In this document: piece after piece, positions 1 through 64,000 of the stretch
Numbering within the stretch: position 1 is the stretch's first letter
How the letters are laid out: every line of letters begins with the position of its first letter
NCBI GenBank assembly: GCA_016206785.1
Contig: JACQQV010000048.1
Location: 1,889 to 65,888, forward strand
Direction of reading: 5' to 3'
Origin: Candidatus Omnitrophota bacterium
GTDB taxonomy: Bacteria > Omnitrophota > Gorgyraeia > JACQQV01
Length of the DNA: 64,000 bases
Program-made: the position numbers and the translations under genes
The notes under the pieces: model-generated
Seen by the model: the letters and a program-made list of their open reading frames with translations, nothing else
Told to the model about the DNA's origin: nothing
Databases searched by the model: none

Positions 1-2
1 TC

Positions 3-647
3 CTCGAAGCGGCGAGGAAGGCCTCGGTTGACAGGATCCTCATGGTCAGTTCCGCCTGCGTCTATCCAAGATACTGCACGATTCCTACGCCGGAAAAAGA
101 AGGATTTTTAGAGGACCCGGAACCAACCAATCTGGGATACGGGTGGGCGAAACGGATCGCCGAGGTTCAAGCGAGATGCTACGCGATGGAATACAAGATG
201 AAGATCGCCCTCGTGAGACCTTATAACACCTACGGCCCGAGGGATGATTTTAGCCCTGAGACGAGTCATGTGATCCCGGCGCTCATCCGAAGGATCCTCA
301 AAGGAGAAAATCCTTTGAAAGTGTGGGGGAGTGGGGAGCAGACGAGGGCTTTTCTTTATGTGACCGATATGGTGAAAGGTCTTATGCTGGCAACCGAAAA
401 GTATCCGAACTGCGACCCTGTCAATATCGGCACAGAAGAAGAGGTAAAGATCAGAGATCTTGCCCATCAGGTTGTGAAGGTTTCTGGCAAAAATCCTGAA
501 ATCGTGTTTGAGACCGACAAACCTTCAGGTCAACCCCGGCGGAATGCGGATATCTCCAAGGCAAAGAAACTTATCGGCTATCAGCCGAGTGTTTCTCTTG
601 AAGAGGGTCTTGCCATGACCGTTGAATGGGCAAAAGAGAATCTATGA
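3..647 (+). CDS. GDP-L-fucose synthase-like NAD-dependent epimerase/reductase (Fcl/WcaG family), C-terminal part; the 5' end lies upstream of the window
   Basis: The frame is open from base 3. The C-terminal 'NTYGPRDDFSPETSHVIPALIRRI...KPSGQPRRNADISKAKKLIGYQPSVSLEEGLAMTVEW' matches the Fcl C-terminus. Confidence 0.75.
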   Translation, partial: LEAARKASVDRILMVSSACVYPRYCTIPTPEKEGFLEDPEPTNLGYGWAKRIAEVQARCYAMEYKMKIALVRPYNTYGPRDDFSPETSHVIPALIRRILKGENPLKVWGSGEQTRAFLYVTDMVKGLMLATEKYPNCDPVNIGTEEEVKIRDLAHQVVKVSGKNPEIVFETDKPSGQPRRNADISKAKKLIGYQPSVSLEEGLAMTVEWAKENL

Positions 648-1351
648 AATCGACCCTTGTGATTCTCACCCTCAATGAAATCGAAGGGATCCGAGCCGTT
701 TTTCCAAAGATCCCTCTCCACCAGGTGGATGAAGTCTTTGTGGTAGATGGGGGTTCAACAGACGGAACGATCGAGTTCTTCAAAGAAAAGGGGATTCGGG
801 TCATCGTGCAGGAAGTCAGAGGGAGAGGGGAGGCCTTTCGCATTGCGACAAGGGAGGCCCAAGGCGAACACCTTGTTTTCTTTAGCCCCGATGGAAATGA
901 GGATCCCGACGATATCCCACGTCTTTTAAAACTTCTGGACGATGGGTTCGACATGGCGATCGCATCCCGTTTTCTTAAAGGCTCCCGCAATGAAGAAGAC
1001 CAGCAATTTTTGAAGTTCCGGCGGTGGGCGAATCAAGCGTTCACGAGGACGGCGAATCTCCTTTGGGGAGGAGGTATCAGCGACACCATCAACGGTTACC
1101 GAGCGATCAGGAAACGGTCGATCCTTCAGATGGCTGTGGATGCCCCCGGCTTTGTGATTGAATATCAGATGTCGATCCGGGCGATGAAACTGCATCTTAA
1201 GGTTTCGGAGATTCCGACTCAAGAGGGAAACCGGATCGGCGGGGAAAGCAAAGCCAAATCCATTCCGACGGGCCTTGTTTTTCTGAAAGTCTTATGGCGT
1301 GAAATATGGATCGGGAACCGTTTTGGAGAAGTTCTACGGCGTTCACCATGA
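644..1351 (+). CDS. Family 2 glycosyltransferase, DPM1/ArnC-like polyprenol-phosphate sugar transferase type
   Basis: The N-terminus 'VILTLNEIEGI..VVDGGSTDGT' is a GT2 signature. The start makes an ATGA overlap with the upstream stop. Confidence 0.8.
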   Translation: MKSTLVILTLNEIEGIRAVFPKIPLHQVDEVFVVDGGSTDGTIEFFKEKGIRVIVQEVRGRGEAFRIATREAQGEHLVFFSPDGNEDPDDIPRLLKLLDDGFDMAIASRFLKGSRNEEDQQFLKFRRWANQAFTRTANLLWGGGISDTINGYRAIRKRSILQMAVDAPGFVIEYQMSIRAMKLHLKVSEIPTQEGNRIGGESKAKSIPTGLVFLKVLWREIWIGNRFGEVLRRSP

Positions 1352-2958
1352 AGAAACTCCTTTTCGTGGTTTTGATCGGAAGCGTTGCCCTCGGCGGATT
1401 TTTGAGATTTTCTCATCTGGAACAAAGGGGAATTTTCAATCATGATGAGGCCATTTTCTTGGAGGAGGCCCGATTTCTGAAAAGCGCCTCGGATCTCCTC
1501 TTCAGTGGGCATCTCACTTTGAAAAAGGAAAATTTTGAGGAGGGAGAGCTTCGCTCTTTAAAATCGAAAGTAGAAGGAAACCCCTTGGGGACAGCCCGGC
1601 CGACACATACCCTTCTTTTATGGGTTGCCATGCTCTGTTTTGGAGATCGGGAGACATCCGGCCTTACCATGAGTGCTTTTTTAGGAGCTCTTTCGCTCCT
1701 TTTTGTATTTCTGATTGGAAAATCGCTTTTCGGAATGAATGAAGCATTGGTTTCCACATTCCTTTTGGCCGTCTCCCCCTACCATATTTATTATTCCCGT
1801 TCCTTGTATTCGGAGATCGATGCTTCCTTTTTTATTCTATTGGCCACCTATCTCTATCTGAAAAGTCGGGAGGAGGGGAAACGCTTCTCGACGTTACTCT
1901 TTTTATCCGGTTTTTGTCTGGGTCTTTCAGCGACCACCAATTACCGTTGGGCCTTCGTTCCCATCTTCTTTTTGCTTTATGAACTTCATTTTTTCTTCGT
2001 GCGGAAAAATGTTTCATGGCAGATTGTTTTGAAGCGATCTGCCTTGGCCGGGTTAGGCACTCTTTTGCCTATTTTCCTGTATGAGTTACCGTATCGCCTT
2101 CTTGGGCATCGATCTGGACTTCCCGGCACCCTTCCTATGTCTTATCTGGAGCAACTGACATCGAGGGTGAGAAGATTCGGAGGAACATTCGGTGTGGAGG
2201 GGTGGACGACCTATTTTTTCTATTTTTCCAGGCTTGAAAACGTTTTTTTTCTTGTGTTCGCAATACTGGGACTTCTTCTTCTCTTTTTCAGATTCTATAA
2301 GCGAAAGTTTCCCCTACCAGAACTTATTGTCATCTCCCAATTCGCGCTCCCATTCGTTTTTTTCAGTTTTTATTTTAATTGGAACTACCGGTATCCTCGC
2401 ACAATTGCCTTGGTGTTGCCGGCAGCTGCCTGGGCAGCCGGTTTTGCCATCTGTCGACTGGGAGAGAAATTTTCAAAGAAAGATCTTGTTATCGTTGGTA
2501 TCACAGTGATTCTGGTTCTCATCGGAGGGGTCAGGTCTTCGCGATTTTTAGGACTTTCTTCAGGGTATCAGGAGGCCGCGCGTCATTCCATGGAAGTTGC
2601 CCTTTCGAAAAAGAAAAAGATCGTGATTGACGACTACCACGCCCCGATCTGGAAGTATTATGCGGAGAGTCTATTGAGAGGGAAGGGGGTCTCATACCGT
2701 GATCTTTTTGAAGAATCCTCAGGGAATCAAAAAAAATCTCTGATCATCGATTGTGCGGCGTACGCCAATGTAACGTCACAAGAATACAATTTTCTTAGGA
2801 AGATTTCTCCAGAAAGAAAACCCCTTTTTGTCATTGCGAACAATATCGGTAGGGAGATGCACCTTTTGTGCGACTTGGGGGTTCCTCACAAAGAGCTGTT
2901 TGATGCGATGAAGGATCCCACATCCTCCTTAATCTCGGTGTATGAGGCGGGACGATGA
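1348..2958 (+). CDS. Polytopic membrane GT-C glycosyltransferase (PMT_2/ArnT-like, GT39/GT83 type)
   Basis: The protein has more than 10 hydrophobic helices and an N-terminal region like ArnT/PMT ('HDEAIFLEEARF'). It makes an ATGA overlap at both ends. Confidence 0.65.
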   Translation: MKKLLFVVLIGSVALGGFLRFSHLEQRGIFNHDEAIFLEEARFLKSASDLLFSGHLTLKKENFEEGELRSLKSKVEGNPLGTARPTHTLLLWVAMLCFGDRETSGLTMSAFLGALSLLFVFLIGKSLFGMNEALVSTFLLAVSPYHIYYSRSLYSEIDASFFILLATYLYLKSREEGKRFSTLLFLSGFCLGLSATTNYRWAFVPIFFLLYELHFFFVRKNVSWQIVLKRSALAGLGTLLPIFLYELPYRLLGHRSGLPGTLPMSYLEQLTSRVRRFGGTFGVEGWTTYFFYFSRLENVFFLVFAILGLLLLFFRFYKRKFPLPELIVISQFALPFVFFSFYFNWNYRYPRTIALVLPAAAWAAGFAICRLGEKFSKKDLVIVGITVILVLIGGVRSSRFLGLSSGYQEAARHSMEVALSKKKKIVIDDYHAPIWKYYAESLLRGKGVSYRDLFEESSGNQKKSLIIDCAAYANVTSQEYNFLRKISPERKPLFVIANNIGREMHLLCDLGVPHKELFDAMKDPTSSLISVYEAGR

Positions 2959-4829
2959 AGATTTCTGTGGTAATCGCCACGTATCAGAGACCCGACTATT
3001 TAAGACGGTGTCTTGAGTCTCTTTGGAACCAGACCCGGAAGCCGGATGAGATTGTCCTCGTTATTCGCCCTGAGGACAAATCCACTCAAGAAAGTATCAC
3101 CTCTTTTCAAGAGGAGACAAAGAGTGAGATCCCATTGACCGTTGCTTTTGTGGAGAAACCAGGAGTCGTTTTTGCGGAGAACGAGGGAATACGGCATGCG
3201 ACGGGAGACATTCTCTGTTTTATCGATGACGATGCGACGGCGCCCTCGAATTGGTTGGGACGGATTGAAAGGCATTTCAAGGACCCCACTGTGGGTACCG
3301 TAGGAGGACCGGTCCTTCCTGCCCATGAGGGGGTACAGCCTCTTCCTCCCGGTGCTCGGTGGGGGCACGTTTCATGGTGGGGAAAATTTTCAGGGAACTC
3401 CCAAAAGGTCCCCGGAGAGATCCTGGAGGTCGATGCCCTTCGGGGATGCAATATGGCCTTTCGGAGAGAACTTCTCCCACACTTCGATGAACATCTCAAA
3501 GGCTACTGGCGTTTTGAAGACGATGCGGTTTTATCCGTAAAGGAGAAGGGCTTTCGTGCGTTGTGTGATCCTCAGATTCAGGTGACTCACTATCTTGCCC
3601 CTGTGCAGGTCGAGTACAAACGGGAGATCGATCCCCTTTCCATCTTTTCTTCGAATCATAACAATACCTATGTGGTGCTCAAGCACTTTCCGTTGATGCA
3701 AAAAGTGGCTTTTCTCTGCTTTACATTTCTGGTAGGAGATATCTCCAATCCTGGAATGTTCAGATATCTCTTTAGAACAATTAAGAGAGGCCGTGTCTCC
3801 CTCATCCGCCAAGAGCTCCTTCCCGCCCTCAAGGGAAAAATAGAGGGGATTCAAACGTATCGAAAAAATCACGCAAAGAATAAACGACCCCCTTTTTTAA
3901 AATGTCCATTGTGTAGTTCGCTCCAAGTGATGCTTCACTTCGCTTCCTCGGGAGCAATAGACCTTCCTTCCTGTATCTTTCGTTGTCTGAATTGTCATAT
4001 TGTTTTTGCTGAACGAAGAGAGATGGAAGGATCCCTCTACGAAGAGAGCTACGCCTATCATCAAAAGGCACACGAACCTCTCGATACATTACGGACGCAG
4101 GAACATCTCCAAACACTTATGAAACAAAAGAGGGGGAGACTACTTGACGTTGGTTGTTCACGCGGTCATTTCTTAAATGGACTTAAAAGGGAGGGATGGG
4201 AAGTTGAGGGAATAGAAGTTTCTAAAGAGGCGGTGTCTCAAGCCGAAAAGGAATTTGGCCTCAAGATTTTCCAGGGAAAATTAGAGGATGCCCCCTTTCC
4301 GGAAAATTCCTTTGATGTGGTGACCTGCTGGGATGTTTTGGAACATGTTCCAGAACCGGTCCCATTTCTAAAAAAGTGTAGAAGTTTATTAAAAGGCGGA
4401 GGAATCCTTTTCATCGATACACCGAACGTCGAAAGTCTCTATGCTTGCTTGATTGGAAGGAAGTGGGTCGGTTTTAATCGCTACCATCTTTTTTATTATT
4501 CACCCGAAACCCTTCGGGACATTCTAAGAAAAGTGGGTTTTGAAGAAATAGGGATACGAACGACCCATGTGAATCTTTTTTCAAAGGAGGGCCTTTGGCG
4601 GATGGGTTTTTATCCTTCTCTTGCGCGCTTTCGCGATTTTCTTCGAAGGAAAAGGTCAGAAAAGAATGGCTCACGGGTCGTTGAAATTCCCAAGAAACCT
4701 TGGCGCATGGGGGTGTTAGGAATCTGTGTGAATACCCTTCCCAATTGGATTCTTGGAAGACTTCTTTTGGGCGATCAACTTTTTGTGATGGCCAAAAAAG
4801 GGAGATCTGATGAAGGACTTTCCGCCTGA
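2955..4829 (+). CDS. Bifunctional fusion: N-terminal GT2 glycosyltransferase plus C-terminal zinc-ribbon class I SAM methyltransferase
   Basis: The N-terminus 'MKISVVIATYQRPDYLRRCLESL' with 'FIDDDA' is GT2. The C-terminus 'CPLCSS..CLNCH' and 'LLDVGCSRGHFL' is a methyltransferase with motif I. Confidence 0.75.
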   Translation: MKISVVIATYQRPDYLRRCLESLWNQTRKPDEIVLVIRPEDKSTQESITSFQEETKSEIPLTVAFVEKPGVVFAENEGIRHATGDILCFIDDDATAPSNWLGRIERHFKDPTVGTVGGPVLPAHEGVQPLPPGARWGHVSWWGKFSGNSQKVPGEILEVDALRGCNMAFRRELLPHFDEHLKGYWRFEDDAVLSVKEKGFRALCDPQIQVTHYLAPVQVEYKREIDPLSIFSSNHNNTYVVLKHFPLMQKVAFLCFTFLVGDISNPGMFRYLFRTIKRGRVSLIRQELLPALKGKIEGIQTYRKNHAKNKRPPFLKCPLCSSLQVMLHFASSGAIDLPSCIFRCLNCHIVFAERREMEGSLYEESYAYHQKAHEPLDTLRTQEHLQTLMKQKRGRLLDVGCSRGHFLNGLKREGWEVEGIEVSKEAVSQAEKEFGLKIFQGKLEDAPFPENSFDVVTCWDVLEHVPEPVPFLKKCRSLLKGGGILFIDTPNVESLYACLIGRKWVGFNRYHLFYYSPETLRDILRKVGFEEIGIRTTHVNLFSKEGLWRMGFYPSLARFRDFLRRKRSEKNGSRVVEIPKKPWRMGVLGICVNTLPNWILGRLLLGDQLFVMAKKGRSDEGLSA

Positions 4830-5889
4830 GGAGGTCAAAAAGATTTTGGTCATGGCCTTTCAGGGGATTGGGAATATCCTTCTTTTAACCCCCGCCTTGG
4901 AGGCATTACACCAAAATTACCCTCAAGCGAAATTCACCGCGATCGTAACTTCCCCGGGGACAGCCGAACTTTTGAAGGGGTGTCCTTATGTGGAGAGGGT
5001 GATTCTCTACGATTCTGGCGTTTTTTGGAAAGGATCGCTTTTCAAGAAACTCTCTTTTGTCAAAGATCTTCGGAACCAGAAATTTGATATGACCTTTTCC
5101 ACCTTTTTAGAATCTGGTTTTAAAAGCGGTCTCCTTGCTTTTTTGACCGGGGCCCCTGTGCGTGTGGGATACAATCTTCATGGGAGAGGTTTTTTCTATA
5201 CCCATCGACTCGATCTTATCCCAAATCGACACGAAGTGGAATTGGGGCTCGATTTGGTGCGGGCCCTCGGGGGAAGGGTAACGGGTGGTAATCCTCTCAT
5301 TTGGCTTTTGGCGGAGGAGAGACGTTGGGTGGAGAAATTCCTTAAGGAAAAAGGTATAGCTCCAGATGAGTCTTTAATCGGGATCCACCCCGGTTCTTCT
5401 CCCACACACCCTGAAAAGAGGTGGGATCTGGATCGTTTCGCGAAACTGGCGGATCACATTATGGAGAGAAAGAAAACCCGCGTCCTTATTTTGGGAGGGG
5501 ACCTTGAAGTGGAATTGGCGAGAAGGATGAAAGAGTTGATGCACCATTCGCCTCTTGTGGCGATGGGCCAAACCTTGAGGCAGACCGCGGCACTTCTTAC
5601 ACGTTGTGACCTCCTCGTCAGTAATGACACGAGCCTCTCCCATCTTGCCACAGCGGTGGAGACCCCGGTCATCGCCATTTTCGGGCCAACCAATCCTTGG
5701 AAAAACCGACCTTATGGTGAAAAAAGCAGGATCCTTCGGAAAGAACTGCCATGCAGTCCCTGCTATGAGACATGGGCTGGGGCAAAAATTGTCTGCACCA
5801 ATCCAGACTCCTTTGCCTGTCTTAAGGGGATCGCGGTGGAAGAGGTGTTAGAGGAGGCCCTGAAGCAACTGGGGGCTCAACAGGCATAA
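4810..5889 (+). CDS. Family 9 glycosyltransferase (heptosyltransferase RfaF/WaaC-like)
   Basis: The sequence 'ILVMAFQGIGNILLLTPALEAL' and 'IGIHPGSS...KRW' gives the GT9 architecture. Confidence 0.75.
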   Translation: MKDFPPEEVKKILVMAFQGIGNILLLTPALEALHQNYPQAKFTAIVTSPGTAELLKGCPYVERVILYDSGVFWKGSLFKKLSFVKDLRNQKFDMTFSTFLESGFKSGLLAFLTGAPVRVGYNLHGRGFFYTHRLDLIPNRHEVELGLDLVRALGGRVTGGNPLIWLLAEERRWVEKFLKEKGIAPDESLIGIHPGSSPTHPEKRWDLDRFAKLADHIMERKKTRVLILGGDLEVELARRMKELMHHSPLVAMGQTLRQTAALLTRCDLLVSNDTSLSHLATAVETPVIAIFGPTNPWKNRPYGEKSRILRKELPCSPCYETWAGAKIVCTNPDSFACLKGIAVEEVLEEALKQLGAQQA

Positions 5890-5890
5890 G

Positions 5891-6823
5891 ATGAGAGCAT
5901 CGCTCGTCTCAATTCCCTGCGACCTCTGCGGAGGAGATCGGACCGAAGCTCTTTTTCAGGATGAAGGATTTCAGTACGTCCGGTGCACCTCCTGCGGGTT
6001 GGTTTATCTCAATCCCCGTCCGACGGAGGAAATGCTCAAGGCGTGGTACCAAAGTCATGGCGCAGCATCCGGAGAACCTTTCCTGCAAAAGCGACAGGAA
6101 GGTTACTATACACGTTATCTTGAAAATGAAGAAGGGTACCTTCTTGAGGGAAAGCGTTTTTTGAGACAGATCACAGATGCCGGGCTTATGCAGGGGCGTG
6201 TCTTGGACGTGGGATGTGCCGCAGGATTTTACTTGTCTATTTTTAAAAAAGCGGGGTGGGAGTCCTATGGACTCGAACTTTCCGATGTTTTCATCCGATA
6301 CGCGTGCGACACCCTCCATCTCAACGTCCAAAAGGGATCTCTCGGAGAGGTTACTTTTCAAGAAAATTTTTTTGGCGCCGTCCTTATGATCGATACCTTA
6401 AGCCATTTCACAAGTCCCCAGGGAACCCTTCGGGAGGCCTTCCGAATTTTAAAAAAAGGGGGGTTCCTTCTTCTCCGGACAGGAAACAAAGGATCTTTAT
6501 CCGGAAAAAAGAGCGGAGAGAGATGGGGGGAGAACTGGGGAGCCCCTGAACATCTTTACCATTTCTCTGAAAAGACCCTCAAAGCCCTTTTGGAAAAGAC
6601 GGGATTTTCCATCGAACATTTTCAATCCTATGCGAATGTAGCCAATCTCATTTCGCCGGCAACTCTTCACCTTCCGGACGCGGTCTATCGGTTTCATAAG
6701 GTTCTCCGGCGCCCTTATCGATTCCTAAGAAACGTCTTAACGGTGACGCTGGGACGCACCCTTCGGCATACACCCTTAAGTGGAACCATCACGGTCTTGG
6801 CGACCAAGCCCGGGAGAGAATGA
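5891..6823 (+). CDS. Class I SAM-dependent methyltransferase with N-terminal zinc ribbon
   Basis: The N-terminus 'CDLCGG...CTSCG' is followed by 'VLDVGCAAGFYL' (motif I) and 'LKKGGFLLL'. Confidence 0.75.
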   Translation: MRASLVSIPCDLCGGDRTEALFQDEGFQYVRCTSCGLVYLNPRPTEEMLKAWYQSHGAASGEPFLQKRQEGYYTRYLENEEGYLLEGKRFLRQITDAGLMQGRVLDVGCAAGFYLSIFKKAGWESYGLELSDVFIRYACDTLHLNVQKGSLGEVTFQENFFGAVLMIDTLSHFTSPQGTLREAFRILKKGGFLLLRTGNKGSLSGKKSGERWGENWGAPEHLYHFSEKTLKALLEKTGFSIEHFQSYANVANLISPATLHLPDAVYRFHKVLRRPYRFLRNVLTVTLGRTLRHTPLSGTITVLATKPGRE

Positions 6824-6824
6824 A

Positions 6825-8021
6825 ATGTGGCGGTATCATCCAAAAAAACAGATCGGTGTTGGGGGTATTCATCTGGGTGGGAAAGAGAGACGGTATCTTA
6901 ACGAAGTGATCAAAAGCAACCGCCTCTCCTACGGGCCCTTCTCACAAAAATTGGAAAAACATTTTGCAGAACTCCACGATTGCCGTTACGCCGTCTTTTG
7001 CAATAGCGGCACCAGCGCCCTTCACATCTCCCTTGCCGCCCTCAAGGAAAAATACCGCTGGTCCGATGGGGACGAAGTCATTGTTCCTGCGGTCACCTTT
7101 GTGGCCACCAGCAACATCGTTCTTCATAATCATATGAGACCTGTTTTCGTAGATGTCGACCCCAAGACCTACACCATCAACCCTGCCTTGATCGAAAAAA
7201 AGCTTTCATCAAGGACAAGGGCCATCATCCCCGTCCACCTTTTAGGTCTTCCCTGTGATATGGCTTCCCTCCTTTCCATCTGCCAAAAATACAACTTAAG
7301 AATGATCGAGGATTCTTGCGAGACGATGTTTGCAACCTACAAAGGGAAGAAGGTCGGTTCCTTCGGGGAGATCGGTTGCTTTTCAACTTACATCGCCCAC
7401 TATATCGTGACAGGGGTGGGTGGGTTGGCAACCACCAACGATCCCGCGCTGGCGATTCTCTTAAAGAGCCTCATGAATCATGGAAGAGATGCCATCTACC
7501 TCAATATTGATGATGACCAGAATGTCGAGAAAGAGAAACTTTTTGAAATCGTTTCCAAAAGATTTTCCTTCGTCTACCTCGGTCATAGTTTTCGTGCCAC
7601 GGAATTGGAGGCGGCGATTGGGCTGGCACAACTTGAAACCAAAGACGAGATTATCCGCAAAAGAAAAAAGAACGCCTCTTTTTTCATCCAAGGATTAAAA
7701 GACCTTGAAGACAAAATCCAACTCCCATTTATTCCTCCGGACCGCGACCATATGTTCATGCTTTTCCCCATCGTCTTGAGAAATGAATCTAAGAAAGAGT
7801 TGGTGAACTTTCTCGAAGCAAATGACATTGAAACCCGAGATCTTCTTCCTTTGACCAATCAACCTATCTATAGGAGACTCTTCGGGGATATTGAGAAGGA
7901 ATACCCCGTCGCGAAGTGGTTGAATGAGAATGGCTTTTATATCGGCTGTCATCAGTATCTGCAAAAGAAAGAATTGGTCTACATGGTTGAAACGCTTCAC
8001 CGTTATTTTAAGTCCCCTTGA
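6825..8021 (+). CDS. DegT/DnrJ/EryC1/StrS-family PLP-dependent sugar aminotransferase (ArnB/Per-like)
   Basis: The motifs 'FCNSGTSALHISL', 'VIVPAVTFVATSN' and 'GCFSTYIAHYIVTGVGG' (active-site Lys region) were seen. Confidence 0.85.
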   Translation: MWRYHPKKQIGVGGIHLGGKERRYLNEVIKSNRLSYGPFSQKLEKHFAELHDCRYAVFCNSGTSALHISLAALKEKYRWSDGDEVIVPAVTFVATSNIVLHNHMRPVFVDVDPKTYTINPALIEKKLSSRTRAIIPVHLLGLPCDMASLLSICQKYNLRMIEDSCETMFATYKGKKVGSFGEIGCFSTYIAHYIVTGVGGLATTNDPALAILLKSLMNHGRDAIYLNIDDDQNVEKEKLFEIVSKRFSFVYLGHSFRATELEAAIGLAQLETKDEIIRKRKKNASFFIQGLKDLEDKIQLPFIPPDRDHMFMLFPIVLRNESKKELVNFLEANDIETRDLLPLTNQPIYRRLFGDIEKEYPVAKWLNENGFYIGCHQYLQKKELVYMVETLHRYFKSP

Positions 8022-8029
8022 AAGGGAAT

Positions 8030-8884
8030 ATGCCTAAGATTTCGGTCATTGTGATTTCCTTAGACGGTTCCCGGGAGGAAAACGTTCCGAGGCTCCTCGA
8101 GGATATCCAGAGCCAGACAGTCAAGGATCAGGAGCTTTGTGTGATTACGCGTGTCTCACCCAATGGCAAGGCGAGGAATGAAGGGATTCGGAAAACAGGA
8201 GGAGAATTTCTGATCTTCTTGGACGACGATGTACGGCTCGGTCACGCAAAAGTGTTTGAAAATCTCCTTCGACCCTTCGATGGAAATGAGAAAATCGGGA
8301 TGACAGGAGGTTCCATCCGTATCCCTCCTGATGCAAACTTTTTGATGCGTCGCCTTGGAAGTGAACTTCCGCGATGGCAAGTGCCTATCGTGAAGAGTCC
8401 GAAGGAGAGTGATCTTGTGACGACCGCCTGTTGTGCGATTCCGAGAGAGGTCCTTGAAAAGGTTGGGCTTTTTCACGAAGGACTCTGCCGCGGGGTAGAT
8501 CCAGAATTTCGCGCCAGACTCCGACAGGCGGGTTACAAAATTATTCTGATGCCGGACACCTATTTTTTTCATCCTCTTCCGCGCACGCTCAGAGGACTGG
8601 TTTCGTTCTCTTTGGCACGTGGGATGGCGGCGGGCTATGGGGCGCGATATTATCCGGAGCTCCAGTATGAGGTCCCTCCCTTGGGGAAGGAGTCTTGGAA
8701 AGAGAGACGCTCCCTTTTATACCGCTCCTTTCGCAAGGTCTGGTCGATCATTCAGTCGCTTTTAACGTTCAAGTTCCTTCGCCTCATCGCCGATCTCAGT
8801 TATGCAATAGGTTTTTTGGCGTTTTATCTGAAGAGACTCTGTACACACGATCAAGAGGGATCTCATCGTGCGAAGACCTCTTAA
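8030..8884 (+). CDS. Family 2 glycosyltransferase
   Basis: The sequence 'MPKISVIVISLDGS' and 'LIFLDDDV' is GT2. A TTG at 8018 is an alternative start. Confidence 0.75.
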   Translation: MPKISVIVISLDGSREENVPRLLEDIQSQTVKDQELCVITRVSPNGKARNEGIRKTGGEFLIFLDDDVRLGHAKVFENLLRPFDGNEKIGMTGGSIRIPPDANFLMRRLGSELPRWQVPIVKSPKESDLVTTACCAIPREVLEKVGLFHEGLCRGVDPEFRARLRQAGYKIILMPDTYFFHPLPRTLRGLVSFSLARGMAAGYGARYYPELQYEVPPLGKESWKERRSLLYRSFRKVWSIIQSLLTFKFLRLIADLSYAIGFLAFYLKRLCTHDQEGSHRAKTS

Positions 8885-10085
8885 AATCCTTTTTGTGGCC
8901 GATGTCCCGATCAGGGATCCTTCCAGCGGCTCTTCCCGGATGCTTCAGGGATATGCCCTTGAATTGACACGCCAAGGGCATCAGGTCTTTGTGTTGACGC
9001 GCGGAGAAAAATTCTTTGCAAACGAAGAAACATGGGAAGGGATCCGGATCACCTCTTTCGGGGTTTGGCGACTTAACACATTGACCTTTTTCCTTTCATC
9101 CCTTTTGAACAGCTTTCGTCACTTTGAACGCCTCACCCGGCGGGAATCTTTCGATCTCATCCACTTTCAGCAGGAGCTCTCTTCTCTCGGAGTGCTTCTT
9201 TCGAGGAGAAGTCGCAGCTTCCCCCGGTTCTTCAGTTATTATTCTGCTTGGCATACGGAATATGCCTCTCGGCATGGCAAGGCCCCCCGTATTTTTTTCT
9301 TGATGGTCTTCTGGAGGAGCCTCAATATTTTTCTCCGGAGAATTTGGAAGGCGTATGCGATGTCCCGATGCCATCGGATCACCGTATTAAGCCAATTTTC
9401 ACGGCAGGAGCTTCCGATTCTGTATGGGCCTTTGCATGTGCCGGTGCGATGGATTCCGGGCGGGGTGGATACCGACCGCTTTTATCCGACTGCCGACAAG
9501 AAAAAAATCCGCCAACAGCTCGGCGGCTCAGACGGTCACTGGCTTTTTTTGACGGTCCGTAATTTGGAGCCGCGGATGGGGGTGGAGGTGTTGATTGATG
9601 CAGTACAAAAGGTGCTCAAAAAGAGGAACGACTTCAAACTCTGGATCGGAGGAACGGGGCCGACGGAGAAAAAATTGCAGGAAAAGGTAAAGGCCTTAGG
9701 ACTGTCAGAAGTCGTTTCGTTCGTCGGACTCATTCCCGAATCGAAACTCCCTCTTTATTATCAAGCGGCCGACCTTTTCATTCTTCCGACGCAATATATG
9801 GAAGGATTTGGGCTCGTGACCATTGAGGCCCTTGCGTCGGGGACTCCTGTTTTGGGAACCCCAATCGGCGGGACACAGGAAATCTTGGCCGGACTCCATC
9901 CCGATCTTCTCTTTAGATCCACGACTGCAGAGGCGATGGCCGAAAAAATAGTGAGCTGGATGGAGGGAGGACACCGCGTGGTCACTCTAGAAGCGTGTCG
10001 GGAGTATGCCGTGAACCGTTACACCTGGAGGAAAGTTGTGGAGACCCTTCAGGGTGTTTATGAGGAACTGTTGCAGGGCCGATGA
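8868..10085 (+). CDS. Family 4 (GT-B) glycosyltransferase
   Basis: The C-terminus 'EGFGLVTIEALASGTPVLGTPIGG' is a GT4 signature. The start is GTG. Confidence 0.8.
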   Translation: MRRPLKILFVADVPIRDPSSGSSRMLQGYALELTRQGHQVFVLTRGEKFFANEETWEGIRITSFGVWRLNTLTFFLSSLLNSFRHFERLTRRESFDLIHFQQELSSLGVLLSRRSRSFPRFFSYYSAWHTEYASRHGKAPRIFFLMVFWRSLNIFLRRIWKAYAMSRCHRITVLSQFSRQELPILYGPLHVPVRWIPGGVDTDRFYPTADKKKIRQQLGGSDGHWLFLTVRNLEPRMGVEVLIDAVQKVLKKRNDFKLWIGGTGPTEKKLQEKVKALGLSEVVSFVGLIPESKLPLYYQAADLFILPTQYMEGFGLVTIEALASGTPVLGTPIGGTQEILAGLHPDLLFRSTTAEAMAEKIVSWMEGGHRVVTLEACREYAVNRYTWRKVVETLQGVYEELLQGR

Positions 10086-11026
10086 AAAATCCACTCCGCT
10101 CAAAGCGGCGCATGAAAAAGATGATTCAGATTTTTTCGGAAGGGACAGGACTCCAAGCCGTCGCACGGCGCTTCGTCCACCCTCGATACCCCTTGCGGAT
10201 CCTTCTCTATCACAGCATTTCGGATACGTGGGAGGACGATTTAAGCGTTCCCGTAGAAGCCTTCAGGGAACAGATGGCGTATCTCGCCGATCATTATCAC
10301 GTCATCCCGCTTGAGGAAGCGTGCCGAAGGTTAGAGGAGGGGGATCCTTTTTCGGAAAAGACGGTGGTCATGACCTTCGACGACGGCTACAGGGATAATT
10401 TTGATCGGGCGTATCCGATTCTCGAAAAATTCCGTCTTCCGGCCACCATTTTTCTTTTGATCGGTGGCATTGGGACAGAAAAAAGGTGGCCGCCGGATGC
10501 GGGGGAACCTCACGGGCCGTTGGATCATGAACTCCTCAGCTGGGAGGAGGTGCAACAGATGCAGCGGGGGGGTCTTGTCACGTTCGGGAGCCACACGATG
10601 AGTCATGCGCTTTTTTCTGATCTTTCACCCCAACAAGCGAGAGAGGAGATCTCCACATCGAAACGCCTTCTCGAGGAAAAACTTGGAAAGGGATTGTACG
10701 CCTTCACTTATCCATTCGGCACCGCTCTTGAGGCGACCGATTCGGTCAAACATCTGGTACGCGAATCCGGATTCTACTGCGCCTGTACCGCGATGATCGG
10801 CGGAAACGGAAAAGGGAGTGATCTTTTTGCCCTCCGCAGAACACCGATCGAGTGGAGTGACGGCATGGATTTATTCAAAAAAAAATTGGAAGGTGCGCTG
10901 GATCTTCTTGCATTCAAAGATTCTCGGTTCGGACAGACCCTCAAAGGGTGGGTAGGACCTTTCTTCGGGATCCGGACGTTCCGGCAACGGAGAGAGAAAC
11001 TTCTGCAGCAAGAAAAGGGGAAATAA
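10082..11026 (+). CDS. Polysaccharide deacetylase (NodB homology domain; ArnD-like deformylase possible)
   Basis: The motifs 'VMTFDDGYRDNFDRAYPILEKFRLPATIFL' and 'SHTMSH' were seen. Confidence 0.8.
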   Translation: MKNPLRSKRRMKKMIQIFSEGTGLQAVARRFVHPRYPLRILLYHSISDTWEDDLSVPVEAFREQMAYLADHYHVIPLEEACRRLEEGDPFSEKTVVMTFDDGYRDNFDRAYPILEKFRLPATIFLLIGGIGTEKRWPPDAGEPHGPLDHELLSWEEVQQMQRGGLVTFGSHTMSHALFSDLSPQQAREEISTSKRLLEEKLGKGLYAFTYPFGTALEATDSVKHLVRESGFYCACTAMIGGNGKGSDLFALRRTPIEWSDGMDLFKKKLEGALDLLAFKDSRFGQTLKGWVGPFFGIRTFRQRREKLLQQEKGK

Positions 11027-11029
11027 GAA

Positions 11030-11815
11030 ATGTCTTTCGGAAACGTTGTGAAGAAACTCTTTTATGCCTTCGGATTTACAATCCGTCGCAGCAAGATCAG
11101 CAGGACAATGTTAAAAGAAGTCCTCGATCATGTTCAAAAATTTCCGTTCAAACCAAAGACCGTCATCGATATCGGCGTCGGTTACGGAACCCCTGTCCTC
11201 TATGAGGCTTTCAAGGAGGCGACATTTCTCTTGATAGAGCCCCTCAAGGAATATGAGGATGTTCTTCAAAAAATCGTCCGCCGGTATCAGGGAAGCTATG
11301 TTCTCGCAGCAGCAGGGAAGAAAAGAGGGAATGTCATCCTTCATGTTCATCCTGTCTTGAGCAGTTCCTCCCTTTACGAGGAGTCGGAGGGCCGCCAGGC
11401 GGACGGATCTCCCCGGGAAGTCCCGATGGTCACGCTGGACGAGCTCTGCAGCGAGAAAAAACTTTCCGGGCCTTATCTTGTCAAAATAGATACGCAGGGA
11501 GGAGAACTGGATGTCCTGGAGGGGGCAAGGGGCATCCTGAAGGAAACAGAAGTTGTTCTCCTTGAGGTTTCTCTTCTCCCGCTATTTAAAAATGGGCCCC
11601 AACTGTATGATGTGGTCTCTGCGATGAAGAGATGGGGATTTGTTGTCTATGATGTTTTTAACACGCACCACCGTCCCCTCGACCATGCCCTTGCCCAGGT
11701 CGATATGGCCTTTGTCAGGGAAGATGGTCTCTTCAGAAAAACTCCTTATTATGCAACAGAGGCACAACGCGAAACGTTCAACCTTAAAAAAGAGCACTTT
11801 CACTCTGTGGAGTAA
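11030..11815 (+). CDS. FkbM-family methyltransferase
   Basis: The motifs 'VIDIGVGYGTP', 'IDTQGGELDVLEGA' and 'VLLEV' were seen. Confidence 0.75.
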   Translation: MSFGNVVKKLFYAFGFTIRRSKISRTMLKEVLDHVQKFPFKPKTVIDIGVGYGTPVLYEAFKEATFLLIEPLKEYEDVLQKIVRRYQGSYVLAAAGKKRGNVILHVHPVLSSSSLYEESEGRQADGSPREVPMVTLDELCSEKKLSGPYLVKIDTQGGELDVLEGARGILKETEVVLLEVSLLPLFKNGPQLYDVVSAMKRWGFVVYDVFNTHHRPLDHALAQVDMAFVREDGLFRKTPYYATEAQRETFNLKKEHFHSVE

Positions 11816-11819
11816 GTGA

Positions 11820-13760
11820 ATGCGCATTATCCTGTTGACCCGGATGGACCGTCTTTCAGGGGCGAGGATCGCTCAGGAGATGATCCGGGCAGGTCAACCT
11901 CCCGTCGCGGTGGTCGTCGAGAAAACGCTCTCCTTCGGCCCGACCACCTTCCGGGTGATTTCCGAGGCGATCCGGATCCACGGAGTTTCCAAAGTCGCGG
12001 TAAAGGGATGGAAAATGGCCCGGACGAGGGCAAGAGGTCTTTTTCGGAAATGTTTCCCCAGCTTTGTTCATCCTCCCCACCTTTACGATGCAATTCAGGA
12101 CGTGCTCCGGGATCATCCTCTTCCCTATTTTTCGACGGAAGATCTCAACAGTCCAGCCTCTCTTAAGTTTATCCGAGAAAGACAACCGGATCTTCTGGTT
12201 GTCGCCAATACCGGCCTTTTGAAGAAACCGCTATTGGAAATTCCTCCCAAAGGGAGCCTCAATCTTCACTTGGGTCTTTTGCCGAAATACCGAGGCCTTG
12301 ACTCGATGGAATGGGCCCTTTCCCGTAGAGAGGAGGAGGTCGGTGTCACGATCCATTTTGTCGATGAGAAGATCGATCATGGCCCGATCCTTCTCCAGAA
12401 GTCATTCAAGGTAGATCCGAAGGAGTCGGTGGAAGCATTAACCGAACAGGCGATCCAGATCGGTTCGCATCTTATGGTCGAGGCGATCTCTCTTTTGGCG
12501 GAAGGAAAAGCGAAGTCGATCCCGCAGGATGAAGCGAAGGCGAGTTACTTTTCCCGTTTCCCGCGTAAGGCGCGAAGAGAACTTGGAAAGAGAATTTCTC
12601 AGAAAGTAAAAGTCCTTCATGTGATCACCCGGCTCGATCGGGGAGGCTCTTCGGAAAATACGCTTCTCACCCTTTTGAGGTTGGACCCTTCACGCTATGA
12701 ACTGTCCCTCATTTATGGAAAGACGACGGAGTTCCCTGAAGAAAGGATGAATGAGGCGCGAAAAGCGGGCATCCTATTGCTTCCCCTTAAAGAGATGATC
12801 CGCTCCATTCATCCATGGAAAGACCTCATCGCGTTTTGGAAGCTTTACCGATGGATGCGGAAGGGCGGTTATGATCTTGTGCACACCCATACTTCCAAAG
12901 CAGGAATTCTTGGGAGGTTCGCCGCAAAATATGCGGGCGTGCCGAGAATTGTGCATACCCCCCACGGTCATGTCTTCTACGGGTATTTTAGCCCCATGGT
13001 CCATCGGGGGATTATTTGGATCGAACGTTTTGCAGGGTTTTTTACAGATCGTCTCGTGACGCTGACCCAGCGTGGGAAAGAAGAACACCTCCGGTACAAA
13101 ATTTTACCTGAACATCGGATCACCTGGGCCTACAGCGGAATCGATCTTGAGGCCTTTCGCCGCGGAGATGGGAAAGAAGACGCTTTTCCCTCGCCGGAAA
13201 AAGGGCCATGCGTGGGGATGATCGGGCGACTCGCACCGATCAAAGGGCACCTCTACTTCCTTCAGGCGCTTCCGTCCGTCATCCGAGAGATTCCGGAGTT
13301 AAAGGCACTTCTCGTCGGGGATGGTCCTTTGCGGCAGGAATTGGAGAAAGCATGTTCTACTCTTGGAATCCAACATCATGTCCTTTTTCTGGGCGAACAG
13401 GAAAGGATTCAGGCGATTCTGAAGAGGTGTGATGTCGTGGTCTTAAGTTCACTGAACGAGGGAATGGGACGAGTTCTTCTGGAAGCCCAGGCGATGGGAA
13501 AGCCGGTGATCGGAACCCGTGTGGGGGGGATTCCGGAAGTCATTCAGGAAGGGAAAACAGGGTATCTCGTGCCACCCAAAGATCCGCAGGCCCTTGCAGA
13601 AAAACTTCTTTTATTGTTGAAAGATCCTGAAAAAGGAAGAAAAATGGGTGAAGCGGCAAGGATTTGGGTGGACGAGACTTTCAGCGTTCAGGAGATGGTG
13701 AGGCGGATCGATGCCGTTTATCAGGAACTCCTCAAGGAGAAACCAATTTCCCGTGGTTAA
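11820..13760 (+). CDS. Fusion protein: N-terminal formyltransferase domain (Fmt/ArnA-N/WbkC-like) plus C-terminal GT4 glycosyltransferase
   Basis: The N-terminal domain has 'NLHLGLLPKYRGLDSMEWAL..GVTIHFVDEKIDHGPI' (HxSLLPxxRG formyltransferase core). The C-terminal domain has 'EGMGRVLLEAQAMGKPVIGTRVGGIPE' (GT4). Confidence 0.75.
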   Translation: MRIILLTRMDRLSGARIAQEMIRAGQPPVAVVVEKTLSFGPTTFRVISEAIRIHGVSKVAVKGWKMARTRARGLFRKCFPSFVHPPHLYDAIQDVLRDHPLPYFSTEDLNSPASLKFIRERQPDLLVVANTGLLKKPLLEIPPKGSLNLHLGLLPKYRGLDSMEWALSRREEEVGVTIHFVDEKIDHGPILLQKSFKVDPKESVEALTEQAIQIGSHLMVEAISLLAEGKAKSIPQDEAKASYFSRFPRKARRELGKRISQKVKVLHVITRLDRGGSSENTLLTLLRLDPSRYELSLIYGKTTEFPEERMNEARKAGILLLPLKEMIRSIHPWKDLIAFWKLYRWMRKGGYDLVHTHTSKAGILGRFAAKYAGVPRIVHTPHGHVFYGYFSPMVHRGIIWIERFAGFFTDRLVTLTQRGKEEHLRYKILPEHRITWAYSGIDLEAFRRGDGKEDAFPSPEKGPCVGMIGRLAPIKGHLYFLQALPSVIREIPELKALLVGDGPLRQELEKACSTLGIQHHVLFLGEQERIQAILKRCDVVVLSSLNEGMGRVLLEAQAMGKPVIGTRVGGIPEVIQEGKTGYLVPPKDPQALAEKLLLLLKDPEKGRKMGEAARIWVDETFSVQEMVRRIDAVYQELLKEKPISRG

Positions 13761-15201
13761 GAAAACCGCTTTTCTCTGCGGCGTTTTTTTCTTCGCCTTT
13801 TTTGTTGCCGCTCGTGCAGACTCCCTCTCTTCTCACAAACGGGTGGAGGCGGCTTTTCATTTCCATTCCACCTATAGTTTTTTAGGGGAAACCTCTATCG
13901 AGGAGATCGCCACCCTTGCCGCACAACGGGGAATGGATGCCATCTTTTTGACGGATGATGCACTTGTCAAGATCACGTACGGTGTTCCGCCGTTTCGAAA
14001 CATTTTTCGGGTCACTTTCGAGAAAAATTCCATCTATCATCTGGGGCTCTGGCGGTATCTCGATGAGATCGCGAAGGTACAAAAGAAGGTGCCATCCGTC
14101 CTTCTTTTTCCGGGGATGGAAGTCTCCGCCTTCCACTATTGGCAGGGATTTCCTCCGCGGGGAGCCACGGTCCGCGACTGGAACAAGCATATGATCGTTT
14201 TCGGATTCAGGAAAGAAGACGATTTCCGTCACCTTCCTATTCTCGGGAATGGTCTCGCCTTTTACCGTCCATTTGATCTTCGGGATCTTTGGAGACTTTG
14301 GGGAATCGTACCGGTTCTTTTCGGTATCTTGATGATCCGTATGCCGTTTTCTTCTTGGCGCAAAGGAGGATTTGTAGTCATAGGGATCGGTCTTCTGGGA
14401 CTCTTGGATCAATTTCCGTTTCGTTCCCCCATTGCAGACCCCTACAGCGGGAAGACGGCTGTCAAACCGTATCAGGCGGTGATCGATTATACGAATGCCC
14501 ATGGAGGATCCGTTTTCTGGGCCCACCCTGAGGCAGCATTAATTCCTCACAAGAGCGGCCCGGTTTCCCTTTTAACCGATCCCTATCCGGAGATGCTCCT
14601 CCGGACGCATGACTATACCGGTTTTTCCGTTTTTTATGAAGGATGGGATATTCTGGCGCAGCCGGGCGGGCCGTGGGATCAGGTGCTCCTGGAGTACTGC
14701 CGAGGGATTCGGCACAAACCCGCTTGGGCGATCGGGGAGCTCGATTTTCAGAAAGAGGGAAGGGCGGACGTCTGGATCGGAAATGTGAAGACGGTCCTCT
14801 TCGTGGAGGAGAAAACGCCTTCGGCGATGCTTGAGGCGATCCGTCTCGGAAGGATGTATGCCGTGCGTCGCTCTCCGGAGGCGGAACTTCGGCTCGATCA
14901 TTTTGAGGCGATCGATGCGGAAGGAAATCCGCTTGCGGAGATGGGGATGGATGTCATGATTCCACCTCCCATTCGGATTCATCTCGGAATTTCCCGATCC
15001 GACGGGAAGGAGGGGACCATTCGGTATCGTCTGGTTCGGAATGGGGAAGTCCTCAAAGAGGGAAACGTGGCACTCCCTTTCGAGGTGACTATCGAGGAGG
15101 AAATTCCGATCGGTCAAAAGTCTTATTACAGATTGATGGTGGAAGGGGATCAGGGAAACTTCCTTATCACCAATCCGATCTTTGTGACGGGGAAGCGATG
15201 A
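13711..15201 (+). CDS. Secreted or membrane PHP-like domain protein (CpsB-type phosphoesterase-like) with internal hydrophobic segments
   Basis: The signal-like N-terminus is 'KKTAFLCGVFFFAFFVAARA'. The PHP-like 'FHFHSTYSF...GMDAIFLTDD' follows. A GTG at 13753 is an alternative start. Confidence 0.5.
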   Translation: MPFIRNSSRRNQFPVVKKTAFLCGVFFFAFFVAARADSLSSHKRVEAAFHFHSTYSFLGETSIEEIATLAAQRGMDAIFLTDDALVKITYGVPPFRNIFRVTFEKNSIYHLGLWRYLDEIAKVQKKVPSVLLFPGMEVSAFHYWQGFPPRGATVRDWNKHMIVFGFRKEDDFRHLPILGNGLAFYRPFDLRDLWRLWGIVPVLFGILMIRMPFSSWRKGGFVVIGIGLLGLLDQFPFRSPIADPYSGKTAVKPYQAVIDYTNAHGGSVFWAHPEAALIPHKSGPVSLLTDPYPEMLLRTHDYTGFSVFYEGWDILAQPGGPWDQVLLEYCRGIRHKPAWAIGELDFQKEGRADVWIGNVKTVLFVEEKTPSAMLEAIRLGRMYAVRRSPEAELRLDHFEAIDAEGNPLAEMGMDVMIPPPIRIHLGISRSDGKEGTIRYRLVRNGEVLKEGNVALPFEVTIEEEIPIGQKSYYRLMVEGDQGNFLITNPIFVTGKR

Positions 15202-15896
15202 CCTTTTCAGCGCACCAACCTCAGTATCTCCCCTGGATCGGCTATTTTGACAAGATCGCCAAAAGCGATCAGTTCGTTTTCTTGGATCATGTGCAGTATA
15301 AGAAAAGGGAATTTCAGAATCGAAACAAGATTCGTACACCTCGAGGAGCCCTTTGGCTCACCGTTCCCGTGATCACGAAAGGCCGTTACATGCAGCTCCT
15401 CAAGGAGGTTCAAATCGATAACTCTGTCGATTGGCCGAAAGACCATTGGGCCTCTCTCAAGACCAATTATACCAAGGCCCCTTTTTTTAAAACCTATGCC
15501 CCTTTTTTTCAGGAGACGTACGGACGGAAATGGGAGTCTCTTTCCGAACTCAATATCCATCTCATCCGGTTCCTCCTCAAATGCTTTGGCATTGCCACAC
15601 CTCTTCTCATGGAATCCCACATCGGGACGGAGACACTTTCCACGGACCGATTGATTGAACTGGCCAAAAAACTCAACGCGACCACCTATCTTTCGGGGAG
15701 TGGAGGAAAAGAATACCTGGAGGAAGGGAAATTTGAAAAAGCCAACATCCGTTTGATGTACCAAACATTTCATCACCCGACGTATCCCCAACTCTTTATG
15801 AAATCACCGACCGACTTTCTTCCTCATCTTTCTGCAGCCGATCTCTTGTTCAACAAAGGGGGGGAGGCGAAGGAGTTTTTCATTGGGCGATCTTGA
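15198..15896 (+). CDS. WbqC-family protein (O-antigen/glycan cluster-associated)
   Basis: The N-terminus 'MTFSAHQPQYLPWIGYFDKIAKSDQFVFLDHVQY' is typical of WbqC. The start makes an ATGA overlap. Confidence 0.75.
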   Translation: MTFSAHQPQYLPWIGYFDKIAKSDQFVFLDHVQYKKREFQNRNKIRTPRGALWLTVPVITKGRYMQLLKEVQIDNSVDWPKDHWASLKTNYTKAPFFKTYAPFFQETYGRKWESLSELNIHLIRFLLKCFGIATPLLMESHIGTETLSTDRLIELAKKLNATTYLSGSGGKEYLEEGKFEKANIRLMYQTFHHPTYPQLFMKSPTDFLPHLSAADLLFNKGGEAKEFFIGRS

Positions 15897-16797
15897 AGTT
15901 TTGGATCGTTGCAATCTTTGCGGATCCGGCGACGCGGAGAAGATTTTGACCCTGCACGGCTCGAAAAGATCCCTTGAACGGTGCAGACGATGTTCACTCG
16001 TTTTTTTTAGCCTTGAAGACCGGAAGAGATTGATGGCGTATTACCAAAAACGGGACGTTTCTGCAGAAATCCATTCCACGTATCAGGAAAGTTATTCTCA
16101 TTTTTTTGAGCGTTTTTTCCACGGTCGGCGACTTTCACCGGGACGGCTTCTGGATGTCGGATGCGGACCGGGACTTTTTCTCTCCCTGGCAAGGCAAAAA
16201 GGGTGGGAGGTCCAAGGCGTTGACCCGAGCCGTACGTCGGTTGAGATGGCGCGCTCGGTCTACGGTCTTCCCATCCAGGAGGGAAGGATCGAGGAGATCT
16301 CTTTCCCGGATGAAAGTTTCGACATGGTGACCTTCTGGAATGTGCTGGATGCCTTGTCCGATCCGAAGGGTGTCCTTCGGAAGACGTACCGGTTTTTGAA
16401 AAAAGGAGGAATCCTTTTTGCCAGGGTGATCAACGTCCGTTTTCACTTAGGCCTCTATCGTCTCTGGGAATCGATGGCCCCGAAGAAAGGGAATCGCCCT
16501 CCTCCCGTCATTTTTCATGTTCACAATTTTTCCGAATCGACCCTGCGACAGATGCTCAAGCAGAGCGGATTTGAAAAAATCAAAGTGAGAAACTCTCTTC
16601 CCACTCCTGGCGATCCCTATGGGGACTCTCTCCGTTTTTCAAAAAAGGGGGTCCAACTTCAGAAAATAGTGGTTCACGGGGTTTCGGAAGCCCTTTTTTA
16701 CGGGACATTGGGCCAATTCTGTTTCGGAAGCTCCCTCTTTGCAGAGGCCCGCAGGGGGGCTAACATTTTTGATGAAAAAGTATGGGAGGTCGTGTAA
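15883..16797 (+). CDS. Class I SAM-dependent methyltransferase with N-terminal zinc ribbon (third paralog)
   Basis: The sequence 'CNLCGS..CRRCS', 'LLDVGCGPGLF' and 'LKKGGILF' was seen. The start is TTG. Confidence 0.7.
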   Translation: MGDLEVLDRCNLCGSGDAEKILTLHGSKRSLERCRRCSLVFFSLEDRKRLMAYYQKRDVSAEIHSTYQESYSHFFERFFHGRRLSPGRLLDVGCGPGLFLSLARQKGWEVQGVDPSRTSVEMARSVYGLPIQEGRIEEISFPDESFDMVTFWNVLDALSDPKGVLRKTYRFLKKGGILFARVINVRFHLGLYRLWESMAPKKGNRPPPVIFHVHNFSESTLRQMLKQSGFEKIKVRNSLPTPGDPYGDSLRFSKKGVQLQKIVVHGVSEALFYGTLGQFCFGSSLFAEARRGANIFDEKVWEVV

Positions 16798-16808
16798 AAT
16801 AAAGAGAT

Positions 16809-17624
16809 ATGTATAACGCATACTGGGGCCTTGAGGAAAAACCTTTTGAGAACACCCCCGACCCCCGATTTATTTTTTACACCCCTCAGCATGAAGAAGG
16901 GCTTTCCCGCCTCCTCTATGCGGTTCGGGAAGAAAAGGGGGCCGCCCTTCTCACCGGTCTTTTCGGATGCGGGAAGACCCTCTTGGGTCGTGTTCTCTTT
17001 AAAGAGTTGGAAAAGGATATTTACCGAGTCGCTTTTATCACCAATCCTCAGATGGAATACATTGAACTGGTGATGGCCATTGCGATAGCCCTCGGCGCAC
17101 GAGACCTTCCCACGCGTCGCTCCGATGTCCTCGCCAATGTCGTCCTCCAAGTGCTTCAGCAAACCCTCCAAGACAATGCCCGTGATGGAAAAAAGACCGT
17201 GGTCATCATTGACGAGTCCCACATTATCGAAGACAAGCATGTTTGGGAGGGGTTAAGGCTTCTTCTTAATTTTCAGGCGGATGATAAATTTCTCATGACC
17301 CTCATTCTCTTGGGGCAACCGGAACTGAAGGAAAAGATCGAAAGTTTTAAACAGTTTTCCCAGCGGATCGCCATCCGTTGCCATGTCAGTTCCTTAAGCG
17401 AAGAGGAAAGCAAATCCTATGTGGTCCATCGGCTGAAGATCGCAGGACGAGAGATCCCGCTTTTTACACCGGAGGCCTTGCGTTTTATTTATGGGAAATC
17501 AGGAGGGATTCCGCGGCGGATCAACAGCATCTGTGATCTGGCGCTTCTTTCCGGTTTCGGAAAAAGTTCCAAGGAAATTGATCTCGCCACACTTCAGGAA
17601 GTGGTACGGGACATCGAAGGATAA
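16809..17624 (+). CDS. ExeA/GspA/MshM-family AAA+ ATPase
   Basis: The N-terminus 'YWGLEEKPFENTPDPRFIF' is the ExeA signature. The Walker A is 'GLFGCGKT'. The Walker B is 'VVIIDESH'. Confidence 0.8.
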   Translation: MYNAYWGLEEKPFENTPDPRFIFYTPQHEEGLSRLLYAVREEKGAALLTGLFGCGKTLLGRVLFKELEKDIYRVAFITNPQMEYIELVMAIAIALGARDLPTRRSDVLANVVLQVLQQTLQDNARDGKKTVVIIDESHIIEDKHVWEGLRLLLNFQADDKFLMTLILLGQPELKEKIESFKQFSQRIAIRCHVSSLSEEESKSYVVHRLKIAGREIPLFTPEALRFIYGKSGGIPRRINSICDLALLSGFGKSSKEIDLATLQEVVRDIEG

Positions 17625-17634
17625 AGGAGGACTC

Positions 17635-18270
17635 ATGAATATTCTTGCCATTGGGGCGCATCCGGATGACATTGAATACGGATGCGGAGGGGCGATTGCC
17701 AAATATAGCCGCTTGGGACATCAGGTCTATCTACTCATCATGACAAAAGGGGAGATCGGGGTTGGCGGAAAAGGATCCATTCGCCAGAACGAGCAGGTCC
17801 GGTCCTCTAAAATCCTGCGGGCCCAAAAGGTCTTCTGGGGAGGGTATAAAGACACGCAGATCTCCCTTGGGAAAGAGCTCATCACCCGAATTGAAAAGAC
17901 GGTTAAAGCGGTCAATCCCACCTTTATCTTTGTGAACTATTTGGACGATACCCATCAGGACCATCGGGCGGTCGCGCAGGCAACGAACACAGCGACCCGA
18001 TACACGAAGAACGTCCTTTTCTATGAAGTGCCGAGCACGCAGAACTTTAACCCCTCCGTTTTTATCGATATCCAGGGGGTGCTCAATCTGAAACTCGCAG
18101 CCCTTGAGGCCCACGCCTCCCAGGTCACCGCGACAAAGATCAAGGATCTCACCATTTTGGACAGTGCCCGCTCAAACGCGATCTTCCGGGGCATTCAGGG
18201 GAGGGTGAAATATGCCGAGGCCTTTGTCCCTTCACGCCTCTTCATCGCGATCGGGAAAAATTCCTTATGA
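17635..18270 (+). CDS. PIG-L/LmbE-family N-acetylglucosaminyl deacetylase
   Basis: The N-terminus 'MNILAIGAHPDDIEYGCGG' and 'HQDH' were seen. The RBS AAAGGAGG lies 5 nt upstream. Confidence 0.8.
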   Translation: MNILAIGAHPDDIEYGCGGAIAKYSRLGHQVYLLIMTKGEIGVGGKGSIRQNEQVRSSKILRAQKVFWGGYKDTQISLGKELITRIEKTVKAVNPTFIFVNYLDDTHQDHRAVAQATNTATRYTKNVLFYEVPSTQNFNPSVFIDIQGVLNLKLAALEAHASQVTATKIKDLTILDSARSNAIFRGIQGRVKYAEAFVPSRLFIAIGKNSL

Positions 18271-19400
18271 AAGACTTTACTCTTTTTGTTGCCGCAATCC
18301 TTTTCGGCCTTATCTTGACTCCCTTGGCAAGAAAGGCCGCCGTTCGTTATAAAATTTTAGATTATCCCGAGTCGAGAAAGATGCACGAAAGACCGACGCC
18401 CCTTTTGGGAGGGGTGGCCATTTATCTCGCTTTTCTATTTACCCTCGGCTATCTGGCCTTGACCTCTTCCTTCGCGCACACACGACCCTTCCTGGGAGTT
18501 CTTCTTGGCGCAACACTCATTTTGGTTGTGAGCCTTTTCGACGATATCCGAGAGCTCTCCACCTTCACACGGCTTCTTTTTCAGTTTTTGGGAAGTTTCA
18601 TCATGATCCTCTTCGGCGTCAAAGTCTCTTTTTTGCCTCCTGGCATTTGGGGGGATATCGGTGAAATCGTGATTACCTTTTTATGGGTGATCGGGATCAC
18701 CAATGCCATGAACTTCTTGGACGGTTTGGATGGCTTGGCCTGTGGCTTAAGTATCATTGCAGGAATCTTTTTCTATGTGGTCGGAAAGGAGCTCCATCAA
18801 CTTTACTTTGCAGGGTTAGTATTGGCCCTCGCCGGTGTCTGTTTGGGATTTCTGCCTTATAATTTTCCCGTTCCTTTTCTTTATTTAAAAAGAGCACTGA
18901 AGGGGGGCCAAAAGAGTTCCCGTCCGCTGGGAGGAGATCGGGCACGGATCTTTTTGGGAGATTGCGGGGCCACCTTTCTGGGGTCCTTTTATGCGGGGAT
19001 TTCGGTCATGGGGGATCTGGCCACCCACAATGTCATCGCCTTGTCGGTTCCCATTCTTCTTTTGGGCATTCCGATTTTTGACACCACCTTCATTACCATC
19101 ATGCGCATCCGGGAAAGAAAGATCTCGGATCTTACAGGGTGGCTCGCCTATGCCGGGAAGGATCATTTTCACCATCGCCTTGTGGATCTCGGATTTTCGA
19201 ACGGTGGAGCGGTCTTTTTTATCTATTGCGTGGCCATTGTGTTAGGGATCGATGCGATCCTCATTCAAAACATGGATCCTTTCGGTGCCCTACTCGTTCT
19301 TTTAAAAGTGGCGCTTCTTTTTATTCTGATTGCTCTGCTCATGGTGACGGGGAGACGTACAGCGATAGAAGAGGAAAAGAAACAGAGAAAAACTCTTTGA
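18267..19400 (+). CDS. Polyprenol-phosphate sugar-1-phosphate transferase (GT4 MraY/WecA family)
   Basis: The motif 'ITNAMNFLDGLDGLA' and about 10 transmembrane segments were seen. Confidence 0.8.
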   Translation: MKDFTLFVAAILFGLILTPLARKAAVRYKILDYPESRKMHERPTPLLGGVAIYLAFLFTLGYLALTSSFAHTRPFLGVLLGATLILVVSLFDDIRELSTFTRLLFQFLGSFIMILFGVKVSFLPPGIWGDIGEIVITFLWVIGITNAMNFLDGLDGLACGLSIIAGIFFYVVGKELHQLYFAGLVLALAGVCLGFLPYNFPVPFLYLKRALKGGQKSSRPLGGDRARIFLGDCGATFLGSFYAGISVMGDLATHNVIALSVPILLLGIPIFDTTFITIMRIRERKISDLTGWLAYAGKDHFHHRLVDLGFSNGGAVFFIYCVAIVLGIDAILIQNMDPFGALLVLLKVALLFILIALLMVTGRRTAIEEEKKQRKTL

Positions 19401-19425
19401 CAAAAGCGAGATTTTATGGTAACTT
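19397..19425 (+). promoter_or_regulatory. Candidate sigma70 promoter (TTGACA-17-TAACTT) upstream of the HD-domain gene
   Basis: The hexamers were seen in the sequence with a 17-bp spacer. Confidence 0.3.
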
Positions 19426-19446
19426 GTAGTTTTATATGGAGTTAGG

Positions 19447-20355
19447 ATGAGTGTTGATGTGGAGGGGGCAACCCATCTTTATGATGAGGCGACGGCGCTC
19501 ATGAGGAGGATTTTCCAGCAGGCCGAACAGAACGAACCGATTGATGGGAAAGAGATCGCAGAATTGGTTTGGCGCCTCGTAGAGCATATGACGCTGGGGG
19601 ATAAGGGGCTTGTTTATTTCACCAATCGCTCAACACCTCGGAATTACTTCATCGCCCAGTCTGTCAATGTCTGCATTCTTTCCCTTTTGGTCGGCGGGGC
19701 GTTAGGCTATGATACCTCCAAACTGCACGAATTGGGGGTGGCTGCACTTCTCCATGACATTGGGATGGTGAAGGTCCTCAAGATCGCCACCCAGCCGAGG
19801 AAATTGACCCCCGAAGAATTGGAAGAGATCCGGAAACACCCGACGTATGGGGTCCAGATTCTCCAGAAGATCGATCTGTTGCACGAATCGACCCTCTTCG
19901 TCTGCCGGGAGCATCGTCGGAGAAAGTGGGGAAAAGCCCCCGCCTCCCCCAGCGAGAAACTCGCAAGAGAATATGCGCAAATCGTGGGGACCATTGATAT
20001 CTATGTGGCGATGACACAGCCCCGCCCTTACCGGGAAGCCAAACTTTCTCATGAAGCGGTTCGGGAGCTGATCGGTACAGCGCTGGAAATTTTTGATACC
20101 CGCGTCATGAAAACCCTCATTAACCAGATTGGTATTTATCCGATCGGGTCGTGGGTGAAGTTGAACACAGAAGAGATCGCGCGGGTGGTGGGGCAGAACC
20201 AAAATTTTCCCCTCCATCCGATCGTCGAAATCCTTTTTGATCCGAAGGGCCATTTCTTAGAGACCACGAAGACATACGATCTCTTCAAACAACAGATCCT
20301 CTATATTAAAGAACCGGTCGATTATCAGAAATTGCAACTGTCTGGAAAAGAGTGA
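19447..20355 (+). CDS. HD-domain phosphohydrolase, HD-GYP-like but with a degenerate GYP motif
   Basis: The HD core 'ALLHDIGMV' is present. 'EHRRRKWGKA' sits where HHExxDGxGYP is expected. Confidence 0.65.
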   Translation: MSVDVEGATHLYDEATALMRRIFQQAEQNEPIDGKEIAELVWRLVEHMTLGDKGLVYFTNRSTPRNYFIAQSVNVCILSLLVGGALGYDTSKLHELGVAALLHDIGMVKVLKIATQPRKLTPEELEEIRKHPTYGVQILQKIDLLHESTLFVCREHRRRKWGKAPASPSEKLAREYAQIVGTIDIYVAMTQPRPYREAKLSHEAVRELIGTALEIFDTRVMKTLINQIGIYPIGSWVKLNTEEIARVVGQNQNFPLHPIVEILFDPKGHFLETTKTYDLFKQQILYIKEPVDYQKLQLSGKE

Positions 20356-20376
20356 CAGAAGGAAGGGGGTGATCGA

Positions 20377-20550
20377 GTGAAAGGATTAGCCAATGCACTT
20401 TTGGTGATTGCAGCACTCAGCCTTGTGGTCGGCATCATTTCACGGTTAACGATGCAACCAATCGGGGGAGGGCTTGAGGCCCATGCATTTCTTGATTTTG
20501 CCCAGACCCTTCTCTTGGCCGTGATCGCGCTTTCCGTCCTTAAAAAGTAA
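20377..20550 (+). CDS. Possible small hydrophobic protein (57 aa, two predicted transmembrane helices), GTG start
   Basis: The translation is 'VKGLANALLVIAALSLVVGIISRLTMQPIGGGLEAHAFLDFAQTLLLAVIALSVLKK'. It is below the ORF-track size cutoff. A purine-rich SD-like sequence lies upstream. Confidence 0.3.
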   Translation: MKGLANALLVIAALSLVVGIISRLTMQPIGGGLEAHAFLDFAQTLLLAVIALSVLKK

Positions 20551-20561
20551 ATCACGCACAA

Positions 20562-20603
20562 GGGCCCCCCGTTTCACTGGACTTCCAGTGAAACGGGGGG
20601 CTC
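20562..20603 (+). promoter_or_regulatory. Very stable hairpin with a 16-19 bp perfect stem (CCCCCCGTTTCACTGG / CCAGTGAAACGGGGGG) and no U-tract; candidate RNA structure or protein-binding palindrome
   Basis: Seen directly in the sequence. It lies about 27 nt upstream of the RBS and ATG of the sensor gene. Confidence 0.5.
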
Positions 20604-20626
20604 TCCTCGAAGAGGTGGGGGGTCCA

Positions 20627-22042
20627 ATGACAAATTTTTTTAAGACACTTTCGCTCACGCCGCAGAAATTGCGCTATAAATTAGGAATCGCTTTCTTTCT
20701 CATGTCACTCATCCCTCTCTTTGTTTGCACCTTTTTTGTTCTTGCCTATATCTACCCCGAAACCCGCTATGATTTTACAATCGGTTCTTCAGCGATGTTC
20801 GTCATTATTGCCATCACCCTTTTTATCACCCTTCTCGGTTTTAGTGTCATCCGACAGATGGTGGATCCTGTCGTGACCATCGCCCGCAAGGCGAAGCAGG
20901 TTGCGGAGGGAAGGACAGACGCCGCCTTTGACATCGTTCGAGAAGATGAGATCGGGGACTTGAGCGATTCTCTCACTAAGATGACCTCGCGGATCAAAGA
21001 GACGATCACCGAGCTCCATGCTTATAGTGAAAAGACAAAAGAGATTAACATTGAGATCCAACAAAAAGTGCTCACCCTTTCGAACCTTCTCCAGATCGGG
21101 AACCTCATTTCTGCTGGGACCCCCTTGGAGGAGGTGATCGGAGCGATCATCGAAAAATTGGGTCAGTTGGAGATGACCGCCTCTTCGTTTATCTACGTTT
21201 TGGAGTCGGAAGGAGTCCTCATACGCAGATGGGTTCAGAACATTGAGCCATCCCTCCTTCCGGAAAGGGTCACTTTTGGGAGCGGACTCTTGGGCAAGGT
21301 GGCGAGCCAAGGAGAAGGATTGATCGTCGATTCCAAGGGAGGGGGTGGGCTGGAGACCAAAGAATTAAGGTACACCCTTCGCCTTAAGAATCTTGCAATC
21401 TTTCCGGTGACGTCCCGTGGCGTGGTGGTGGGACTCTTAGGCGCAGGGAATAATCTGGATCAGTTCTTCTTCCGCGAGGATGATCTTGAAACGATCAGAG
21501 TTTTTGTAAAACAGATTTCGATTGCGGTCGAGAACGATCTCTTGACGAAACGGGCGAAAGAGCTTCAGATGAAAGATGAACTCACAAAGCTTTACAACGA
21601 GAAGTTCACGCGCCAGCGCCTCGAAGAAGAGATCAGGCGGGCGATCCGTTATCAAAGGCCCTGTTCCCTCATCCTTGTCGATATCGATCATTTCCAGATG
21701 GTGAAAACCCAATCGCAACCAGAACTGTTGAAACAAGTGGCCAAGGAGATCGAAAAGCAGATTACAGAGGTGGATCGGGCCGCACGGTTTGACCGGGATC
21801 TTTTCGCCCTGATCATTCCGGAGAGAAACAAGAAAGAAGCGACCCAATTGGCGGAGAGTCTCCGCCGGACGATCGAAGAGCAATATGGCCAAGGAAGAGG
21901 GTTTCAGGGGCAAAAGGTCACCATGAGTGCCGGTGTTTCGGAAAATCCGATTGATGGGTCCACGGCAGAAGCGCTTATTCAAAAAGCGAAAGAGGCGCTC
22001 ACCACAGCAAAATCGCTGGGAAAGAATCGCGTGGTCGCGTAG
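20627..22042 (+). CDS. Membrane-anchored HAMP-GAF protein with a degenerate GGDEF domain (likely non-catalytic)
   Basis: A transmembrane segment, a HAMP domain and a GAF-like region are followed by a GGDEF fold ('LILVDIDHFQMV', 'RFDRDLFALIIPE' instead of RYGGEEF, and 'GKNRVV'). A start at 20588 is an alternative. Confidence 0.7.
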   Translation: MTNFFKTLSLTPQKLRYKLGIAFFLMSLIPLFVCTFFVLAYIYPETRYDFTIGSSAMFVIIAITLFITLLGFSVIRQMVDPVVTIARKAKQVAEGRTDAAFDIVREDEIGDLSDSLTKMTSRIKETITELHAYSEKTKEINIEIQQKVLTLSNLLQIGNLISAGTPLEEVIGAIIEKLGQLEMTASSFIYVLESEGVLIRRWVQNIEPSLLPERVTFGSGLLGKVASQGEGLIVDSKGGGGLETKELRYTLRLKNLAIFPVTSRGVVVGLLGAGNNLDQFFFREDDLETIRVFVKQISIAVENDLLTKRAKELQMKDELTKLYNEKFTRQRLEEEIRRAIRYQRPCSLILVDIDHFQMVKTQSQPELLKQVAKEIEKQITEVDRAARFDRDLFALIIPERNKKEATQLAESLRRTIEEQYGQGRGFQGQKVTMSAGVSENPIDGSTAEALIQKAKEALTTAKSLGKNRVVA

Positions 22043-22073
22043 TCCACAACGTTAAAAAGGAGAGATTGCGAAA

Positions 22074-23147
22074 ATGGCTGTTGAGACTCAAATCATTGAT
22101 TATTTGCGGCGGATGGTGACACGGGATGCCTCAGATCTCCACCTCACCGCTGGCTCTCCTCCCCGGGTGCGGGTCGATGAGCAGTTGGTGAACCTGGATG
22201 AGACCCTCCTTTCCGGGGATCGTGTGAAAGAACTCGCTTACAGTATTTTAACCCCTCAACAGGTGGAGCGCTTTGAGAGGGAGAAAGAGCTTGACATGGC
22301 CTTTGGGATAGAAGGCTTAAGCCGTTACCGCGTGAATGTCTTTATGCAGAAAGGGACCGTGGCGGCCGCGATCCGTACCCTCCCGCACAAAATTCGAACC
22401 TTTGAGGAATGCGGCCTGCCGATCACGGTGGTCACAAACCTCTGCAAACAACCGAAGGGATTGGTGTTGGTCACCGGGGCAACGGGAAGCGGGAAATCGA
22501 CCACCTTGGCCTCGATGATCAATAAGATTAACAGTGAACGGAAATGCCATGTCATTACCGTCGAGGACCCGATCGAATACGTCTTTAAAAATGACAAGGC
22601 CTTGATTCAGCAACGGGAGGTCGGGGAAGATACACTCTCTTTTGCCCAATCTCTCCGTCGAATCTTAAGGCAGGACCCGGATGTGATCTTGATCGGAGAG
22701 ATGCGCGATCTTGAGACGATCCGGGCGGCTTTGAACATTGCGGAAACAGGACACCTTGTTTTTGCCACCCTTCATACCTCTGATGCGGTCTCCTCGATCA
22801 ACCGTGTCATTGACGTCTTCCCCTCTTCCCAGCAGCAACAGGTGCGGGTCCAGCTCTCTTTTGTGCTGATGGCGGTTTTGTCTCAGCAACTCATCCCACA
22901 TGCGCAGGGGAAAGGGCGCGTCTTGGCGGCGGAGGTCTTGATTGCCAACCATGCGGTCCGAAGTCTCATCCGGGAGGCCAAAATTCACCAGATCTACTCC
23001 ATCGTCCAGACGGCGAGTCGTGAAGGGATGCGTACGATGAACCAATCCCTTTATGAACTCTACGTCAAGAAGGCGCTCACCCTCGAGAACGCCTTGTCAC
23101 GTACCCTCGAAGTCGAAGAACTCGAAAGACTTATCAGCCGTTCCTAA
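22074..23147 (+). CDS. pilT: Type IV pilus retraction ATPase PilT
   Basis: The Walker A is 'GATGSGKSTT'. The motifs 'VEDPIEYV' and 'ILIGEMRD' were seen. Confidence 0.9.
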   Translation: MAVETQIIDYLRRMVTRDASDLHLTAGSPPRVRVDEQLVNLDETLLSGDRVKELAYSILTPQQVERFEREKELDMAFGIEGLSRYRVNVFMQKGTVAAAIRTLPHKIRTFEECGLPITVVTNLCKQPKGLVLVTGATGSGKSTTLASMINKINSERKCHVITVEDPIEYVFKNDKALIQQREVGEDTLSFAQSLRRILRQDPDVILIGEMRDLETIRAALNIAETGHLVFATLHTSDAVSSINRVIDVFPSSQQQQVRVQLSFVLMAVLSQQLIPHAQGKGRVLAAEVLIANHAVRSLIREAKIHQIYSIVQTASREGMRTMNQSLYELYVKKALTLENALSRTLEVEELERLISRS

Positions 23148-23159
23148 AGGGAGTTTCGT

Positions 23160-23621
23160 GTGAGCGTAAGCAAGCGACTGATTACAAAGCAGCTGGGTGA
23201 ACTTCTGATTGAACGGGGTGTCATCACAAAAGACCAGGTTGAAAAGGCCCTCGCGGTTCAAAAAGAAGAAGGGGGCCTCATTGGTCAAATCCTCGTCAGA
23301 CTCGGCTTTACCACTGAAGAAGAAATCGCCCAGGCGCTCACTGCCCAATTCGGGTTTCCCTACCTTCCTCTCAAAAACTATGAGATTGCGGGTGATGTGA
23401 TCAAGCTTGTTCCTGAGAATGTCGCCCGGCAATATTGTCTGATTCCGGTGGACCGGATCGGGAACGCCCTTACCATCGCGATGTCGAATCCCTTAAATGT
23501 CCAAGCGCAGGAAGATATTGAACTCATTACGAAATGCAAAGTTCAGGTATTCGTTTCAACGATGACCGACATCAACGACGCCATCAACCGTTCTTATGCG
23601 CAGGGAGATAACCCCATCTAA
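23160..23621 (+). CDS. Stand-alone GspE-N/MshEN domain protein (predicted c-di-GMP-binding)
   Basis: The sequence 'LGELLIERGVITKDQVEKALAVQ' and 'CLIPVDRIGNALTIAMSNPLN' matches the MshEN fold. The start is GTG. Confidence 0.7.
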   Translation: MSVSKRLITKQLGELLIERGVITKDQVEKALAVQKEEGGLIGQILVRLGFTTEEEIAQALTAQFGFPYLPLKNYEIAGDVIKLVPENVARQYCLIPVDRIGNALTIAMSNPLNVQAQEDIELITKCKVQVFVSTMTDINDAINRSYAQGDNPI

Positions 23622-23632
23622 CGAGGACGGAG

Positions 23633-25348
23633 ATGCCCCCCTCTCTCAAACAGAAATTAAGTGATTTCCTCATCGAAAAAAAGGTGCTCACCCCCGAGAC
23701 GCTGGAGCAGGCACTGCAAAAGCAAAAGGAGAAGGGGGGGCGTTTAAGCCCTATCCTCATCGAAATGGGGGTTGTTTCTGAAAAGGATCTTGTCGCGCTT
23801 CTCAGCGAAAACTTAGGGATCCCGCCTGTAGACCTTTCCCGTTTTGAAATAGACCCTGCCATGGCCAAAGTGATTTCTCGTGAAATCGCCTACCACTACG
23901 AAATCGTTCCCATTTCAAAAATCGGAGACACCGTGACGATCGCGATTGCCGATCCTTTAAATCTCTTTGCCGCGGAGGAGATCAAGGCGCTGACAGGACT
24001 GGAGATCCGCCCGACGATCGCCACAGAGGTGGACATTCGGGGGGCCCTTCGCAAACTCTACGATCAATCGATGCAGCAAGCCATTGAAGATGTTGTCAAG
24101 CGGATCAAGCAGACGACCAAAGATAAGGTGGAACTGGTTGAAGCAGAGGAAGGGGAGGCCATCGGGTCAGAAGAGCTTCTCCGGTTGACCCAAGGGGCCC
24201 CCGTGGTCCAGGTGACCAATCTGGTCCTTGAAGAGGCCTGCCGCCTGCGTGCCAGCGATATCCTGATCGAGCCGATGCAGGACACCGTTCGGATCCGCTA
24301 TCGCGTGGATGGGATTCTCAAAACAGGCACCGCTCCTCCCCGAACGATGCATGAGGCGGTTGTCTCGCGTATTAAGGTCATGTCGAACATGGATATTGCG
24401 GAGAGGCGTCTTCCTCAGGATGGACGATTTAAGATGAAACTTCAAGAGCGCGAGATCGATTTTCGTGTCTCTACCGTCCCCTCCAGTTTCGGAGAGAAGG
24501 TGGCCCTCCGCGTCTTGGACAAATCACAGGCCCCCTTAAATCTTGATGGTTTAGGATTTGAGGAGAAACCGCTAGAAGACATGAAAAAGGCAAGTCTCCG
24601 TCCCTATGGCATGATCCTTGTCTGCGGGCCGACAGGGAGTGGAAAGACGACCACCCTTTATTCCATCCTCAAGTATGTGGACTCTCCTGAAAAAAATATT
24701 GTGACGGTGGAAGACCCGGTTGAATTTCAACTGGAAGGGATTAACCAGGTGACCGCGCGAACCGACATCGGTCTCACTTATGCCGCGGCGCTCCGCTCCA
24801 TCTTAAGGCAAGACCCCGATATCATCATGGTCGGTGAAATCAGGGACTTCGAAACGGTGGATGTAGGGATCAAGGCGGCCCTGACAGGTCATCTGGTCTT
24901 AAGTACGCTTCATACCACAACCGCCTGCGGGGCGGTCGTGCGGCTTTTAAACATGGGGGTGGAACCTTTTTTGATTACTTCCGCTGTGACGCTGGCTTGT
25001 TCCCAGCGTCTCTTGCGGAAACTTTGTAGTGCCTGCAGAAAACCGTATCGGTTGGATGCAGCATTGGCGGGAAGGTTAGGACTCCCGTTTGATCCCAAGG
25101 AAGAGGTCAAGTTTTATAGGGGTGCAGGATGCTCCCAATGTTTCGGCACAGGATACTCCGGTCGCATGGGGGTCATGGAGACTCTGCCCCTTACCCCTCG
25201 GATTCGAGAATTGGTGTTAAATCGTGCGCGAGAGAGTGAACTCCTTGCCGAGGCGAAGAAAGAGGGGCTCGTCACACTCCGGGAGGATGCCCTGTCCAAG
25301 GCGCGGGAGGGGAAGACCTCTCTTGAGGAAGTGTTTCGGGTGACTTAA
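23633..25348 (+). CDS. PilB/GspE/MshE-type secretion ATPase with N-terminal MshEN domain
   Basis: The N-terminus 'LSDFLIEKKVLTPETLEQALQKQ' is MshEN. The Walker A is 'GPTGSGKTTT'. The tetracysteine motif is 'CSACRK...CSQCFGTGYSGR'. Confidence 0.85.
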   Translation: MPPSLKQKLSDFLIEKKVLTPETLEQALQKQKEKGGRLSPILIEMGVVSEKDLVALLSENLGIPPVDLSRFEIDPAMAKVISREIAYHYEIVPISKIGDTVTIAIADPLNLFAAEEIKALTGLEIRPTIATEVDIRGALRKLYDQSMQQAIEDVVKRIKQTTKDKVELVEAEEGEAIGSEELLRLTQGAPVVQVTNLVLEEACRLRASDILIEPMQDTVRIRYRVDGILKTGTAPPRTMHEAVVSRIKVMSNMDIAERRLPQDGRFKMKLQEREIDFRVSTVPSSFGEKVALRVLDKSQAPLNLDGLGFEEKPLEDMKKASLRPYGMILVCGPTGSGKTTTLYSILKYVDSPEKNIVTVEDPVEFQLEGINQVTARTDIGLTYAAALRSILRQDPDIIMVGEIRDFETVDVGIKAALTGHLVLSTLHTTTACGAVVRLLNMGVEPFLITSAVTLACSQRLLRKLCSACRKPYRLDAALAGRLGLPFDPKEEVKFYRGAGCSQCFGTGYSGRMGVMETLPLTPRIRELVLNRARESELLAEAKKEGLVTLREDALSKAREGKTSLEEVFRVT

Positions 25349-25349
25349 A

Positions 25350-27050
25350 GTGGCTGAAACGTTTCGAGAGCGACTTACGTCGCTCCTTCTTAAAAGCGAT
25401 CTCGTCGATAAAAAGAAATTGGAGCATGCCCTTGCCATTCAGAAGAAAGAGGGGGGGGCGCTGAGCCAGATCCTTGTCCGGGAAGGATGGATTTCCGAGA
25501 AGGAACTCCTTGCCCTTTTGAGCCAGGAACTGGACATTCCCCCCATCGACCTTTCTCGGTTTAAAATTGATCCCGAAATTGCAAAGATGGTTCCGGAACG
25601 GATCGCCCGCCAGTATCACCTCATTCCGATCTCGCGGATCGGCAACACCCTTGTCATCTCCATGGCAGACCCCTTGAATATTTTCGCGATGGATGATTTG
25701 AGAATGCTTACCCATTATCAGATCGATCCTGTCTTGAGCACCGATAAAGATATTCTGGCGGCGATTGACAGGATTTACACGCCGCAAGATCTTAAAATTT
25801 CCCGGATTCTGGAGGGAGCGGAGATCGATGTTTCTACCGACTTGACCGACCAGGAGGAGGTGGATCTTGAGGCGATCGCAAAGAGTCCAGAAAAGGTTCC
25901 GATCGTAGAGATCGTGAATCTCATTTTGATCGAAGCGCTCGACAAACGGGCAAGCGACATTCATCTCGAACCGGGAGAGGACCGCCTGCGCATACGCTAC
26001 CGGATCGACGGAAATCTACTCGATGCCGTTTCTTTGCCCAAGGAAAGCCAACAAGCGATCGCCTCGAGACTCAAGATCATGTGCGGGCTGGACATCACAG
26101 AAAGCCGGCTCCCGCAGGACGGGCGTTTCAGGATCCGTTTCCGGGGGAAGGAGATCGATTTCAGGGTTTCGGTCCTTCCGATCATGTACGGCGGAAAGAT
26201 GGTGCTGCGTATTCTGGATAAATCGGCTTTGCAGTTCGGGCTGGAACATCTCGGTTTCAATGCCGCTCCGCTCGTGAAATTCAAGGAGGCGGTGAAAAAA
26301 CCTTTCGGCATGATCCTCTTGACGGGACCGACAGGATGCGGAAAATCGACCACCCTTTATTCTCTCCTCCAAACGCTGAACGTCCCCGAACGAAACTTAA
26401 CCACCATCGAAGATCCGATTGAATACCAGGTCGAAGGGGTCACGCAGATCCAGGTTCATCCAGACATTGGGCTCACCTTTGCGGGCGGTCTCCGTTCGGT
26501 TCTCCGGCAAACACCCGATGTCATCATGGTGGGAGAGATTCGCGATTTCGAAACGGCCGACATCGCCGTCAAGTCCTCTCTGACCGGGCACCTCATTTTA
26601 AGTACCCTCCATACCAATGACGCTCCGAGTGCCATCACACGTCTGGTAGACATGGGGGTGGAGCCGTATCTCATCGCATCGAGCCTGATCGTCGTCGGTG
26701 CGCAAAGACTCTGCCGCGTGATCTGTACAAACTGCAAGGAGAAAGTGACTCTTGAGAAGTCTCTTCTGGGGAGTATTGGACTGAAGGAACCGAAGCAGAA
26801 TACCTTTTACCAGGGAAAGGGTTGCCGGAAATGCGCCAAGACCGGCTACTTTGGCCGGATGGGGATTTTGGAGGTTCTCGAAGTCGATGACAAAGTGCGG
26901 GAGATGATTTTGAATCGTGCCTCAACGGCCGAGTTGACCGACTATGCGAGGAAACATGGGATGATCACCCTCCACGAGGATGCCTTGAAAAAGTTTGAAA
27001 TGGGATTTACCACCCTTGAGGAAGTCATGCGCGTCACTGTCCAGGAGTAA
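25350..27050 (+). CDS. Second PilB/GspE/MshE-type ATPase with N-terminal MshEN domain (tandem paralog)
   Basis: The N-terminus 'LTSLLLKSDLVDKKKLEHALAIQ' is MshEN. The Walker A is 'GPTGCGKSTT'. The tetracysteine motif is 'CTNCKE...CRKCAKTGYFGR'. The start is GTG. Confidence 0.85.
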   Translation: MAETFRERLTSLLLKSDLVDKKKLEHALAIQKKEGGALSQILVREGWISEKELLALLSQELDIPPIDLSRFKIDPEIAKMVPERIARQYHLIPISRIGNTLVISMADPLNIFAMDDLRMLTHYQIDPVLSTDKDILAAIDRIYTPQDLKISRILEGAEIDVSTDLTDQEEVDLEAIAKSPEKVPIVEIVNLILIEALDKRASDIHLEPGEDRLRIRYRIDGNLLDAVSLPKESQQAIASRLKIMCGLDITESRLPQDGRFRIRFRGKEIDFRVSVLPIMYGGKMVLRILDKSALQFGLEHLGFNAAPLVKFKEAVKKPFGMILLTGPTGCGKSTTLYSLLQTLNVPERNLTTIEDPIEYQVEGVTQIQVHPDIGLTFAGGLRSVLRQTPDVIMVGEIRDFETADIAVKSSLTGHLILSTLHTNDAPSAITRLVDMGVEPYLIASSLIVVGAQRLCRVICTNCKEKVTLEKSLLGSIGLKEPKQNTFYQGKGCRKCAKTGYFGRMGILEVLEVDDKVREMILNRASTAELTDYARKHGMITLHEDALKKFEMGFTTLEEVMRVTVQE

Positions 27051-27053
27051 CCG

Positions 27054-28259
27054 ATGCCCACTTATCGATATACCGCAAAAGATCAGGAAGGTCGCTCGAT
27101 TACAGGAGTCTCGAAGGTTGGGTCCCAGACCCTTCTCATCGATGCGCTCCGGAAAAAGGACCTTGTCATCATCTCCGTTACCCAGGAAAAAGATAAGAAA
27201 AAACAGATCGTCATTAGAGGCGGGATTAGGCTGGATGATATTGTCCTTTTTTCAAGACAACTTGCGACCATGGTCGATAGCGGGATTCCTCTCCTACAAA
27301 GCCTCGATATCCTCACCGAACAGATCGAGAATCCTTCCTTCCGACGGATTATTATGAAAACGCGCAATGACGTAGAGACCGGGAGTTCTCTTTCTGGTGC
27401 CCTCTCCAAGCATGTCCGCGTTTTTTCTCCCTTGTACATCAACATGGTCAAGGCCGGCGAATCGAGTGGAATGCTCGATGATATTTTGGATCGGCTTGCC
27501 ACGTATCTTGAGAAGATGAATGCCCTCCGGCGAAAAGTAAAATCTGCGCTCATCTATCCCGCTGTGGTGGTGACCATGGCGATCCTTATCACCACCTTTT
27601 TGATGCTTAAAGTGATTCCGACCTTTAAGGGAATCTTTGAGACACTGGGAGGGACCCTCCCCCTTCCCACGCGTACCTTGATCGCGGTGAGCGATTTCCT
27701 GAATCGATACTTTCTCTACGGCGTGGGGGTTCTGATCCTTCTTGTGGTGGCCCTTGTTCTGTACACCCGGACCGAAAAGGGAAGACTTAACCGAGACCGT
27801 GTCCTCATGCATCTTCCCATTTTCGGGAAACTGTTTCAGAAGGCGACGGTGGCTCGCTTTTCAAGAACCCTTTCCACCTTGGTTAAAAGTGGTGTTCCGA
27901 TCCTCTCAAGTCTTGAGATCGTGGGAAAAAGCGCCGGCAACAAAGTGATCGAGATGGCGCTGGAGGAAGCCCGTGCTTCGATTCGAGAGGGGGAAAATAT
28001 CGCCGGTCCCCTTTCCAAGAGGGGGGTTTTCCCACCCATGGTCATCCGGATGATCGCGGTCGGGGAGGAGACGGGCGAACTCGAAAAGATGCTTTCCAAG
28101 ATTTCCGATTTTTATGAAGAACAGGTGGAGGCGGCAGTCGCTGGGCTTACCTCCATTATCGAACCTTTGATCATCGGTTTCCTGGGTGTTGTCGTGGGGG
28201 GGATTGTGGTCTCCATGTTTTTACCCATCTTTAAGTTAACGGAACTCATTTCAAAATAA
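27054..28259 (+). CDS. pilC: Type IV pilus/T2SS platform protein PilC/GspF family
   Basis: The two-repeat GspF architecture is present, with 'GIPLLQSLDIL' and 'GVPILSSLEIV'. Confidence 0.9.
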   Translation: MPTYRYTAKDQEGRSITGVSKVGSQTLLIDALRKKDLVIISVTQEKDKKKQIVIRGGIRLDDIVLFSRQLATMVDSGIPLLQSLDILTEQIENPSFRRIIMKTRNDVETGSSLSGALSKHVRVFSPLYINMVKAGESSGMLDDILDRLATYLEKMNALRRKVKSALIYPAVVVTMAILITTFLMLKVIPTFKGIFETLGGTLPLPTRTLIAVSDFLNRYFLYGVGVLILLVVALVLYTRTEKGRLNRDRVLMHLPIFGKLFQKATVARFSRTLSTLVKSGVPILSSLEIVGKSAGNKVIEMALEEARASIREGENIAGPLSKRGVFPPMVIRMIAVGEETGELEKMLSKISDFYEEQVEAAVAGLTSIIEPLIIGFLGVVVGGIVVSMFLPIFKLTELISK

Positions 28260-28260
28260 G

Positions 28261-37807: not shown

Positions 37808-38162
37808 GAGGGGAGCGGTGATCGTGGCAGGAACCGTATTCCTCATGGGGGTGGGTGAGTTCTCTTTTGCGGGGAATTATGTGTATGAGAAAAAGGGCCG
37901 CGACCCCTTCTGGCCGCTTGTCACAGAAAGCGGAAAGGTGCTTCAGGGATTTGATGTGGCCACATTGGAAGATATCTACTTGGAGGGGATTATCTGGGAC
38001 TCCAAGGGAGATTCGATTGCAATGATCAATGGGATGATCCTGCGGAAGGGTGACCGCATCGGGGACTTTGAAATTTTGAAGATTGAGGAGGATCGTGTGA
38101 TCCTCCAATCGGCGAATGGGCACCATCTTTTGACGCTCGACAAGGACAAAAAAGATTTCTAA
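37758..38162 (+). CDS. pilP: PilP-like pilus assembly protein
   Basis: The C-terminus 'EGIIWDSKGDSIAMINGMILRKGDRIGDFEILKIEEDRVIL' resembles the PilP beta domain. The start is uncertain; a GTG at 37818 is an alternative. Confidence 0.55.
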   Translation: MLDLLWKPLYAKRRVLERGAVIVAGTVFLMGVGEFSFAGNYVYEKKGRDPFWPLVTESGKVLQGFDVATLEDIYLEGIIWDSKGDSIAMINGMILRKGDRIGDFEILKIEEDRVILQSANGHHLLTLDKDKKDF

Positions 38163-38178
38163 GAAGGAAGGGGGGACG

Positions 38179-39777
38179 TTGGTGAAAGAAAATTTGGGGG
38201 AATGGCGGAAGGTTCTCTTTTTTGGAATCGTCATCGGTTTGAGTGCATTCACCACCGTCTCGGGTCAAGAGGGAAGGGCCCCCTCGGAGGTTCCTCCCAA
38301 CGGGGGAATAGCCGATGCGGGGATCGTGGAGACAACTCCCGGCAACATTACCATGGATTTCAAAGACGCTGATATCAATAATGTGCTTCGGATTCTTTCC
38401 TACAAAAGTGGCGTCAATATCGTCACAGGAAAGGATGTCCAGGGACTGGTGACGATTCGCTTAACCGACGTCCCGTGGGAAAAGGCGTTGGATGTGATCT
38501 TAAGGACCTACGGCTTCTCCTACGAACGGGAAGGAAACATCATCCGTGTGACCACCGTGGAAGGTCTTGAGAAAGAGGAGCTCGTGACGGAAGTCTTTGT
38601 CTTAAACTATGCAAAGGCCTCTTCCGTGATCGAATCGATTCGGGATATTTTGACGGAGAGGGGAAGGGTCCGTTTTGACGAAAGGACAAACGTCCTCATC
38701 GTGAGCGATATCCCGACCAACATTTATAAGATTAGCCAAGTCGTGAAGCGCCTGGATCAACGCACACCGCAGGTGGCGATTGAAGCCAAGATCGTGGAGA
38801 CGAGCCTCGACAATGATGACAAGCTCGGGATCGACTGGTCGATTCAAGTGGCGGCCAGGGGATCTGCCCGACCGACCACGTTTCCGTTCGAAAAGTTTGG
38901 AAGAAAGAATTTAGGAATACTGAAGCCTGTCGTCGGCACGGCCGATACCACGGCAGCGAATACGACAACGGTGGGAAGCGGAGGTGCCACCACCTCAACC
39001 ACAGCGCTCTCTACCTTTCCTGCGGCCCAGGCATTCCCCTTTGTCACGAAGGATCAATTTACTTTTGGAACACTCGCCTTTGATCAGTTTTCACAGATTT
39101 TGGAGATCTTGAAATCGAGGCGGGACACCCGCATTCTCTCCAATCCGAGGATTACGACGCTTAACAATCAGACGGCCAACATTCTCGTCGGAGAGATCCT
39201 TGCCATACCGATCTTTGAACGGAACGAAAATACCGGCAATGTAGAGATCACAGGCTACACCGAGAAAGACCTCGGGATTAAACTGTCGGTCACCCCTCAC
39301 GTGAATGATGAGGGGATGATCCTGGTCGAGATCAAGCCTGAGATCTCAAGCCTTTTGGGGTTTGACGAACTCACCCCCGAGGTGAGGGCTCCCCGTTTTG
39401 CCACCCGAGAAGCGGAGACGCAGATTCTCGTGAGGGATGGCGACACGATCGCCATCGGGGGGCTTGTCTCGGAGAACAAAACGGATTCTGTGAGGAAGGT
39501 CCCCCTTTTGGGAGATATCCCCGGTTTAGGATATTTTTTCACTTCGAAGACCAATACGAAGGATAGAACCGATCTCCTTTTCTTTGTGACAGTGCATATT
39601 GTCACGGATCGGGATTTCCAGGAAGCGAAGTTGGCCACCGAGAAGATGGGGGAAAGACCGTCCCTCGGTAAGGTCCAACCCCCGACGAAGGAAGAGAAAG
39701 AACAAAGGGTGCAGGAGGGATTTATTGAGGAGCAAAAAGCCCCCTCTCCCGAAGCGCCTCTTCCTGGGACTCCTTAG
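38179..39777 (+). CDS. pilQ: Type IV pilus secretin PilQ
   Basis: The secretin N domain has 'NIVTGKDVQGLVTIRLTDVPWEKALDVIL'. The secretin C domain has 'RILSNPRITTLNNQTANILVG' and 'VPLLGDIPGLGYFF'. Confidence 0.9.
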   Translation: MVKENLGEWRKVLFFGIVIGLSAFTTVSGQEGRAPSEVPPNGGIADAGIVETTPGNITMDFKDADINNVLRILSYKSGVNIVTGKDVQGLVTIRLTDVPWEKALDVILRTYGFSYEREGNIIRVTTVEGLEKEELVTEVFVLNYAKASSVIESIRDILTERGRVRFDERTNVLIVSDIPTNIYKISQVVKRLDQRTPQVAIEAKIVETSLDNDDKLGIDWSIQVAARGSARPTTFPFEKFGRKNLGILKPVVGTADTTAANTTTVGSGGATTSTTALSTFPAAQAFPFVTKDQFTFGTLAFDQFSQILEILKSRRDTRILSNPRITTLNNQTANILVGEILAIPIFERNENTGNVEITGYTEKDLGIKLSVTPHVNDEGMILVEIKPEISSLLGFDELTPEVRAPRFATREAETQILVRDGDTIAIGGLVSENKTDSVRKVPLLGDIPGLGYFFTSKTNTKDRTDLLFFVTVHIVTDRDFQEAKLATEKMGERPSLGKVQPPTKEEKEQRVQEGFIEEQKAPSPEAPLPGTP

Positions 39778-39785
39778 GGACCTTC

Positions 39786-39828
39786 ATTCACCCCGTTAGA
39801 GATTTCATCTCTAACGGGGTTCATTTGA
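39786..39828 (+). repeat. Palindromic repeat copy 2 (ACCCCGTTAGAG-loop-CTCTAACGGGGTT), intergenic after pilQ
   Basis: The sequence matches the 31203-31245 element. Confidence 0.6.
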
Positions 39829-39830
39829 AA

Positions 39831-39896
39831 CCACAGAATCACGATGGCACCCGCCCAAAACGGGGGTGGGGGTGATCTCTGTGGTTTGTTTTTTTA
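39831..39896 (+). terminator. Terminator-like structure after pilQ: long imperfect stem (ccacagaatcac/gtgatctctgtgg) followed by TTTGTTTTTTT
   Basis: Seen directly in the sequence. Confidence 0.45.
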
Positions 39897-39911
39897 TGGA
39901 AAGGGTTTCAG

Positions 39912-41429
39912 ATGACAACTAAGGAAATTTTGATTAATGCAGAAGAGCAGGAAATGAGGGCGGCTGTTCTGGAGAATGGCATCCTTGAAGAGTTTTATGT
40001 CGAGCGGCGTAGCCACGAGCAGCTCATGGGAAATATCTACAAAGGGAAGGTCGATTCGGTTCTCCCGGGGATCGGTGCGGCCTTTGTCGACTTGGGGCTT
40101 GAAAAAAACGGCTTTCTGTATCTCTCGGATGTGGCGAGCCCCCATTATCTCTTCGATGAGGAAGTAGAGACTTCGAACAATGGAGAGAATGGGTCACACC
40201 CGAAAGATGAGCGCTCCTTGGCCGAAAAGGGGGCAGAACTTCTGAAAAAGGGAGAAGAGCTTTTGGTGCAGGTGGTGAAGGAGCCGTTTGGAAGGAAGGG
40301 GGCGCGACTCACGACGCACATCACCCTCCCCGGTCGGTATCTGGTTGCGATGCCTTACAACGGACATGTAGGTGTTTCGAAAAGAATTCATGATCCTGCA
40401 GAGCGAGACAGGCTTCGCACCCTGCTTGGGGGGCTTCGCATCCCTCAAGGGATGGGATTTATCGTCCGGACCGTGGGCCAAGGGAAGGGGAAGAAGGAGT
40501 TTGCCCGGGATACCCGGTATCTGGCAACGCTTTGGCACCGCATTCAGGTCAAGTCCAAGAAGCAATCTTCTCCTTCCCTCGTTCATGAGGAACACGACCT
40601 CATTTTACGGATGGTCCGCGATTCCTTCTCGGAAGAGATCCAGAAGATGATGATTGATTCAAAGGCCGAATATAAAAAGGCGCTCCATTTTGTGAAGTCA
40701 CTGGTTCCGGAACTCCATGCCAGACTGGAGTATTACCGGGGGGATATTCCCCTTTTCAAGAGAAAGGGGATTGAGGAGGAGATCGAGAAGATCTATGCCC
40801 GGAAGGTCTACCTCAAAAGTGGAGCCTATGTGGTCATTGAGAAGACCGAGGGGCTTGTGGCGATCGACGTCAACACCGGGAAATTTACAGGAAAGAAGAA
40901 ACAGGAGGATACCGCCTTCAAGACCAATTTGGAGGCGGCGGATGAGATCGCCCGACAGGTGCGGCTCCGAGACATCGGCGGCATCATCGTCATCGATTTT
41001 ATTGACATGGAAATGGAAGGCCACCGTCGGGAGCTGTTTCGATCGCTGGTCGATGACTTCCGGCGCGACAAGGCAAAGACCAACATCCTTTCCATTTCTG
41101 AGATCGGGGTTGTCGAAATGACCCGCCAAAGGATGCGGCAGGATCCCGAAAGCGTTTCTTATCAGGGGTGTCCTTACTGTTTGGGGAGGGGATCGGTCAA
41201 GAGCGTGGAGACGGTCTCCATTTCGGCGGTCCGGGAGGTCAAGAAGTTCTTCGCCCAGATGGGGAGGAGTTCGGAGGCGATCCTGTCGGTTCACCCTGAT
41301 GTGGCCGCCCACCTCTTAAGGGATAACCGCCGGTCTCTTAATTCCCTCGAGCGGATATTTAATGCCCGAATTACCCTGTGTGAGGATCCAAAGCTCCATA
41401 TTGAGGATGTGAAAGTGACCCCCATGTAG
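39912..41429 (+). CDS. rng: Ribonuclease G/E family (Rng/CafA-like)
   Basis: The S1 domain has 'GNIYKGKVDSVLPGIGAAFVDLG'. The catalytic core has 'GGIIVIDFIDM'. Confidence 0.85.
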   Translation: MTTKEILINAEEQEMRAAVLENGILEEFYVERRSHEQLMGNIYKGKVDSVLPGIGAAFVDLGLEKNGFLYLSDVASPHYLFDEEVETSNNGENGSHPKDERSLAEKGAELLKKGEELLVQVVKEPFGRKGARLTTHITLPGRYLVAMPYNGHVGVSKRIHDPAERDRLRTLLGGLRIPQGMGFIVRTVGQGKGKKEFARDTRYLATLWHRIQVKSKKQSSPSLVHEEHDLILRMVRDSFSEEIQKMMIDSKAEYKKALHFVKSLVPELHARLEYYRGDIPLFKRKGIEEEIEKIYARKVYLKSGAYVVIEKTEGLVAIDVNTGKFTGKKKQEDTAFKTNLEAADEIARQVRLRDIGGIIVIDFIDMEMEGHRRELFRSLVDDFRRDKAKTNILSISEIGVVEMTRQRMRQDPESVSYQGCPYCLGRGSVKSVETVSISAVREVKKFFAQMGRSSEAILSVHPDVAAHLLRDNRRSLNSLERIFNARITLCEDPKLHIEDVKVTPM

Positions 41430-41436
41430 GAAAGGC

Positions 41437-41515
41437 GGGACTAAGTCCCTTTTCCCCTTAGACCTAGTACAAAGGAACAAGTCTAACCGTCATTGGGACT
41501 TAGTCCCGAAGTTGC
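41437..41515 (+). repeat. Composite palindromic repeat, locus 1: GGGACTAAGTCCC-TTTTCCCCTTAGAC ... GTCTAAC ... GGGACTTAGTCCC
   Basis: Two 13-bp perfect palindromes flank an inner inverted repeat. It is related to the element at 55250-55345. Confidence 0.6.
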
Positions 41516-41528
41516 GAAGTTGCCAGAG

Positions 41529-41557
41529 TTGACAGCGAAGGGAAAATTTGATACGCT
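41529..41557 (+). promoter_or_regulatory. Candidate sigma70 promoter (TTGACA-17-TACGCT) for the rplU-rpmA-obg operon
   Basis: The -35 hexamer is exact and the -10 hexamer is weak. Confidence 0.3.
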
Positions 41558-41577
41558 ATTTCGCATTGGAGAAAACG

Positions 41578-41898
41578 ATGAAATACGCCATTATAGAGAC
41601 GGGTGGGAAGCAATATAAGGTATCCCAAGGGGATACGATTCTTGTGGAGAAGCTCGGGGTGGAGAAAGGAGCCTCTATCCATCTGGAAAAGGTTCTCTTT
41701 GTCAATAACGAAGGAAAAGTCCAGGTAGGGAGACCTTACCTCTCCGGCTCCAAAGTCCTTTGCGAAGTGTTGGGTGAGGCAAAAGGAGAGAAGGTCATCA
41801 ACTTTAAGTATCGGCGGAGAAAAGGGTATCGAAAAAAGAAAGGCCACCGCCAACAATTGACCCAGTTGAAGGTAAAGGAAGTCCAATTTAAAACGTAA
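41578..41898 (+). CDS. rplU: 50S ribosomal protein L21
   Basis: The N-terminus 'MKYAIIETGGKQYKVSQGD' was seen. Confidence 0.95.
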   Translation: MKYAIIETGGKQYKVSQGDTILVEKLGVEKGASIHLEKVLFVNNEGKVQVGRPYLSGSKVLCEVLGEAKGEKVINFKYRRRKGYRKKKGHRQQLTQLKVKEVQFKT

Positions 41899-41904
41899 AA
41901 GGAA

Positions 41905-41990
41905 AAAGGAAAAATTGAAATTCAAAATTTAAAATTTTAAGTTTTAAATTGAAGTTTTGAATTTTTCGTTTTGACTTTTGAATTGTATTT
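41905..41990 (+). repeat. AT-rich palindromic element, copy 1 (AAAATTGAAATTCAAAATTTAAAATTTTAAGTTTTAAATTGAAGTTTTGAATTTTT...)
   Basis: It lies between rplU and rpmA. A related copy lies at 63850-63945. Confidence 0.55.
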
Positions 41991-42001
41991 CAGGAGGAAG
42001 A

Positions 42002-42241
42002 ATGGCACATAAAAAAGGACAGGGAAGTTCCCATAACGGGCGCGAGTCCAAATCAAAGCGACTCGGCGTAAAACACTACGAAGGAGAAAACGTTACGGCT
42101 GGCTCGATCCTCGTCCGCCAAAGGGGAACCCGCTTCAAACCGGGCCTCAATGTTGGGCTTGGAAGAGATGACACCCTTTTTGCCACCGTGGACGGGAAGG
42201 TTCTTTTTCCGAAAAAACGGGTCATTTCCATCGTTCCCTAA
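42002..42241 (+). CDS. rpmA: 50S ribosomal protein L27
   Basis: The N-terminus '[24 protein letters not shown]' was seen. The RBS is AGGAGG. Confidence 0.95.
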
Positions 42242-43237
42242 ATGTTTGTCGACACCGCTAAAATCGCTGTATGCGCGGGTCGCGGGGGGAAGGGATGCGA
42301 AAGTTTTGAACGGAACAGGTTTAAAATTTATGCCATCCCTTCAGGCGGTGATGGAGGGGGGGGTGGGGACGTTATTCTGGAAGCGGACCAAAATATCGTC
42401 ACGCTCCTTGACTTCTACTACCGACGCCATTTTCGATCCGAAAAAGGCGGCCCAGGGGGATCGAACCGAAAAAAAGGGAAAAGAGGGAAGGACCTCCTCC
42501 TCCGAGTTCCTCCCGGAACCGTGGTCCATGAGGCCCTCACCGGCTTAAGACTTCGAGATCTCAAATCAGTTGGGGAGAGGGTGATTGTTGCAAAAGGGGG
42601 AGCCGGTGGGAAGGGGAACGCCGACAGAGAAAAAGCGACAGAGGGGATCCCAGGCGAGGAACGCGAACTCCTCCTCGAACTCCGGCTCATTGCGGACTGC
42701 GGTATCGTCGGTTTCCCCAATGTAGGCAAATCAACACTTCTTTCGAAACTGACCAGCGCCCATCCCAAAATTGCGAGCTATCCTTTTACCACAACATCCC
42801 CCCTTCTTGGGGTTCTCACCCAGAAAAATTCCAAACGATCTGTTGTCATGGCAGATATCCCTGGGCTCATTGAAGGGGCTCATACGGGAAAGGGGTTGGG
42901 AGATCAATTTTTAAAACATATCGAACGGACCTCTTTTTTACTCCATCTCATGGATATGTCCGGTTCAGAGGGAAGAAACCCGGTGCACGATTACGAGACA
43001 ATTCGCCATGAGCTCGCTTCTTATGGAAAGGGGCTTTTGCAAAAATCGGAGCTTTTGGTTGCCAATAAGATGGATCTCCCTTCCTCGAAAGAGAATCTTT
43101 CCCGTTTTCAAAAGAAATTGAAGCGGGAGATCCTCCCCATTTCCGCCTTGACGGGGGAAGGCTTGGAGAAATTGGTCAAAGCACTTTTTAAGGTTTTTAC
43201 GTCACACCATGAGAAAGAAAGTATTAGGAAAGATTAG
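42242..43237 (+). CDS. obg: GTPase Obg/CgtA
   Basis: The Obg fold has 'GGDGGGGGDV'. The G domain has 'GFPNVGKST'. Confidence 0.9.
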   Translation: MFVDTAKIAVCAGRGGKGCESFERNRFKIYAIPSGGDGGGGGDVILEADQNIVTLLDFYYRRHFRSEKGGPGGSNRKKGKRGKDLLLRVPPGTVVHEALTGLRLRDLKSVGERVIVAKGGAGGKGNADREKATEGIPGEERELLLELRLIADCGIVGFPNVGKSTLLSKLTSAHPKIASYPFTTTSPLLGVLTQKNSKRSVVMADIPGLIEGAHTGKGLGDQFLKHIERTSFLLHLMDMSGSEGRNPVHDYETIRHELASYGKGLLQKSELLVANKMDLPSSKENLSRFQKKLKREILPISALTGEGLEKLVKALFKVFTSHHEKESIRKD

Positions 43238-44327
43238 GCGACTCGTTGTCAAGGTGGGATCCACCCTTCTTTTTTCCAAGACGGAAGGGATTGATCCAGA
43301 GCGCGTGCATGCGATTACCTCGCAGGTGGCTGCCCTTACGAAGGATGGGGTGTGGGTGGTCCTTGTGAGTTCCGGCGCCATCGCCTGCGGGATGAAACTA
43401 TTGGGGCTTCGCAATCGGCCTGAACGGCTCCCTGAGTTACAGGCGGCCGCTGCGGTGGGCCAAGCGAAACTGATGAAGCTATACGACGAGGATCTGCGCC
43501 ATAAGGGGCTTTTAACAAGCCAAATTCTTCTCACCCAGGATGATCTTCAACATCACAAGCGGTATTGGAATGCGCGAAATACCCTTCTGGCCCTTCTTCG
43601 GTTTGGCGCCATTCCGATTGTGAACGAGAACGACACCGTGGCAACAGAGGAAATCCGTTTTGGAGACAATGACCGGCTTTCAAGCCTTGTGGCCTGTCTC
43701 ATCGGGGCAGATCTTTTGGTGATTCTTTCGGATATCGACGGACTGTATCGGAATTTCCGCACAAAGGGTGAAGGAGAGATCCTCGATGTGGTGGAGGGAG
43801 TCAGCACCGACATCGAGGAGATGGCTTCAGAAGAAAAAGGGAAATTTTCAAGCGGAGGGATGAAGACAAAACTTCAGGCGGCAAAGATTGCGACAGGGGC
43901 CGGTATTCCGGTAGTCATCGCCAATGGAAGGAAAGAGCGCACCCTTTTAAAAGTCATTTCGGCTGAGACGGTGGGGACTCTGTTTTTACCCAAGACAGAC
44001 CGGATGGGGGCTCGGAAGAGTTGGATCGCATTTACCTCCAAACCCAGAGGAAAGGTGGTCGTTGATGAGGGGGCGAAAAATGCCCTTCTCCATCATGGAA
44101 GAAGCCTTCTTTCCTCAGGGATTGTTGCTGCAAAAGAGGAATTTGGCGGAGGAGAAGTGGTGAGCATCGTCGATCAAAAGGGAACAGAGTTTGCCCGGGG
44201 TCTCATCAATTATTCTTCTAGGGAGATTGAAAAGATCCGGGGGCAGCGGAGCGACCGAATTCTTGCCCTTCTCGGCTATAAAAGTTACGATGAGGTCATT
44301 CATCGGGACAACCTGGTGATTTTATGA
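43209..44327 (+). CDS. proB: Glutamate 5-kinase with PUA domain
   Basis: The motifs 'VVKVGSTLL' and 'VSSGAIA' were seen, with a C-terminal PUA domain. Confidence 0.9.
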   Translation: MRKKVLGKIRRLVVKVGSTLLFSKTEGIDPERVHAITSQVAALTKDGVWVVLVSSGAIACGMKLLGLRNRPERLPELQAAAAVGQAKLMKLYDEDLRHKGLLTSQILLTQDDLQHHKRYWNARNTLLALLRFGAIPIVNENDTVATEEIRFGDNDRLSSLVACLIGADLLVILSDIDGLYRNFRTKGEGEILDVVEGVSTDIEEMASEEKGKFSSGGMKTKLQAAKIATGAGIPVVIANGRKERTLLKVISAETVGTLFLPKTDRMGARKSWIAFTSKPRGKVVVDEGAKNALLHHGRSLLSSGIVAAKEEFGGGEVVSIVDQKGTEFARGLINYSSREIEKIRGQRSDRILALLGYKSYDEVIHRDNLVIL

Positions 44328-45586
44328 CAACAGCGATTCAGAAAGAAATGAAACATTTGGCGAAGGAGGCCCAGAAGGCGTCCAAGGTGCTTGCGGTCAC
44401 TTCGACAGAGGTGAAGAACCGTCTCCTTCGCCGGATGGCAGAAGCCCTTAAGAAGAACCGCCGCGCTCTCCTACGGGCGAACCGAAAGGATCTTGCGTTG
44501 GCCTCCAGAAAGGGAAGCTCAAAGGCCTTTTTAGACCGTTTACTCCTCGATGAAAAAGGAATTCAGGGGATGGCGGAGTCGCTCCTGACCATTGCCCGTC
44601 TCAATGATCCTGTCGGAGAGGTGATCCAGATGTCTCGTCGGCCAAGTGGCCTCATGATCGGAAAAATCCGCGTGCCCTTGGGGGTGATCGCGATCATCTA
44701 CGAATCTCGTCCGAATGTCACAAGCGACAGCGCGGGGTTGTGTCTTAAGGCGGGGAATGCGGTCATTCTCAAAGGGGGCAGTGAAGCCTCGGCGTCCAAT
44801 CAGGCGATTACGCATCTTTTGCAACAACTCCTTAAGAAAGAGGGAATCCCTCCTGCCGCTATTTCTCTCGTTCGACACGCCGGCCATGACGCGGTGAGGG
44901 CCCTTCTTCGTGAAGATCAGTTCATTAGTCTTGTCATTCCTCGGGGAGGGGAATCGCTCATTCGGGAAGTGGCAAGACTTTCCAAAATTCCTGTGATTAA
45001 GCATTACAAGGGAATCTGCCATGTGTATGTCGATTCCGAGTGTGACTTGAACATGGCGGAGAGCATTGCGATGAATGCCAAGGTGCAGCGTCCCGCAACC
45101 TGCAACGCGATGGAGACCCTTCTCGTTCATGAAGAGGTTGCCCCCCGCTTTCTTCCTCCTCTCATTCATCGACTTCGAGACGTTGGGGTGGAAATTCGGG
45201 GATGCGATCGGACGCGGAAACTGGTAAAGGGTCTGAAACGGGCGACGGAAAAGGATTGGCGGTCAGAGTACCTGGATCTTATTCTTTCGGTCCGTATCGT
45301 CAAAGACCTTTCGGAGGCGATCGCCCATATTACCGAATATGGTTCCATGCACACGGATACCATCGTTACGGAAAACCACGACCATGCCATGCGCTTCTTA
45401 CGGGAGGTCGATTCTGCCTGTGTGTTTGTGAACGCCTCGACCCGCATGAGTGATGGGGGGGTGTTTGGAATGGGGGCAGAGATCGGGATTTCGACGGAAA
45501 AGCTACATGCCCGCGGGCCGATGGGGCTCACGGAACTCACCTCTTATAAGTTTATCGGACTCGGAAACGGACAGATCCGTACCTAA
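44324..45586 (+). CDS. proA: Gamma-glutamyl phosphate reductase
   Basis: The motifs 'IYESRPNVT' and 'CNAMETLLVH' were seen. The start makes an ATGA overlap. Confidence 0.9.
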   Translation: MTTAIQKEMKHLAKEAQKASKVLAVTSTEVKNRLLRRMAEALKKNRRALLRANRKDLALASRKGSSKAFLDRLLLDEKGIQGMAESLLTIARLNDPVGEVIQMSRRPSGLMIGKIRVPLGVIAIIYESRPNVTSDSAGLCLKAGNAVILKGGSEASASNQAITHLLQQLLKKEGIPPAAISLVRHAGHDAVRALLREDQFISLVIPRGGESLIREVARLSKIPVIKHYKGICHVYVDSECDLNMAESIAMNAKVQRPATCNAMETLLVHEEVAPRFLPPLIHRLRDVGVEIRGCDRTRKLVKGLKRATEKDWRSEYLDLILSVRIVKDLSEAIAHITEYGSMHTDTIVTENHDHAMRFLREVDSACVFVNASTRMSDGGVFGMGAEIGISTEKLHARGPMGLTELTSYKFIGLGNGQIRT

Positions 45587-45594
45587 AGGATGCC

Positions 45595-46164
45595 ATGAAA
45601 AGGATCGGCCTTTTTGGGGGATCTTTCAATCCGATTCATCTTGGACACCTGATGCTGGCGGAGCAGGCCTATGTTTCCTTTGATCTTGAAAAGATTCTTT
45701 TTGTCCCTTCCCATACCACACCCCTTAAAAAAGAAGAAGGCCTCTTAGAGGTTCGTCACCGGTACCAAATGGTGCGTCTTGCCGTTTTAGGAAACCCCCA
45801 TTTTGGCGTTTCAGACATCGAGATCCGTCGGGGGGGGACATCCTACTCCATTGACACGGTCAGGACCCTGCGGAAAAAGTGGACGGAAGCGGCCTTCTAT
45901 TTCCTGATCGGGTCAGACTGTTTTCAAACCCTCTACGCCTGGAAAGAGGTGGAAGAACTTTTTCGCCTGTGCCATTTTGTGATCGCCCAACGCCCCGGGT
46001 TTCCACTGGGGCCGATCCCCAATGGCTTCCGGAAACTGGAGATGCCGCAGGTAGACATCTCTTCCCGCGAGCTTCGTGAGCGGATTCGCAAAGGCTTTTC
46101 GATTGCCTACCAGGTTCCCAAAGCGGTAGAACAGTATATTCGGCGGCACAAACTGTATCGATGA
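45595..46164 (+). CDS. nadD: Nicotinate-nucleotide adenylyltransferase
   Basis: The N-terminus 'IGLFGGSFNPIHLGHL' was seen. Confidence 0.85.
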   Translation: MKRIGLFGGSFNPIHLGHLMLAEQAYVSFDLEKILFVPSHTTPLKKEEGLLEVRHRYQMVRLAVLGNPHFGVSDIEIRRGGTSYSIDTVRTLRKKWTEAAFYFLIGSDCFQTLYAWKEVEELFRLCHFVIAQRPGFPLGPIPNGFRKLEMPQVDISSRELRERIRKGFSIAYQVPKAVEQYIRRHKLYR

Positions 46165-47417
46165 ACTTCCTCATGGCGAATCCTGTGATTTGGAAAGGGG
46201 CCCTTCTTCTCTTTCTGCTGGGGCTTTCTGGGTTTTTTTCTGCGTCAGAGACAACCCTTTTTTCCCTCTCCCGCATCCATTTAAAACGGATCAGCGATCG
46301 TCATCCTCACCACTACACCCTCATCGTCTCGCTTCTTGACCGACCCCGGCGTACACTCACAACGATCCTTATCGGGAATACCCTCGTGAATGTTGCTGCA
46401 AGTGCCCTCGCAGCCTCCCTCGCGATTCATTTCTTTGGAGACATGGGACTTACGATCGCGGTGGGAGGGATGACTTTTCTTCTTCTGATTTTTGGAGAGA
46501 TCAACCCCAAGACCGTTGCGACACGGAACGCGGAACGACTTTCCCCTTGGGTCGCCCCTTTTATTGAGGGTGTGGCGATTCTCACCCTTCCGATCCGTCG
46601 GCTGACGCGAGGGATTACCGATCTTTTCCTGGATCTTTTGACGGGGGAAAGTTACGCCTCCGAACCGTTCATTACAGCCCATGAACTCAAAACACTCGTT
46701 TCCATTGGGGAAAAAGAGGGGGTCTTGGACCGCGGAGAGACAGACATGATCCAGGCCGTGTTTGAGTTTGGAGAACTTCGTGTGAGTGAAATCATGACCC
46801 CGCGCGTCGACATTGTCGGATGTCCGGAGGGGGCCTCTTCTTCGGAGGTTAAGAAACTTCTTCAAAGTGCCAATCGGACGAAAGTTCCTGTGTATGAGGG
46901 CTCCCTGGATACGATTGTCGGGGTTCTCTCAACGAAGGACTTTCTTCTTTCCCAGGAAGAAAACTGGCGGAAACTGATTCGGCCCGCCACCTATGTCCCC
47001 GGCTCCAAAAAAATTGGAGATCTTCTTTCAGAATTTCAAAAGGATCGAGAATCTCTCGCCATCGTGATTGATGAGTATGGAGGGACGTCGGGACTCGTCA
47101 CGCTGGAAGATGTTCTTGAGGAAATTGTGGGTGAGATCCGAGATGAATACGATGTGGAGGAGGAGCATTTCCAAATGCTCGATCCTCATGCGTTCCGTGT
47201 GAGTGGCCGTGCCTCAATCCGGGAACTTCAGCAGAGGCTCGGCGTCACCCTCACCCCCTCAGACGCCCAGCGGGTCGCCGGATTTCTCCTCACAAAGTTG
47301 GGACGTCTTCCGAAAGCGGGAGAGATGTTCAAGGAAGGAGAAGTTCTTTTTACCGTAGAGGAAGTGAGGCGGAATCAAATCCGTAGAGTGACGGTGCGAA
47401 GGTCGGTCAAGCGATGA
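46161..47417 (+). CDS. CNNM/HlyC/CorC-family membrane protein (DUF21-CBS pair-CorC_HlyC)
   Basis: The protein has 4 transmembrane segments, CBS domains and a C-terminal transporter-associated domain. Confidence 0.8.
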   Translation: MNFLMANPVIWKGALLLFLLGLSGFFSASETTLFSLSRIHLKRISDRHPHHYTLIVSLLDRPRRTLTTILIGNTLVNVAASALAASLAIHFFGDMGLTIAVGGMTFLLLIFGEINPKTVATRNAERLSPWVAPFIEGVAILTLPIRRLTRGITDLFLDLLTGESYASEPFITAHELKTLVSIGEKEGVLDRGETDMIQAVFEFGELRVSEIMTPRVDIVGCPEGASSSEVKKLLQSANRTKVPVYEGSLDTIVGVLSTKDFLLSQEENWRKLIRPATYVPGSKKIGDLLSEFQKDRESLAIVIDEYGGTSGLVTLEDVLEEIVGEIRDEYDVEEEHFQMLDPHAFRVSGRASIRELQQRLGVTLTPSDAQRVAGFLLTKLGRLPKAGEMFKEGEVLFTVEEVRRNQIRRVTVRRSVKR

Positions 47418-48385
47418 CCCCTTTTTCCATCATGATTCTTGTTGGTTTCTTTGTCCTCTTGGGAGGATTTTTCGCAGGGAGCGAAACAGCCCTCATTTCT
47501 CTCAACCGCGTTAAACTCCGGCATCTCGCCGAGTCCGGCAACCGGAACGCTCAGGCCATTCAGAAACTTTTGGAGGATCCGGACCAGGTCCTTATCACGA
47601 TGTTGATCGGGACAAACGTTGCCCTCCTTCTCGCCTCCAGCCTTTTTCTTGAGTATTTGGTGAGGCGTGGGACGCCCTTTGCGGAAGGGGTGGCAACGCT
47701 CGTGATCACGCCCCTTTTCCTCCTTTTTGGAGAAATTATCCCCAAGGCCCTTTTTCGACAGCGCGCCCTTTTTTTGATGGAGGGTTTGGCAGGTCCTTTG
47801 AAACTCTCTTTTCGTCTCCTTTTTCCGCTCGCGAAGGTGCTCCGTTTCCTGAACGAGTTTCTGTTACGACTGTTGGGCCAGAAAACCTCCAGTCCTCAAG
47901 GCCTCTTTGTCACGAAGGCAGAATTAAAATACCTCATTCAGGAAAGTGAACAAAGGGGACTGCTGGAGGCCCGTGAGCGCTCCATGATTTACCGTATTTT
48001 TGAATTGGGGGAGAAGAGGGTCAAAAAAGTGATGACCCCCTTGGAAAGAATTGTGACCCTTCCGACTTCTGCCACGATCGCCGAGATGGTGGGGGAGGCA
48101 CGACGAAGCCGTTTTTCTTGGATTCCTGTGTACGAAAAAGAACCTCCTCATTACGTGGGGCTTGTGAGTCTTTTTGACGTCTCCTATGAGGAAAATGTGG
48201 ACAAACCCCTCGCCGCTTTTTTAAGACCGTTGATTTTTGTTTCGGAAGAGATGGCCATTGACGAAGCGCTCGTGACTCTTCAGACCCAGAAGAGTTCCAT
48301 GGCGATTGTGGAGAATGCGGAGAAAGAGAAAGTAGGGCTGGTGACGATTGAAGATCTTCTAAACGAGTTGGTCGGCGGTGTGTAG
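47414..48385 (+). CDS. Second CNNM-family DUF21-CBS protein (shorter paralog)
   Basis: It has the same architecture but lacks the long CorC tail. The start makes an ATGA overlap. Confidence 0.7.
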   Translation: MTPFSIMILVGFFVLLGGFFAGSETALISLNRVKLRHLAESGNRNAQAIQKLLEDPDQVLITMLIGTNVALLLASSLFLEYLVRRGTPFAEGVATLVITPLFLLFGEIIPKALFRQRALFLMEGLAGPLKLSFRLLFPLAKVLRFLNEFLLRLLGQKTSSPQGLFVTKAELKYLIQESEQRGLLEARERSMIYRIFELGEKRVKKVMTPLERIVTLPTSATIAEMVGEARRSRFSWIPVYEKEPPHYVGLVSLFDVSYEENVDKPLAAFLRPLIFVSEEMAIDEALVTLQTQKSSMAIVENAEKEKVGLVTIEDLLNELVGGV

Positions 48386-48452
48386 AAAAAGTTCGTTGAC
48401 AAGAAAAATGAATCTTGGTATCTTACAGGGAGACATCAAAGGAGGTGTTGTA

Positions 48453-48599
48453 ATGGATGCATACTGTGTGAAGTGCAAGGCAAAGAAGCAGATGAAGGAT
48501 GCGCAGAAGGTCACCATGAAGAATGGGCGCGCAGCCATGAAGGGAAAATGTCCTGACTGCGGGACAGGTCTTTATCGTATTATGAGTGGCGGTAAATAG
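48453..48599 (+). CDS. Small zinc-ribbon protein (CxxC...CxxC, 48 aa)
   Basis: The translation is 'MDAYCVKCKAKKQ...KCPDCGTGLYRIM'. The RBS is AAGGAGGTG. Confidence 0.5.
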   Translation: MDAYCVKCKAKKQMKDAQKVTMKNGRAAMKGKCPDCGTGLYRIMSGGK

Positions 48600-48608
48600 G
48601 AAAAGCGG

Positions 48609-48995
48609 ATTCCGGCCATTCGTTCGGACCAAAAAGCACTCCTTATCGCAAAGGCAAGTCTCGCCAAGAAGGCGCACGAAGTGGTGATTTTGGACATGAA
48701 GCCGGTGTCCAATGTCACCGATTTTTTTGTCATCGCAAGCGGTTGGTCAGGCCGCCAAGTGCAAGCGATCGCAGATGGGATTCAGGAGGAGTTGGCCAAG
48801 AAAAAGATCGACCCCTGGCATCGGGAAGGGTACCGAGAAGCGAGCTGGATTGTTTTGGATTACGGTGATGTGATCGCCCATATTTTTTTCCAAGAAAAGA
48901 GGGAATTCTACCAGTTGGAGCGTCTCTGGGCAGAGGCACCCCGAAGCATGCTGACAGAGGAGGCGGGGCGTGTTCACTACCCCAAGAGTCACTGA
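48609..48995 (+). CDS. rsfS: Ribosomal silencing factor RsfS (Iojap family); N-terminus lacks a canonical start codon (ATT at 48609 or 48618 proposed; first canonical start is GTG at 48681)
   Basis: The sequence 'SDQKALLIAKASLAKKAHEVVILDMKPVSNVTDFFVIASGWSGRQVQAIADGI' aligns with the RsfS N-terminal helix and core. That helix lies upstream of the first GTG. Confidence 0.75.
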   Translation: MPAIRSDQKALLIAKASLAKKAHEVVILDMKPVSNVTDFFVIASGWSGRQVQAIADGIQEELAKKKIDPWHREGYREASWIVLDYGDVIAHIFFQEKREFYQLERLWAEAPRSMLTEEAGRVHYPKSH

Positions 48996-49009
48996 AAAAG
49001 CGGAATGCC

Positions 49010-50683
49010 ATGTCCCCCTCGTCCCCCGAACTCAAAGAAACACTCAAAGCACTCCTTAAGCGGAGCGTCGGTTCCACATTCCCCTCCTCGACCGCTTCCA
49101 CCATCCGTCTGGAAATCCCCAAAAGTCGCGAGCATGGCGATTTGACCACCACGATCGCGATGCGAATCGCCTCGATTGAAAAAAGGGAAGCGAGCGAGGT
49201 GGCCCGTCGGATCGTCTCTTCGTTGCGAATGCTTCTTAAAGAAAATAACCTTGAAAGTACAATTCCTAAAATTGAAGTGCGACCGCCCGGCTTCATCAAT
49301 TTTTTTCTGAGTGAGACCCAACACCGGAATATCTTGGTCGAGATTATCAAAAGCCCCGACTACGGGGCCTCCTCTGTTGGAAGGGGGACGAAAGTTCAGA
49401 TTGAATTTGTGAGTGCCAATCCCACAGGTCCTTTGAGTGTTGCCCATGGCCGACAGGCGGCTGTCGGAGATACCCTCGCACGCATCCTTCAGTTCTGTGG
49501 CTATGAAGTCTCTCGGGAATATTATGTCAATGACGTCGGAAATCAGATCGTTCTATTGGGAAGGTCGCTTTATCTCCGTTACAGGGAGCTCTTCGGGGAA
49601 AGGATTGAAATTCCGGAGGGGGGATATCGCGGAAAGTACCTCGTTTCTCTCGCGAAAGAGATTCAGGAAAAAGAAGGAGACCGGTATCTCAAAGAGACAG
49701 ACACAACCCTTTCTTTTTTTGAGCGATACGCCACCGAGAAGATCCTTGCAGCGATCCAACACGATCTTGAAGCATTCGGAGTCCGTTTCGATCACTTTAC
49801 GGTTGAATCAGAACTCCGCGCCGAAGGGAAGGTGGAGGAGACGCTGGATCTCTTAAGGCAGAAAGGGCTTCTCTTTGAATCAGAAGGGGCCACGTGGTTT
49901 CGCTCGACTGCTTTGGGCGATGACAAGGATCGCGTGGTGATTAAGTCGGACGGTTCCCTCACCTATCTGGCACCGGACATCGCCTACCACCGTGAAAAGT
50001 TCAAGGATGGTTTTCAACGACTGATCAACCTCTGGGGACCGGACCATCATGGGTATATCGGTCGCCTCCGCGCCGCCGTGTCGGCCCTCGGTCATGGCCA
50101 AGAGACCCTCTCCATCCTTATTCTGCAACTCGCCACCCTCTACCGAGATGGAGTGGTTGTTCCGATGTCGACGCGGATGGGAGAGTTTATCACCCTTCGG
50201 GAGGTGATGGAAGAAGTGGGCCTTGACGCGGCCCGTTTCTTTTTCCTCATGAAGAAACTTTCTTCCCACCTCGATTTTGACCTTGCGCTGGCAAAGAAAC
50301 AGTCGCTTGAAAATCCTGTGTACACCATTCAATACGCCCATGCCCGCATCTCCAATATTATCGCCTTTGGGAAGATTGGCGAGGTCCGGCCGGAAGAGGT
50401 AGCCTATGATCTTCTTAAGCATCCGGAGGAATTAGAGCTTTTAAAACAGCTGAGAGTTTTTCCAGAGACGATCTCCTCCTGCGCAAGATCGTTGGAGCCG
50501 GCCACCCTTGTCTTTTATCTTCAAAAGCTCGCAGGCTCCTTCCACAGTTTTTACCAAAAACACCGCGTCATCACGGAGGATCTCCCTTTAAGCCGTGCCC
50601 GAACGCTTTTGGTCCTATGCATACAACAGGTATTGGCTCGGGGCCTCTCTCTTCTGGGAGTCTCGGCGCCCGACAAGATGTAA
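49010..50683 (+). CDS. argS: Arginine--tRNA ligase
   Basis: The HIGH-type motif region has 'SANPTGPLSVAHGR'. The C-terminal anticodon-binding DALR domain is present. Confidence 0.9.
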   Translation: MSPSSPELKETLKALLKRSVGSTFPSSTASTIRLEIPKSREHGDLTTTIAMRIASIEKREASEVARRIVSSLRMLLKENNLESTIPKIEVRPPGFINFFLSETQHRNILVEIIKSPDYGASSVGRGTKVQIEFVSANPTGPLSVAHGRQAAVGDTLARILQFCGYEVSREYYVNDVGNQIVLLGRSLYLRYRELFGERIEIPEGGYRGKYLVSLAKEIQEKEGDRYLKETDTTLSFFERYATEKILAAIQHDLEAFGVRFDHFTVESELRAEGKVEETLDLLRQKGLLFESEGATWFRSTALGDDKDRVVIKSDGSLTYLAPDIAYHREKFKDGFQRLINLWGPDHHGYIGRLRAAVSALGHGQETLSILILQLATLYRDGVVVPMSTRMGEFITLREVMEEVGLDAARFFFLMKKLSSHLDFDLALAKKQSLENPVYTIQYAHARISNIIAFGKIGEVRPEEVAYDLLKHPEELELLKQLRVFPETISSCARSLEPATLVFYLQKLAGSFHSFYQKHRVITEDLPLSRARTLLVLCIQQVLARGLSLLGVSAPDKM

Positions 50684-52587
50684 AACGGCCCTTTGAGGCT
50701 GTGACCCTTTACCGGGGGGAACGTTATTCCCGGGAGTCCCTTCTTAAGACACTCACCCGTTTTGGATATGAGCGATGTGAGCGTCTGGGAGAGGTAGGGG
50801 ATTTTTCTATTCGTGGGGAGTCGATAGAGATTTACCCGTTCTCCTTTGAGGATCCTCTCCAGATCGTCTTTGAAGGGGATCGGATCGAATCGATTCGCGG
50901 CTTCCGCATTCTGGATCATGAGGCGCTCGAAGAACATCCTTTTCTGATCCTTCTCCCTGTGAAGAATTATCCACGCCCTTCATTTCCCCCTACCCCTTAT
51001 CGACAAGAGATTCCCCTTCAGGAAGTCGTTGATCTCGAAGAGGGGGATTATGCCGTACACCTCGAATATGGCATTGGGCGTTACCGGGGTCTTGAAAAGC
51101 TCAACACGGAAAAGGGGGCTCAAGACCATCTGGTCTTGGAGTATGCGGAGGGGGACAGACTCTATGTGCCTTGTGAGAACCTTCCTTTGGTCCAGCGCTA
51201 TATCGGCCTCGGGGGCCGCTCTCCAAAACTCCACCGACTCGGCTCCAAGGCCTGGCAAAAGACCAAGGAGAACTCTGAAAAAGGGATCACCCGCTATGCC
51301 CGCGAGCTTTTGGAACTTCAGGCCAAGCGGGCCACGCGGGAAGGGTATGCCTTTTCCAAAGACACCGACTGGCAGGAGGAGTTTGAACGTTCCTTTCCTT
51401 TTCGCGAAACAAAAGATCAGACCCGTTCAACGATTGAAGTGAAAGAGGACATGGAACGCCCCAAGCCGATGGACCGTCTTCTCTGCGGGGATGTAGGATA
51501 TGGGAAGACAGAGGTGGCCCTCCGTACCGCCTTTAAGGCGGTTTTGGATGATAAACAGGTGGCGATGCTGGTTCCGACCACGATCCTCGCGGAACAGCAC
51601 TTTCGAACCTTTTCACAGCGGATGGCCCCTTATCCTATTCACATTGAAATGCTTTCCCGCTTTCGATCCCAAAAAGAGGTGGAAGGGGTTCTGAAAGGCA
51701 TCCATGAGGGGAGTGTGGATATTGTCATCGGGACCCACATGCTTTTTTCTCAAAAAATCCATTTCAGGGATCTAGGACTTGTGATCATCGACGAGGAACA
51801 GCGGTTCGGCGTCCGACACAAAGAGCGTCTCAAGCGGTTCCGCCTTGAAGTGGATGTGCTGACACTCACCGCGACCCCCATTCCCAGAACCCTCTATCTT
51901 TCCCTCATGGGGGCGAAGGAGATGTCAGTCATCAACACCCCGCCGGAGGACCGGCGTCCGGTAGAGACGGTTCTCACCGATTACGATGAGGCGCTTATTC
52001 AGCAGGCGAGCTTAAGGGAGCTTAAACGACGGGGGCAAATCTATTTTGTCACTCACCGTGTGAAAGGGATTGAAAGAATTCGGGACCGATTACAAGAACT
52101 TCTTCCGTCCGCACGGATGGGTCTGTGCCATGGGCAGATGCCGGAACATTCATTGGAGCGGGTGATGCAGGACTTCATCGATCATCGATTGGATCTTCTG
52201 GTCTCCACCAATATCATCGAATCGGGAATCGATATCCCGAACGTCAACACCCTTTTTGTGAACCGTGCCGATCTTTTTGGGATGGCAGACCTTTATCAAC
52301 TCAGGGGTCGGATCGGCCGGTTTAAGGAGACCGGCTACGCCTATTTTTTTGTCCCGAAAGGTTTTTTTCCCACCGAGGAGGGGAAGGCGCGGCTTTCGGC
52401 GATCCGGCGGTTTACCGCACTCGGTTCGGGATTTAAAATTGCCATGCGGGACTTGGAAATCCGGGGAGCCGGAAATGTCCTTGGGTTAGAACAACATGGC
52501 TTCATTCAGGCGATCGGTTTTGACCTTTACCTACGTCTTCTTCGGGAGACGATCACCCACTGTCAGGCGGGAGCATCCTCTTCATGA
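50617..52587 (+). CDS. mfd: Transcription-repair coupling factor Mfd, compact form (about 630-656 aa) lacking most of the N-terminal UvrB-homology module
   Basis: The RNAP-interacting domain has '[16 protein letters not shown]...[16 protein letters not shown]'. The helicase motif I is '[12 protein letters not shown]', with motifs II-VI following. The start is uncertain; a GTG at 50701 is an alternative. Confidence 0.8.
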
Positions 52588-53519
52588 AAAAGATGGGCAT
52601 TGCCTTTTTCGTTTTTTACTGTGGGATGCTCGGAGGTGTTCCTTTTCTCTTCGCCACAACCGTTGGGAAAATTGTTGCCATTGTGAATGACGAGGTCATT
52701 ACCCAGCAAGAAGTCGATGAAGCGGTTCTCACGCTTCCCCCCGGAGACTCTCTACAGGGGGAACTCCGCCGTCAAAAGGTCTTGAATCGCCTCATCGAGG
52801 ACAAACTGATCTTGCAGAAGGCGAAGCAGGGTGGGGTGCTGATCAGTCCGGGAGAGTTGGAAGAGGTCATCAAGAAAGTCAAAAATCGGTTTTCCTCTGA
52901 AGAGGCGTTTGAAAAGACCCTCCTGGATTCAAATCTCTCTTATAAAGAATTTGAAAAGCAGCATGAGAAACAGCTCCTCATCAAGAAAATGGTGACCGCG
53001 GAAGTAAGGGCGAAAAGCACCGTTTCCCCCCGGGAGATGGAAGAATACTACAAGGCCCACGGGGATGAGTTTCAGAGTCCGGAGGCATGGAGACTCTCCA
53101 ATATTTTGATCCGGAAGGGATCCTCGTTAAGGACGGACGAGGCGGCAAGGCAGTTGGCCAAGAACCTCCTTAAAAGAATTCGGAAAGGGGAAGATTTCGC
53201 CGCCTTGGTCAGAGGTTACTCCGAGGGTCCGCGCAGGGAAGAAGGGGGAGAACTCGGATTTGTGGAGCGAGGGAAACTCTTAAAGGAGATTGAAGCATCA
53301 CTCCTTCCTCTTCGGCCGGGGGAGGTCTCCTATGTGATCGAAACGCCGGTGGGGTATCATCTCTTTCGCATCGAAGAAAAGCGAAAGGGGAAAAAGCAGG
53401 ACTACAAAGAGGTAAAGGGGAAGATTCGTGATTTTCTTCTCCAAGAAAAGATTAAAAAGCGCTATGGGGAATGGATTTCGCAACTTAAAAAGGAAGCCTA
53501 CATTAAACAGGGCGAGTAG
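52584..53519 (+). CDS. SurA/PpiC-type peptidyl-prolyl isomerase (parvulin)
   Basis: A signal/transmembrane N-terminus is followed by a SurA_N-like region. The parvulin motif is 'FAALVRGYSEGP...GGELGF...GYHLFRIEE'. Confidence 0.75.
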   Translation: MKKMGIAFFVFYCGMLGGVPFLFATTVGKIVAIVNDEVITQQEVDEAVLTLPPGDSLQGELRRQKVLNRLIEDKLILQKAKQGGVLISPGELEEVIKKVKNRFSSEEAFEKTLLDSNLSYKEFEKQHEKQLLIKKMVTAEVRAKSTVSPREMEEYYKAHGDEFQSPEAWRLSNILIRKGSSLRTDEAARQLAKNLLKRIRKGEDFAALVRGYSEGPRREEGGELGFVERGKLLKEIEASLLPLRPGEVSYVIETPVGYHLFRIEEKRKGKKQDYKEVKGKIRDFLLQEKIKKRYGEWISQLKKEAYIKQGE

Positions 53520-54486
53520 TAGAACCGCGTTCATTACGGTGGGAGACCCGGGCGGGATAGGCGGAGAGATTGTTCTCAAAGCCCTTCAGGTCCCACGCCT
53601 CCGGAAACAGGGACGCTTCGTCGTCCTCGGGACAAAGACCGTATTTGACACGACGGAAGATCTCACGGGTCTCCGCTGGCCCAAGGAGGTCTTGTTGGTG
53701 AACCTTGGCAACGTGAAGGAGAAGCGTTTCTCCTTTGGAAAGGTTTCCGCTTTGAACGGCCGCGCCGCTTTTGAATATATTCAGGAAGCGGTTCGTCTTC
53801 TGAAAAATGAGAAAAAGGGGATTCTGGTAACGGCCCCCATCCACAAGGAATCTCTTCAAAAAGCGGGACTCCATTGGCCCGGCCATACAGAGATGCTTCA
53901 AGATTTAACAGGATCTAAAAAGGTCAACATGATGTTTGTGGGGAGACACTTTCGCATTTCATTCGTCACATGGCACCTTTCCATGAAAGAACTCTCCTCG
54001 GCACTTTCCTCAACAAAAGTTTTGGATGCCATCCTTTTCCTGAACGATGCGCTCCACCGCTATTTTTCAAAAAAAAGACCTCATCTTGCCGTCTGCGCCC
54101 TCAATCCCCATGCAGGCGAGGGAGGACTTTTTGGAGATGAAGAAAAAAGGGTCATCGCGCCAGCGCTTCTTAAGGCGAGAAAACAGGGAATCTGGGTGGA
54201 AGGACCGCTTCCTGCGGACAGTCTCTTTTATAACGCGTATCGCGGCGCTTATGATGGCGTTGTCGCGATGTATCATGACCAGGGACTCATCCCTTTCAAA
54301 ATGATTGAGCGGGAGTTTGGTGTGAATGTGACGCTCGGACTTCCTTTTATACGGACCTCTCCGGATCATGGGACCGCTTTTGACATCGCCGGGAAAAACA
54401 GGGCAGATCCTCGTTCAATGATCGAAGCGATTCTTTTGGGCCATGAAATGGCCCAAAACATAAGGAGGGTCAGGTCAAGGTGTTGA
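53464..54486 (+). CDS. pdxA: 4-hydroxythreonine-4-phosphate dehydrogenase PdxA
   Basis: The motifs 'AFITVGDPGGIGGEIVLKAL', 'HWPGHTE' and 'ALNPHAGEGG' were seen. The start is uncertain (53428 or 53464). Confidence 0.85.
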   Translation: MGNGFRNLKRKPTLNRASSRTAFITVGDPGGIGGEIVLKALQVPRLRKQGRFVVLGTKTVFDTTEDLTGLRWPKEVLLVNLGNVKEKRFSFGKVSALNGRAAFEYIQEAVRLLKNEKKGILVTAPIHKESLQKAGLHWPGHTEMLQDLTGSKKVNMMFVGRHFRISFVTWHLSMKELSSALSSTKVLDAILFLNDALHRYFSKKRPHLAVCALNPHAGEGGLFGDEEKRVIAPALLKARKQGIWVEGPLPADSLFYNAYRGAYDGVVAMYHDQGLIPFKMIEREFGVNVTLGLPFIRTSPDHGTAFDIAGKNRADPRSMIEAILLGHEMAQNIRRVRSRC

Positions 54487-54559
54487 GGCGGTTAAGGGCG
54501 CTAGGGAAGGTTTTGACAGACTCAAGAGGATATGGTAAATTTGAAGGTGCGAGGTCGAT

Positions 54560-54769
54560 ATGATCCTTGAGATTAAAACTCTTAAACGAAAATATCACGG
54601 GTATTGGCTAGCCATTAAGGTAACGAAACGGGGCTCTCACAAAGAACCGTTGGCCGGAAGCCTTGTCGCTAAGGCCAAAACGCATCACCAACTGCATCGT
54701 CTCCTCAAAGACCCAAATGTCTATGAAACGTATGCAGGAAAAATCCCTCAGACAGCGGTCCTTTATTGA
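54560..54769 (+). CDS. Small hypothetical protein, DUF5678-like ('KYHGYWLAIK' motif)
   Basis: The 69-aa ORF contains 'MILEIKTLKRKYHGYWLAIKV...'. The family assignment rests on memory of the motif only. Confidence 0.4.
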   Translation: MILEIKTLKRKYHGYWLAIKVTKRGSHKEPLAGSLVAKAKTHHQLHRLLKDPNVYETYAGKIPQTAVLY

Positions 54770-54779
54770 AAGTTCGCTA

Positions 54780-54950
54780 TTCCCTTACCATTCCCCGCCC
54801 ATTATCCCCGTACGCTTCAAAGGCCCAAGAGGAACTAAAGAGGTTGATGCGCTGATCGATACCGGCGCCAGTTACGTGATTCTATCCTGGAAAGACGCTC
54901 TCCACTTGGGATACAATCCAAAACTCTCCTTGGCAACTGTCCAGTTTTAG
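54780..54950 (+). pseudogene. Truncated retropepsin-like (clan AA) aspartic protease fragment
   Basis: The sequence 'IPVRFKGPRGTKEVDALIDTGASYVILSWKDALHLG' has a D-T-G-A active-site motif. There is no start codon, the ORF ends about 40 aa after DTG, and it overlaps the upstream ORF. Confidence 0.45.
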
Positions 54951-55089
54951 GGGGGAAGGTCAAACGGACTGCCAACAGGCGCTGGAGGAAAAAGGTAAAA
55001 GTTGCTCTGAAAAAAGACAATGGGGTTTTACCGGAAGTTCGCGAGGTCTCCAATGTATGGAATTTTGCGAAAGATGGGAAGACCTATAG

Positions 55090-55257
55090 TGCAAAAAACT
55101 CTCCTTGGAGAAAAAAGGCAATTCGAAAATAAGAAGACCTTGCGGAATTCTTTGCGCGCGAAACCTCCAATTCGAAGAGGCCGCGTATCTCCGCGACCAG
55201 ATTAAAGAACTGGAACAGCATTATGGAAAAGCCACCGAGCGTCAGAGCAGGGACTAA
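55090..55257 (+). pseudogene. Short UVR-motif fragment (UvrB/UvrC C-terminal-like 'ARNLQFEEAAYLRDQIKELEQ'), probably a gene remnant
   Basis: The open frame has no ATG; a TTG lies at 55105. Confidence 0.3.
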
Positions 55258-55345
55258 GTCCCTTTTCGCCTTAGACTTTCCCCCGGGGAAGGCGGGACTT
55301 AGTCCCGCCTTTAAAAGGGAAGGGTCTGACCGTGACTGGGACTCG
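55250..55345 (+). repeat. Composite palindromic repeat, locus 2: GGGACTAAGTCCC-TTTTCGCCTTAGAC ... GGGACTTAGTCCC ... GGGACTCGGTCCC
   Basis: It shares a 28-bp core with the element at 41437-41515. Three GGGACTNNGTCCC palindromes are present. Confidence 0.6.
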
Positions 55346-55639
55346 GTCCCAAGATAAAAGATCCGGAACCGGACTGGTTTATAGATCAGGATATCCAAAA
55401 AGAAATAGAGGAATTCGCAAAAACTCACAAGGATTATGAAAAATATAGGCCTGAAATGTATAAAATATCGCTGGAGCCAGGAAATGAAAATTTAAGCTTG
55501 CAGGAACTCTATGATAAAGCTAAGGAAAGAGTTGGAACGGAGGGCCTGGAATGACATAAAAGGGATAGCCCCTTGACAAAGGCCCAAATCCATGGTATCC
55601 TTACTTCTGGATAGTAAAGAAATAGGGAGGTCAAGCGAT

Positions 55640-55900
55640 ATGGATCCTGTCATTGCGCCCATCTCAAGCAAAGGCCAAGTCACGATTCCCGCCCAAATCA
55701 GAAAGATCTTGCATCTTACTCGTACAGGAGATCTGTTGGGATTTATTCCTGTCAAGGAAGGCGTGCTGATGAAACATTTGGAAATCAGAGAAGAAGATTT
55801 TTCCGAAGAGGAGTGGGATAAGCTGGAAAAGTTGGCCAATCGAAAAGGGAAATCCTACAAAGACGCGAAGACTTTCTTAAGCGCCCTCAAGAAACTCTGA
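55640..55900 (+). CDS. AbrB/MazE/SpoVT-type antitoxin
   Basis: The sequence 'ISSKGQVTIPAQIRKILHLTRTGDLL' is a swapped-hairpin DNA-binding domain. The RBS is AGGGAGG. Confidence 0.65.
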   Translation: MDPVIAPISSKGQVTIPAQIRKILHLTRTGDLLGFIPVKEGVLMKHLEIREEDFSEEEWDKLEKLANRKGKSYKDAKTFLSALKKL

Positions 55901-56176
55901 ATGAAGTATCACACTAAGCCTTCCTTTGAGAGGACGATCAAGGGGCTTCACTCTGAGAGAAGGGCAAAAGTCAAAGAAGCGATTCAGGCGTTGGTCATAT
56001 TTTTTGAAACGGGACAGCGCACCGAGGGTTTGGGTCTCAAGAAACTGAAGCGAGAGTTTTGGGAAATAAGGACAGACCTGAGGGACAGGATTTTATTCAG
56101 GGCGAGGCATGATGTCATAGAGTTTGTCCTCTGCGGTAACCATGATGAAATAAGGCGGTACCTTAAAAATATCTGA
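55901..56176 (+). CDS. RelE/ParE-superfamily toxin
   Basis: The sequence 'FWEIRTDLRDRILFRARHDVIEFVLCGNHDE' gives the RelE-like fold pattern. It follows the antitoxin stop directly. Confidence 0.6.
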   Translation: MKYHTKPSFERTIKGLHSERRAKVKEAIQALVIFFETGQRTEGLGLKKLKREFWEIRTDLRDRILFRARHDVIEFVLCGNHDEIRRYLKNI

Positions 56177-56181
56177 GATTT

Positions 56182-57054
56182 ATGCCATCGAACTCGGCTT
56201 CAAGATGGTTTCAAAAGATGGATCTTGAAACGTTAAAAAAAGTCATGAAAGAACGTTCCTTTTGGCCCAAGAAACGGTTGGGCCAAAATTTTTTGGTGGA
56301 TGAATCTATTGCGCAACGGATGAGCCGCTCTTTCGGAGAGGGAAAGGGTCCCTTCATGGAAATCGGAGGTGGGTTCGGTTCACTCACCGAGGCATTGGTC
56401 ACTCCTCATAGGGGTCTCTATGTTCTGGAACCCGATCCCCGTCTTTATCAGTATCTTTTGGAGCGTTTTTGGGGAAAGGAGGGAATCGTCATTGAGAAAA
56501 AAGATTTTCTAAAGGTCAATTTTTTTGAATATTGCCGCGACCCGAATGAAAAATTCCGAATCATCGGGAATCTCCCTTATGCCATCACAAGCCCCATTCT
56601 CCTTCATCTTGTGGACCAAAGGGATTTTATTCAGGAAGCCCTTGTCACGGTTCAAAAGGAGGTGGCGCAGCGGCTCACCGCAAAACCGAAAACCAAGGCA
56701 TACGGCTCTCTCTCTTGTTTCATCCAATGCTTTACCTCCTGCGAAACACTCTTCCAGATTTCAAGAAACGCCTTTTATCCGAGACCCAAGGTCGACTCGA
56801 CGGTGGTTCTGCTTCGCTTTCTTGAGAGAGCGAGCGTATCACCCAAAAATCTGGAGTGGATGATTCGGGTCATCCGGACCGGCTTTGGAAAACGCCGAAA
56901 GATCCTCGCGAATGCCCTGACCGATTTGGGAAAGGAATACACCAAGGAACGGCTGTTCGCTGCCTTAAGCGCACTCGGCTTTTCAAAAAATGCCCGGGCG
57001 GAGGAACTGAATTTGGAGGAGTTTGCACACCTTTCAGATAAGCTCATTGGTTGA
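56182..57054 (+). CDS. rsmA: 16S rRNA (adenine1518/1519-N6)-dimethyltransferase RsmA/KsgA
   Basis: The motif 'RLGQNFLVDESI' was seen. The start is uncertain (56182, 56218 or 56245). Confidence 0.85.
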   Translation: MPSNSASRWFQKMDLETLKKVMKERSFWPKKRLGQNFLVDESIAQRMSRSFGEGKGPFMEIGGGFGSLTEALVTPHRGLYVLEPDPRLYQYLLERFWGKEGIVIEKKDFLKVNFFEYCRDPNEKFRIIGNLPYAITSPILLHLVDQRDFIQEALVTVQKEVAQRLTAKPKTKAYGSLSCFIQCFTSCETLFQISRNAFYPRPKVDSTVVLLRFLERASVSPKNLEWMIRVIRTGFGKRRKILANALTDLGKEYTKERLFAALSALGFSKNARAEELNLEEFAHLSDKLIG

Positions 57055-57095
57055 CTTGCTTACATTATTATGCTATTTTAAATGAGAAATAAACG

Positions 57096-57386
57096 ATGAT
57101 AGATCTCAAAACGGTTCAGTATGTTGCAGATCTTGCCCGGGTCCGCTTAAGCGAAAAAGAGGCCAAGACATTCACTGAGCAACTCGCCAAAATCCTTACC
57201 TATTTTGAGTCTCTAAAAGAAATCAACACCGATACGATTGAACCGACCAGCCACGTCCTTCCCCTCAAGAATGTGTTCCGACAGGACCTCCTCAAAAAAT
57301 CCCTTCCACAAGACGAAGTCTTAGCGATCGCCCCAAAGAAAAAAGGTTCATTCGTGAAGGTGTTGCGCGTCATCGAAACCGGTTAG
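57096..57386 (+). CDS. gatC: Asp/Glu-tRNA amidotransferase subunit C
   Basis: The sequence 'VADLARVRLSEKEAKTFTEQL' was seen. Confidence 0.85.
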   Translation: MIDLKTVQYVADLARVRLSEKEAKTFTEQLAKILTYFESLKEINTDTIEPTSHVLPLKNVFRQDLLKKSLPQDEVLAIAPKKKGSFVKVLRVIETG

Positions 57387-57389
57387 CCT

Positions 57390-58820
57390 GTGGAACCTTT
57401 CAGACAGACCGCCCACGCACTCATCAAACTCCTCGAAGAGAAAAAGACCTCTACCAAAGAAATCCATGATGCCCTTCGGGAGAGGGTCGCAAAAGTCGAT
57501 CCCTCGATCCATGCGTTTATTTCCCTGGATGGCGATAGTGAAACACCCTCGTCTATTTCAGAAGGTCTTCTTCATGGGATCCCGATCGCTGTGAAGGACA
57601 ATATCTGTGTGAAGGGAAGACTGACAACCTGCTGTTCAAAGATCCTCGCAGGATTTAGACCCCCTTACCATGCCACTGTGATTGAGCGTTTGATCGGAGC
57701 CGGTTCTTTTCCGTTGGGCCGGACCAACATGGATGAGTTTGCCTTCGGCTCAAGCACAGAGACCTCCTGTTACGGCATCACACGGAATCCTTGGGATAAA
57801 GAGCGGATCCCCGGCGGATCAAGCGGCGGCTCGGCGGCCGCAGTGGCTGCGGATCTGGCGATCTGGGCGCTTGGATCCGATACCGGCGGTTCGATTCGAC
57901 AGCCCGCGAGTCTATGCGGTGTGGTGGGACTTAAACCGACCTATGGACGGGTTTCTCGGTATGGTCTCATCGCTTTCGCCTCAAGCCTTGATCAGATAGG
58001 ACCGGTCACAAAAGATGTGGAAGATTGTGCTCTTCTTTTGAATGTGATCGCGGGTCATGATGAGAGGGATTCCACCTCTGCCGAGCGACCGCTGCCCGAT
58101 TTTCGTCTTTCTCTCAAAAACGATATCCGGGGTCTTCGGATAGGCGTTCCAAAGGAATATTTTGCAGAGGGCCTCGACGGAGAAGTGGAGACATCGGTCC
58201 GCCAAGCCATAGATACGCTCAAACGTCTGGGGGGAGAAATCAAAGAAATTTCGCTCCCCCATTCGCGCCATGTTGTCGCGGTCTACTATCTTGTTGCAAC
58301 GGCGGAGGCGAGCTCGAATCTGGCCCGGTTCGATGGGGTACAGTACGGATTCCGGGATGAGGCGGGAGACCTCCTTTCCACCTATGCACAGACGCGCGCA
58401 AAGGGGTTTGGAACGGAGGCAAAACGGAGAATCATGCTCGGGACCTATGCCCTTTCAAGCGGGTATTATGACGCCTATTACCTGAAGGCTCAAAAGGTGA
58501 GGACGCTCATCAAAAAAGATTTTGATGAGGCCTTTACCCATTGTGATTGCCTCATCGGTCCTGTGTCGCCAACGGCCGCCTTCCGGATCGGGGAGAAGAT
58601 CAACGATCCTCTGGCGATGTATCTTTCGGATATTTACACGATTCCCGTGAACCTTGCCGGTATCCCCGCCATGTCGATTCCTTGCGGATTTACAAAGGAC
58701 GCTCTGCCGATCGGACTCCATCTTTTGGCAAGGCCTTTTGCCGAGGAGACCCTTTTCAGAGTCGCCTATACCTTCGAGCAGAATACGGAGTTTCATGAAC
58801 GAAAGCCTGATGTGAAATGA
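57390..58820 (+). CDS. gatA: Asp/Glu-tRNA amidotransferase subunit A (amidase)
   Basis: The amidase signature '[13 protein letters not shown]' was seen. The start is GTG. Confidence 0.9.
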
Positions 58821-60256
58821 ATCCCTACGAGGCGGTTGTTGGGATTGAAATGCATCTTGAACTTTCGACGCAGACGAAAATCTTCTGCGGTTGTTCAACC
58901 CGGTTCGGGGCGGAACCGAATAGCCAGACCTGTCCGGTCTGTTTGGGACTTCCCGGGACCCTACCGGTTTTGAATCGAAAGGCGCTCGAATACGGAATCA
59001 AAGTCGCTTTGGCGCTTCACGGATCCATTACCCCCCGCATTAAATTTGACCGGAAAAACTATTTTTATCCAGACCTTCCCAAAAATTATCAGATCTCTCA
59101 ATATGACCTTCCCCTCTGTACGGGAGGGTTCGTCACGATAGAGACAGAGGAGGGAAAGCGGAAGATCAACATTCGTCGCGTTCACCTGGAGGAGGATACA
59201 GGAAAACTGGTCCACCTCGAGGAGGAAGCGGCAAGCCTCCTCGACTTTAACCGCTCAGGAATTCCTCTCCTTGAAATCGTGAGCGAGCCGGACTTAAGAA
59301 GCCCTGAAGAGGCCCACGCCTATGTCACGGCGCTCAAGGCGATCCTCGAATATCTCGAGGTCTCAAACTGCAATATGGAGGAGGGGAGTCTCCGCTGCGA
59401 TACCAACGTTTCTGTCCGGCAGTCGGGATCCCAAGAGCTTGGTGTGAAAGTGGAAATCAAAAATTTAAATTCTTTCCGGGCCGTCAAATTAAGCCTCCAG
59501 TATGAAATCACACGGCAGATCGACGCTTTAGAAAAAGGAGAGAAGGTTTTTCAAGAAACGAGGCTCTGGGATGCAGCCAAGAACGTCACCCTTCCGATGC
59601 GGTCTAAGGAATATGCCCACGACTACCGTTATTTTCCGGAACCGGATCTGGTCCCCTTTATCCTCTCGGAAAAGGAGATCCAGGAAGTGCGGAAGAGTCT
59701 TCCGGAACTTCCGGAGGAACGCATCGAGCGCTTCAAGAGGGACTACAGCCTTTCCTCCTATGATGCGGGGGTGCTCACGAGCGAGAAGGCTCTTTCTGCC
59801 TATTACGAGGCTTCTGTTCGGCTGCTGAATAAACCGAAACTCATCGCAAACTGGATCATGGGACCTGTCTTGGAGCAGGTGAAGGATCCTCGAGACATCG
59901 ATCGATTTTCCGTTTCACCGGAACGTCTTGTTGAGCTCCTTGAGGCTCTTGAGCGGGGTGAAATTACACAACTCGCCGCAAAAAAAGTTCTTGACGTTAT
60001 GGTCAAGACAAGGGAATCCCCCCAGGTGATCATTCAGAGAGAACATCTTGCCCAAATCCAGGACGTTGGGGCACTCGACCGATTGATCCGGGAGGCGATC
60101 GAGGAGAATCCCAAGACCGTTTCGGACTACCATCGAGGCAAGGAAAGTGCTATGATGTATCTGATCGGACAGGTGATGAAAAAGACAAAGGGGAGTGCAA
60201 ATCCCGAAAAGGTGAACCAGCGCTTGAAAGAGAAACTTGAGGAGACAAAGAAATGA
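58817..60256 (+). CDS. gatB: Asp/Glu-tRNA amidotransferase subunit B
   Basis: The N-terminus '[21 protein letters not shown]' and a C-terminal GatB/YqeY domain were seen. Confidence 0.9.
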
Positions 60257-61569
60257 AATTTCGTATCTTCGGAACCCTTCTTTTAATTTCCCTCTTTGTG
60301 GCGCAGTCGGTCTCGTTAAGCCCTGCGGCAAATCCGGCGAAGGCGAAGAGCGTTAAGGCGAGCGATTTTTATAAAGATATCGAATTATTCACAGACGCCC
60401 TCTCGATTATCCAGCTCGACTACGTGGAAGAGAAGAACTCGAAGGATCTCATCTACGGAGCCCTCAAAGGGATGCTTCAGAGTCTCGATCCTCATAGCCA
60501 GTTCATGGACCCCGACACCTACAACGAGATGAAGATTGAGACAGAGGGAGAGTTCGGAGGGCTCGGGATCGAAATTACCATTCAGGAGAGCCTTCTCACG
60601 ATTATCACCCCCATTGATGACACCCCCGCCGACCGGGCGGGCCTTAAAGCGGGGGATCGCATCGTTAAAATCGGTGGGGAGCTCACCCGGGATATTACCC
60701 TTCTGGAAGCGGTCAAGAAACTGCGCGGAAAACCGGGAACGGAAGTCACCCTCACGATCCTCCGCGAGAATGAAGAAAGACTTCTGGAGATCATCGTGGT
60801 CCGCGATGTGATAAAGATCAAAAGCATCAAAGAAGCGCGGATGGTGGAGAAAGGGATCGGCTATGTGCGTCTCTCCGAATTCCAGGAGAATACCCCCAAG
60901 GACCTTGAGCAGGCGCTTGTTTCACTCGAAAAAGAGGGAATGCAGGGGCTTATTCTAGACCTCCGGAATAATCCCGGCGGTCTTCTCAATACCGCTGTGG
61001 CGGTGGCGGACGGTTTTGTTCCGAAGGGGGAACTGATCGTCTATACGAAGGGAAGAAAGAAGGATCAAGATATCGAGTTCAGGGGCCGTGGGAAATATTC
61101 TCATGCGGGATACCCCCTTGTCGTCTTGATTAATGGGGGGTCTGCAAGCGGATCAGAAATTTTGGCAGGGGCGATTCAAGACCACAAACGAGGAATCCTC
61201 TTGGGGACAAAGTCATTCGGAAAGGGTTCTGTCCAGACCGTCATCCCTCTCAAGGACGGCTCGGCACTCCGTCTGACGACGAGTAAATATTTTACGCCGA
61301 AAGGGCGTCTTATCCATGGCGAGGGGATCGTTCCGGATGTCGCGGTGGAGTTTGAGGAGAAGAAGCCCAGCCCAGAGCCGAAGAAAGAGAAAAATCTGGA
61401 TGTTTTTGAAAAGATCGAAAAGGAAGAAAAAAAGGATAAAGAAAAAGAGACGGCCGAGAAAGATAAAAAGGATGAAAAGAAGAAGGAAGAAAAACCGCTC
61501 GACAATCAGCTCCTCCGCGCCATCGACCTCCTCAAAGGGATTAACGTCTATCGGACGATGGGGGGCTGA
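60253..61569 (+). CDS. ctpA: Carboxy-terminal processing protease (S41, PDZ) with Lys/Glu-rich low-complexity tail
   Basis: The PDZ domain has 'GIEITIQESLLTIITPIDDTPADRAGLKAGDRI'. The S41 domain has 'VVLINGGSASGSEI'. Confidence 0.85.
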   Translation: MKFRIFGTLLLISLFVAQSVSLSPAANPAKAKSVKASDFYKDIELFTDALSIIQLDYVEEKNSKDLIYGALKGMLQSLDPHSQFMDPDTYNEMKIETEGEFGGLGIEITIQESLLTIITPIDDTPADRAGLKAGDRIVKIGGELTRDITLLEAVKKLRGKPGTEVTLTILRENEERLLEIIVVRDVIKIKSIKEARMVEKGIGYVRLSEFQENTPKDLEQALVSLEKEGMQGLILDLRNNPGGLLNTAVAVADGFVPKGELIVYTKGRKKDQDIEFRGRGKYSHAGYPLVVLINGGSASGSEILAGAIQDHKRGILLGTKSFGKGSVQTVIPLKDGSALRLTTSKYFTPKGRLIHGEGIVPDVAVEFEEKKPSPEPKKEKNLDVFEKIEKEEKKDKEKETAEKDKKDEKKKEEKPLDNQLLRAIDLLKGINVYRTMGG

Positions 61570-61580
61570 AGAAGATCGCG

Positions 61581-62621
61581 ATGCTCACCCTTGGGATTGA
61601 AACCTCCTGTGACGAAACCGCCTGTGCCGTGGTTAAAAACGGGAAGGAAATTCTCTCCAATATCGTTGCCACAAGCCTTGAAGACCATAAGCCCTATGGA
61701 GGGGTCGTTCCGGAAATCGCCTGTCGCTCACATGTCGAATCGATCGCCCCGGTTCTTAAGAAATCGCTCCGAGAAGCGGAGGTCTCCTTGGATGAGATTC
61801 AACTCATCGCCTCTACCTACGGCCCCGGCCTTCCGGGGTCTCTGTTGGTTGGACTTTCTACTGCAAAAGCGATCAGTTTTGCCAAGGACATCCCTCTCAT
61901 CGGCGTCGACCATATCCAGGCCCATCTCTACGCGTCTCTGATGACGGATCGTCCCCCCTCTTTTCCTCTCGTCGGTCTTGTGATTTCAGGGGGGCACACG
62001 AGTCTTCTTTGGATGAGAGATGTCCATCGCTTCAAACGGATCGCCGAGACGCAGGATGATGCCTGCGGTGAGGCATTCGACAAAGTGGCGAAGATGCTGA
62101 AACTCGGTTACCCCGGTGGGCCTCTGATTGAAAAGCGCTCGCGCGAAGGAAATCCCAAGACGATTCCCTTACCTCTCCCAAAGCTGAATGAGACCTCGCT
62201 CGATTTTAGTTTTAGCGGGATCAAGACCGCGGTATTATATAAGGTGAGGGAACTTGAGAAGGTACAAGGTACAAGGTACAAAGTACAAGGGGGAAATCAT
62301 TCGCTTCCTCCCTCAATCGTTAACGACATCTGCGCCAGTTTCCAACATGTCGTGATTGAGACACTCCTCCGAAACGCCCTTTTGGCCTGTCGCCGGTATC
62401 ATGCCAAGACCCTCCTGGTAGGGGGAGGGGTGAGTGCCAATCAAAAATTACGAAGCGCATTTCAAACGCGTTTTCGGAATGAAGGACTCCGTGTCCTTTT
62501 CCCACCCAAGGGGCTCTCTCTCGACAATGCGGCCATGGTGGCAGGCTTAGGGTACAGACTTTATCAAAAGGGGATCCGTTCTTCATTGGAACTCTCTTGT
62601 GAACCTTTGGGAGTAAGATAA
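61581..62621 (+). CDS. tsaD: tRNA N6-adenosine threonylcarbamoyltransferase TsaD
   Basis: The motifs 'LGIETSCDETA', 'HVESIAPV' and 'GGGVSAN' were seen. Confidence 0.9.
   Translation: MLTLGIETSCDETACAVVKNGKEILSNIVATSLEDHKPYGGVVPEIACRSHVESIAPVLKKSLREAEVSLDEIQLIASTYGPGLPGSLLVGLSTAKAISFAKDIPLIGVDHIQAHLYASLMTDRPPSFPLVGLVISGGHTSLLWMRDVHRFKRIAETQDDACGEAFDKVAKMLKLGYPGGPLIEKRSREGNPKTIPLPLPKLNETSLDFSFSGIKTAVLYKVRELEKVQGTRYKVQGGNHSLPPSIVNDICASFQHVVIETLLRNALLACRRYHAKTLLVGGGVSANQKLRSAFQTRFRNEGLRVLFPPKGLSLDNAAMVAGLGYRLYQKGIRSSLELSCEPLGVR
62261..62288 (+). repeat. Heptanucleotide tandem repeat (GGTACAA)x3 + AGTACAA inside the tsaD coding sequence
   Basis: Seen directly in the sequence. It encodes 'VQGTRYKVQG' in a variable loop. 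Confidence 0.7.
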
Positions 62622-62623
62622 CG

Positions 62624-63280
62624 ATGTCTTCTCTTGAACTCACCTTGCGGTTACTCCTCGCCCTCCTTTTGGGCGGTGCGGTCGGCCTTGAACGGGAGAA
62701 GCATGGGCGGGCAGCAGGCCTCAGGACCCATATTCTTGTCTGTATGGGGTCGGCGCTGATGATGTGTCTTTCTCTTTTTCTGTACGAAAAGTATGAGTCG
62801 GATCCGTCTCGGATCGCCTCCCAAGTCATTAGCGGCATCGGCTTTCTGGGGGCGGGGACGATTCTTCGATTTCGGGCTTCTGTCAAGGGGCTTACCACGG
62901 CGGCAAGCCTTTGGGCTGTTTCGGGGATCGGTCTTGCAGCCGGAGCGGGATTTTACTTCGGCTCGCTCGTCACCACAGCGCTTGTTTTGGGATCTCTCTT
63001 TTGGGTGGCCAAGATGGCCGAGAAACTTTTAACGCACAGGGATTGGTATCGATCTCTCGAGATTGAGATGGAAGGGGCTTTCGAAGGACTCCAGAAGATT
63101 CGAGACATTTTAACCAACTACAGCACCGAGATCAAAGATTTTGATATCACCAAACTCGAGACAGGAAATGTCCGCATCGTTCTGGATCTGCGACTTCTTT
63201 CCCCACGGGAAGAGGATCCGGTCCTCAAGGAGATCGCTGGACTCAAGGGAGTGGAGAGGGTGGTCTGGAGAGAGGCATAG
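62624..63280 (+). CDS. mgtC: MgtC/SapB-family membrane protein with C-terminal ACT-like domain
   Basis: The sequence 'LLLALLLGGAVGLEREKHGRAAGLRTHILV' was seen. Confidence 0.8.
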   Translation: MSSLELTLRLLLALLLGGAVGLEREKHGRAAGLRTHILVCMGSALMMCLSLFLYEKYESDPSRIASQVISGIGFLGAGTILRFRASVKGLTTAASLWAVSGIGLAAGAGFYFGSLVTTALVLGSLFWVAKMAEKLLTHRDWYRSLEIEMEGAFEGLQKIRDILTNYSTEIKDFDITKLETGNVRIVLDLRLLSPREEDPVLKEIAGLKGVERVVWREA

Positions 63281-63290
63281 GAGGTGCAAG

Positions 63291-63839
63291 ATGGCGATCA
63301 TGCGAAGGGAAAAAGAAAAGGAGGTTGGGGAGAAGATCCTGGATGTCGATGCGAGCATGCAGGGAACTCTCTCTTTTCGGGATCCTGTAAACCTCAAGAT
63401 CAACGGGAAATTTGAAGGGACACTGGACACACGAGGATCGTTGACCATCGGTGAGAATGCAACGGTTCATGCGACCATTAAGGGAGAAAGTATCCTCATT
63501 GCAGGAAAGGTGACCGGGAATATCAACGCGCAGAAAATAATTCGGATCGTTCCGCCGGGAGAGGTGATCGGTGATATCCGCACCCCCCTTCTGGAGGTAA
63601 AAGAAGGGGCGATCCTGCAGGGAAATTGCAATATGGGGGGCGAGTCCAAATCGGGTCTTACCCCTTCCCGTCGTGAAGTCTTGACCGCAGAGGAACTCGC
63701 GCGTTATCTGGAGGTCGAAACCTCCTCGGTTTTGGAATGGGCGGAACGGGGAAAAATTCCCGCGATCCGCGAGGGGAACCTCTGGAAGTTTGACCGCACC
63801 AAAATCGACGAATGGGTTTCGAACGAGAAAATCAAGTAA
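63291..63839 (+). CDS. Bactofilin (DUF583 beta-helix) fused to a C-terminal excisionase/MerR-type HTH DNA-binding domain
   Basis: The bactofilin repeats are 'LTIGENATVHATIKGESILIAGKVTGNINAQKIIRI'. The HTH_17 domain is 'LTAEELARYLEVETSSVLEWAERGKIPAI'. The RBS is AGGAGGTG. Confidence 0.65.
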   Translation: MAIMRREKEKEVGEKILDVDASMQGTLSFRDPVNLKINGKFEGTLDTRGSLTIGENATVHATIKGESILIAGKVTGNINAQKIIRIVPPGEVIGDIRTPLLEVKEGAILQGNCNMGGESKSGLTPSRREVLTAEELARYLEVETSSVLEWAERGKIPAIREGNLWKFDRTKIDEWVSNEKIK

Positions 63840-63849
63840 ACCAATTAAA

Positions 63850-63945
63850 AACGTAAAACGAAAAAGGCAAAATTGAAATTTAAAATTCAAAAGTTTTAAA
63901 TTTTGAATTGTAGTTTTGAATTTTGCATTTTGAGTTTTTACTTCG
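63850..63945 (+). repeat. AT-rich palindromic element, copy 2
   Basis: It shares the 'AAAATTGAAATT', 'GTTTTAAATT', 'GTTTTGAATTTT' and 'TTTTGAATTGTA' blocks with 41905-41990. Confidence 0.55.
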
Positions 63946-64000
63946 ATGGCTGAAAAACTGCTCAACGTAGAAGAGGCGGCCTCGTTTTTAAGACTTTCTG
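63946..64000 (+). CDS. 5' end of an excisionase-family HTH DNA-binding protein gene (truncated by the window end)
   Basis: The translation is 'MAEKLLNVEEAASFLRLS'. Confidence 0.4.
   Translation, partial: MAEKLLNVEEAASFLRLS

Follow-up and report, generated by a model that had tools for sequence, protein, structure and literature searches.

The gene at 11820..13760 (+) of the window, by which we mean the whole 64,000-nt stretch of Omnitrophota DNA analysed here, encodes a real and recurrent two-domain enzyme, in which a formyltransferase (Fmt) domain is fused to a GT4 glycosyltransferase domain. The fusion is not an obligate unit, and comparison among relatives suggests that the Fmt half is an optional add-on, always accompanied by a sugar de-acetylase. 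In the reading we prefer, at a probability of roughly 45%, the GT4 domain would add a sugar to a lipid-linked glycan, with the deacetylase and Fmt forming an accessory cassette which swaps N-acetyl for N-formyl.

The fusion gene is a single open reading frame of 646 aa with an ATG start, a GGAG about 10 nt 5' of that start and no in-frame stop. It lies 4 nt from the preceding FkbM gene and its 3' end overlaps the following gene; it is therefore operonic. The first-pass annotation, which described one ORF joining an Fmt/ArnA-N-type domain to a GT4 domain, proved accurate: PF00551, PF13439 and PF00534 all score above their Pfam cut-offs, NCBIfam also matches both domains, and the motifs it had cited are present at aa 148-159 (NLHLGLLPKYRG) and aa 547-555 (EGMGRVLLE). 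The Formyl_trans_N domain (aa 1-250) and the GT4 domain (aa 263-640) are separated by a short basic linker (aa 251-262, 12570..12605, +), which is continuous in one frame, variable in length and sequence in the alignment, and modelled at a pLDDT of 55-65. Inspection of the junction revealed no plausible internal start ahead of the GT4 domain. An identical 646-aa product is encoded by one NCBI MAG and by two Logan assemblies, each built independently from its own sequencing run, and a search of relatives recovered 21 clusters of diverged full-length homologues (35-43% identity) with both Pfam domains, nearly all from Omnitrophota and one from the single-cell genome of Ca. Omnitrophus fodinae. 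A frameshift, a stop between the domains or an assembly artefact is thus excluded.

On the basis of sequence and modelled structure, the N-terminal domain (aa 1-250, 11820..12569, +) is assigned to the Formyl_trans_N superfamily, with predicted N10-formyl-THF-dependent activity. Its PF00551 match (aa 104-223) scores 93.7 bits against a cut-off of 26.1, and Pfam found no match to the OB-like Formyl_trans_C subdomain (PF02911) in the fusion protein. Neither the NCBIfam fmt model (TIGR00460, 95.6 versus a cut-off of 201.5) nor the ArnA model (NF005998, 99.3 bits versus 777) was reached. Asn148, His150 and Asp186 align with the ArnA catalytic triad N102/H104/D140 and are kept in 21/22 fusion homologues. 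The AF2 model of the domain (pLDDT 87, pTM 0.81) adopts a Rossmann-type formyltransferase fold, with Foldseek TM-scores of 0.70-0.72 to Fmt and ArnA-N (rmsd 2.2-3.4 Å, E ~1e-20). The Rossmann half carries a family-specific basic insert (aa 36-90, 11925..12089, +), common to the whole fusion family, with 10 K/R versus 2 D/E, two predicted helices within aa 45-78 and a low pLDDT of 51-73. We considered this insert as a membrane-anchoring amphipathic helix and rejected the idea, as a hydrophobic-moment scan gave no standout and the 646-aa protein has no TM segment.

The C-terminal domain (aa 263-640, 12606..13739, +) is, by sequence and predicted structure, a complete GT-B glycosyltransferase of the retaining GT4 type. 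Pfam assigns Glyco_transf_4 (PF13439) to aa 291-444 at 75.6 bits and Glycos_transf_1 (PF00534) to aa 456-615 at 153.8 bits, both above threshold. The Arg/Lys phosphate-binding pair and glutamate (R470, K475, E547) are invariant across 22/22 members, and the second glutamate of the E-x7-E motif (E547-x7-E555) is present in 19/22. Foldseek recovers the two-Rossmann GT-B fold, with TM-scores of 0.83 to BshA (3mbo), 0.80 to PimB' and 0.77 to PglA. Both domains of the fusion are equally constrained, with mean pairwise identities of 56% versus 55%.

The operon to which the fusion belongs, comprising Fmt and GT4 (fused or adjacent), PIG-L, WbqC, DegT and WecA, is conserved in 13 distinct loci. Split forms, in which Fmt and GT4 are separate adjacent genes in unchanged gene order, were found in three loci (L018, L022, L045), and versions lacking Fmt in five (L042-L044, L047, L048). 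The closest orthologues of the window's GT4 domain, at 56-58% identity, occupy syntenic loci without any Fmt; the syntenic orthologues in L042-L044 and L048 imply that the GT4 works without it. Domain trees (neighbour-joining on Kimura distances) indicate that fusion or loss occurred independently two or more times. Deep nodes of the N-domain tree have 2-40% support, and we therefore make no claim for a single GT4-associated Fmt clade.

Within the window, the fusion belongs to a cluster of surface-polysaccharide genes, those described here all being on the forward strand. Upstream lie a DegT/DnrJ/EryC1 aminotransferase (6825..8021), found in the majority of loci, some without Fmt among them; a second GT4 glycosyltransferase (8868..10085); and, overlapping the latter, a Polysacc_deac_1 de-N-acetylase (PF01522, 10082..11026), which we propose as the partner of Fmt. 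In the main clade, the equivalent of the second GT4 is fused within an MT-PDA-GT4 protein. The window's deacetylase is predicted to be cytoplasmic: no signal peptide, TM or hydrophobic segment was found in it, and its counterparts in relatives form the middle part of a fusion protein, flanked by MT and GT4 domains that are themselves cytoplasmic. An FkbM-family methyltransferase (TIGR01444, 74.9 bits; 11030..11815) separates it from the fusion gene. Downstream follow a PHP/CehA-like metallohydrolase with an N-terminal hydrophobic segment (13753..15201), kept 3' of the GT4 in L042, L043 and L048, and a WbqC-family protein (PF08889, 15198..15896). WbqC is present in 15/16 module loci whose sequence reaches past the GT4, the exception (L047) having lost the whole downstream module; we found no PDB relative, NCBIfam match or functional literature for it. 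Further 3' are a homologue of XrtA/PEP-CTERM-associated ATPases (16809..17624; TIGR03015 at 216.6 bits, below the cut-off of 324.5), a PIG-L family de-N-acetylase (PF02585, 87 bits; 17491..18270), which most relatives have directly 3' of the fusion or GT4, and a WecA-like polyprenyl-phosphate HexNAc-1-P transferase (PF00953, 112.7 bits; 18267..19400), a predicted initiating enzyme also kept in the module. No exosortase gene was identified within the examined part of the window.

The gene which co-varies with Fmt is the deacetylase; neither the GT4 nor the DegT aminotransferase does so. Among Fmt loci whose sequence extends upstream, 13/13 have Polysacc_deac_1, versus 0/5 Fmt-less loci, counts which do not represent independent events because the loci share phylogeny. 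DegT is found in nearly all fusion loci and also in the Fmt-less L042-L044, and L048 has the GT4 without DegT. The pairing extends beyond Omnitrophota: members of a wider short-Fmt family in Bacteria and Archaea are fused or translationally coupled to de-N-acetylases. These include fusions to Polysacc_deac_1 (P0221, P0272) and to YdjC, an unrelated de-N-acetylase fold (P0154), as well as short-Fmt genes overlapping a Polysacc_deac_1 gene in four haloarchaea, one Bacteroidota genome and L007. Several loci have Fmt and PDA as a self-contained pair of genes that no glycosyltransferase separates. Deacetylase neighbours in distant phyla were scored with a small profile HMM; single-query tblastn had missed the Pfam-confirmed PDA of L007. 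Our searches for literature on the fusion, the formyltransferase-deacetylase pairing and Omnitrophota glycan loci returned nothing relevant; the formyltransferase predicted in a paper on Halorubrum legionaminic acid is a different one.

These observations bear on two earlier suggestions. The first-pass annotation had held that sugar formyltransferases are normally stand-alone or ArnA-like. The generalization is too narrow, the wider family being fused to GT4 (in both orders, GT4-Fmt included), Polysacc_deac_1, YdjC, DegT (P0249), PMT_2, FemAB and PilZ. Its proposal that the fusion channels N-formylation into glycosyl transfer found no support in the analyses made here: split and Fmt-less operons exist, and Fmt tracks the deacetylase and not the GT4 or DegT. 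The AF2 model of the full-length protein (pTM 0.57) leaves the inter-domain geometry undefined. The fusion looks more like a means of bringing two steps of a single glycan pathway to the same place than like an enzyme in which the two reactions are obligatorily coupled.

We propose that the fusion is a bifunctional enzyme, either soluble or peripheral, which serves a Wzx/Wzy-type pathway for a surface glycan (EPS or LPS-like) in an Omnitrophota bacterium. The WecA-like enzyme would start an undecaprenyl-PP-linked oligosaccharide, onto which the retaining-type GT4 domain would add a nucleotide-activated sugar, probably HexNAc; its likeness to BshA (131.8 versus an equivalog cut-off of 273.7) and MshA (113.4 versus 462.5) remains below the family cut-offs. 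The sugar amine would most probably be made by the Polysacc_deac_1 deacetylase, two genes upstream of the fusion, and formylated by the N-domain on the same glycan. With the amine supplied in this way, deacetylase and Fmt would jointly exchange N-acetyl for N-formyl on a hexosamine residue, as an accessory cassette for decoration that has been added to a conserved core of GT4, WbqC, PIG-L and WecA. Fusion would hold both activities together at the assembly site, without being required. That the product keeps its formyl group is inferred, as are the substrates and the step order. Residues of the proposed kind, 2-N-formyl hexosamines, occur in bacterial glycans, for example GalNFoA of the P. aeruginosa O6 antigen (PMC11706664).

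The proposed order, in which a HexNAc is transferred, its acetyl group removed and the resulting amine re-acylated, resembles the logic of MshA-MshB-MshC, BshA-BshB-BshC, PIG-A/PIG-L and NodC-NodB-NodA. BshA and MshA are also the best sequence and structure matches of the fusion's GT4 domain, which has a cytoplasmic Polysacc_deac_1 encoded ahead of it and, in most relatives, PIG-L after it. In contrast to those pathways, the re-acylating enzyme here would be a folate-dependent formyltransferase, for which we know of no precedent among them, and the acceptor would presumably be a lipid-linked glycan. The top NCBIfam model for the GT4 domain is TIGR03088 (stp2; aa 263-638), a model of PEP-CTERM/XrtA glycosyltransferases, and the window has the XrtA/PEP-CTERM-associated ATPase homologue; however, 207.7 bits is well under the cut-off of 409, and stp2 proteins are single-domain. 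Counting against acetyl-to-formyl exchange are the presence of DegT in nearly all fusion loci and the Fmt-DegT fusion. Moreover, to our knowledge, all biochemically characterized sugar N-formyltransferases (ArnA, WbkC, WlaRD, QdtF, FdtF, VioF) act on nucleotide-linked amino sugars derived from a DegT-type aminotransferase, and we know of none whose acceptor is a glycoside, free or lipid-linked, that has been deacetylated.

The main contender, though an unlikely one, is transient formylation resembling the Arn pathway, whereby DegT would make an NDP-amino sugar, Fmt would N-formylate it (pulling an unfavourable transamination forward, as in ArnA), the fused GT4 would transfer it and the Polysacc_deac_1 protein would deformylate it in the manner of ArnD, yielding a cationic amino sugar. 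Formylation and transfer would then be consecutive steps, matching the earlier idea of coupling. A formyltransferase, a glycosyltransferase and a hydrolase of the Polysacc_deac_1 family together parallel ArnA-N, ArnC and ArnD of the Arn pathway, and a formylating and deformylating pair would equally predict the co-variation of Fmt with PDA. DegT (ArnB-like) in nearly all fusion loci, an SDR-GT2-PMT_2 trio at 42-2958 of the window, and the Fmt-DegT and Fmt-PMT_2 (ArnT-like) fusions of the wider family add to the resemblance. Like ArnA, moreover, the fusion joins a formyltransferase to a second enzyme from its own sugar pathway, sharing the Asn-His-Asp triad and an HxxLLPKYRG motif and superposing on ArnA-N with an rmsd of 2.2-2.4 Å. 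Unlike ArnA, it lacks Formyl_trans_C and the decarboxylase, has a GT4 as partner and carries its own basic insert. The neighbours, when considered as Arn orthologues, were rejected: DegT gave a weak sub-threshold match to the ArnB model, GT2 nothing ArnC-like, and the deacetylase matched PgaB/IcaB only, with no ArnD model. Because none of these three matches an Arn model above threshold, the locus is not an Arn operon. The persistence of DegT in L042-L044 without Fmt, and of the GT4 without DegT in L048, speaks further against transient formylation, as does the close identity of the Fmt-less GT4 orthologues, which would need a donor switch from formylated to unformylated sugar. The YdjC fusion better fits a deacetylase partner, since we know of no deformylase with that fold, and Fmt-PDA pairs with no glycosyltransferase between them are likewise difficult to accommodate.

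Improbable, in our estimation, is permanent N-formylation of the classical kind, in which Fmt would act on a DegT-derived NDP-amino sugar, as do WbkC, VioF and WlaRD, and the fused GT4 or another glycosyltransferase would incorporate a stable N-formyl deoxy-amino sugar, leaving the deacetylases to act on other residues. This is the sole biochemically documented mode of sugar N-formyltransferases, represented by the PDB relatives WbkC, FdtF, QdtF and WlaRD; the locus contains DegT, and SDR dehydratase/epimerase genes lie within or near several loci. The stand-alone enzymes (WbkC, WlaRD, VioF, FdtF, QdtF, WbtJ, Rv3404c) resemble the N-domain in fold (TM ~0.70 to WbkC) and triad, and also come from glycan loci with DegT. 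At their C-terminus they bear a small subdomain or ankyrin repeats, and their substrates are dTDP- or GDP-amino sugars, whereas the fusion has a complete GT4 as C-terminal partner and a de-N-acetylase as consistent genomic partner. Classical formylation would leave unexplained both the strict co-variation of Fmt with the deacetylase and the fusions and overlapping pairs across domains of life. That DegT and WbqC remain together without Fmt suggests, in addition, that the DegT amine is handled independently of it.

There is little likelihood that Fmt lacks catalytic activity and is attached to an ordinary GT4 in a structural or regulatory (e.g. folate-sensing) role, or that its substrate is not a sugar. 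Asn148 and Asp186 are both lost in one homologue (P0063), whose GT4 is intact, and close GT4 orthologues function without Fmt; however, the triad is otherwise universal among the members, the Fmt domain is conserved as much as the GT4, and in genomes the family is consistently found together with amino-sugar enzymes. Sequencing or assembly error joining two adjacent genes, for which the split pairs of relatives might be cited, has a negligible chance in view of the identical ORF in independent assemblies, the diverged fused homologues (one from a single cell) and the continuous linker lacking an internal start.

In several bacterial surface glycans, N-formylated sugars are immunodominant, and we know only of nucleotide-sugar formyltransferases paired with aminotransferases as characterized to date. 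The formyltransferase described here shares a polypeptide with a glycosyltransferase and is linked in the genomes of Bacteria and Archaea to de-N-acetylases of two unrelated folds, hinting at an undescribed route to N-formyl sugars. Acetyl-to-formyl exchange provides a concrete, testable candidate for 2-N-formyl hexosamine synthesis, and the natural fused, split and Fmt-less variants are material for its dissection. A bolder extension, which we offer as doubtful, is that the short Fmt family constitutes the missing enzyme class making 2-N-formyl hexosamines, such as GalNFoA of P. aeruginosa O6-type antigens. Together with a dedicated cytoplasmic de-N-acetylase, its members would replace acetyl by formyl on a glycoside or lipid-linked intermediate; they would be the first folate-dependent formyltransferases with an acceptor other than a nucleotide sugar. 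The cassette would be mobile, conserved in lineages as far apart as Omnitrophota and haloarchaea, and captured time and again through fusion with GT4, deacetylase, GT-C and PilZ partners. Were transient formylation to prove correct instead, the formyl protecting-group strategy would extend past lipid A modification. The locus displays extensive fusing of glycan-pathway enzymes in Omnitrophota, and aids the annotation of these uncultured, ultra-small bacteria.

The fusion gene occupies window 11820-13760 (+) as one ORF of 646 codons, with an ATG start, no internal stops and a GGAG about 10 nt 5' of the start. It begins 4 nt after the stop of the FkbM-type methyltransferase gene and overlaps the next gene at its 3' end, and therefore lies inside an operon. 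The first-pass annotation had described an Fmt/ArnA-N-type formyltransferase domain joined to a GT4 glycosyltransferase in this ORF, and both motifs it quoted are present (NLHLGLLPKYRG at aa 148-159, EGMGRVLLE at aa 547-555). The junction it singled out for checking (nt ~12570-12605) encodes a continuous, basic linker of 12 residues in the same frame, and no start codon usable for a separate GT4 precedes VLHVITR, the first GT4 beta-strand. Contigs from independent assemblies of two sequencing runs encode an identical 646-aa product, as does an NCBI MAG of Candidatus Omnitrophica. Full-length homologues with both Pfam domains form 21 clusters at 90% identity (35-43% identity, 96-100% coverage). 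Both domains have diverged equally across the family (mean pairwise identity 56% for the N-domain, 55% for GT4). A frameshift or stop between the domains is therefore excluded. Among species-representative genomes the fused gene was found in eight loci, seven of them in Omnitrophota, including a single-cell genome of Ca. Omnitrophus fodinae. In public annotation the protein is named plainly "glycosyltransferase" or carries a dual COG assignment.

Pfam recognizes Formyl_trans_N (aa 104-223, 93.7 bits), Glyco_transf_4 (aa 291-444) and Glycos_transf_1 (aa 456-615, 153.8 bits). NCBIfam matches are sub-threshold, N-terminally to ArnA and Fmt and C-terminally to TIGR03088, BshA and MshA, and the GT4 domain scores below the cut-off of every named equivalog. 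Each domain is a clear superfamily member, but by curated thresholds the protein falls outside all five families. Asn148, His150 and Asp186, which align on the ArnA catalytic residues Asn102, His104 and Asp140, are conserved in 21 of 22 fusion proteins. Modelled with AF2 (pLDDT 87, pTM 0.81), the N-domain can be superposed on Met-tRNA formyltransferase and on the formyltransferase domain of ArnA (TM 0.70-0.72, rmsd 2.2-3.4 A), as well as on WbkC, a GDP-perosamine formyltransferase. The Formyl_trans_C subdomain is absent, GT4 following directly, and the Rossmann half carries a basic, family-specific insert (aa ~36-90) with two low-confidence predicted helices and no notable amphipathicity. The GT4 domain is complete, with Arg470, Lys475 and Glu547 invariant and the E-x7-E motif present; its model matches BshA (TM 0.83), PimB', PglA, HepE and MshA. 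The protein has no TM segment. A single polypeptide in a Wzx/Wzy-type glycan locus combines an intact formyltransferase active site with an intact GT4. The full-length model has a pTM of 0.57, and the relative placement of the two active sites is therefore not readable from it.

The surface-glycan locus around the fusion gene runs from an SDR epimerase/dehydratase fragment (truncated where the window begins) and, in one row with it, a small GT2 and a PMT_2-type GT-C (42-2958), through a second fusion of GT2 and a class I SAM methyltransferase (2955-4829, 624 aa), to GT9, a methyltransferase, a DegT aminotransferase, GT2, GT4, Polysacc_deac_1 (10082..11026, +), FkbM and Fmt-GT4. The opening SDR/GT2/PMT_2 row resembles the ArnA-C/ArnC/ArnT logic, in which a polyprenyl-phosphate sugar serves periplasmic glycosylation. 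Next comes a PHP/CehA-like metallohydrolase (13711/13753-15201, overlapping the fusion gene) whose N-terminus carries a hydrophobic segment. It takes the position that PIG-L holds in the main clade of fusions, and its counterpart directly follows GT4 in three syntenic loci lacking Fmt (L042, L043, L048; 37-44% identity where measured). A WbqC-family protein (15198-15896) follows, a near-constant partner of GT4, PIG-L and WecA in related loci retaining the module, for which we found no NCBIfam match, PDB relative or functional literature. Beyond a methyltransferase lies a homologue of the XrtA/PEP-CTERM-system ATPase (16809-17624; TIGR03015 216.6 bits, below the 324.5 cut-off), and no exosortase was identified in the examined portion of the window. 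PIG-L and a WecA-like initiating transferase complete the row, followed by c-di-GMP signalling genes (19447-22042: an HD_5 domain protein and a HAMP-GAF-GGDEF cyclase) and a type IV pilus/T2SS-like cluster (22074-39777: three T2SSE ATPases, T2SSF, a TPR protein, a pilin-like protein, PilM and a secretin). The main-clade order is Asn-synthase-like amidotransferase, Wzy, MurJ, a methyltransferase-Polysacc_deac_1-GT4 fusion, Fmt-GT4, PIG-L, WbqC, DegT and WecA-like. Such fusions adjoining Fmt-GT4 are very large (L003 5312-8323; L005 5439-10004; also L010, L011, L013, L014, L019 and L025): about 1000 aa for methyltransferase-Polysacc_deac_1-GT4, and 1521 aa in L005/L006, where the MurJ membrane flippase is joined to the same three cytoplasmic glycan enzymes. 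Fmt and GT4 (fused or adjacent), PIG-L, WbqC, DegT and WecA are common to 13 distinct loci, counted wherever the contig is long enough.

Fusion is one of several states of this module. In three loci (L018, L022, L045) the operon is the same, but unfused neighbouring genes encode Fmt (262-275 aa) and GT4 (384-399 aa); in L018 the two overlap by 4 nt. The nearest relatives of the window GT4 domain are four stand-alone GT4s (P0006-P0009, 56-58% identity), the GT4 domains of other fusions being more distant (37-46%). Synteny of their loci with the window is plain (GT9, GT4, PHP-like, WbqC, DegT, MT, PIG-L, WecA, HD, GGDEF), and tblastn found no formyltransferase sequence in them; this GT4 does not need Fmt. 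All replicates (100%) of a neighbour-joining tree of GT4 (200 bootstraps) placed the window domain with the Fmt-less genes, and none (0%) recovered the Fmt-GT4 fusions as monophyletic. The tree of N-domains shows two separate groups, each with 98% support: the window protein with its nearest relative, P0121, and the main clade. A reverse-order GT4-Fmt protein also exists (P0152). The Fmt-GT4 architecture was therefore gained, or lost, more than once. One further fusion homologue beyond the 21 clusters, P0063 (677 aa), has Gly for Asn148 and Asn for Asp186 in an N-domain 23% identical to that of the window, with an intact GT4 domain (42%); its lineage has kept GT4 while the Fmt catalytic residues decayed, leaving an apparent pseudo-enzyme remnant. 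The interpretation in the first-pass annotation is upheld in part: the gene is a genuine fusion that looks functional, but the fusion is non-obligate, and the suggested channelling between N-formylation and glycosyl transfer is unproven.

The tight association of Fmt is with de-N-acetylases. All 13 of the Fmt-containing GT4-module loci with upstream sequence also have Polysacc_deac_1, as a gene or as a domain, against none of five such loci without Fmt, while PIG-L, WbqC, WecA and usually DegT are present either way. A profile search with the N-domain, covering 1.84 billion representative proteins, returned 524 relatives (E <= 1e-30), most of which stand alone and are ~260 aa long. Longer members are fused, the partners being GT4, Polysacc_deac_1 (two), YdjC (a de-N-acetylase fold different from Polysacc_deac_1), PMT_2, FemAB/GNAT (both orders), DegT and PilZ, all enzymes or regulators of amino-sugar glycan pathways; the PilZ fusion (P0266) hints at c-di-GMP control of formylation chemistry. 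A small Polysacc_deac_1 (PDA) profile revealed Fmt genes directly followed by an overlapping deacetylase gene in four haloarchaeal genomes, and immediate adjacency in a Bacteroidota MAG and L007; further pairs occur in L011 and L014. Pairs in which a stand-alone short Fmt gene abuts and overlaps the deacetylase gene lie at ~9.7-11.4 kb in each of haloarchaeal L028, L030, L032 and L036, at 8941-10492 in the Bacteroidota MAG (L038) and at 8001-9586 in L007; this pairing is conserved in both Bacteria and Archaea. The window deacetylase has no hydrophobic segment, and in relatives the domain is embedded between cytoplasmic ones, placing its action ahead of export. Among NCBIfam models it matches PgaB/IcaB-type deacetylases and not ArnD.

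The reading we favour, at slightly under even odds (roughly 0.45), is that the GT4 domain would add a sugar, probably HexNAc, to an Und-PP-linked oligosaccharide, that the cytoplasmic deacetylase would expose the amine, and that the Fmt domain would re-acylate it to an N-formyl hexosamine, with N10-formyl-THF supplying the formate. Transfer, deacetylation and re-acylation are the logic of NodC/B/A and MshA/B/C, with a folate enzyme taking the last step here. Such 2-N-formyl hexosamines occur in bacterial antigens, as GalNFoA (PMC11706664). The main rival is an Arn-like route, in which an NDP-amino sugar made by DegT would be formylated by Fmt, transferred by the fused GT4 and deformylated by Polysacc_deac_1. 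Under this scheme the two fused domains would carry out successive steps, as the channelling idea has it, and the co-variation of Fmt and deacetylase is predicted equally well; we nevertheless think the scheme unlikely, since DegT persists without Fmt, Arn-type model matches are lacking, and a YdjC fusion and self-contained Fmt-deacetylase pairs occur. Permanent formylation of the DegT product, the classical scheme, leaves the deacetylase association unexplained and seems to us improbable. A non-catalytic Fmt domain is contradicted by the conservation of its catalytic residues and is very improbable.

Within the literature library searched, we found no paper that mentions formyltransferase and glycosyltransferase domains together, and none on this formyltransferase-deacetylase pairing. 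As a Rosetta-stone case the Fmt-GT4 fusion, taken alone, is modest; of greater interest is the accessory deacetylase and formyltransferase cassette that it indicates. A possible, if rather doubtful, reading is that formyltransferases acting on non-nucleotide acceptors may provide a new route to 2-N-formyl hexosamines.

Follow-up and report, generated by a model that had tools for sequence, protein, structure and literature searches.

The window, a stretch of 64 kb from an uncultured Omnitrophota, carries a type IVa pilus cluster with PilT, two PilB ATPases, PilC, pilins and PilMNOPQ (Table 1). On balance, we favour the explanation that a stand-alone MshEN protein of 153 aa serves this cluster as one trans-acting c-di-GMP sensor, rather than the cluster holding five receptors. 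As far as sequence motifs can tell, the c-di-GMP-binding signature is kept in this protein only and is missing from the motor ATPases and from the dead cyclase. The cluster belongs to an Omnitrophota MAG; the 153-aa protein and a protein from a Candidatus Omnitrophica MAG show 100% identity.

Table 1. Features of the pilus cluster and of the genes next to it
Feature	Coordinates	Strand	Evidence
ExeA/GspA-type AAA_22 ATPase, peripheral	16809..17624	+	Pfam AAA_22 61 bits
PIG-L family de-N-acetylase	17635..18270	+	PF02585 87 bits
WecA/MraY-type polyprenyl-phosphate sugar-1-phosphate transferase (Glycos_transf_4)	18267..19400	+	PF00953 112.7 bits
Degenerate HD-GYP-like protein, clade-specific accessory	19447..20355	+	HD_5 56 bits
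Membrane-anchored HAMP-GAF-GGDEF pseudo-cyclase, first core gene	20588..22042	+	Pfam HAMP, GAF_2, GGDEF (91.7 bits)
PilT retraction ATPase	22074..23147	+	TIGR01420 470 bits, cutoff 319
Stand-alone MshEN, 153 aa, candidate c-di-GMP sensor	23160..23621	+	PF05157 73 bits
PilB1 extension ATPase, degenerate MshEN motif	23633..25348	+	T2SSE 450 bits, MshEN 78 bits; TIGR02538 638 bits, cutoff 675.65
PilB2, second paralogous ATPase, degenerate MshEN motif	25350..27050	+	T2SSE 436 bits, MshEN 78.5 bits; TIGR02538 639 bits
PilC platform protein	27054..28259	+	T2SSF 220.7 bits, two repeats
Polytopic membrane protein, C-terminal TPRs, PMT_2/TMTC-like GT-C glycosyltransferase candidate	28261..29949	+	TM and homologues
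Sigma-70-like promoter, first pilin gene	30016..30044	+	TTGACA-17-TATAAT, upstream TG
Probable major pilin	30169..30609	+	N_methyl 36 bits
Second pilin paralogue	30689..31138	+	N_methyl 33.6 bits
Two minor-pilin-like genes (31150-31620, 31604-32461)	31150..32461	+	N_methyl 26.7 bits (second)
Two ~500-aa PilX_N-like proteins (32490-33977, 33959-35491)	32490..35491	+	PilX_N 18 bits (weak)
PilM, PilN-position gene, PilO, PilP/GspB-like gene, PilQ secretin	35473..39777	+	Pfam: PilM_2 181 bits; PilO 73 bits; T2SSB 23.5 bits (weak); Secretin 160 bits, plus Secretin_N and STN

Ligand-contact residues of the MshEN domains

The stand-alone protein carries the tandem motif QLGxxLIxxGVIxxxxVxxxLxxQ, then KEEGG, then LIGxxLVxxGFTxxxxIxxxLxxQ. 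Of 49 orthologues, 48 retain both Gly residues at position 3 and both Gln residues at position 24, and all 49 have Leu or Phe at position 1 of motif II. Position 1 of motif I is Gln in the window, and the orthologues have Gln, Thr, Lys or Arg there; of these, Gln and Thr do not belong to the published set, in which the consensus was extended to (R/K/L)LG (PMC11731258). The conserved residues match exactly the ligand contacts established by 5HTL and 8PDK. An AlphaFold2 model of the protein (pLDDT 88) has as its top Foldseek match 5HTL, MshE with c-di-GMP (TM 0.78/0.85, rmsd 2.1 Å). In GSPII-B of Thermus PilF, Leu196 at motif II position 1 stacks on the guanine and c-di-GMP is bound with a KD of 6 nM (PMC11731258). 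A near-consensus motif is no guarantee of binding, as PilF GSPII-A illustrates (PMC12002112). Judged by its motif, the stand-alone protein is a good candidate for a c-di-GMP receptor with an arginine-free motif like that of GSPII-B, and from this type of pocket high affinity is predicted.

The N-domains of the two PilBs differ from it. Aligned with Geobacter PilB (RLG/RLG/Q), PilB1 reads KLS..K.. and RLS..G..N. PilB2 has RLT..D..Q and ALS..G..E. Position 3 is Ser or Thr instead of Gly in each of the four half-motifs; in motif I, Lys or Asp replaces the Gly10 turn, and Gln24 of motif II is Asn or Glu. Although Gly3 of motif II is retained in about half of the PilB1 orthologues, not one of the 47 PilB1 or 40 PilB2 orthologues has Gly3 and Gln24 in both motifs. 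PilF GSPII-A, which was shown experimentally not to bind (PMC12002112), deviates in the same way, with Ser at position 1 of motif II and with residues other than Gly and Gln at positions 3 and 24. The catalytic boxes and the tetracysteine motif of PilB1 are intact, and the first His of the PilB2 His box, replaced by Gln in 35 of 40 orthologues, is still His in the window.

As the original prediction had it, PF05157 matches the 153-aa protein and both tandem PilB ATPases. All three domains also exceed the cutoff of 38 bits of NF053729, the NCBIfam c-di-GMP motif model (65.3 bits for the stand-alone protein, 56.6 and 44.2 bits for the others). However, the non-binder GSPII-A passes that model too, with 52.5 bits, so the match cannot rescue the claim of three MshEN receptors, of which the stand-alone protein alone is left as a candidate; the alignment of contact residues proposed as a check found them there and missing from both PilB N-domains. 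Crystal structures of the Q190E and Q218E mutants of GSPII-B still contain c-di-GMP (9GL5, 9GLG), thus Glu at position 24 of the PilBs need not abolish binding. The three N-domains provide an internal control, as they share the MshEN fold and only the stand-alone protein retains both Gly3 and both Gln24. These residues are therefore not needed for folding. The PilB N-domains probably serve as docking modules only.

Degenerate GGDEF and HD-GYP-like proteins

The first core gene encodes a protein with two transmembrane segments separated by a 17-aa loop. When its GGDEF domain is aligned with WspR, DRDLF falls on GGEEF, Asn335 is replaced by Lys and Asp344 by Pro, the I-site has no Arg and, owing to a 4-aa deletion, the FGHx segment is gone. 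A non-catalytic motif had been predicted and is indeed present, but the pentapeptide quoted for it, RFDRD, is two residues off, since RF aligns to RY. The decay is common to the whole phylum: canonical GGDEF is found in 1 of 40 orthologues, the equivalent of Asn335 in 0/40 and the RxxD I-site Arg in 0/40. To our knowledge, the RxxD I-site is the sole established receptor mode of degenerate GGDEF domains. With the catalytic motif, the guanine-binding residues and the RxxD site all absent, no known mode of c-di-GMP binding applies, and the proposed receptor role is not supported. By its aligned residues, it neither makes c-di-GMP nor binds it by any known mode; a GAF-based signal transducer or scaffold is more likely.

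The HD-GYP-like protein was correctly described as having a degenerate GYP motif. Aligned with PmGH (4MCW) and V-cGAP3, its first His is Gln, HH is HR and GYP is A-P. We know of no validated degenerate HD-GYP domain acting as c-di-GMP receptor. The gene is limited to the two nearest relatives, one of which (L006) has HN for HD and so has lost the dyad, which argues against the established receptor that had been suggested.

The pilus cluster and its surroundings

Profile searches matched models of PilT, PilB, PilC, PilM, PilO and secretin in the region. The predicted open reading frames are all present on the plus strand where they had been placed, and Pfam recovered the HAMP-GAF-GGDEF and HD_5 proteins besides the MshEN domains. 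The PilT ATPase was missing from the original prediction. Its claim that the locus has no intact cyclase or phosphodiesterase holds, and none lies within the window; Pfam scans of the main ORFs in the rest of the window, all but a few short ones, found no GGDEF, EAL, HD-GYP or PilZ domain.

The conserved heart of the cluster is a tightly packed six-gene operon in the order degenerate GGDEF-PilT-MshEN-PilB1-PilB2-PilC, collinear across 48 non-redundant Omnitrophota loci with median intergenic gaps of 4-14 nt. All six genes stand in identical order at 33 of the 48 loci; the other 15 are interrupted by contig ends and consistent with this order, and no locus deviates. Walker A, Asp box, Walker B and His box are kept in 44 aligned PilT sequences. 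By all-pairs median identity, the stand-alone MshEN (59%) nearly equals PilT (65%) and exceeds the PilBs (53-55%) and the degenerate GGDEF protein (39%). Downstream, the probable major pilin gene has its own predicted promoter, known from a 12/12 match to the sigma-70-like consensus alone, and a terminator with a 15-bp stem at 30635-30669. The first minor-pilin-like gene encodes a prepilin-like N-terminus (GFTMVELL), and the two PilX_N-like proteins are clear paralogues by sequence.

The HD-GYP-like, ExeA-like, PIG-L and WecA-like genes and the TPR glycosyltransferase candidate are lineage-specific additions, the first two being clade-specific and outside the conserved core. Among the Omnitrophota loci compared, the ExeA-like gene occurs otherwise only in the close relative L005, and the PIG-L and WecA-like genes only in L005 and L006. 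The ExeA-like ATPase, whose best NCBIfam match is TIGR03015 (XrtA/PEP-CTERM-associated ATPase; 216 bits, below the cutoff of 324), had been read as the MshM-like member of an MSHA-type order. It lies at the end of a glycan cluster of 16 kb, and the PIG-L and WecA-like genes stand between it and the pilus genes. The PIG-L protein (BshB1-like 117 bits, below cutoff) likely starts at an internal Met at 17635 of a long ORF beginning at 17491. The TPR protein, a glycosyltransferase candidate and not MshN, has at least 8 predicted transmembrane segments ahead of the TPRs, and its homologues carry PF13231 (PMT_2) or PF02366 (PMT), several of them named 'protein O-mannosyl-transferase' by JGI; its own Pfam matches are TPR only, and an FVWDD motif near its N-terminus is conserved. 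The PIG-L protein, the WecA-like enzyme and this candidate may act in pilin glycosylation. Nor do the other features fit the proposed MSHA-like locus, as PilT is present, PilMNOPQ lies downstream of the pilins and the ATPases score best as PilB.

Mode of action and known systems

We hypothesize that c-di-GMP would be made elsewhere in the cell and read by the stand-alone MshEN alone, through its arginine-free, GSPII-B-like pocket. Once loaded, the protein could act in trans on PilB1/PilB2, PilT or the PilM/PilC platform and set the balance between extension and retraction, the PilB N-domains, whose ligand-contact residues are lost, probably acting as docking modules only. Domains, motif states, fold, synteny and conservation were observed here; ligand binding, partners and direction of effect are inferred, partner and sign of regulation being guesses from gene order.

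We consider it unlikely that the protein binds no c-di-GMP and is a structural adaptor, as a PilM- or PilC-docking module for PilT or the PilB1/PilB2 ring, or that it binds another ligand. Such a role would agree with an operon in which the GGDEF protein is dead throughout the phylum and a window in which no cyclase was found, with the known docking function of MshEN-type N-domains (Xanthomonas PilB-N:PilZ, 7LKO; EpsE:EpsL) and with orthologue conservation over the whole length, C-terminal subdomain included (invariant GFPYLPL and others), as expected for protein-protein surfaces. However, Gly3 and Gln24 are dispensable for the fold and yet near-invariant here, within a set that coincides with the ligand contacts of 5HTL and 8PDK, and a report on Omnitrophota (10.1101/2023.11.21.568195) describes GGDEF domains in giant proteins as well as adjacent PilZ genes.

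A c-di-GMP-binding decoy or brake, competing with the PilB N-domains for PilM/PilC or sequestering PilT, seems quite unlikely. Being paralogous to these domains (41% identity to PilB2-N, 32% to PilB1-N), the protein could occupy the same docking site, and its gene lies between pilT and pilB1 with gaps of 11-12 nt; if so, c-di-GMP would switch the pilus off, or between two PilB motors, rather than boost extension. Against this, c-di-GMP on MshEN promotes pilus functions in V. cholerae MshE and Thermus PilF GSPII-B (PMC5013675, PMC11731258). Multilayer gating of an MSHA-like pilus by five receptors is very improbable, for although all three MshEN domains pass both models, the PilBs retain the hydrophobic core positions of the motif and Q-to-E mutants were crystallised with ligand, the non-binder GSPII-A passes as well, the PilB contacts, the GGDEF RxxD arginine and the MSHA features are missing, and the HD-GYP-like gene, which most relatives lack, is itself decaying.

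The single trans-acting sensor that we favour can be compared with four systems. Thermus thermophilus PilF (6F8L, 8PDK, 9G1W) likewise has three MshEN-type domains for one T4P motor, GSPII-A, B and C, and its mix of non-binding (A) and binding domains is a candidate parallel. The stand-alone MshEN matches its fold (TM about 0.7), with Gln11 and Leu40 at the positions of Lys167 and Leu196 in the arginine-free GSPII-B motif. Thermus has all three fused to one ATPase, whereas here they are on three polypeptides, one free and two on paralogous PilBs, with the contact residues kept on the free one only and a Gln at motif I position 1 that the published consensus lacks. The V. cholerae MshE N-domain (5HTL) belongs to the same family and, as the best structural match (32% identity), shares the tandem arrangement of 24-residue motifs separated by 5 residues, but MshE senses in cis through Arg9 and Arg38, neither of which applies here. 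The MSHA locus differs throughout: mshI-N is followed by E, G and F, its TPR protein MshN is periplasmic, and pilT is lacking. Closest in sequence to the three N-domains (36-42% identity; E from 1e-25 to 1e-31), and also to the ATPase cores, are the Geobacter and Myxococcus PilBs (5ZFR, 5TSG, 3JC8), where a single PilB carries canonical RLG...Q / RLG...Q motifs in cis and a stand-alone MshEN gene is lacking. Xanthomonas FimX-PilZ-PilB (7LKO) also includes a degenerate GGDEF protein, and its PilB-N fold matches. There sensing falls to the EAL domain of FimX, with a degenerate PilZ as adaptor, while the candidate sensor here is itself of the MshEN type and the GGDEF protein combines HAMP and GAF domains but no EAL. 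In Xanthomonas a separate c-di-GMP sensor signals in trans to a PilB with a non-binding N-domain, and this is the parallel that we propose.

Gene content and type of the pilus locus

ORF listing and translation, followed by Pfam and NCBIfam scans, established that the domains named in the original prediction are real and correctly placed, and that all genes between 16809 and 39777 are co-directional (Table). The observation was largely correct; its interpretation overstated the number of c-di-GMP receptors, according to motif counts, and misnamed the pilus type, according to gene content and order. Pfam found no further GGDEF, EAL, HD-GYP or PilZ domain in the main ORFs of the window, a set that omits a few short ORFs. 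Downstream of the pilus cluster lie housekeeping genes (RNase G, Obg, ProB, ProA, ArgRS, Mfd and GatAB).

Table. Features of the pilus locus and its upstream flank, in window coordinates
Feature	Coordinates	Strand	Evidence
Glycan-synthesis cluster (16 kb)	1-16800		
ExeA-type AAA_22 ATPase	16809-17624	+	Pfam/NCBIfam scan
PIG-L deacetylase	17635-18270	+	Pfam/NCBIfam scan
WecA/MraY-type transferase	18267-19400	+	Pfam/NCBIfam scan
HD_5 (HD-GYP-like) protein	19447-20355	+	Pfam/NCBIfam scan
HAMP-GAF-GGDEF protein (GGDEF*)	20588-22042	+	Pfam/NCBIfam scan
PilT	22074-23147	+	TIGR01420, 470 bits
MshEN-only protein, 153 aa	23160-23621	+	Pfam PF05157
PilB-type ATPase PilB1, N-terminal MshEN	23633-25348	+	TIGR02538, 638 bits
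PilB-type ATPase PilB2, N-terminal MshEN	25350-27050	+	TIGR02538, 639 bits
PilC	27054-28259	+	T2SSF match
Membrane protein, C-terminal TPRs	28261-29949	+	Pfam/NCBIfam scan
Sigma-70 consensus promoter	30016-30044		TTGACA-17-TATAAT, TG upstream
Two pilins and two minor-pilin-like genes	30169-32461	+	N_methyl matches
First pilin gene	30169-30609	+	
Terminator	30635-30669		15-bp stem
Two PilX_N-like paralogues, ~500 aa	32490-33977, 33959-35491	+	weak PilX_N-like N-terminus
PilM, PilN-position gene, PilO, small PilP/GspB-like protein, PilQ secretin	35473-39777	+	PilM_2, PilO, Secretin matches
Small gene between pilO and pilQ	37683-38162	+	weak T2SSB/GspB similarity, 23.5 bits

The locus had been called MSHA-like. 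MSHA loci run mshI-J-K-L-M-N-E-G-F and then the pilins; in them the ATPase gene follows the secretin and alignment genes, and the locus encodes no retraction ATPase. Their operon includes the MshN-like periplasmic TPR protein and the ExeA-like ATPase MshM. The order in the window is instead PilT, MshEN, PilB, PilB, PilC, GT-C/TPR protein, pilins and PilM-N-O-P-Q, so that a PilT is present and the alignment and secretin genes come after the pilins. The window ATPases score best as PilB, slightly below the TIGR02538 equivalog cutoff (675.65), and the TPR protein, unlike MshN, has at least eight transmembrane segments and PMT_2-type relatives. As for the ExeA-like ATPase, two glycan genes separate it from the pilus genes, most related loci lack it, and its best model is that of a PEP-CTERM-associated ATPase (TIGR03015, below cutoff). 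The MSHA reading is therefore rejected on gene content and gene order. The type IVa machinery is present (PilB, PilT, PilC, PilM, PilO and PilQ, together with prepilins that bear the N-methylation motif), and the T2SSF, PilM_2, PilO, Secretin and N_methyl models are all matched, which makes this a type IVa pilus cluster.

BLASTP comparison of the window with the neighbourhoods of two distant homologues and with 52 loci from species-representative genomes revealed a highly conserved core. The exact order GGDEF*-PilT-MshEN-PilB1-PilB2-PilC was found in 33 of 48 non-redundant Omnitrophota loci; in the remaining 15, contig ends interrupt the cluster, the genes present agree with the core order, and none deviates. 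Core genes are separated by a median of 4-14 nt. Median identity over all pairs was 65% for PilT, 59% for the stand-alone MshEN, 53-55% for the PilBs and 39% for the GGDEF protein. The TPR membrane protein was found in a subset of related loci, and the HD-GYP-like, PIG-L, WecA-like and ExeA-like genes only in the two nearest relatives. In more distant Omnitrophota (related loci L001:538-7438 and L003:3-7400) the genes immediately upstream of the core operon are mreBCD, PBP2, rodA and a radical-SAM gene rather than a glycan cluster.

Several accessory genes deserve comment. The long PIG-L ORF (from 17491) shares 134 nt with the ExeA-like gene, and its Pfam match begins at residue 52; the true start is likely the internal Met at 17635 (MNILAIGAHPDD). 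The two ~500-aa paralogues match no family beyond weak PilX_N and are absent from some related loci; they could be large minor pilins or tip adhesins. The GspB similarity of the small gene between pilO and pilQ is faint in relatives too, and together with the ExeA/GspA-type ATPase this gene could form an ExeAB-like pair aiding secretin assembly. The first pilin gene is preceded by a perfect sigma-70 promoter and followed by a long terminator. Promoter and terminator counts over 16-32 kb showed no excess over shuffled controls, from which only these two elements stood out. Since they bracket this gene, they mark it as the putative major pilin, separately and strongly expressed.

GT-C glycosyltransferases of the PMT_2/TMTC type combine a polytopic N-terminal domain, an acidic DD or DE in the first external loop and C-terminal TPRs, and they match PMT or PMT_2 models. 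The membrane protein following PilC has, besides its transmembrane segments and TPRs, a conserved FVWDD (Asp37, Asp38). PF13231 or PF02366 is matched by about 20 of 120 homologues and not by the protein itself, and some homologues are named 'protein O-mannosyl-transferase'. A single-sequence search of the PDB gave no match for its membrane part, and TPR matches dominated a profile search. This protein looks like a candidate PMT_2/TMTC-type glycosyltransferase. A WecA-like initiating transferase and the PIG-L deacetylase (17635-19400), with the glycan cluster, lie just upstream of the pilus genes. Together with the GT-C/TPR protein, they suggest O-glycosylation of pilins or surface proteins.

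Motif conservation in the three MshEN domains

All three MshEN domains score far above the PF05157 cutoff of 23.1 bits (73 for the stand-alone protein, 78 and 78.5 for the PilB N-domains). Modelled with AlphaFold2 (pLDDT 88), the stand-alone protein is structurally closest to V. cholerae MshE bound to c-di-GMP (5HTL; TM 0.78/0.85, rmsd 2.1 A); next come the GSPII domains of PilF and the PilB-N:PilZ complex of Xanthomonas. The domain match and the predicted fold thus place it among MshEN/GSPII domains, with their four-helix plus alpha/beta two-subdomain fold. That the 153-aa ORF could be a pseudogene fragment of PilB is rejected, as a complete ORF of 146-160 aa is found in 48 related loci (one copy cut by a contig end), with 53-83% identity to the window protein. 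An identical protein occurs in a Candidatus Omnitrophica MAG, and there are hundreds of ~150-aa relatives at ~70% identity, all those with a named source being Omnitrophota.

The c-di-GMP motif consists of two 24-residue copies of RLGxx(L/V/I)(L/V/I)xxG(L/V/I)(L/V/I)xxxxLxxxLxxQ with a five-residue spacer; the backbone of Gly3 touches the guanine, and Gln24 the ribose and phosphate (PMC5013675). Work on Thermus PilF widened position 1 to R/K/L, the arginine-free GSPII-B (Lys167, Leu196) binding c-di-GMP with a KD of 6 nM (PMC11731258). GSPII-A, which carries His, Ser, Ala and Arg at the contact positions, does not bind it (PMC12002112). The NCBIfam model of the motif, NF053729 (cutoff 38), gave 65.3, 56.6 and 44.2 bits for the three domains; we rejected it as a binding test, since the known non-binder GSPII-A scores 52.5 bits and the model thus has no discriminating power.

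We compared the residues themselves, in a register verified against Geobacter PilB (canonical RLG/RLG/Q). The stand-alone MshEN reads QLG...G...V...L..Q in motif I and LIG...G...I...L..Q in motif II. It deviates from the widened consensus at three positions: Gln at motif I position 1, outside R/K/L; Val at motif I position 17, a conservative change; and Thr at motif II position 12. Leu at motif II position 1 is permitted. All four Gly3/Gln24 residues are kept in 48 of 49 orthologues, and all 49 have Leu or Phe at motif II position 1.

The PilB N-domains do not keep these residues. PilB1 reads KLS..K..Q and RLS..G..N, PilB2 RLT..D..Q and ALS..G..E; each lacks Gly3 in both motifs, Gly10 in motif I and Gln24 in motif II. 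The full set of four was found in 0/47 PilB1 and 0/40 PilB2 orthologues. Motif I Gly3 occurs in 2/47 and 0/40, motif II Gln24 in 0/47 and 3/40, respectively, and 32 of the 47 PilB1 sequences have Ser at motif II position 1. Because one fold is common to all three domains, the PilB N-domains serve as an internal control: they lack Gly3 and Gln24, so the fold does not need these residues, and that they hardly ever vary in the stand-alone protein suggests that selection maintains them for ligand contact. We think that the stand-alone MshEN probably reads c-di-GMP, through an arginine-free pocket, and that the PilB1 and PilB2 N-domains probably do not. Of the multiple receptors proposed originally, the stand-alone candidate stands, while the alignment fails to support the two ATPases.

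A search of 1.84 billion representative proteins returned many further MshEN-only proteins (145-158 aa, 40-70% identity), most of them hydrophobic at motif II position 1. Judged by sequence, they form a sizeable family, and we found no description of it in the literature searched. One contig (L058:110-1037, ENA contig NODE_318738) carries tandem MshEN-only genes of 149 and 153 aa directly before a PilB-like gene, a variant of the window arrangement. Four proteins of ~1300 aa (P0243, P0251, P0276 and P0297) are multi-repeat MshEN proteins with 6-7 MshEN-like stretches each. Among the motor ATPases, PilB2 differs in its His box: 35 of 40 orthologues have Gln and two have Glu in place of the first His, which is retained only in the window, L006 (one of the two nearest relatives) and L039 (another related locus). 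The same His is kept in PilB1 (47/47) and PilT (44/44). In a mixed motor, PilB2 may be a subunit with altered catalysis.

Degenerate GGDEF and HD-GYP-like proteins

Active diguanylate cyclases carry a GG(D/E)EF motif and guanine-binding residues equivalent to Asn335 and Asp344 of PleD, and degenerate receptors of the I-site type, such as PelD and PopA, carry RxxD five residues upstream of the GGDEF position. Alignment to WspR places DRDLF of GGDEF* at the GGEEF position; the catalytic motif is indeed missing, although the 'RFDRD' first quoted was two residues out of register. In the same alignment Lys and Pro replace the guanine-binding Asn and Asp, the FGHx segment is lost through a four-residue deletion, and the I-site reads (T)EVD, with the Arg position gapped relative to RSSD of WspR. 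Among 40 orthologous sequences, one has a canonical GGDEF and five have SGDEF, and the other variants include SGDTF, GPDEF, ERDRF and DDGEF. None has the guanine-binding Asn, and since all 40 lack the RxxD arginine, an I-site receptor role is rejected. GGDEF* is a predicted phylum-wide pseudo-cyclase to which no established GGDEF-domain mode of c-di-GMP binding would apply, contrary to the receptor role first assigned to it. When the GGDEF domain of WspR was run by phmmer against every ORF in 56 loci, the operon copy alone matched, and no second, active GGDEF was found nearby. GGDEF* has two transmembrane helices; the loop between them is only 17 residues, which argues that it lacks a periplasmic sensor.

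HD-GYP phosphodiesterases have the metal ligands H...HD...H...HH...D and the motif HHExxDGxGYP. Aligned to PmGH and V-cGAP3, the HD-GYP-like protein retains the HD dyad, the KH-P His and the last Asp, and it changes the first His to Gln, HH to HR, DG to WG and GYP to A-P. The degenerate GYP motif predicted for it is thus real, but the gene is restricted to the two nearest relatives, and the orthologue in L006 has HN in place of HD. We regard this gene as decaying and clade-specific.

Proposed mechanism and known systems

Omnitrophota are uncultured, very small bacteria in which type IVa pili are near-universal and held central to a proposed predatory or parasitic life; the same survey, the main one of the phylum, mentions neither c-di-GMP nor PilB, PilT or GGDEF (PMC10066038), and a 2026 complete-genome preprint is equally silent on them. 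For other places in Omnitrophota genomes, another preprint reports giant proteins that contain GGDEF domains, as well as adjacent PilZ genes (10.1101/2023.11.21.568195); neither preprint ties c-di-GMP, PilB or GGDEF to this locus. Our literature searches found no published study of a stand-alone MshEN protein, nor did the survey and preprints searched describe the control of Omnitrophota pili. After correction, what is left, as far as sequence allows us to infer, is a variant form of type IV pilus motor control by c-di-GMP, conserved and so far undescribed. Its testable parts are one ~150-aa probable c-di-GMP reader, two PilB N-domains that probably are not readers, and a conserved pseudo-cyclase. 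The case also illustrates that domain-level HMM matches overstate the number of c-di-GMP receptors.

In the best-supported mechanism, where c-di-GMP binding, the partners and the direction of effect are what we infer, the stand-alone MshEN would be a single trans-acting sensor. Once loaded, it would act on the PilB1/PilB2/PilT motor or on the PilM/PilC platform; the PilB N-domains would serve as docking modules and GGDEF* as a GAF-based transducer or scaffold. The arrangement resembles Thermus PilF, where one of three GSPII domains is non-binding, and the FimX-PilZ-PilB system of Xanthomonas, where c-di-GMP is likewise sensed in trans. It is tempting, if rather doubtful, to go further and propose that Omnitrophota moved c-di-GMP sensing off the pilus ATPase to a conserved MshEN subunit which, with two PilB paralogues (one with a changed His box in most species), rebuilds in trans the three-GSPII set that PilF has within a single chain, and that GGDEF* feeds a second, non-nucleotide signal to the motor. 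If true, the stand-alone protein would be the first MshEN receptor to act in trans, and it would work with a heteromeric PilB motor, in bacteria whose supposed predatory or parasitic life relies on pili.

Follow-up and report, generated by a model that had tools for sequence, protein, structure and literature searches.

Analysis of a type IV pilus locus of Omnitrophota revealed a complementary degeneracy, which is the main new point of this work: as read from the sequences, a free MshEN protein appears to have an intact c-di-GMP-binding site, whereas the MshEN domains carried by the two PilB ATPases encoded next to it are degenerate. These degenerate motifs of the ATPase-borne domains are the most informative feature of the locus. 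We use 'SA' as a short name for the stand-alone MshEN gene and its product, and 'the window' for the whole stretch of 64,000 nucleotides that was analysed.

A complete MshEN domain encoded as a separate gene

SA is one complete MshEN domain that forms a gene of its own (Table 1). A ribosome-binding site precedes the intact ORF, whose 17-kDa product is identical to the database protein P0001, 'hypothetical protein HY590_07310 [Candidatus Omnitrophica bacterium]'. Both the Pfam MshEN model PF05157 (73 bits for a cutoff of 23.1, residues 64-150) and the NCBIfam model NF053729 'c-di-GMP_motif' (65.3 bits for a cutoff of 38, residues 11-63) match it above cutoff. An earlier note on this DNA had described a free MshEN (GspE-N) domain of 153 residues directly 5' of two MshEN-ATPases; this holds, as SA is a real gene and the two genes that follow it each code for a full MshEN+T2SSE protein. 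No T2SSE ATPase core (PF00437; Walker A and B, Asp and His boxes) was found in SA by Pfam search, and the protein ends at residue 153. EAL/GGDEF and PilZ receptor folds are likewise absent from it, MshEN being the sole domain detected with Pfam, NCBIfam and Foldseek.

Table 1. Features of the SA locus in the window, in order of position
Feature	Position	Strand	Description	Basis
HD-GYP-like protein	19447..20355	+	Without GYP motif	Pfam; alignment
HAMP-GAF-GGDEF protein	20588..22042	+		Pfam; orthologue alignment
PilT retraction ATPase	22074..23147	+	12 nt upstream of SA	TIGR01420, 470 bits
Shine-Dalgarno-like AAGGGAG	23147..23153	+	6 nt 5' of the SA GTG, overlaps the pilT stop codon	Sequence reading
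SA (stand-alone MshEN)	23160..23621	+	153 aa, GTG start, TAA stop	ORF list
c-di-GMP motif I of SA, QLGELLIERGVITKDQVEKALAVQ	23190..23261	+	Residues 11-34; G13 = VcMshE G11, Q34 = Q32	Motif definition (PMC5013675)
Spacer of SA, KEEGG	23262..23276	+	5 residues, 35-39	
c-di-GMP motif II of SA, LIGQILVRLGFTTEEEIAQALTAQ	23277..23348	+	Residues 40-63; G42 = VcMshE G40, Q63 = Q61	
MshEN_C/N1E-like alpha-beta subdomain of SA	23349..23609	+	Residues 64-150, contains LIPVDRIGNALTIAMSNPLN	Pfam PF05157, secondary structure, structural matches
PilB1 extension ATPase	23633..25348	+	MshEN+T2SSE	Pfam, NCBIfam
PilB2 extension ATPase	25350..27050	+	MshEN+T2SSE	Pfam, NCBIfam
PilC platform protein	27054..28259	+		Pfam, NCBIfam
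PilM	35473..36588	+	GspL-like cytoplasmic platform protein	Pfam PilM_2, 181 bits

The MshEN consensus, (R/K/L)LGxx(L/V/I)(L/V/I)xxG(L/V/I/F)(L/V/I)xxxxLxxxLxxQ, occurs as two 24-residue motifs separated by a 5-residue spacer (PMC5013675, PMC11731258). SA has this tandem layout, with motif I at residues 11-34, the spacer at 35-39 and motif II at 40-63, and G38 and G39 of the spacer are invariant across the family. Its departures from the consensus are Q11 at the first position, the conservative residues V27, I41 and I56, and T51. Of the two motifs proposed in the earlier note, the first, LGELLIERGVITKDQVEKALAVQ, is indeed motif I, but the second, LIPVDRIGNALTIAMSNPLN, lies in the MshEN_C subdomain; the true motif II is LIGQILVRLGFTTEEEIAQALTAQ. 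Its sequence predicts that SA binds c-di-GMP.

The AlphaFold2 model of SA (pLDDT 88.6) shows helices at residues 3-18, 24-37, 41-47 and 53-64 followed by an alpha-beta region, which is the MshEN layout of a four-helix bundle (MshEN_N) and a three-stranded alpha-beta subdomain (MshEN_C). Helix alpha-1 is unbroken over residues 3-18, with pLDDT values below 50 for residues 1-6. The best PDB match found by Foldseek is 5HTL, V. cholerae MshE with c-di-GMP (TM 0.77/0.84, rmsd 2.1 A), so the comparison with MshE that the earlier note had suggested places SA within the MshEN fold. c-di-GMP-bound PilF GSPII-B ranks second, and further matches include the EpsE N1:EpsL complex 2BH1, 4PHT and PilB(N)-PilZ (7LKM/7LKO). 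The MshEN_C subdomain of SA is likely to be a protein-docking surface.

Like the MshEN domain of Vibrio cholerae MshE (Wang et al. 2016, PMC5013675), to which it is 32% identical, SA thus combines the two-subdomain fold with tandem motifs in which all the glycine, leucine-type and glutamine contact positions are kept. Unlike in MshE, no T2SSE ATPase is attached to it, and its motifs open with Gln (motif I) and Leu (motif II) where those of MshE, whose ligand SA is only predicted to share, both open with Arg. R, K and L are all tolerated at the first motif position. In Thermus thermophilus PilF GSPII-B, which binds c-di-GMP at 6 nM, motif II likewise opens with Leu, and motif I opens with a residue other than Arg (8PDK/8PKZ; TM about 0.69/0.75 with SA; PMC11731258).

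Genetic environment of SA

We compared the synteny of the window with that of the best 80 genome loci by similarity to SA and of 6 metagenome loci. In all 80 genome loci the organism-level name is Omnitrophota, and 20 of these loci carry 'uncultured Planctomycetia/Planctomycetales' in the record title. The gene order GGDEF-[PilT]-SA-PilB1-PilB2-[HD-GYP]-PilC recurs throughout this set, including in Ca. Velamenicoccus archaeovorus. Within it, the order SA-PilB1-PilB2 is invariant among the loci examined, and a gene for a GGDEF protein is invariably found upstream of SA. Intergenic gaps in the block are short (medians of 3-13 nt). The gap between SA and PilB1 has a median of 3 nt and a range of -122 to 498 with crude ORF calling; it is 11 nt from stop codon to start in the window. 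No promoter or terminator signal above shuffled expectation was found inside the block.

In most related loci, a PilT gene separates the GGDEF gene from SA; about a quarter of the loci, including that of Ca. Velamenicoccus, lack it there. The idea that SA is an obligate partner of PilT, which the pilT-SA gene order had suggested, is weakened by these absences and by the invariance of SA-PilB1-PilB2.

The proteins of c-di-GMP metabolism encoded in the block vary between lineages. The active site of the GGDEF protein is degenerate in the window (DRDLF), and other lineages have GGDEF or SGDEF at this position. A canonical HD-GYP protein (HHERWDGKGYP) is encoded between PilB2 and PilC in the PilT-less lineages, including Ca. 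Velamenicoccus, and the HD-GYP-like protein of the window has no GYP motif. As both adjacent proteins are degenerate, there appears to be no local source of c-di-GMP in this genome, and a local module pairing a DGC with its receptor is unsupported in it.

Spread and conservation of the family

The SA family has so far been seen solely in Omnitrophota. At least 568 genome stretches code for relatives, and there are hundreds of intact orthologues of 145-157 residues. In all-vs-all comparisons the median identity of SA is 64.2%, close to the 63.7% of PilT and the 62.5-66.4% of the ATPase cores, whereas the MshEN domain fused to PilB1 has 49.0% and that of PilB2 44.8%; since the 80 genome loci were picked by their similarity to SA, its apparent conservation could be inflated, a bias that the all-vs-all design lessens and does not eliminate. 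Both subdomains are conserved (64.7% identity for MshEN_C vs 68.5% for MshEN_N). From these sequences, SA appears to be under purifying selection.

Such conservation is hard to reconcile with SA being a functionless remnant of a third PilB-type ATPase, whether pseudogenised or split off, an outcome that the earlier note had raised as the refutation of its proposal. SA is homologous to the N-termini of PilB proteins, and in JGI annotations some members of the family are called 'type IV pilus assembly protein PilB'. Nevertheless, the intact orthologues are as conserved as PilT and the SA ORF retains its ribosome-binding site. Moreover, as PilB1 starts only 11 nt past the stop codon, there is no space for an ATPase remnant. 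SA is also at much the same distance from PilB1_N, PilB2_N and Geobacter PilB_N (33-41% identity), and is therefore not a recent copy of a PilB N-domain. We consequently discarded this explanation, whose probability we regard as negligible. With no T2SSE domain in SA and so short a distance to the next gene, the JGI label is a mis-annotation. An ancient fission from a PilB with two MshEN domains is a possible origin of SA, the product having been kept as a functional gene.

A read-through or frameshift product joining SA to PilB1 was rejected as well, as the two genes occupy different reading frames in the window, their spacing differs from locus to locus and none of the PilB1 ORFs in the loci examined is an SA-PilB1 fusion, which would have about 720 residues. 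A 1173-residue PilB1-PilB2 fusion in one locus (L086) is an artefact of a masked N-run.

Intact and degenerate MshEN domains in the same block

We took a census of the motif residues in the window and 82 non-redundant related loci. In SA, the equivalents of G11, G40, Q32 and Q61 of VcMshE are each present in 83/83 loci, and all ten key positions are kept in 79 of them. The first residue of motif I is Gln in 70/83 loci, as against the R, K or L that have been tested. The fused domains show the opposite picture: PilB1 has G11 in 2 of 73 sequences and both glycines in a single one, and PilB2 has neither G11 nor the pair in any of 67, I, L, T or V usually standing in place of G11. In the window, the motifs of PilB1 begin with KLS and RLSP, with Q61 replaced by N, and those of PilB2 with RLT and ALS, with Q61 replaced by E. 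With 56.6 and 44.2 bits, respectively, both N-termini nevertheless pass the NF053729 cutoff. A remoter subfamily, at 48% identity to SA and in the context REC-SA-PilB-PilB-PilC, again couples a canonical free protein with degenerate PilBs.

In VcMshE, the G11L mutant has no detectable c-di-GMP binding, and binding is 72-fold weaker for G40I and 12-fold weaker for Q61A (PMC5013675 Suppl. Table 1). The substitutions of Gly by Ser or Thr in the PilBs of the window are of the mildest kind and fall outside the mutants assayed in VcMshE. Replacement of Gln by Glu at Q61 may be tolerated, as c-di-GMP-bound structures of Q218E and Q190E PilF exist among the Foldseek matches.

The motif residues of SA might alternatively do no more than hold the four-helix fold, with SA contributing to the structure or assembly of the PilB1/PilB2 motor as a subunit that works independently of c-di-GMP. 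Some near-consensus MshEN domains do not bind: in PilF GSPII-A, the site is blocked by helix alpha-1, which is elongated and capped (PMC12002112). In this light, the unbroken alpha-1 of the SA model may count against binding, although the pLDDT of its first residues is low. The Gln that opens motif I of SA lies outside the tested first residues, and the degeneracy of the neighbouring GGDEF and HD-GYP proteins in this genome also fits this view. However, the residues kept in 83/83 loci are ligand contacts: the backbone NH groups of the two Gly read guanine O6/N7, and the ribose-phosphate is bound by the two Gln. The paralogous PilB domains have retained the fold while losing exactly these residues. 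Furthermore, MshEN_N is duplicated in some family members, with G/G/Q/Q in both copies, and at least one such protein is encoded in the GGDEF-SA-PilB slot; the operons of other lineages also code for a canonical HD-GYP protein. We thus hold a c-di-GMP-independent subunit to be quite unlikely.

A putative trans-acting receptor for the extension machinery

We lean slightly towards SA being a c-di-GMP receptor or adaptor that acts in trans on the machinery of type IVa pilus extension encoded immediately 3' of it (PilB1, PilB2 and PilC). As the MshEN copies of PilB1 and PilB2 lack key binding residues, SA probably supplies the c-di-GMP input to these ATPases as a separate protein. In particular, the loss of the guanine-reading glycines from the fused domains of the Omnitrophota PilBs suggests that nucleotide sensing has been handed to SA. 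Mechanistically, c-di-GMP would bind motifs I and II (residues 11-63) and re-orient the N-terminal helix and the two subdomains. This would alter the docking of the MshEN_C surface on the PilB N-domain ring, PilM or PilC, and so gate the engagement or activity of the extension ATPases. PilM, which is encoded in the same cluster, can be proposed as a candidate docking partner for the N1E-like domain.

Known systems offer two parallels. In PilF, as in the SA locus, several MshEN modules are present and only some bind c-di-GMP; its three modules are, however, covalently joined in one ATPase chain, whereas the predicted binder here is a separate polypeptide and the degenerate copies are borne by two ATPase paralogues. 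The second is the FimX-PilZ-PilB system of Xanthomonas citri and Pseudomonas (7LKM/7LKO; PMC8389850, PMC5595344), where the PilB N-domain does not bind the nucleotide, the c-di-GMP input comes in trans and a separate receptor docks on PilB(N), a domain that structurally matches SA. SA may work in a similar manner, but FimX is an EAL protein bridged by a PilZ protein, with a fold unrelated to MshEN, whereas SA is an MshEN paralogue whose interaction is hypothetical. The resemblance is thus best seen as a functional analogy, not as family membership.

The earlier note had envisaged SA as a sink, a sensor or an adaptor. The invariant synteny with PilB1 and PilB2, the operon-encoded GGDEF protein, the HD-GYP protein of some lineages and the degenerate ATPase motifs favour the latter two roles. 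A passive sink or buffer that lowers the free nucleotide concentration with no specific protein partner would suit a soluble protein that is small, has one domain and carries a putative high-affinity site that appears intact. Nevertheless, it would need neither the strongly conserved MshEN_C, as an isolated MshEN_N subdomain binds as well as the full domain (PMC5013675), nor the strict position directly 5' of PilB1 throughout the phylum, with gaps of 0-13 nt. A sink is therefore disfavoured and seems very improbable.

The trans-acting reading has a sub-case of opposite sign, in which SA would mimic the N-terminal docking domain of PilB and occupy the PilM or PilC site, or cap the PilB ring, as a decoy. 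SA would then inhibit extension or pick PilB1, PilB2 or PilT for the platform, with c-di-GMP toggling the decoy. This strikes us as unlikely. In its favour, MshEN_C is homologous to the GspL-binding N1E domain of GspE and to the PilZ-binding N-domain of PilB (2BH1, 4PHT, 7LKM/7LKO), it is about as conserved as MshEN_N, as would fit a constrained protein interface, PilM is encoded in the cluster and SA sits between the genes for the retraction and extension ATPases. As PilT is missing from the block in some loci, a selector between PilT and PilB would not be universal in cis.

To return to SA as a receptor, one elaboration is that the free, exchangeable MshEN acts as a nucleotide-dependent selector between two sensor-blind PilB paralogues, or docks on PilM or PilC, and decides which motor runs the pilus; we consider this tentative and rather unlikely. 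It would also imply, with similarly low confidence, that c-di-GMP sensing is physically uncoupled from the pilus extension ATPases across Omnitrophota, in a natural split of the MshE/PilF architecture. If such a selector existed, it might be part of host-attachment control in ultra-small predatory or parasitic bacteria. Ca. Velamenicoccus archaeovorus is an archaea-associated member of the phylum, and type IV pili are considered a key element of host contact in Omnitrophota.

SA represents a concrete candidate c-di-GMP receptor for a whole, mostly uncultured phylum. Results on the effect of c-di-GMP on PilB/MshE-type motors through their N-terminal MshEN domains are inconsistent between Vibrio, Clostridium and Myxococcus (review PMC11656802). 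If the sensor is a separate 17-kDa protein and the motor copies are sensor-blind, the two could be mixed, titrated and mutated independently in vitro. Our search of a literature library for characterised stand-alone MshEN proteins or for the regulation of PilB in Omnitrophota found no paper on either.

MshEN domains in other protein contexts

Portable MshEN or MshEN_N sensors also occur outside ATPases, in the Escherichia coli glycosyltransferase NfrB, Bdellovibrio Bd2402, Methylobacillus EpsG and Pseudomonas aeruginosa PA3740 (PMC5013675), and the NCBIfam models for NfrB and EpsG match SA. There, an output domain is attached to the sensor, whereas SA has none and is encoded inside a pilus operon. 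The closest fused relatives of SA are MshEN-PilZ proteins.

Hundreds of database entries named 'hypothetical protein' or wrongly 'PilB' could be re-annotated. In a library of 50% sequence clusters, several matches of 140-190 residues, such as P0220, are genes cut at contig ends, and the number of stand-alone clusters counted there is therefore an upper bound. Another family-related protein, P0130 (765 residues), combines, in this order, an SA-like, near-canonical MshEN domain, whose motif I begins with RTG instead of xLG, a degenerate MshEN domain and a Walker A-type ATPase region identified by motif search only.

A free MshEN protein precedes two extension ATPases

The earlier note had described a free MshEN protein of 153 aa immediately upstream of two MshEN-ATPases, and both observations hold. 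The ORF of SA, as we call this stand-alone protein, is intact (ORF listing of the window); an AAGGGAG sequence 6 nt 5' of its GTG start overlaps the stop codon of pilT (sequence inspection), and its TAA stop is separated by 11 nt from the ATG of the next gene. MshEN (PF05157, Pfam) matches residues 64-150 (73 bits; cutoff 23.1), and NF053729 ('cyclic di-GMP-binding domain, MshE-related', NCBIfam) matches residues 11-63 (65.3 bits; cutoff 38). No ATPase domain was found in the Pfam search of SA. The tandem genes of PilB1 and PilB2, 1 nt apart, code for proteins in which the Walker A and B, Asp and His boxes and tetracysteine motifs are all intact, and both paralogues are kept in the loci examined wherever contigs reach far enough.

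Features of the locus. Motifs I and II and their spacer follow the definition of Wang et al. 2016 (PMC5013675).
Feature	Position in the window	Strand	Remarks
HD-GYP-like protein	19447-20355	+	no GYP motif (CREHRRRKWGKAP); upstream of GGDEF gene
HAMP-GAF-GGDEF protein	20588-22042	+	syntenic upstream of SA
PilT	22074-23147		upstream of SA
SA	23160-23621	+	153 aa
SA, c-di-GMP motif I			SA residues 11-34, QLGELLIERGVITKDQVEKALAVQ
SA, spacer between motifs			KEEGG
SA, c-di-GMP motif II			SA residues 40-63, LIGQILVRLGFTTEEEIAQALTAQ
PilB1	23633-25348	+	complete MshEN+T2SSE ATPase (Pfam, NCBIfam)
PilB2	25350-27050	+	complete MshEN+T2SSE ATPase (Pfam, NCBIfam)
PilC			after PilB2
Polytopic membrane protein	28261-29949	+	C-terminal TPR repeats; between PilC and pilin genes
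Sigma-70 promoter	30016-30044	+	perfect consensus: TTGACA, 17 nt spacer, TATAAT, extended -10 TG
First pilin gene	from 30169		further type IVa pilus cluster
Large ORF	32490-33977	+	495 aa; between minor-pilin-like genes and PilM
Large ORF	33959-35491	+	510 aa; between minor-pilin-like genes and PilM
PilM	35473-36588		further type IVa pilus cluster
Secretin	38179-39777		further type IVa pilus cluster

The double-motif layout claimed for SA stands in part: two motifs are present, but the segment first taken for the second one, LIPVDRIGNALTIAMSNPLN, sits in the C-terminal, N1E-like subdomain (MshEN_C). Systematic departures from the original consensus are limited to the first residue of each motif, which is Gln in 70/83 SA proteins for motif I and Leu in 82/83 for motif II. 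This position accepts R, K or L (Neissner et al. 2024, PMC11731258); in PilF GSPII-B, a 6 nM binder, Leu opens motif II, and the K167L mutant binds at 2 nM (PMC11731258).

The AlphaFold2 model of SA, based on an alignment of 48 sequences, consists of an alpha-beta unit preceded by four helices at the N-terminus (mean pLDDT 88.6, pTM 0.78). Its best PDB match in Foldseek is the c-di-GMP-bound N-domain of Vibrio cholerae MshE (5HTL; TM 0.77/0.84, rmsd 2.1 A over 136 columns), followed by Thermus PilF GSPII-A and GSPII-B and the PilB(N)-PilZ complexes of Xanthomonas citri. A sequence search of the PDB agrees (PilF 3e-45, Geobacter PilB 3e-27, MshE 6e-19). The lack of structural similarity to MshEN, which according to the earlier note would have refuted its reading, is thus contradicted. 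In the model, alpha-1 is a continuous helix (residues 3-18), with low confidence at residues 1-6. As the near-consensus PilF GSPII-A does not bind c-di-GMP, its site being blocked by an elongated, capped alpha-1 and inter-subdomain contacts (PMC12002112), the binding competence of SA cannot be read from the model. A nucleotide-independent structural role is possible.

Complementary degeneracy of the binding residues

In V. cholerae MshE, two guanines are recognised at their O6/N7 edge by backbone amides, namely those of G11, of G40 and of the residue following each; the ribose-phosphate is held by Q32 and Q61, and leucines serve as hydrophobic clamps (PMC5013675). The G11L mutant does not bind, and binding is 72-fold weaker for G40I, 12-fold for Q61A and 9-fold for Q32A (PMC5013675). 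We aligned the N-termini of 83 SA, 73 PilB1 and 67 PilB2 proteins. All 83 SA proteins have Gly at both the G11 and G40 positions and retain the equivalents of Q32 and Q61, with 10/10 key positions kept in 79. In PilB1, Gly is found at the G11 position in 2/73 sequences (otherwise T, I, Q, S, V, M and others), at the G40 position in 6 (Ser in 55) and at both in one; the Q61 position is mostly G or E. None of the 67 PilB2 proteins has the first Gly (I 22, L 12, T 9, V 8, A 7, S 5), so that none has both, the second being kept in 39; the Q61 position is E in 33 and Q in 18. Judging from these alignments, the loss of binding residues in the ATPases and their retention in SA is the most informative feature of the system.

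The Ser and Thr at the glycine positions of the window PilB proteins are milder substitutions than the Leu and Ile tested in V. cholerae MshE, and both N-termini score above the NF053729 cutoff. The change of Q61 to E may be tolerated, as c-di-GMP-bound structures of Q190E and Q218E PilF exist. An intact free protein with degenerate PilBs also occurs in the distant locus L087, in the order REC-SA-PilB-PilB-PilC. The same pattern appears in a single 765-aa protein (P0130), which combines an SA-like near-canonical MshEN whose motif I opens with RTG rather than xLG, a degenerate MshEN and an ATPase region of Walker A type, for which a motif search is the sole evidence.

Gene neighbourhood and conservation

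Loci selected by similarity to SA were annotated with a simple, crude ORF caller and phmmer. The order HAMP-GAF-GGDEF, [PilT], SA, PilB1, PilB2, [HD-GYP], PilC recurs throughout; PilT is absent from the block in about a quarter, and SA-PilB1-PilB2 is found wherever the contig reaches far enough. Median gaps are 3 nt from SA to PilB1, 9 nt from PilT to SA and 13 nt from GGDEF to SA. In the interval from the GGDEF gene to the gene following PilC in the window, no promoter or terminator signals exceeded shuffled expectation. These gap sizes and the absence of internal signals are consistent with an operon.

Further downstream, the polytopic membrane protein, which recurs in many related loci and whose L005 orthologue also has a weak PMT_2 match, may be a pilin glycosyltransferase. 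The sigma-70 promoter, ~125 nt ahead of the first pilin gene, suggests a strong, dedicated promoter for the major pilin. The two large ORFs before PilM have no Pfam matches.

Among the 36 loci carrying every gene, the all-versus-all median identity of SA (64.2%) is similar to those of PilT (63.7%), and the ATPase cores of PilB1 (62.5%) and PilB2 (66.4%); PilC has 59.0%, and the fused MshEN domains reach 49.0% in PilB1 and 44.8% in PilB2. Such identities indicate that SA is under purifying selection. Moreover, SA is about equally far from the N-domains of PilB1 (33%), PilB2 (41%) and Geobacter PilB (41%), and is thus an old, separately maintained gene. The conservation and separate lineage effectively rule out the pseudogenised fragment of a third ATPase considered in the earlier note.

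Distribution

A protein identical to SA is annotated at NCBI as 'hypothetical protein' from a Candidatus Omnitrophica MAG. Of the top 120 homologues, 114 have lengths of 144-157 aa and 67-94% identity to the window protein. When one genome was scanned for each GTDB species, relatives proved to be encoded in at least 568 stretches. In the 80 best loci, one of them in the complete genome of Ca. Velamenicoccus archaeovorus, every organism-level name is Omnitrophota. Twenty carry third-party 'uncultured Planctomycetia/Planctomycetales' record titles; several TPA MAG assemblies so titled (L012, L018, L020, L025, L026 and others) harbour an Omnitrophota-type locus, and the titles look taxonomically mislabelled. 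L018 and L005 are one contig. A more distant subfamily (48% identity) is from Omnitrophota wherever the source names it. So far, the SA family has been found in Omnitrophota alone. Clusters of MshEN-only proteins are common in sequence databases, many at 145-180 aa, some of these being contig-end fragments.

Proposed role of SA

The best-supported reading is that SA acts in trans on the pilus extension machinery, as its c-di-GMP receptor or adaptor. Its motifs make c-di-GMP binding probable. The MshEN_N subdomain would bind the nucleotide, and MshEN_C would attach to some component of the motor or the platform, candidates being the ring of PilB1/2 N-domains, PilM and PilC. MshEN_C is homologous to the N1E domain of GspE, which binds GspL, and to the PilB N-domain, which binds PilZ (2BH1, 4PHT, 7LKM; Foldseek). 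The logic parallels that of FimX-PilZ-PilB in Xanthomonas and Pseudomonas, where a PilB with a non-binding N-domain receives the c-di-GMP signal in trans (PMC8389850, PMC5595344). A viable variant has SA acting as a decoy or competitor. That SA is purely a c-di-GMP sink, as also proposed in the earlier note, is unlikely because the docking subdomain and gene position are so strongly conserved. The receptor or adaptor hypothesis is open to direct test with recombinant proteins.

MshEN is already well known as a portable c-di-GMP sensor. The novelty lies in the arrangement: pilT is followed by the gene of a free, motif-perfect MshEN and then by two pilB paralogues with degenerate MshEN domains, and this is conserved across the Omnitrophota loci examined. 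Our literature search found no paper characterising a stand-alone MshEN or noting the SA-PilB arrangement.

The GGDEF protein of the window carries DRDLF where GG[DE]EF would be canonical, and its I-site reads TxxD instead of RxxD. Its orthologues have canonical GGDEF or SGDEF in some lineages and are degenerate in others, clearly so in Ca. Velamenicoccus (EDGVF). The fixed position and variable active site suggest that in some lineages the protein works as a scaffold or receptor. In PilT-less loci, a canonical HD-GYP phosphodiesterase, mostly HHERWDGKGYP with small variations, is encoded between PilB2 and PilC (L032, L027, L047, L048, L065, L066, L070, L078, L083, L086).

Variants of ~200-220 aa have a duplicated subdomain, (MshEN_N)2-MshEN_C, with G/G/Q/Q in both copies (P0029, P0034, P0039, P0052, P0100), and at least one of them, P0039, occupies the same GGDEF-SA-PilB slot. 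Some relatives have two tandem stand-alone MshEN genes (L091, 110-559 and 576-1037). Outside the stand-alone proteins, the closest relatives (45-52% identity; P0161, P0167, P0191, P0192, P0262, P0263, P0158) are mostly MshEN-PilZ fusions, which indicates that SA-like modules are reused as signalling modules, not as ATPase N-termini. In P0158, MshEN is fused to a DnaA-type ATPase domain.

Follow-up and report, generated by a model that had tools for sequence, protein, structure and literature searches.

Background

Bacterial chromosomes are well known to contain islets in which toxin-antitoxin genes lie amid gene debris. Type II toxin-antitoxin systems of the PrlF-YhaV and SpoVT/AbrB type consist of small abutting genes with their own promoter, in which an antitoxin with an AbrB-type N-terminus comes first and is followed by a toxin that resembles RelE and has about 90 residues. 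In integron cassette arrays, and in CALINs, which are attC clusters lacking an integrase, small genes, often of toxin-antitoxin systems or of unknown function, are packed on one strand as sharply bounded units, and integron cassettes usually lack promoters of their own. REP/BIME repeats are short, GC-rich, strongly folding palindromes that occur just after stop codons in several copies per genome. Small stand-alone retropepsins (Asp_protease_2/gag-asp_proteas; TIGR02281 clan AA DTGA) are single-domain proteins of about 125 aa, and in the Sulfolobales retropepsin proteins of about 100 aa are tied to type III CRISPR loci (PMC3973734).

Here we examine a stretch of 64,000 nt (the window) from a metagenome-assembled genome (MAG) of an Omnitrophota bacterium, in which some 1.7 kb of DNA, foreign and in part decayed (HY590_07465-07480), lies between pdxA and ksgA. 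A preliminary description of this DNA had taken the interval to be the decayed remains of one integrated element. The 1.7-kb gap is present, and nearly all of the features which that description listed lie about where it had placed them. The interval is, however, a five-part mosaic, comprising modules or segments A, B, P, C and D (Table 1), and we consider it likely that the spacer between pdxA and ksgA is a small hotspot of accretion, where at least four self-contained modules, acquired independently, landed successively and decayed unequally.

Results

Among 80 distantly related loci, ksgA follows pdxA at a distance of about −70 to 420 nt in 20 (about 110 nt or less in 12), and in the Omnitrophota genome L004 the two genes overlap by 28 nt with nothing between them. 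This adjacent or overlapping order in distant relatives bears out the proposal that foreign DNA has invaded a conserved arrangement, and ksgA is now separated by insertions from the conserved surA-pdxA-ksgA operon. The start of pdxA may sit a few codons downstream of the one in Table 1 (the Logan call is 340 aa), and the conserved start of ksgA is more likely the ATG at 56218, judging from the predicted N-termini (MDLETLK... here versus MDLNTLK... in L107).

Table 1. Features of the pdxA-ksgA interval and its flanks (positions in the window)
Feature	Position	Strand	Basis or remark
pdxA, left flank	53428..54486	+	Pfam PdxA 2.9e-100; L101 gene call
Imperfect direct repeat, left copy, with 11-bp perfect hairpin (54434-54458)	54418..54458	+	pdxA 3' end
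Module A: promoter, 69-aa gene, dead retropepsin gene, 3' untranslated tail	54494..54963	+	blastn, alignment
Module A sigma-70-like promoter, TTGACA-17-TAAATT, TG extension	54513..54541	+	consensus scan; kept in L085
69-aa gene MBI4437231, intact, partner of the retropepsin gene	54560..54769	+	small family, 12 representatives
Retropepsin-like aspartic protease pseudogene	54766..54950	+	L085/L087 alignment, L107 comparison, intact 124-aa homologues P0002-P0005
Segment B	54964..55249	+	no blastn/tblastx match in the fetched loci
UVR-motif ORF, 50 aa, TTG start, MBI4437232	55105-55257	+	Pfam UVR 1.7e-07
P, nested palindromic REP-like element, GGGACTAAGTCCC ... GGGACTTAGTCCC ... TGGGACTCGGTCCCA	55250..55356	.	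dG -62.9 kcal/mol, z -5.2
Fragment C, 3' 55% of 121-aa gene (P0007 family)	55357..55558	+	88.7% nt identity to L089-L092
Module D, self-contained putative toxin-antitoxin unit	55560..56176	+	blastn, ~97.1% nt identity to L093-95, L096-97
Module D sigma-70-like promoter, TTGACA-17-TATCCT, TG extension	55573..55601	+	kept in L093, L096
AbrB/MazE-fold antitoxin, 86 aa, MBI4437233	55640..55900	+	profile matches
RelE/ParE-superfamily-like toxin, 91 aa, MBI4437234	55901..56176	+	four independent weak matches
ksgA/rsmA, right flank	56182..57054	+	Pfam RrnaAD 3.3e-45; L107 comparison
Imperfect direct repeat, right copy, with 11-bp perfect hairpin (56260-56288)	56245..56288	+	ksgA 5' end

The window comes from a MAG, and all short-read Logan contigs break at 55256-55262, within a palindromic repeat that is copied at 41.4 kb, so that the mosaic might reflect contigs misjoined at the repeat, or the frameshift and deletion described below might be assembly errors. 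We regard such an artefact as very improbable. Contigs from independent runs match the window on both sides of the palindrome: those spanning pdxA-A-B are 100% identical to it (L101 and L102, 50784-55262), and those carrying P-C-D-ksgA-gatCA are 100% identical in L084, L083 and L082 (55256-56278) and 99.6% identical in L081. Positions 55256-55262, inside the palindrome, are the sole junction that no independent contig spans, and the join made there restores the pdxA-ksgA synteny of relatives, which a random chimera would not do. Both the insertion and the deletion in the protease gene are reproduced in the independent assemblies L101 and L102. One population variant carries a 15-nt duplication at the right edge of P.

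Separate relatives of the segments

As the preliminary description had suggested, homologs of the fragments were sought elsewhere, and A, C and D were each matched in different, unrelated neighbourhoods. The blastn matches have sharp boundaries, 54494-54963 corresponding to L085/86, 55357-55558 to L089 and 55560-56176 to L093-97. Copies of module A lie beside a metallo-beta-lactamase-fold gene, a Phd/ParE pair and birA or, in another case, a histidine kinase gene; relatives of fragment C lie beside DUF4062/HATPase genes, and those of module D beside MscS, VanZ and ABC-transporter genes. No contig among those of the relatives carries two of the three together. Their nucleotide identities to these relatives also differ (96.4%, 88.7% and 97.1% for A, C and D), the value for A applying to L085, L086 and L104-106 and rising to 97.3-97.7% for L107 and L108. 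These patterns indicate, at the level of sequence, that the segments have separate evolutionary origins.

The rival reading, in which one integrated element, be it a prophage remnant, an integrative island or a transposon, was stripped by deletion of its mobility genes and most of its cargo and was kept by its toxin-antitoxin pair, would account for a compact block with all parts on the same strand, several of them truncated and the toxin-antitoxin pair intact. We nevertheless judge it unlikely, given the separate neighbourhoods, the unequal identities and the sharp boundaries described above, and a relative in which A alone lies directly before ksgA. No integrase or transposase domain or remnant was found in any frame of 54487-56181, and the protease and the toxin have no relatives in IMG/VR. 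The annotated genes between 43 and 64 kb contain no recombinase domain; five ORFs in that region lack a Pfam match, four at 48.4-50.4 kb and one at 63243-63965. For a phage origin, the PHROG matches were uninformative except for those of the RelE-like toxin and the antitoxin.

Nothing resembling the att-like direct repeats anticipated at 54487 and 56180 was found there. The block is flanked, in keeping with a single element, by an imperfect direct repeat of 41-44 nt. Each copy lies a short way within a flanking gene, 29-69 nt inside the end of pdxA and 27-70 nt inside ksgA when the latter is taken to start at 56218. The copies agree at 33 of 40 positions, with 2 gaps, and 0.1% of random segment pairs score as high. 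Both encode parts of conserved proteins, and the one in ksgA is mostly retained in L107. We considered that the repeat might be a duplicated ancestral pdxA/ksgA overlap. Comparison with L107 indicates that the ksgA copy is native, however, and comparison with PdxA relatives indicates the same for the pdxA copy ('SMIEAI'), so that a simple duplication is not supported. No attC R''/R' core sites were seen by eye at the unit junctions or the palindromic element. As for what moves these promoter-to-stop-codon units, no terminal repeats, target duplications or recombinase were found.

Module A and its decay

The 69-aa gene of module A is intact, as first described, and the promoter-like site upstream of it lies within conserved module DNA. 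The protein is the same in the window and in the L085 copy, the two genes differing by five synonymous and no non-synonymous changes. Its former label, 'DUF5678-like', is weakly supported: for DUF5678 (PF18929) the window protein had no match at E <= 1, and three of 13 family members matched, none of them significantly (best E 0.012), so that any resemblance of the family to DUF5678 would be distant at most. The protein matched no PADLOC, Pfam, NCBIfam or PHROG model. Its structure is confidently predicted to adopt an alpha-beta-beta-alpha-beta fold (pLDDT 89), for which a Foldseek search of the PDB gave no match (best E 2.6).

In six neighbourhoods, a small gene is followed by a retropepsin gene that abuts it or overlaps it by 1-4 nt, with identities down to 38%, and this recurrence argues that the small-protein/retropepsin pair is a real unit. 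In the window, the second gene is decayed. Its fragment retains the DTGAS motif and aligns with positions 1-36 of 90 of Asp_protease_2 (1.2e-05), whereas the intact relative P0002 aligns with all 90 positions (4.5e-15); a complete catalytic retropepsin domain of about 90 residues is thus present in the intact relatives and lacking here. The motif and the truncation had been recognised before, but the fragment is not start-less as then supposed. Its native start, a TTG at 54766 that overlaps the TGA stop of the gene before it, is present but has been put out of frame by a 2-nt insertion about ten codons into the gene (~54795-54796 in the L085/L087 alignment). The gene has also suffered a 241-nt deletion between 9-nt direct repeats, CCAAAACTC, one of which is retained at the junction (54918-54926). 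The L107-type 3' tail has two such repeats and represents the progenitor of the deletion, so the window copy does not derive from the L085 type. Together, these changes indicate that the window protease is a pseudogene of a retropepsin-like (clan AA) family. A second, diverged half of the protease, which we suspected by eye at 54964-55130 ('RKKVKVALKKD' versus 'RQKVKALVKD'), was rejected: an HMM of P0002-P0005 run with filters off against all six-frame window fragments found only the known N-terminal fragment.

Arrival at the pdxA-ksgA junction

In L107 and L108, an intact module A is followed by a 33-nt spacer and then by ksgA. These are 0.9-kb contigs that end 31 nt upstream of the 69-aa gene, with pdxA outside them. 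Because a divergent relative thus carries an intact A directly before ksgA, the junction appears to be a repeated landing site. The same observation, together with the derivation of the window copy from the L107-type tail variant, would fit an alternative in which module A, if not the whole block, already sat at the junction in an ancestor of this Omnitrophota lineage, was vertically inherited and eroded differently among descendants. Part of the interval is therefore intact in relatives, but this does not make it an ancestral gene set. Module A is 97.5% identical between the window and L107/L108, whereas for the adjoining 5' region of ksgA the values are only about 70% (DNA) and about 61% (protein), which points to a recent horizontal arrival at the same site. 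The synonymous divergence of the 69-aa gene from that of L085 is only 0.11, the same module occurs at 94-96% identity in an unrelated neighbourhood, and the junction of L004 is empty. We therefore find vertical inheritance from an ancestral resident quite unlikely.

Copies of modules A and D in unrelated neighbourhoods of other metagenomes show 96-98% DNA identity to those of the window, versus only 70-81% for the nearest ksgA relatives. The nearest ksgA/gatCAB relative, L098 (77-81%), comes from the same sample (3300009777) as the module copies L094 and L106 (96-97%), a co-occurrence at the level of the sample. Our searches brought up no close relative in which the pdxA-ksgA junction is empty, and for this reason we infer the order and number of the insertions. 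The best PdxA in a genome scan was 47% identical among the matches listed, a KsgA metagenome scan gave one 84% relative on a contig that starts inside ksgA, and exact-protein look-ups returned the same population only.

Segment B, the palindromic element and fragment C

Segment B matched none of the fetched loci in blastn or tblastx and may belong to A, to C or to neither. It contains the UVR-motif remnant previously noted at 55090-55257, which matches Pfam UVR and which NCBI annotates as a 50-aa protein. The final codons and the stop of this ORF fall within the first palindrome of P. A search of 5.8 billion proteins returned only a self-match, and NCBIfam gave only generic UVR-motif matches to McsA, UvrB and UvrC.

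Element P has a second copy at 41437-41507, after an RNase E/G gene. The cluster of GGGACT palindromes reported earlier is real, GGGACTWAGTCCC occurring four times in the window (0.04 expected), twice in the interval and twice at 41437 and 41495. Rfam searches with P gave only sub-threshold chance matches (a snoRNA and a miRNA). The element probably serves as a terminator or a stabiliser of RNA ends, and probably also as a rearrangement site.

Fragment C has lost its 5' half beside P. The start-less gene fragment recognised previously (55336-55554) proved to encode the C-terminal 55% of a 121-aa protein, at 83% identity, and no ATG, GTG or TTG precedes 55456. Gene decay within the interval, another element of the earlier reading, is thus confirmed in two genes, the protease gene by its frameshift and deletion and this one by its 5' truncation.

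The predicted toxin-antitoxin pair and ksgA

The homology of module D to its copies in two other neighbourhoods stops precisely at the last codon, the stop, of the toxin gene. Neither gene is shortened relative to copies elsewhere, in agreement with the description of an intact AbrB/RelE pair abutting ksgA, and the arrangement of the two is that of type II systems, with the antitoxin upstream, co-oriented and its stop followed by the toxin start without a gap. A ribosome-binding site (GGGAGG) lies 9 nt upstream of the antitoxin. The antitoxin gives mutually consistent matches that fall just under the curated thresholds, to TIGR01439 (26.9 bits versus a cut-off of 28.3, E 2.9e-06) and MazE_antitoxin (19 bits versus 24.7, 1.4e-03), and it also matches PrlF (E 3.6e-04); NCBI names it an AbrB/MazE/SpoVT family protein. 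All four matches of the toxin are to RelE, ParE or HigB toxins, below every curated cut-off (ParE-like_toxin 0.013, CARF_RelE 0.0015, HigB 6af3 0.018 and, at full length, the PHROG RelE-like toxin 0.0014). BLASTP found no similarity between the toxin and the ParE proteins of L085 or L087. A single-sequence AlphaFold model of the toxin was all-helical with a pLDDT of 61 and for this reason was not used. Relative to its copies, the antitoxin gene shows three synonymous and no non-synonymous changes, and the toxin gene two and eight, respectively.

Nothing resembling a terminator was seen between the stop codon of the toxin gene and ksgA, so that transcription of ksgA now probably starts at the module D promoter and no longer comes from the former surA-pdxA operon.

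Discussion

If module D works as a type II system, its antitoxin would neutralise an mRNA-cleaving toxin and repress its own promoter, and by making loss of the DNA costly the pair may keep the island in place. For module A, the 69-aa protein may be the protective partner and the protease the harmful one, roles that would explain why the protease is dead and the 69-aa gene is under purifying selection. A more tentative idea, which we regard as possible but doubtful, is that module A represents a horizontally mobile unit for addiction or defence, so far undescribed, in which a new-fold protein of about 70 aa restrains a homodimeric protease. Such a module would have landed repeatedly at the pdxA-ksgA junction, perhaps via the two near-identical 11-bp hairpins, and the window would represent its end state, with the protease destroyed and the protective partner kept.

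Because islets of toxin-antitoxin genes and debris are already well known, our main finding is in itself ordinary. It nevertheless clearly illustrates that what looks like a short stretch of 'junk' can have been built up from promoter-to-stop-codon units that were acquired separately, rather than being one decayed element, which bears on the annotation of MAGs, and that an rRNA methyltransferase gene has probably been placed under a toxin-antitoxin promoter. Of the by-products of the analysis, the small-protein/retropepsin pair is the most interesting: it is a conserved, uncharacterised two-gene unit whose protease is related to PDC-M08B, and its decay pattern suggests a logic like that of toxin-antitoxin systems.

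Comparison with known systems

Element P resembles REP/BIME repeats in its GC-rich palindromes, strong folding, multiple copies and position just after stop codons, as well as in breaking short-read assemblies and coinciding with a rearrangement breakpoint. Unlike them, it occurs at only two loci in 64 kb, has no copies in the related contigs fetched and no known RAYT-type transposase, and its family is undescribed. The interval as a whole shares with integron cassette arrays and CALINs the close packing of small, sharply delimited units on one strand, but it lacks an integrase and, by eye, attC sites, and its units have their own promoters.

The intact relatives of module A are two-gene units among defence or toxin-antitoxin genes. 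Their proteases are similar to small stand-alone retropepsins, and P0002, P0004 and P0005 match PDC-M08B, component B of a PADLOC phage-defence candidate, over the full length (E 2e-06 to 3e-04). Module A stands apart in that its 69-aa partner has neither a model match nor a PDB neighbour and that its protease gene in the window is a pseudogene. A literature search on DUF5678, PDC-M08 and retropepsins with toxin-antitoxin systems returned nothing relevant. Module D shares with the type II systems its gene order, small abutting genes, probable AbrB-type N-terminus, toxin size and own promoter. It differs in that its toxin scores below every curated cut-off and in that it ends at the toxin stop codon and abuts ksgA, a gene of an essential process. 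Its presence in several unrelated neighbourhoods suggests that it is horizontally mobile, and with module D lying among toxin-antitoxin pairs and gene debris, the interval resembles the toxin-antitoxin-rich islets of other bacterial chromosomes.

The pdxA-ksgA junction

The window consists of tightly packed housekeeping genes, almost throughout on the + strand (RNase E/G, a compact mfd, surA, pdxA, ksgA, gatC, gatA, gatB, a tail-specific protease gene and tsaD). The gap between pdxA and ksgA is filled by a series of short or broken reading frames, whose proteins exactly match NCBI entries MBI4437231-MBI4437234 (locus tags HY590_07465 to 07480) from a Candidatus Omnitrophota MAG contig of 134,963 bp. 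A gap of 1.7 kb at this junction is exceptional. Among the 80 distantly related pdxA neighborhoods listed (protein identity ≤47%), ksgA lies immediately 3' of pdxA in 20, with apparent gaps of about −70 to 420 nt, 12 of them no longer than about 110 nt. One Omnitrophota locus (L004) has surA, pdxA and ksgA contiguous with a 28-nt overlap between the latter two, but in another (L005) coaX-groES-groEL take the place of ksgA after pdxA, and adjacency is thus common but not universal in the phylum. The order coaX-groES-groEL-IMPDH recurs in Omnitrophota-type contigs (L085, 3611-9277; L005, 2667-7002).

Features of the pdxA-ksgA junction and related sites in the window
Feature	Position	Remarks
Palindrome ACCCCGTTAGAG...CTCTAACGGGGT	31208-31237	perfect 13-bp stem
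Palindrome ACCCCGTTAGAG...CTCTAACGGGGT	39790-39820	perfect 14-bp stem; intergenic
Simpler copy of P (GGGACTAAGTCCC / GGGACTTAGTCCC)	41437-41507	14-bp stem; ΔG −34 kcal/mol, z −3.4
Four ORFs	48423-50422	84-206 aa, both strands; no Pfam match
mfd	50617-52587	656 aa
Flanking repeat, pdxA copy	54418-54458	just inside pdxA
pdxA	end at 54486	
Module A	54494-54963	69-aa gene and protease pseudogene
69-aa ORF	54560-54769	intact
CCAAAACTC, copy kept	54918-54926	
AAAACTCTCCTTGG, first copy	54920-54933	protease-tail deletion junction
Segment B	54964-55249	holds UVR mini-ORF
UVR-motif frame	55090-55254	E 1.7e-07
AAAACTCTCCTTGG, second copy	55095-55108	provides TTG start of UVR mini-ORF
Palindrome P, hairpin	55250-55352	−62.9 kcal/mol, z −5.2
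Start-less frame	55336-55551	no ATG/GTG/TTG until 55456
Fragment C	55357-55558	
Module D	55560-56176	AbrB-type antitoxin and 91-aa toxin
ORF with KsgA domain	start 56182	
Conserved ksgA ATG	56218	suggested true start
Flanking repeat, ksgA copy	56245-56288	just inside ksgA

Comparison with L107 and L108, two contigs from a divergent relative, suggests the conserved ATG as the true ksgA start. Elsewhere in the window, the four ORFs flanked by two CNNM/CBS transporter genes and mfd interrupt an otherwise one-strand housekeeping stretch and may represent a further variable islet. Mfd is typically about 1,150 aa long; the short version here has its UvrB-interaction, RID and helicase domains in compact order, and no TRCF C-terminal domain was matched at E < 0.01.

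Independently built Logan contigs of other runs match the window at 100% identity over 50784-55262 (L101, L102), 55256-56278 (L084), 55387-56689 (L083) and 55852-57083 (L082), which indicates that the frameshift, deletion and truncations described below are real. The sole stretch spanned by no independent contig is 55256-55262, within the first palindrome.

Separate modules with separate relatives

The preliminary description had read the interval as the decayed remains of one integrated element stabilized by a toxin-antitoxin module. Every feature that it listed is present, and the DNA is indeed selfish, partly degenerate and inserted at a conserved junction, but an origin from one decayed element is unlikely. 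Searches with the fragments recovered intact relatives in different neighborhoods for the separate modules, and none of the fetched contigs holds two of units A, C and D together.

Homology of module A begins 7 nt past the pdxA stop, about 19 nt 5' of a promoter-like site (TTGACA-17-TAAATT), and reaches 96.4% DNA identity with L085, L086 and L104-106. In the L085 type, the 69-aa gene is accompanied by a 124-aa retropepsin gene, and the two are flanked by a metallo-beta-lactamase-fold gene on one side and a Phd/ParE pair on the other; copies at 73% identity adjoin a histidine kinase gene (L087, L088). Module D has AbrB/91-aa counterparts of 97% identity in two further neighborhoods, MscS-VanZ...ABC transporter (L093-95) and beside an unknown 288-aa gene (L096-97), and in all three contexts homology extends from a few bases 5' of a promoter-like TTGACA-17-TATCCT exactly to the toxin stop codon. 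Fragment C corresponds, at 88.7% identity, to the 3' part of a 121-aa gene (protein P0007) in L089-L092, of which codons 1-54 are absent from the window. Other homologs of this fragment (P0006, P0008 and P0009) are only 72-81 aa long and begin shortly before a conserved 'KDPEPDWF...' core; either the 121-aa gene is often truncated or its C-terminal ~65 aa are the functional unit. Segment B matched nowhere in the homology searches or fetched loci.

Palindrome P folds into a single nested hairpin; the window has four occurrences of its motif GGGACTWAGTCCC, with 0.04 expected. The first palindrome of P provides the UVR mini-ORF with its stop codon, and the right edge of P coincides with the truncation point of fragment C. 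In its behavior P resembles a REP-type repeat and a site of rearrangement. A population variant (L081 1-130, SRR12113385) has a 15-nt tandem duplication at this right edge (window ~55341-55356), where the sequence of L084, which stems from a different run, is identical to the window. The simpler copy of P lies between the RNase E/G stop, directly 3' of it, and rplU; the ACCCCGTTAGAG...CTCTAACGGGGT palindromes probably represent a further kind of short interspersed repeat in the genome.

A probable repeated landing site

According to the preliminary description, relatives with intact genes in this interval would indicate an ancestral gene set, and L107 and L108, 0.9-kb contigs from two different samples (JGI 3300009444, ENA ERZ27245685), do carry module A with both genes intact, 33 nt before the start of ksgA (MDLNTLKDIMQEYDFRPKKRLGQNFL...). 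Their module is 97.3-97.7% identical to that of the window, however, against only ~70% DNA identity for the ksgA part, which is also distinct from that of L098, a relative with ksgA-gatCAB genes 77-81% identical to the window. The same site thus holds A in two lineages whose adjacent housekeeping gene has diverged by ~30% and whose module has diverged by ~2.5%. The nearest ksgA in sample 3300009777 is 81% identical, yet the sample's copies of A and D (L106, L094) are 96-97% identical. These sequence comparisons argue that the modules spread horizontally in recent times and landed repeatedly at one site, rather than that an old block was inherited vertically. L107 and L108 end at the identical base, 31 nt 5' of the 69-aa gene, with the upstream neighbor off the contig.

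The best explanation of the island is that several small modules of independent origin arrived step by step at a recurrent landing site and subsequently decayed. Neither a recombinase nor an att site was found to account for their movement, and the att-like direct repeats envisaged at the insert edges (54487 and 56180) were searched for there and not found. An imperfect direct repeat of 41-44 nt does bracket the island, with 33 of 40 positions identical and a local alignment score of 18 (random segment pairs, 9.4 ± 1.6, with 0.1% reaching 18). Within each copy lies a perfect hairpin of 11 bp, a length reached by only five hairpins in the 64 kb, and the two are near-identical (TTTTGGGCCAT...ATGGCCCAAAA at the pdxA 3' end and TTTTGGCCCAA...TTGGGCCAAAA at the ksgA 5' end). 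Each copy codes for a conserved segment of its protein, and L107 largely keeps the ksgA copy. The repeat may reflect chance, a shared function in RNA or recombination, or sequence exchange between the copies. The ksgA hairpin precedes a T-run and scores as terminator-like.

Decay and constraint

The protease had been described as truncated and start-less. Truncation holds, since the Asp_protease_2 match of the DTGAS-bearing fragment is confined to profile positions 1-36 of 90 (E 1.2e-05; full profile at 4.5e-15 for the 124-aa protein), but a start is present: a TTG overlapping the upstream TGA, native to the family by alignment with L085 and L087, is put out of frame by a CC insertion roughly ten codons further on. 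Comparison with L107 and L108, which have the tail variant nearest to the window's, shows that 241 nt were lost in a textbook deletion between two short direct repeats (CCAAAACTC), the first inside the gene and the second in the 3' tail. The island's sole 14-mer repeat is the exact AAAACTCTCCTTGG; any such repeat is found in only 3 of 104 same-size windows.

Both genes of the toxin-antitoxin pair are full length relative to copies elsewhere, and they abut one another and ksgA. The antitoxin scores slightly under the curated AbrB-family cut-off (26.9 vs 28.3 bits), and the toxin has four independent weak matches, all to RelE, ParE or HigB toxins. No terminator-like site was found in a scan from the toxin stop to ksgA, and ksgA is thus probably transcribed along with D. 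Synonymous and non-synonymous changes number 5 and 0 for the 69-aa gene (vs L085), 3 and 0 for the antitoxin (vs L093), and 2 and 8 (vs L093) or 5 and 6 (vs L096) for the toxin. The counts are small, but their pattern fits the asymmetry known from addiction modules, where constraint falls on the protective gene and the harmful one can drift or die.

Comparison with known systems

The 69-aa family is small, a search of 1.84 billion proteins having yielded 12 representatives (E ≤ 1e-3), and the proposed DUF5678 likeness is weak (3 of 13 family members match, best E 0.012). Its predicted structure is confident (pLDDT 89; helix, two long strands, helix, strand) and has no PDB neighbor (best E 2.6). 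A retropepsin gene follows the small gene, abutting or overlapping by 1-4 nt, in six neighborhoods (the window, the L085 and L087 types, L103 at 46% identity, L109 at 38% and L107), often beside toxin-antitoxin genes (Phd/ParE, nucleotidyltransferase antitoxin). On the strength of gene order, neighborhood and decay pattern, the small protein is proposed to neutralize the protease. Intact proteases match the PADLOC candidate PDC-M08B at full length (E 2e-06 to 3e-04). Regions of this type are already known and the pdxA-ksgA island is a fresh example, in which only two parts, the pair of small-protein and retropepsin genes and the hairpins on either side of the island, might lead to something new.
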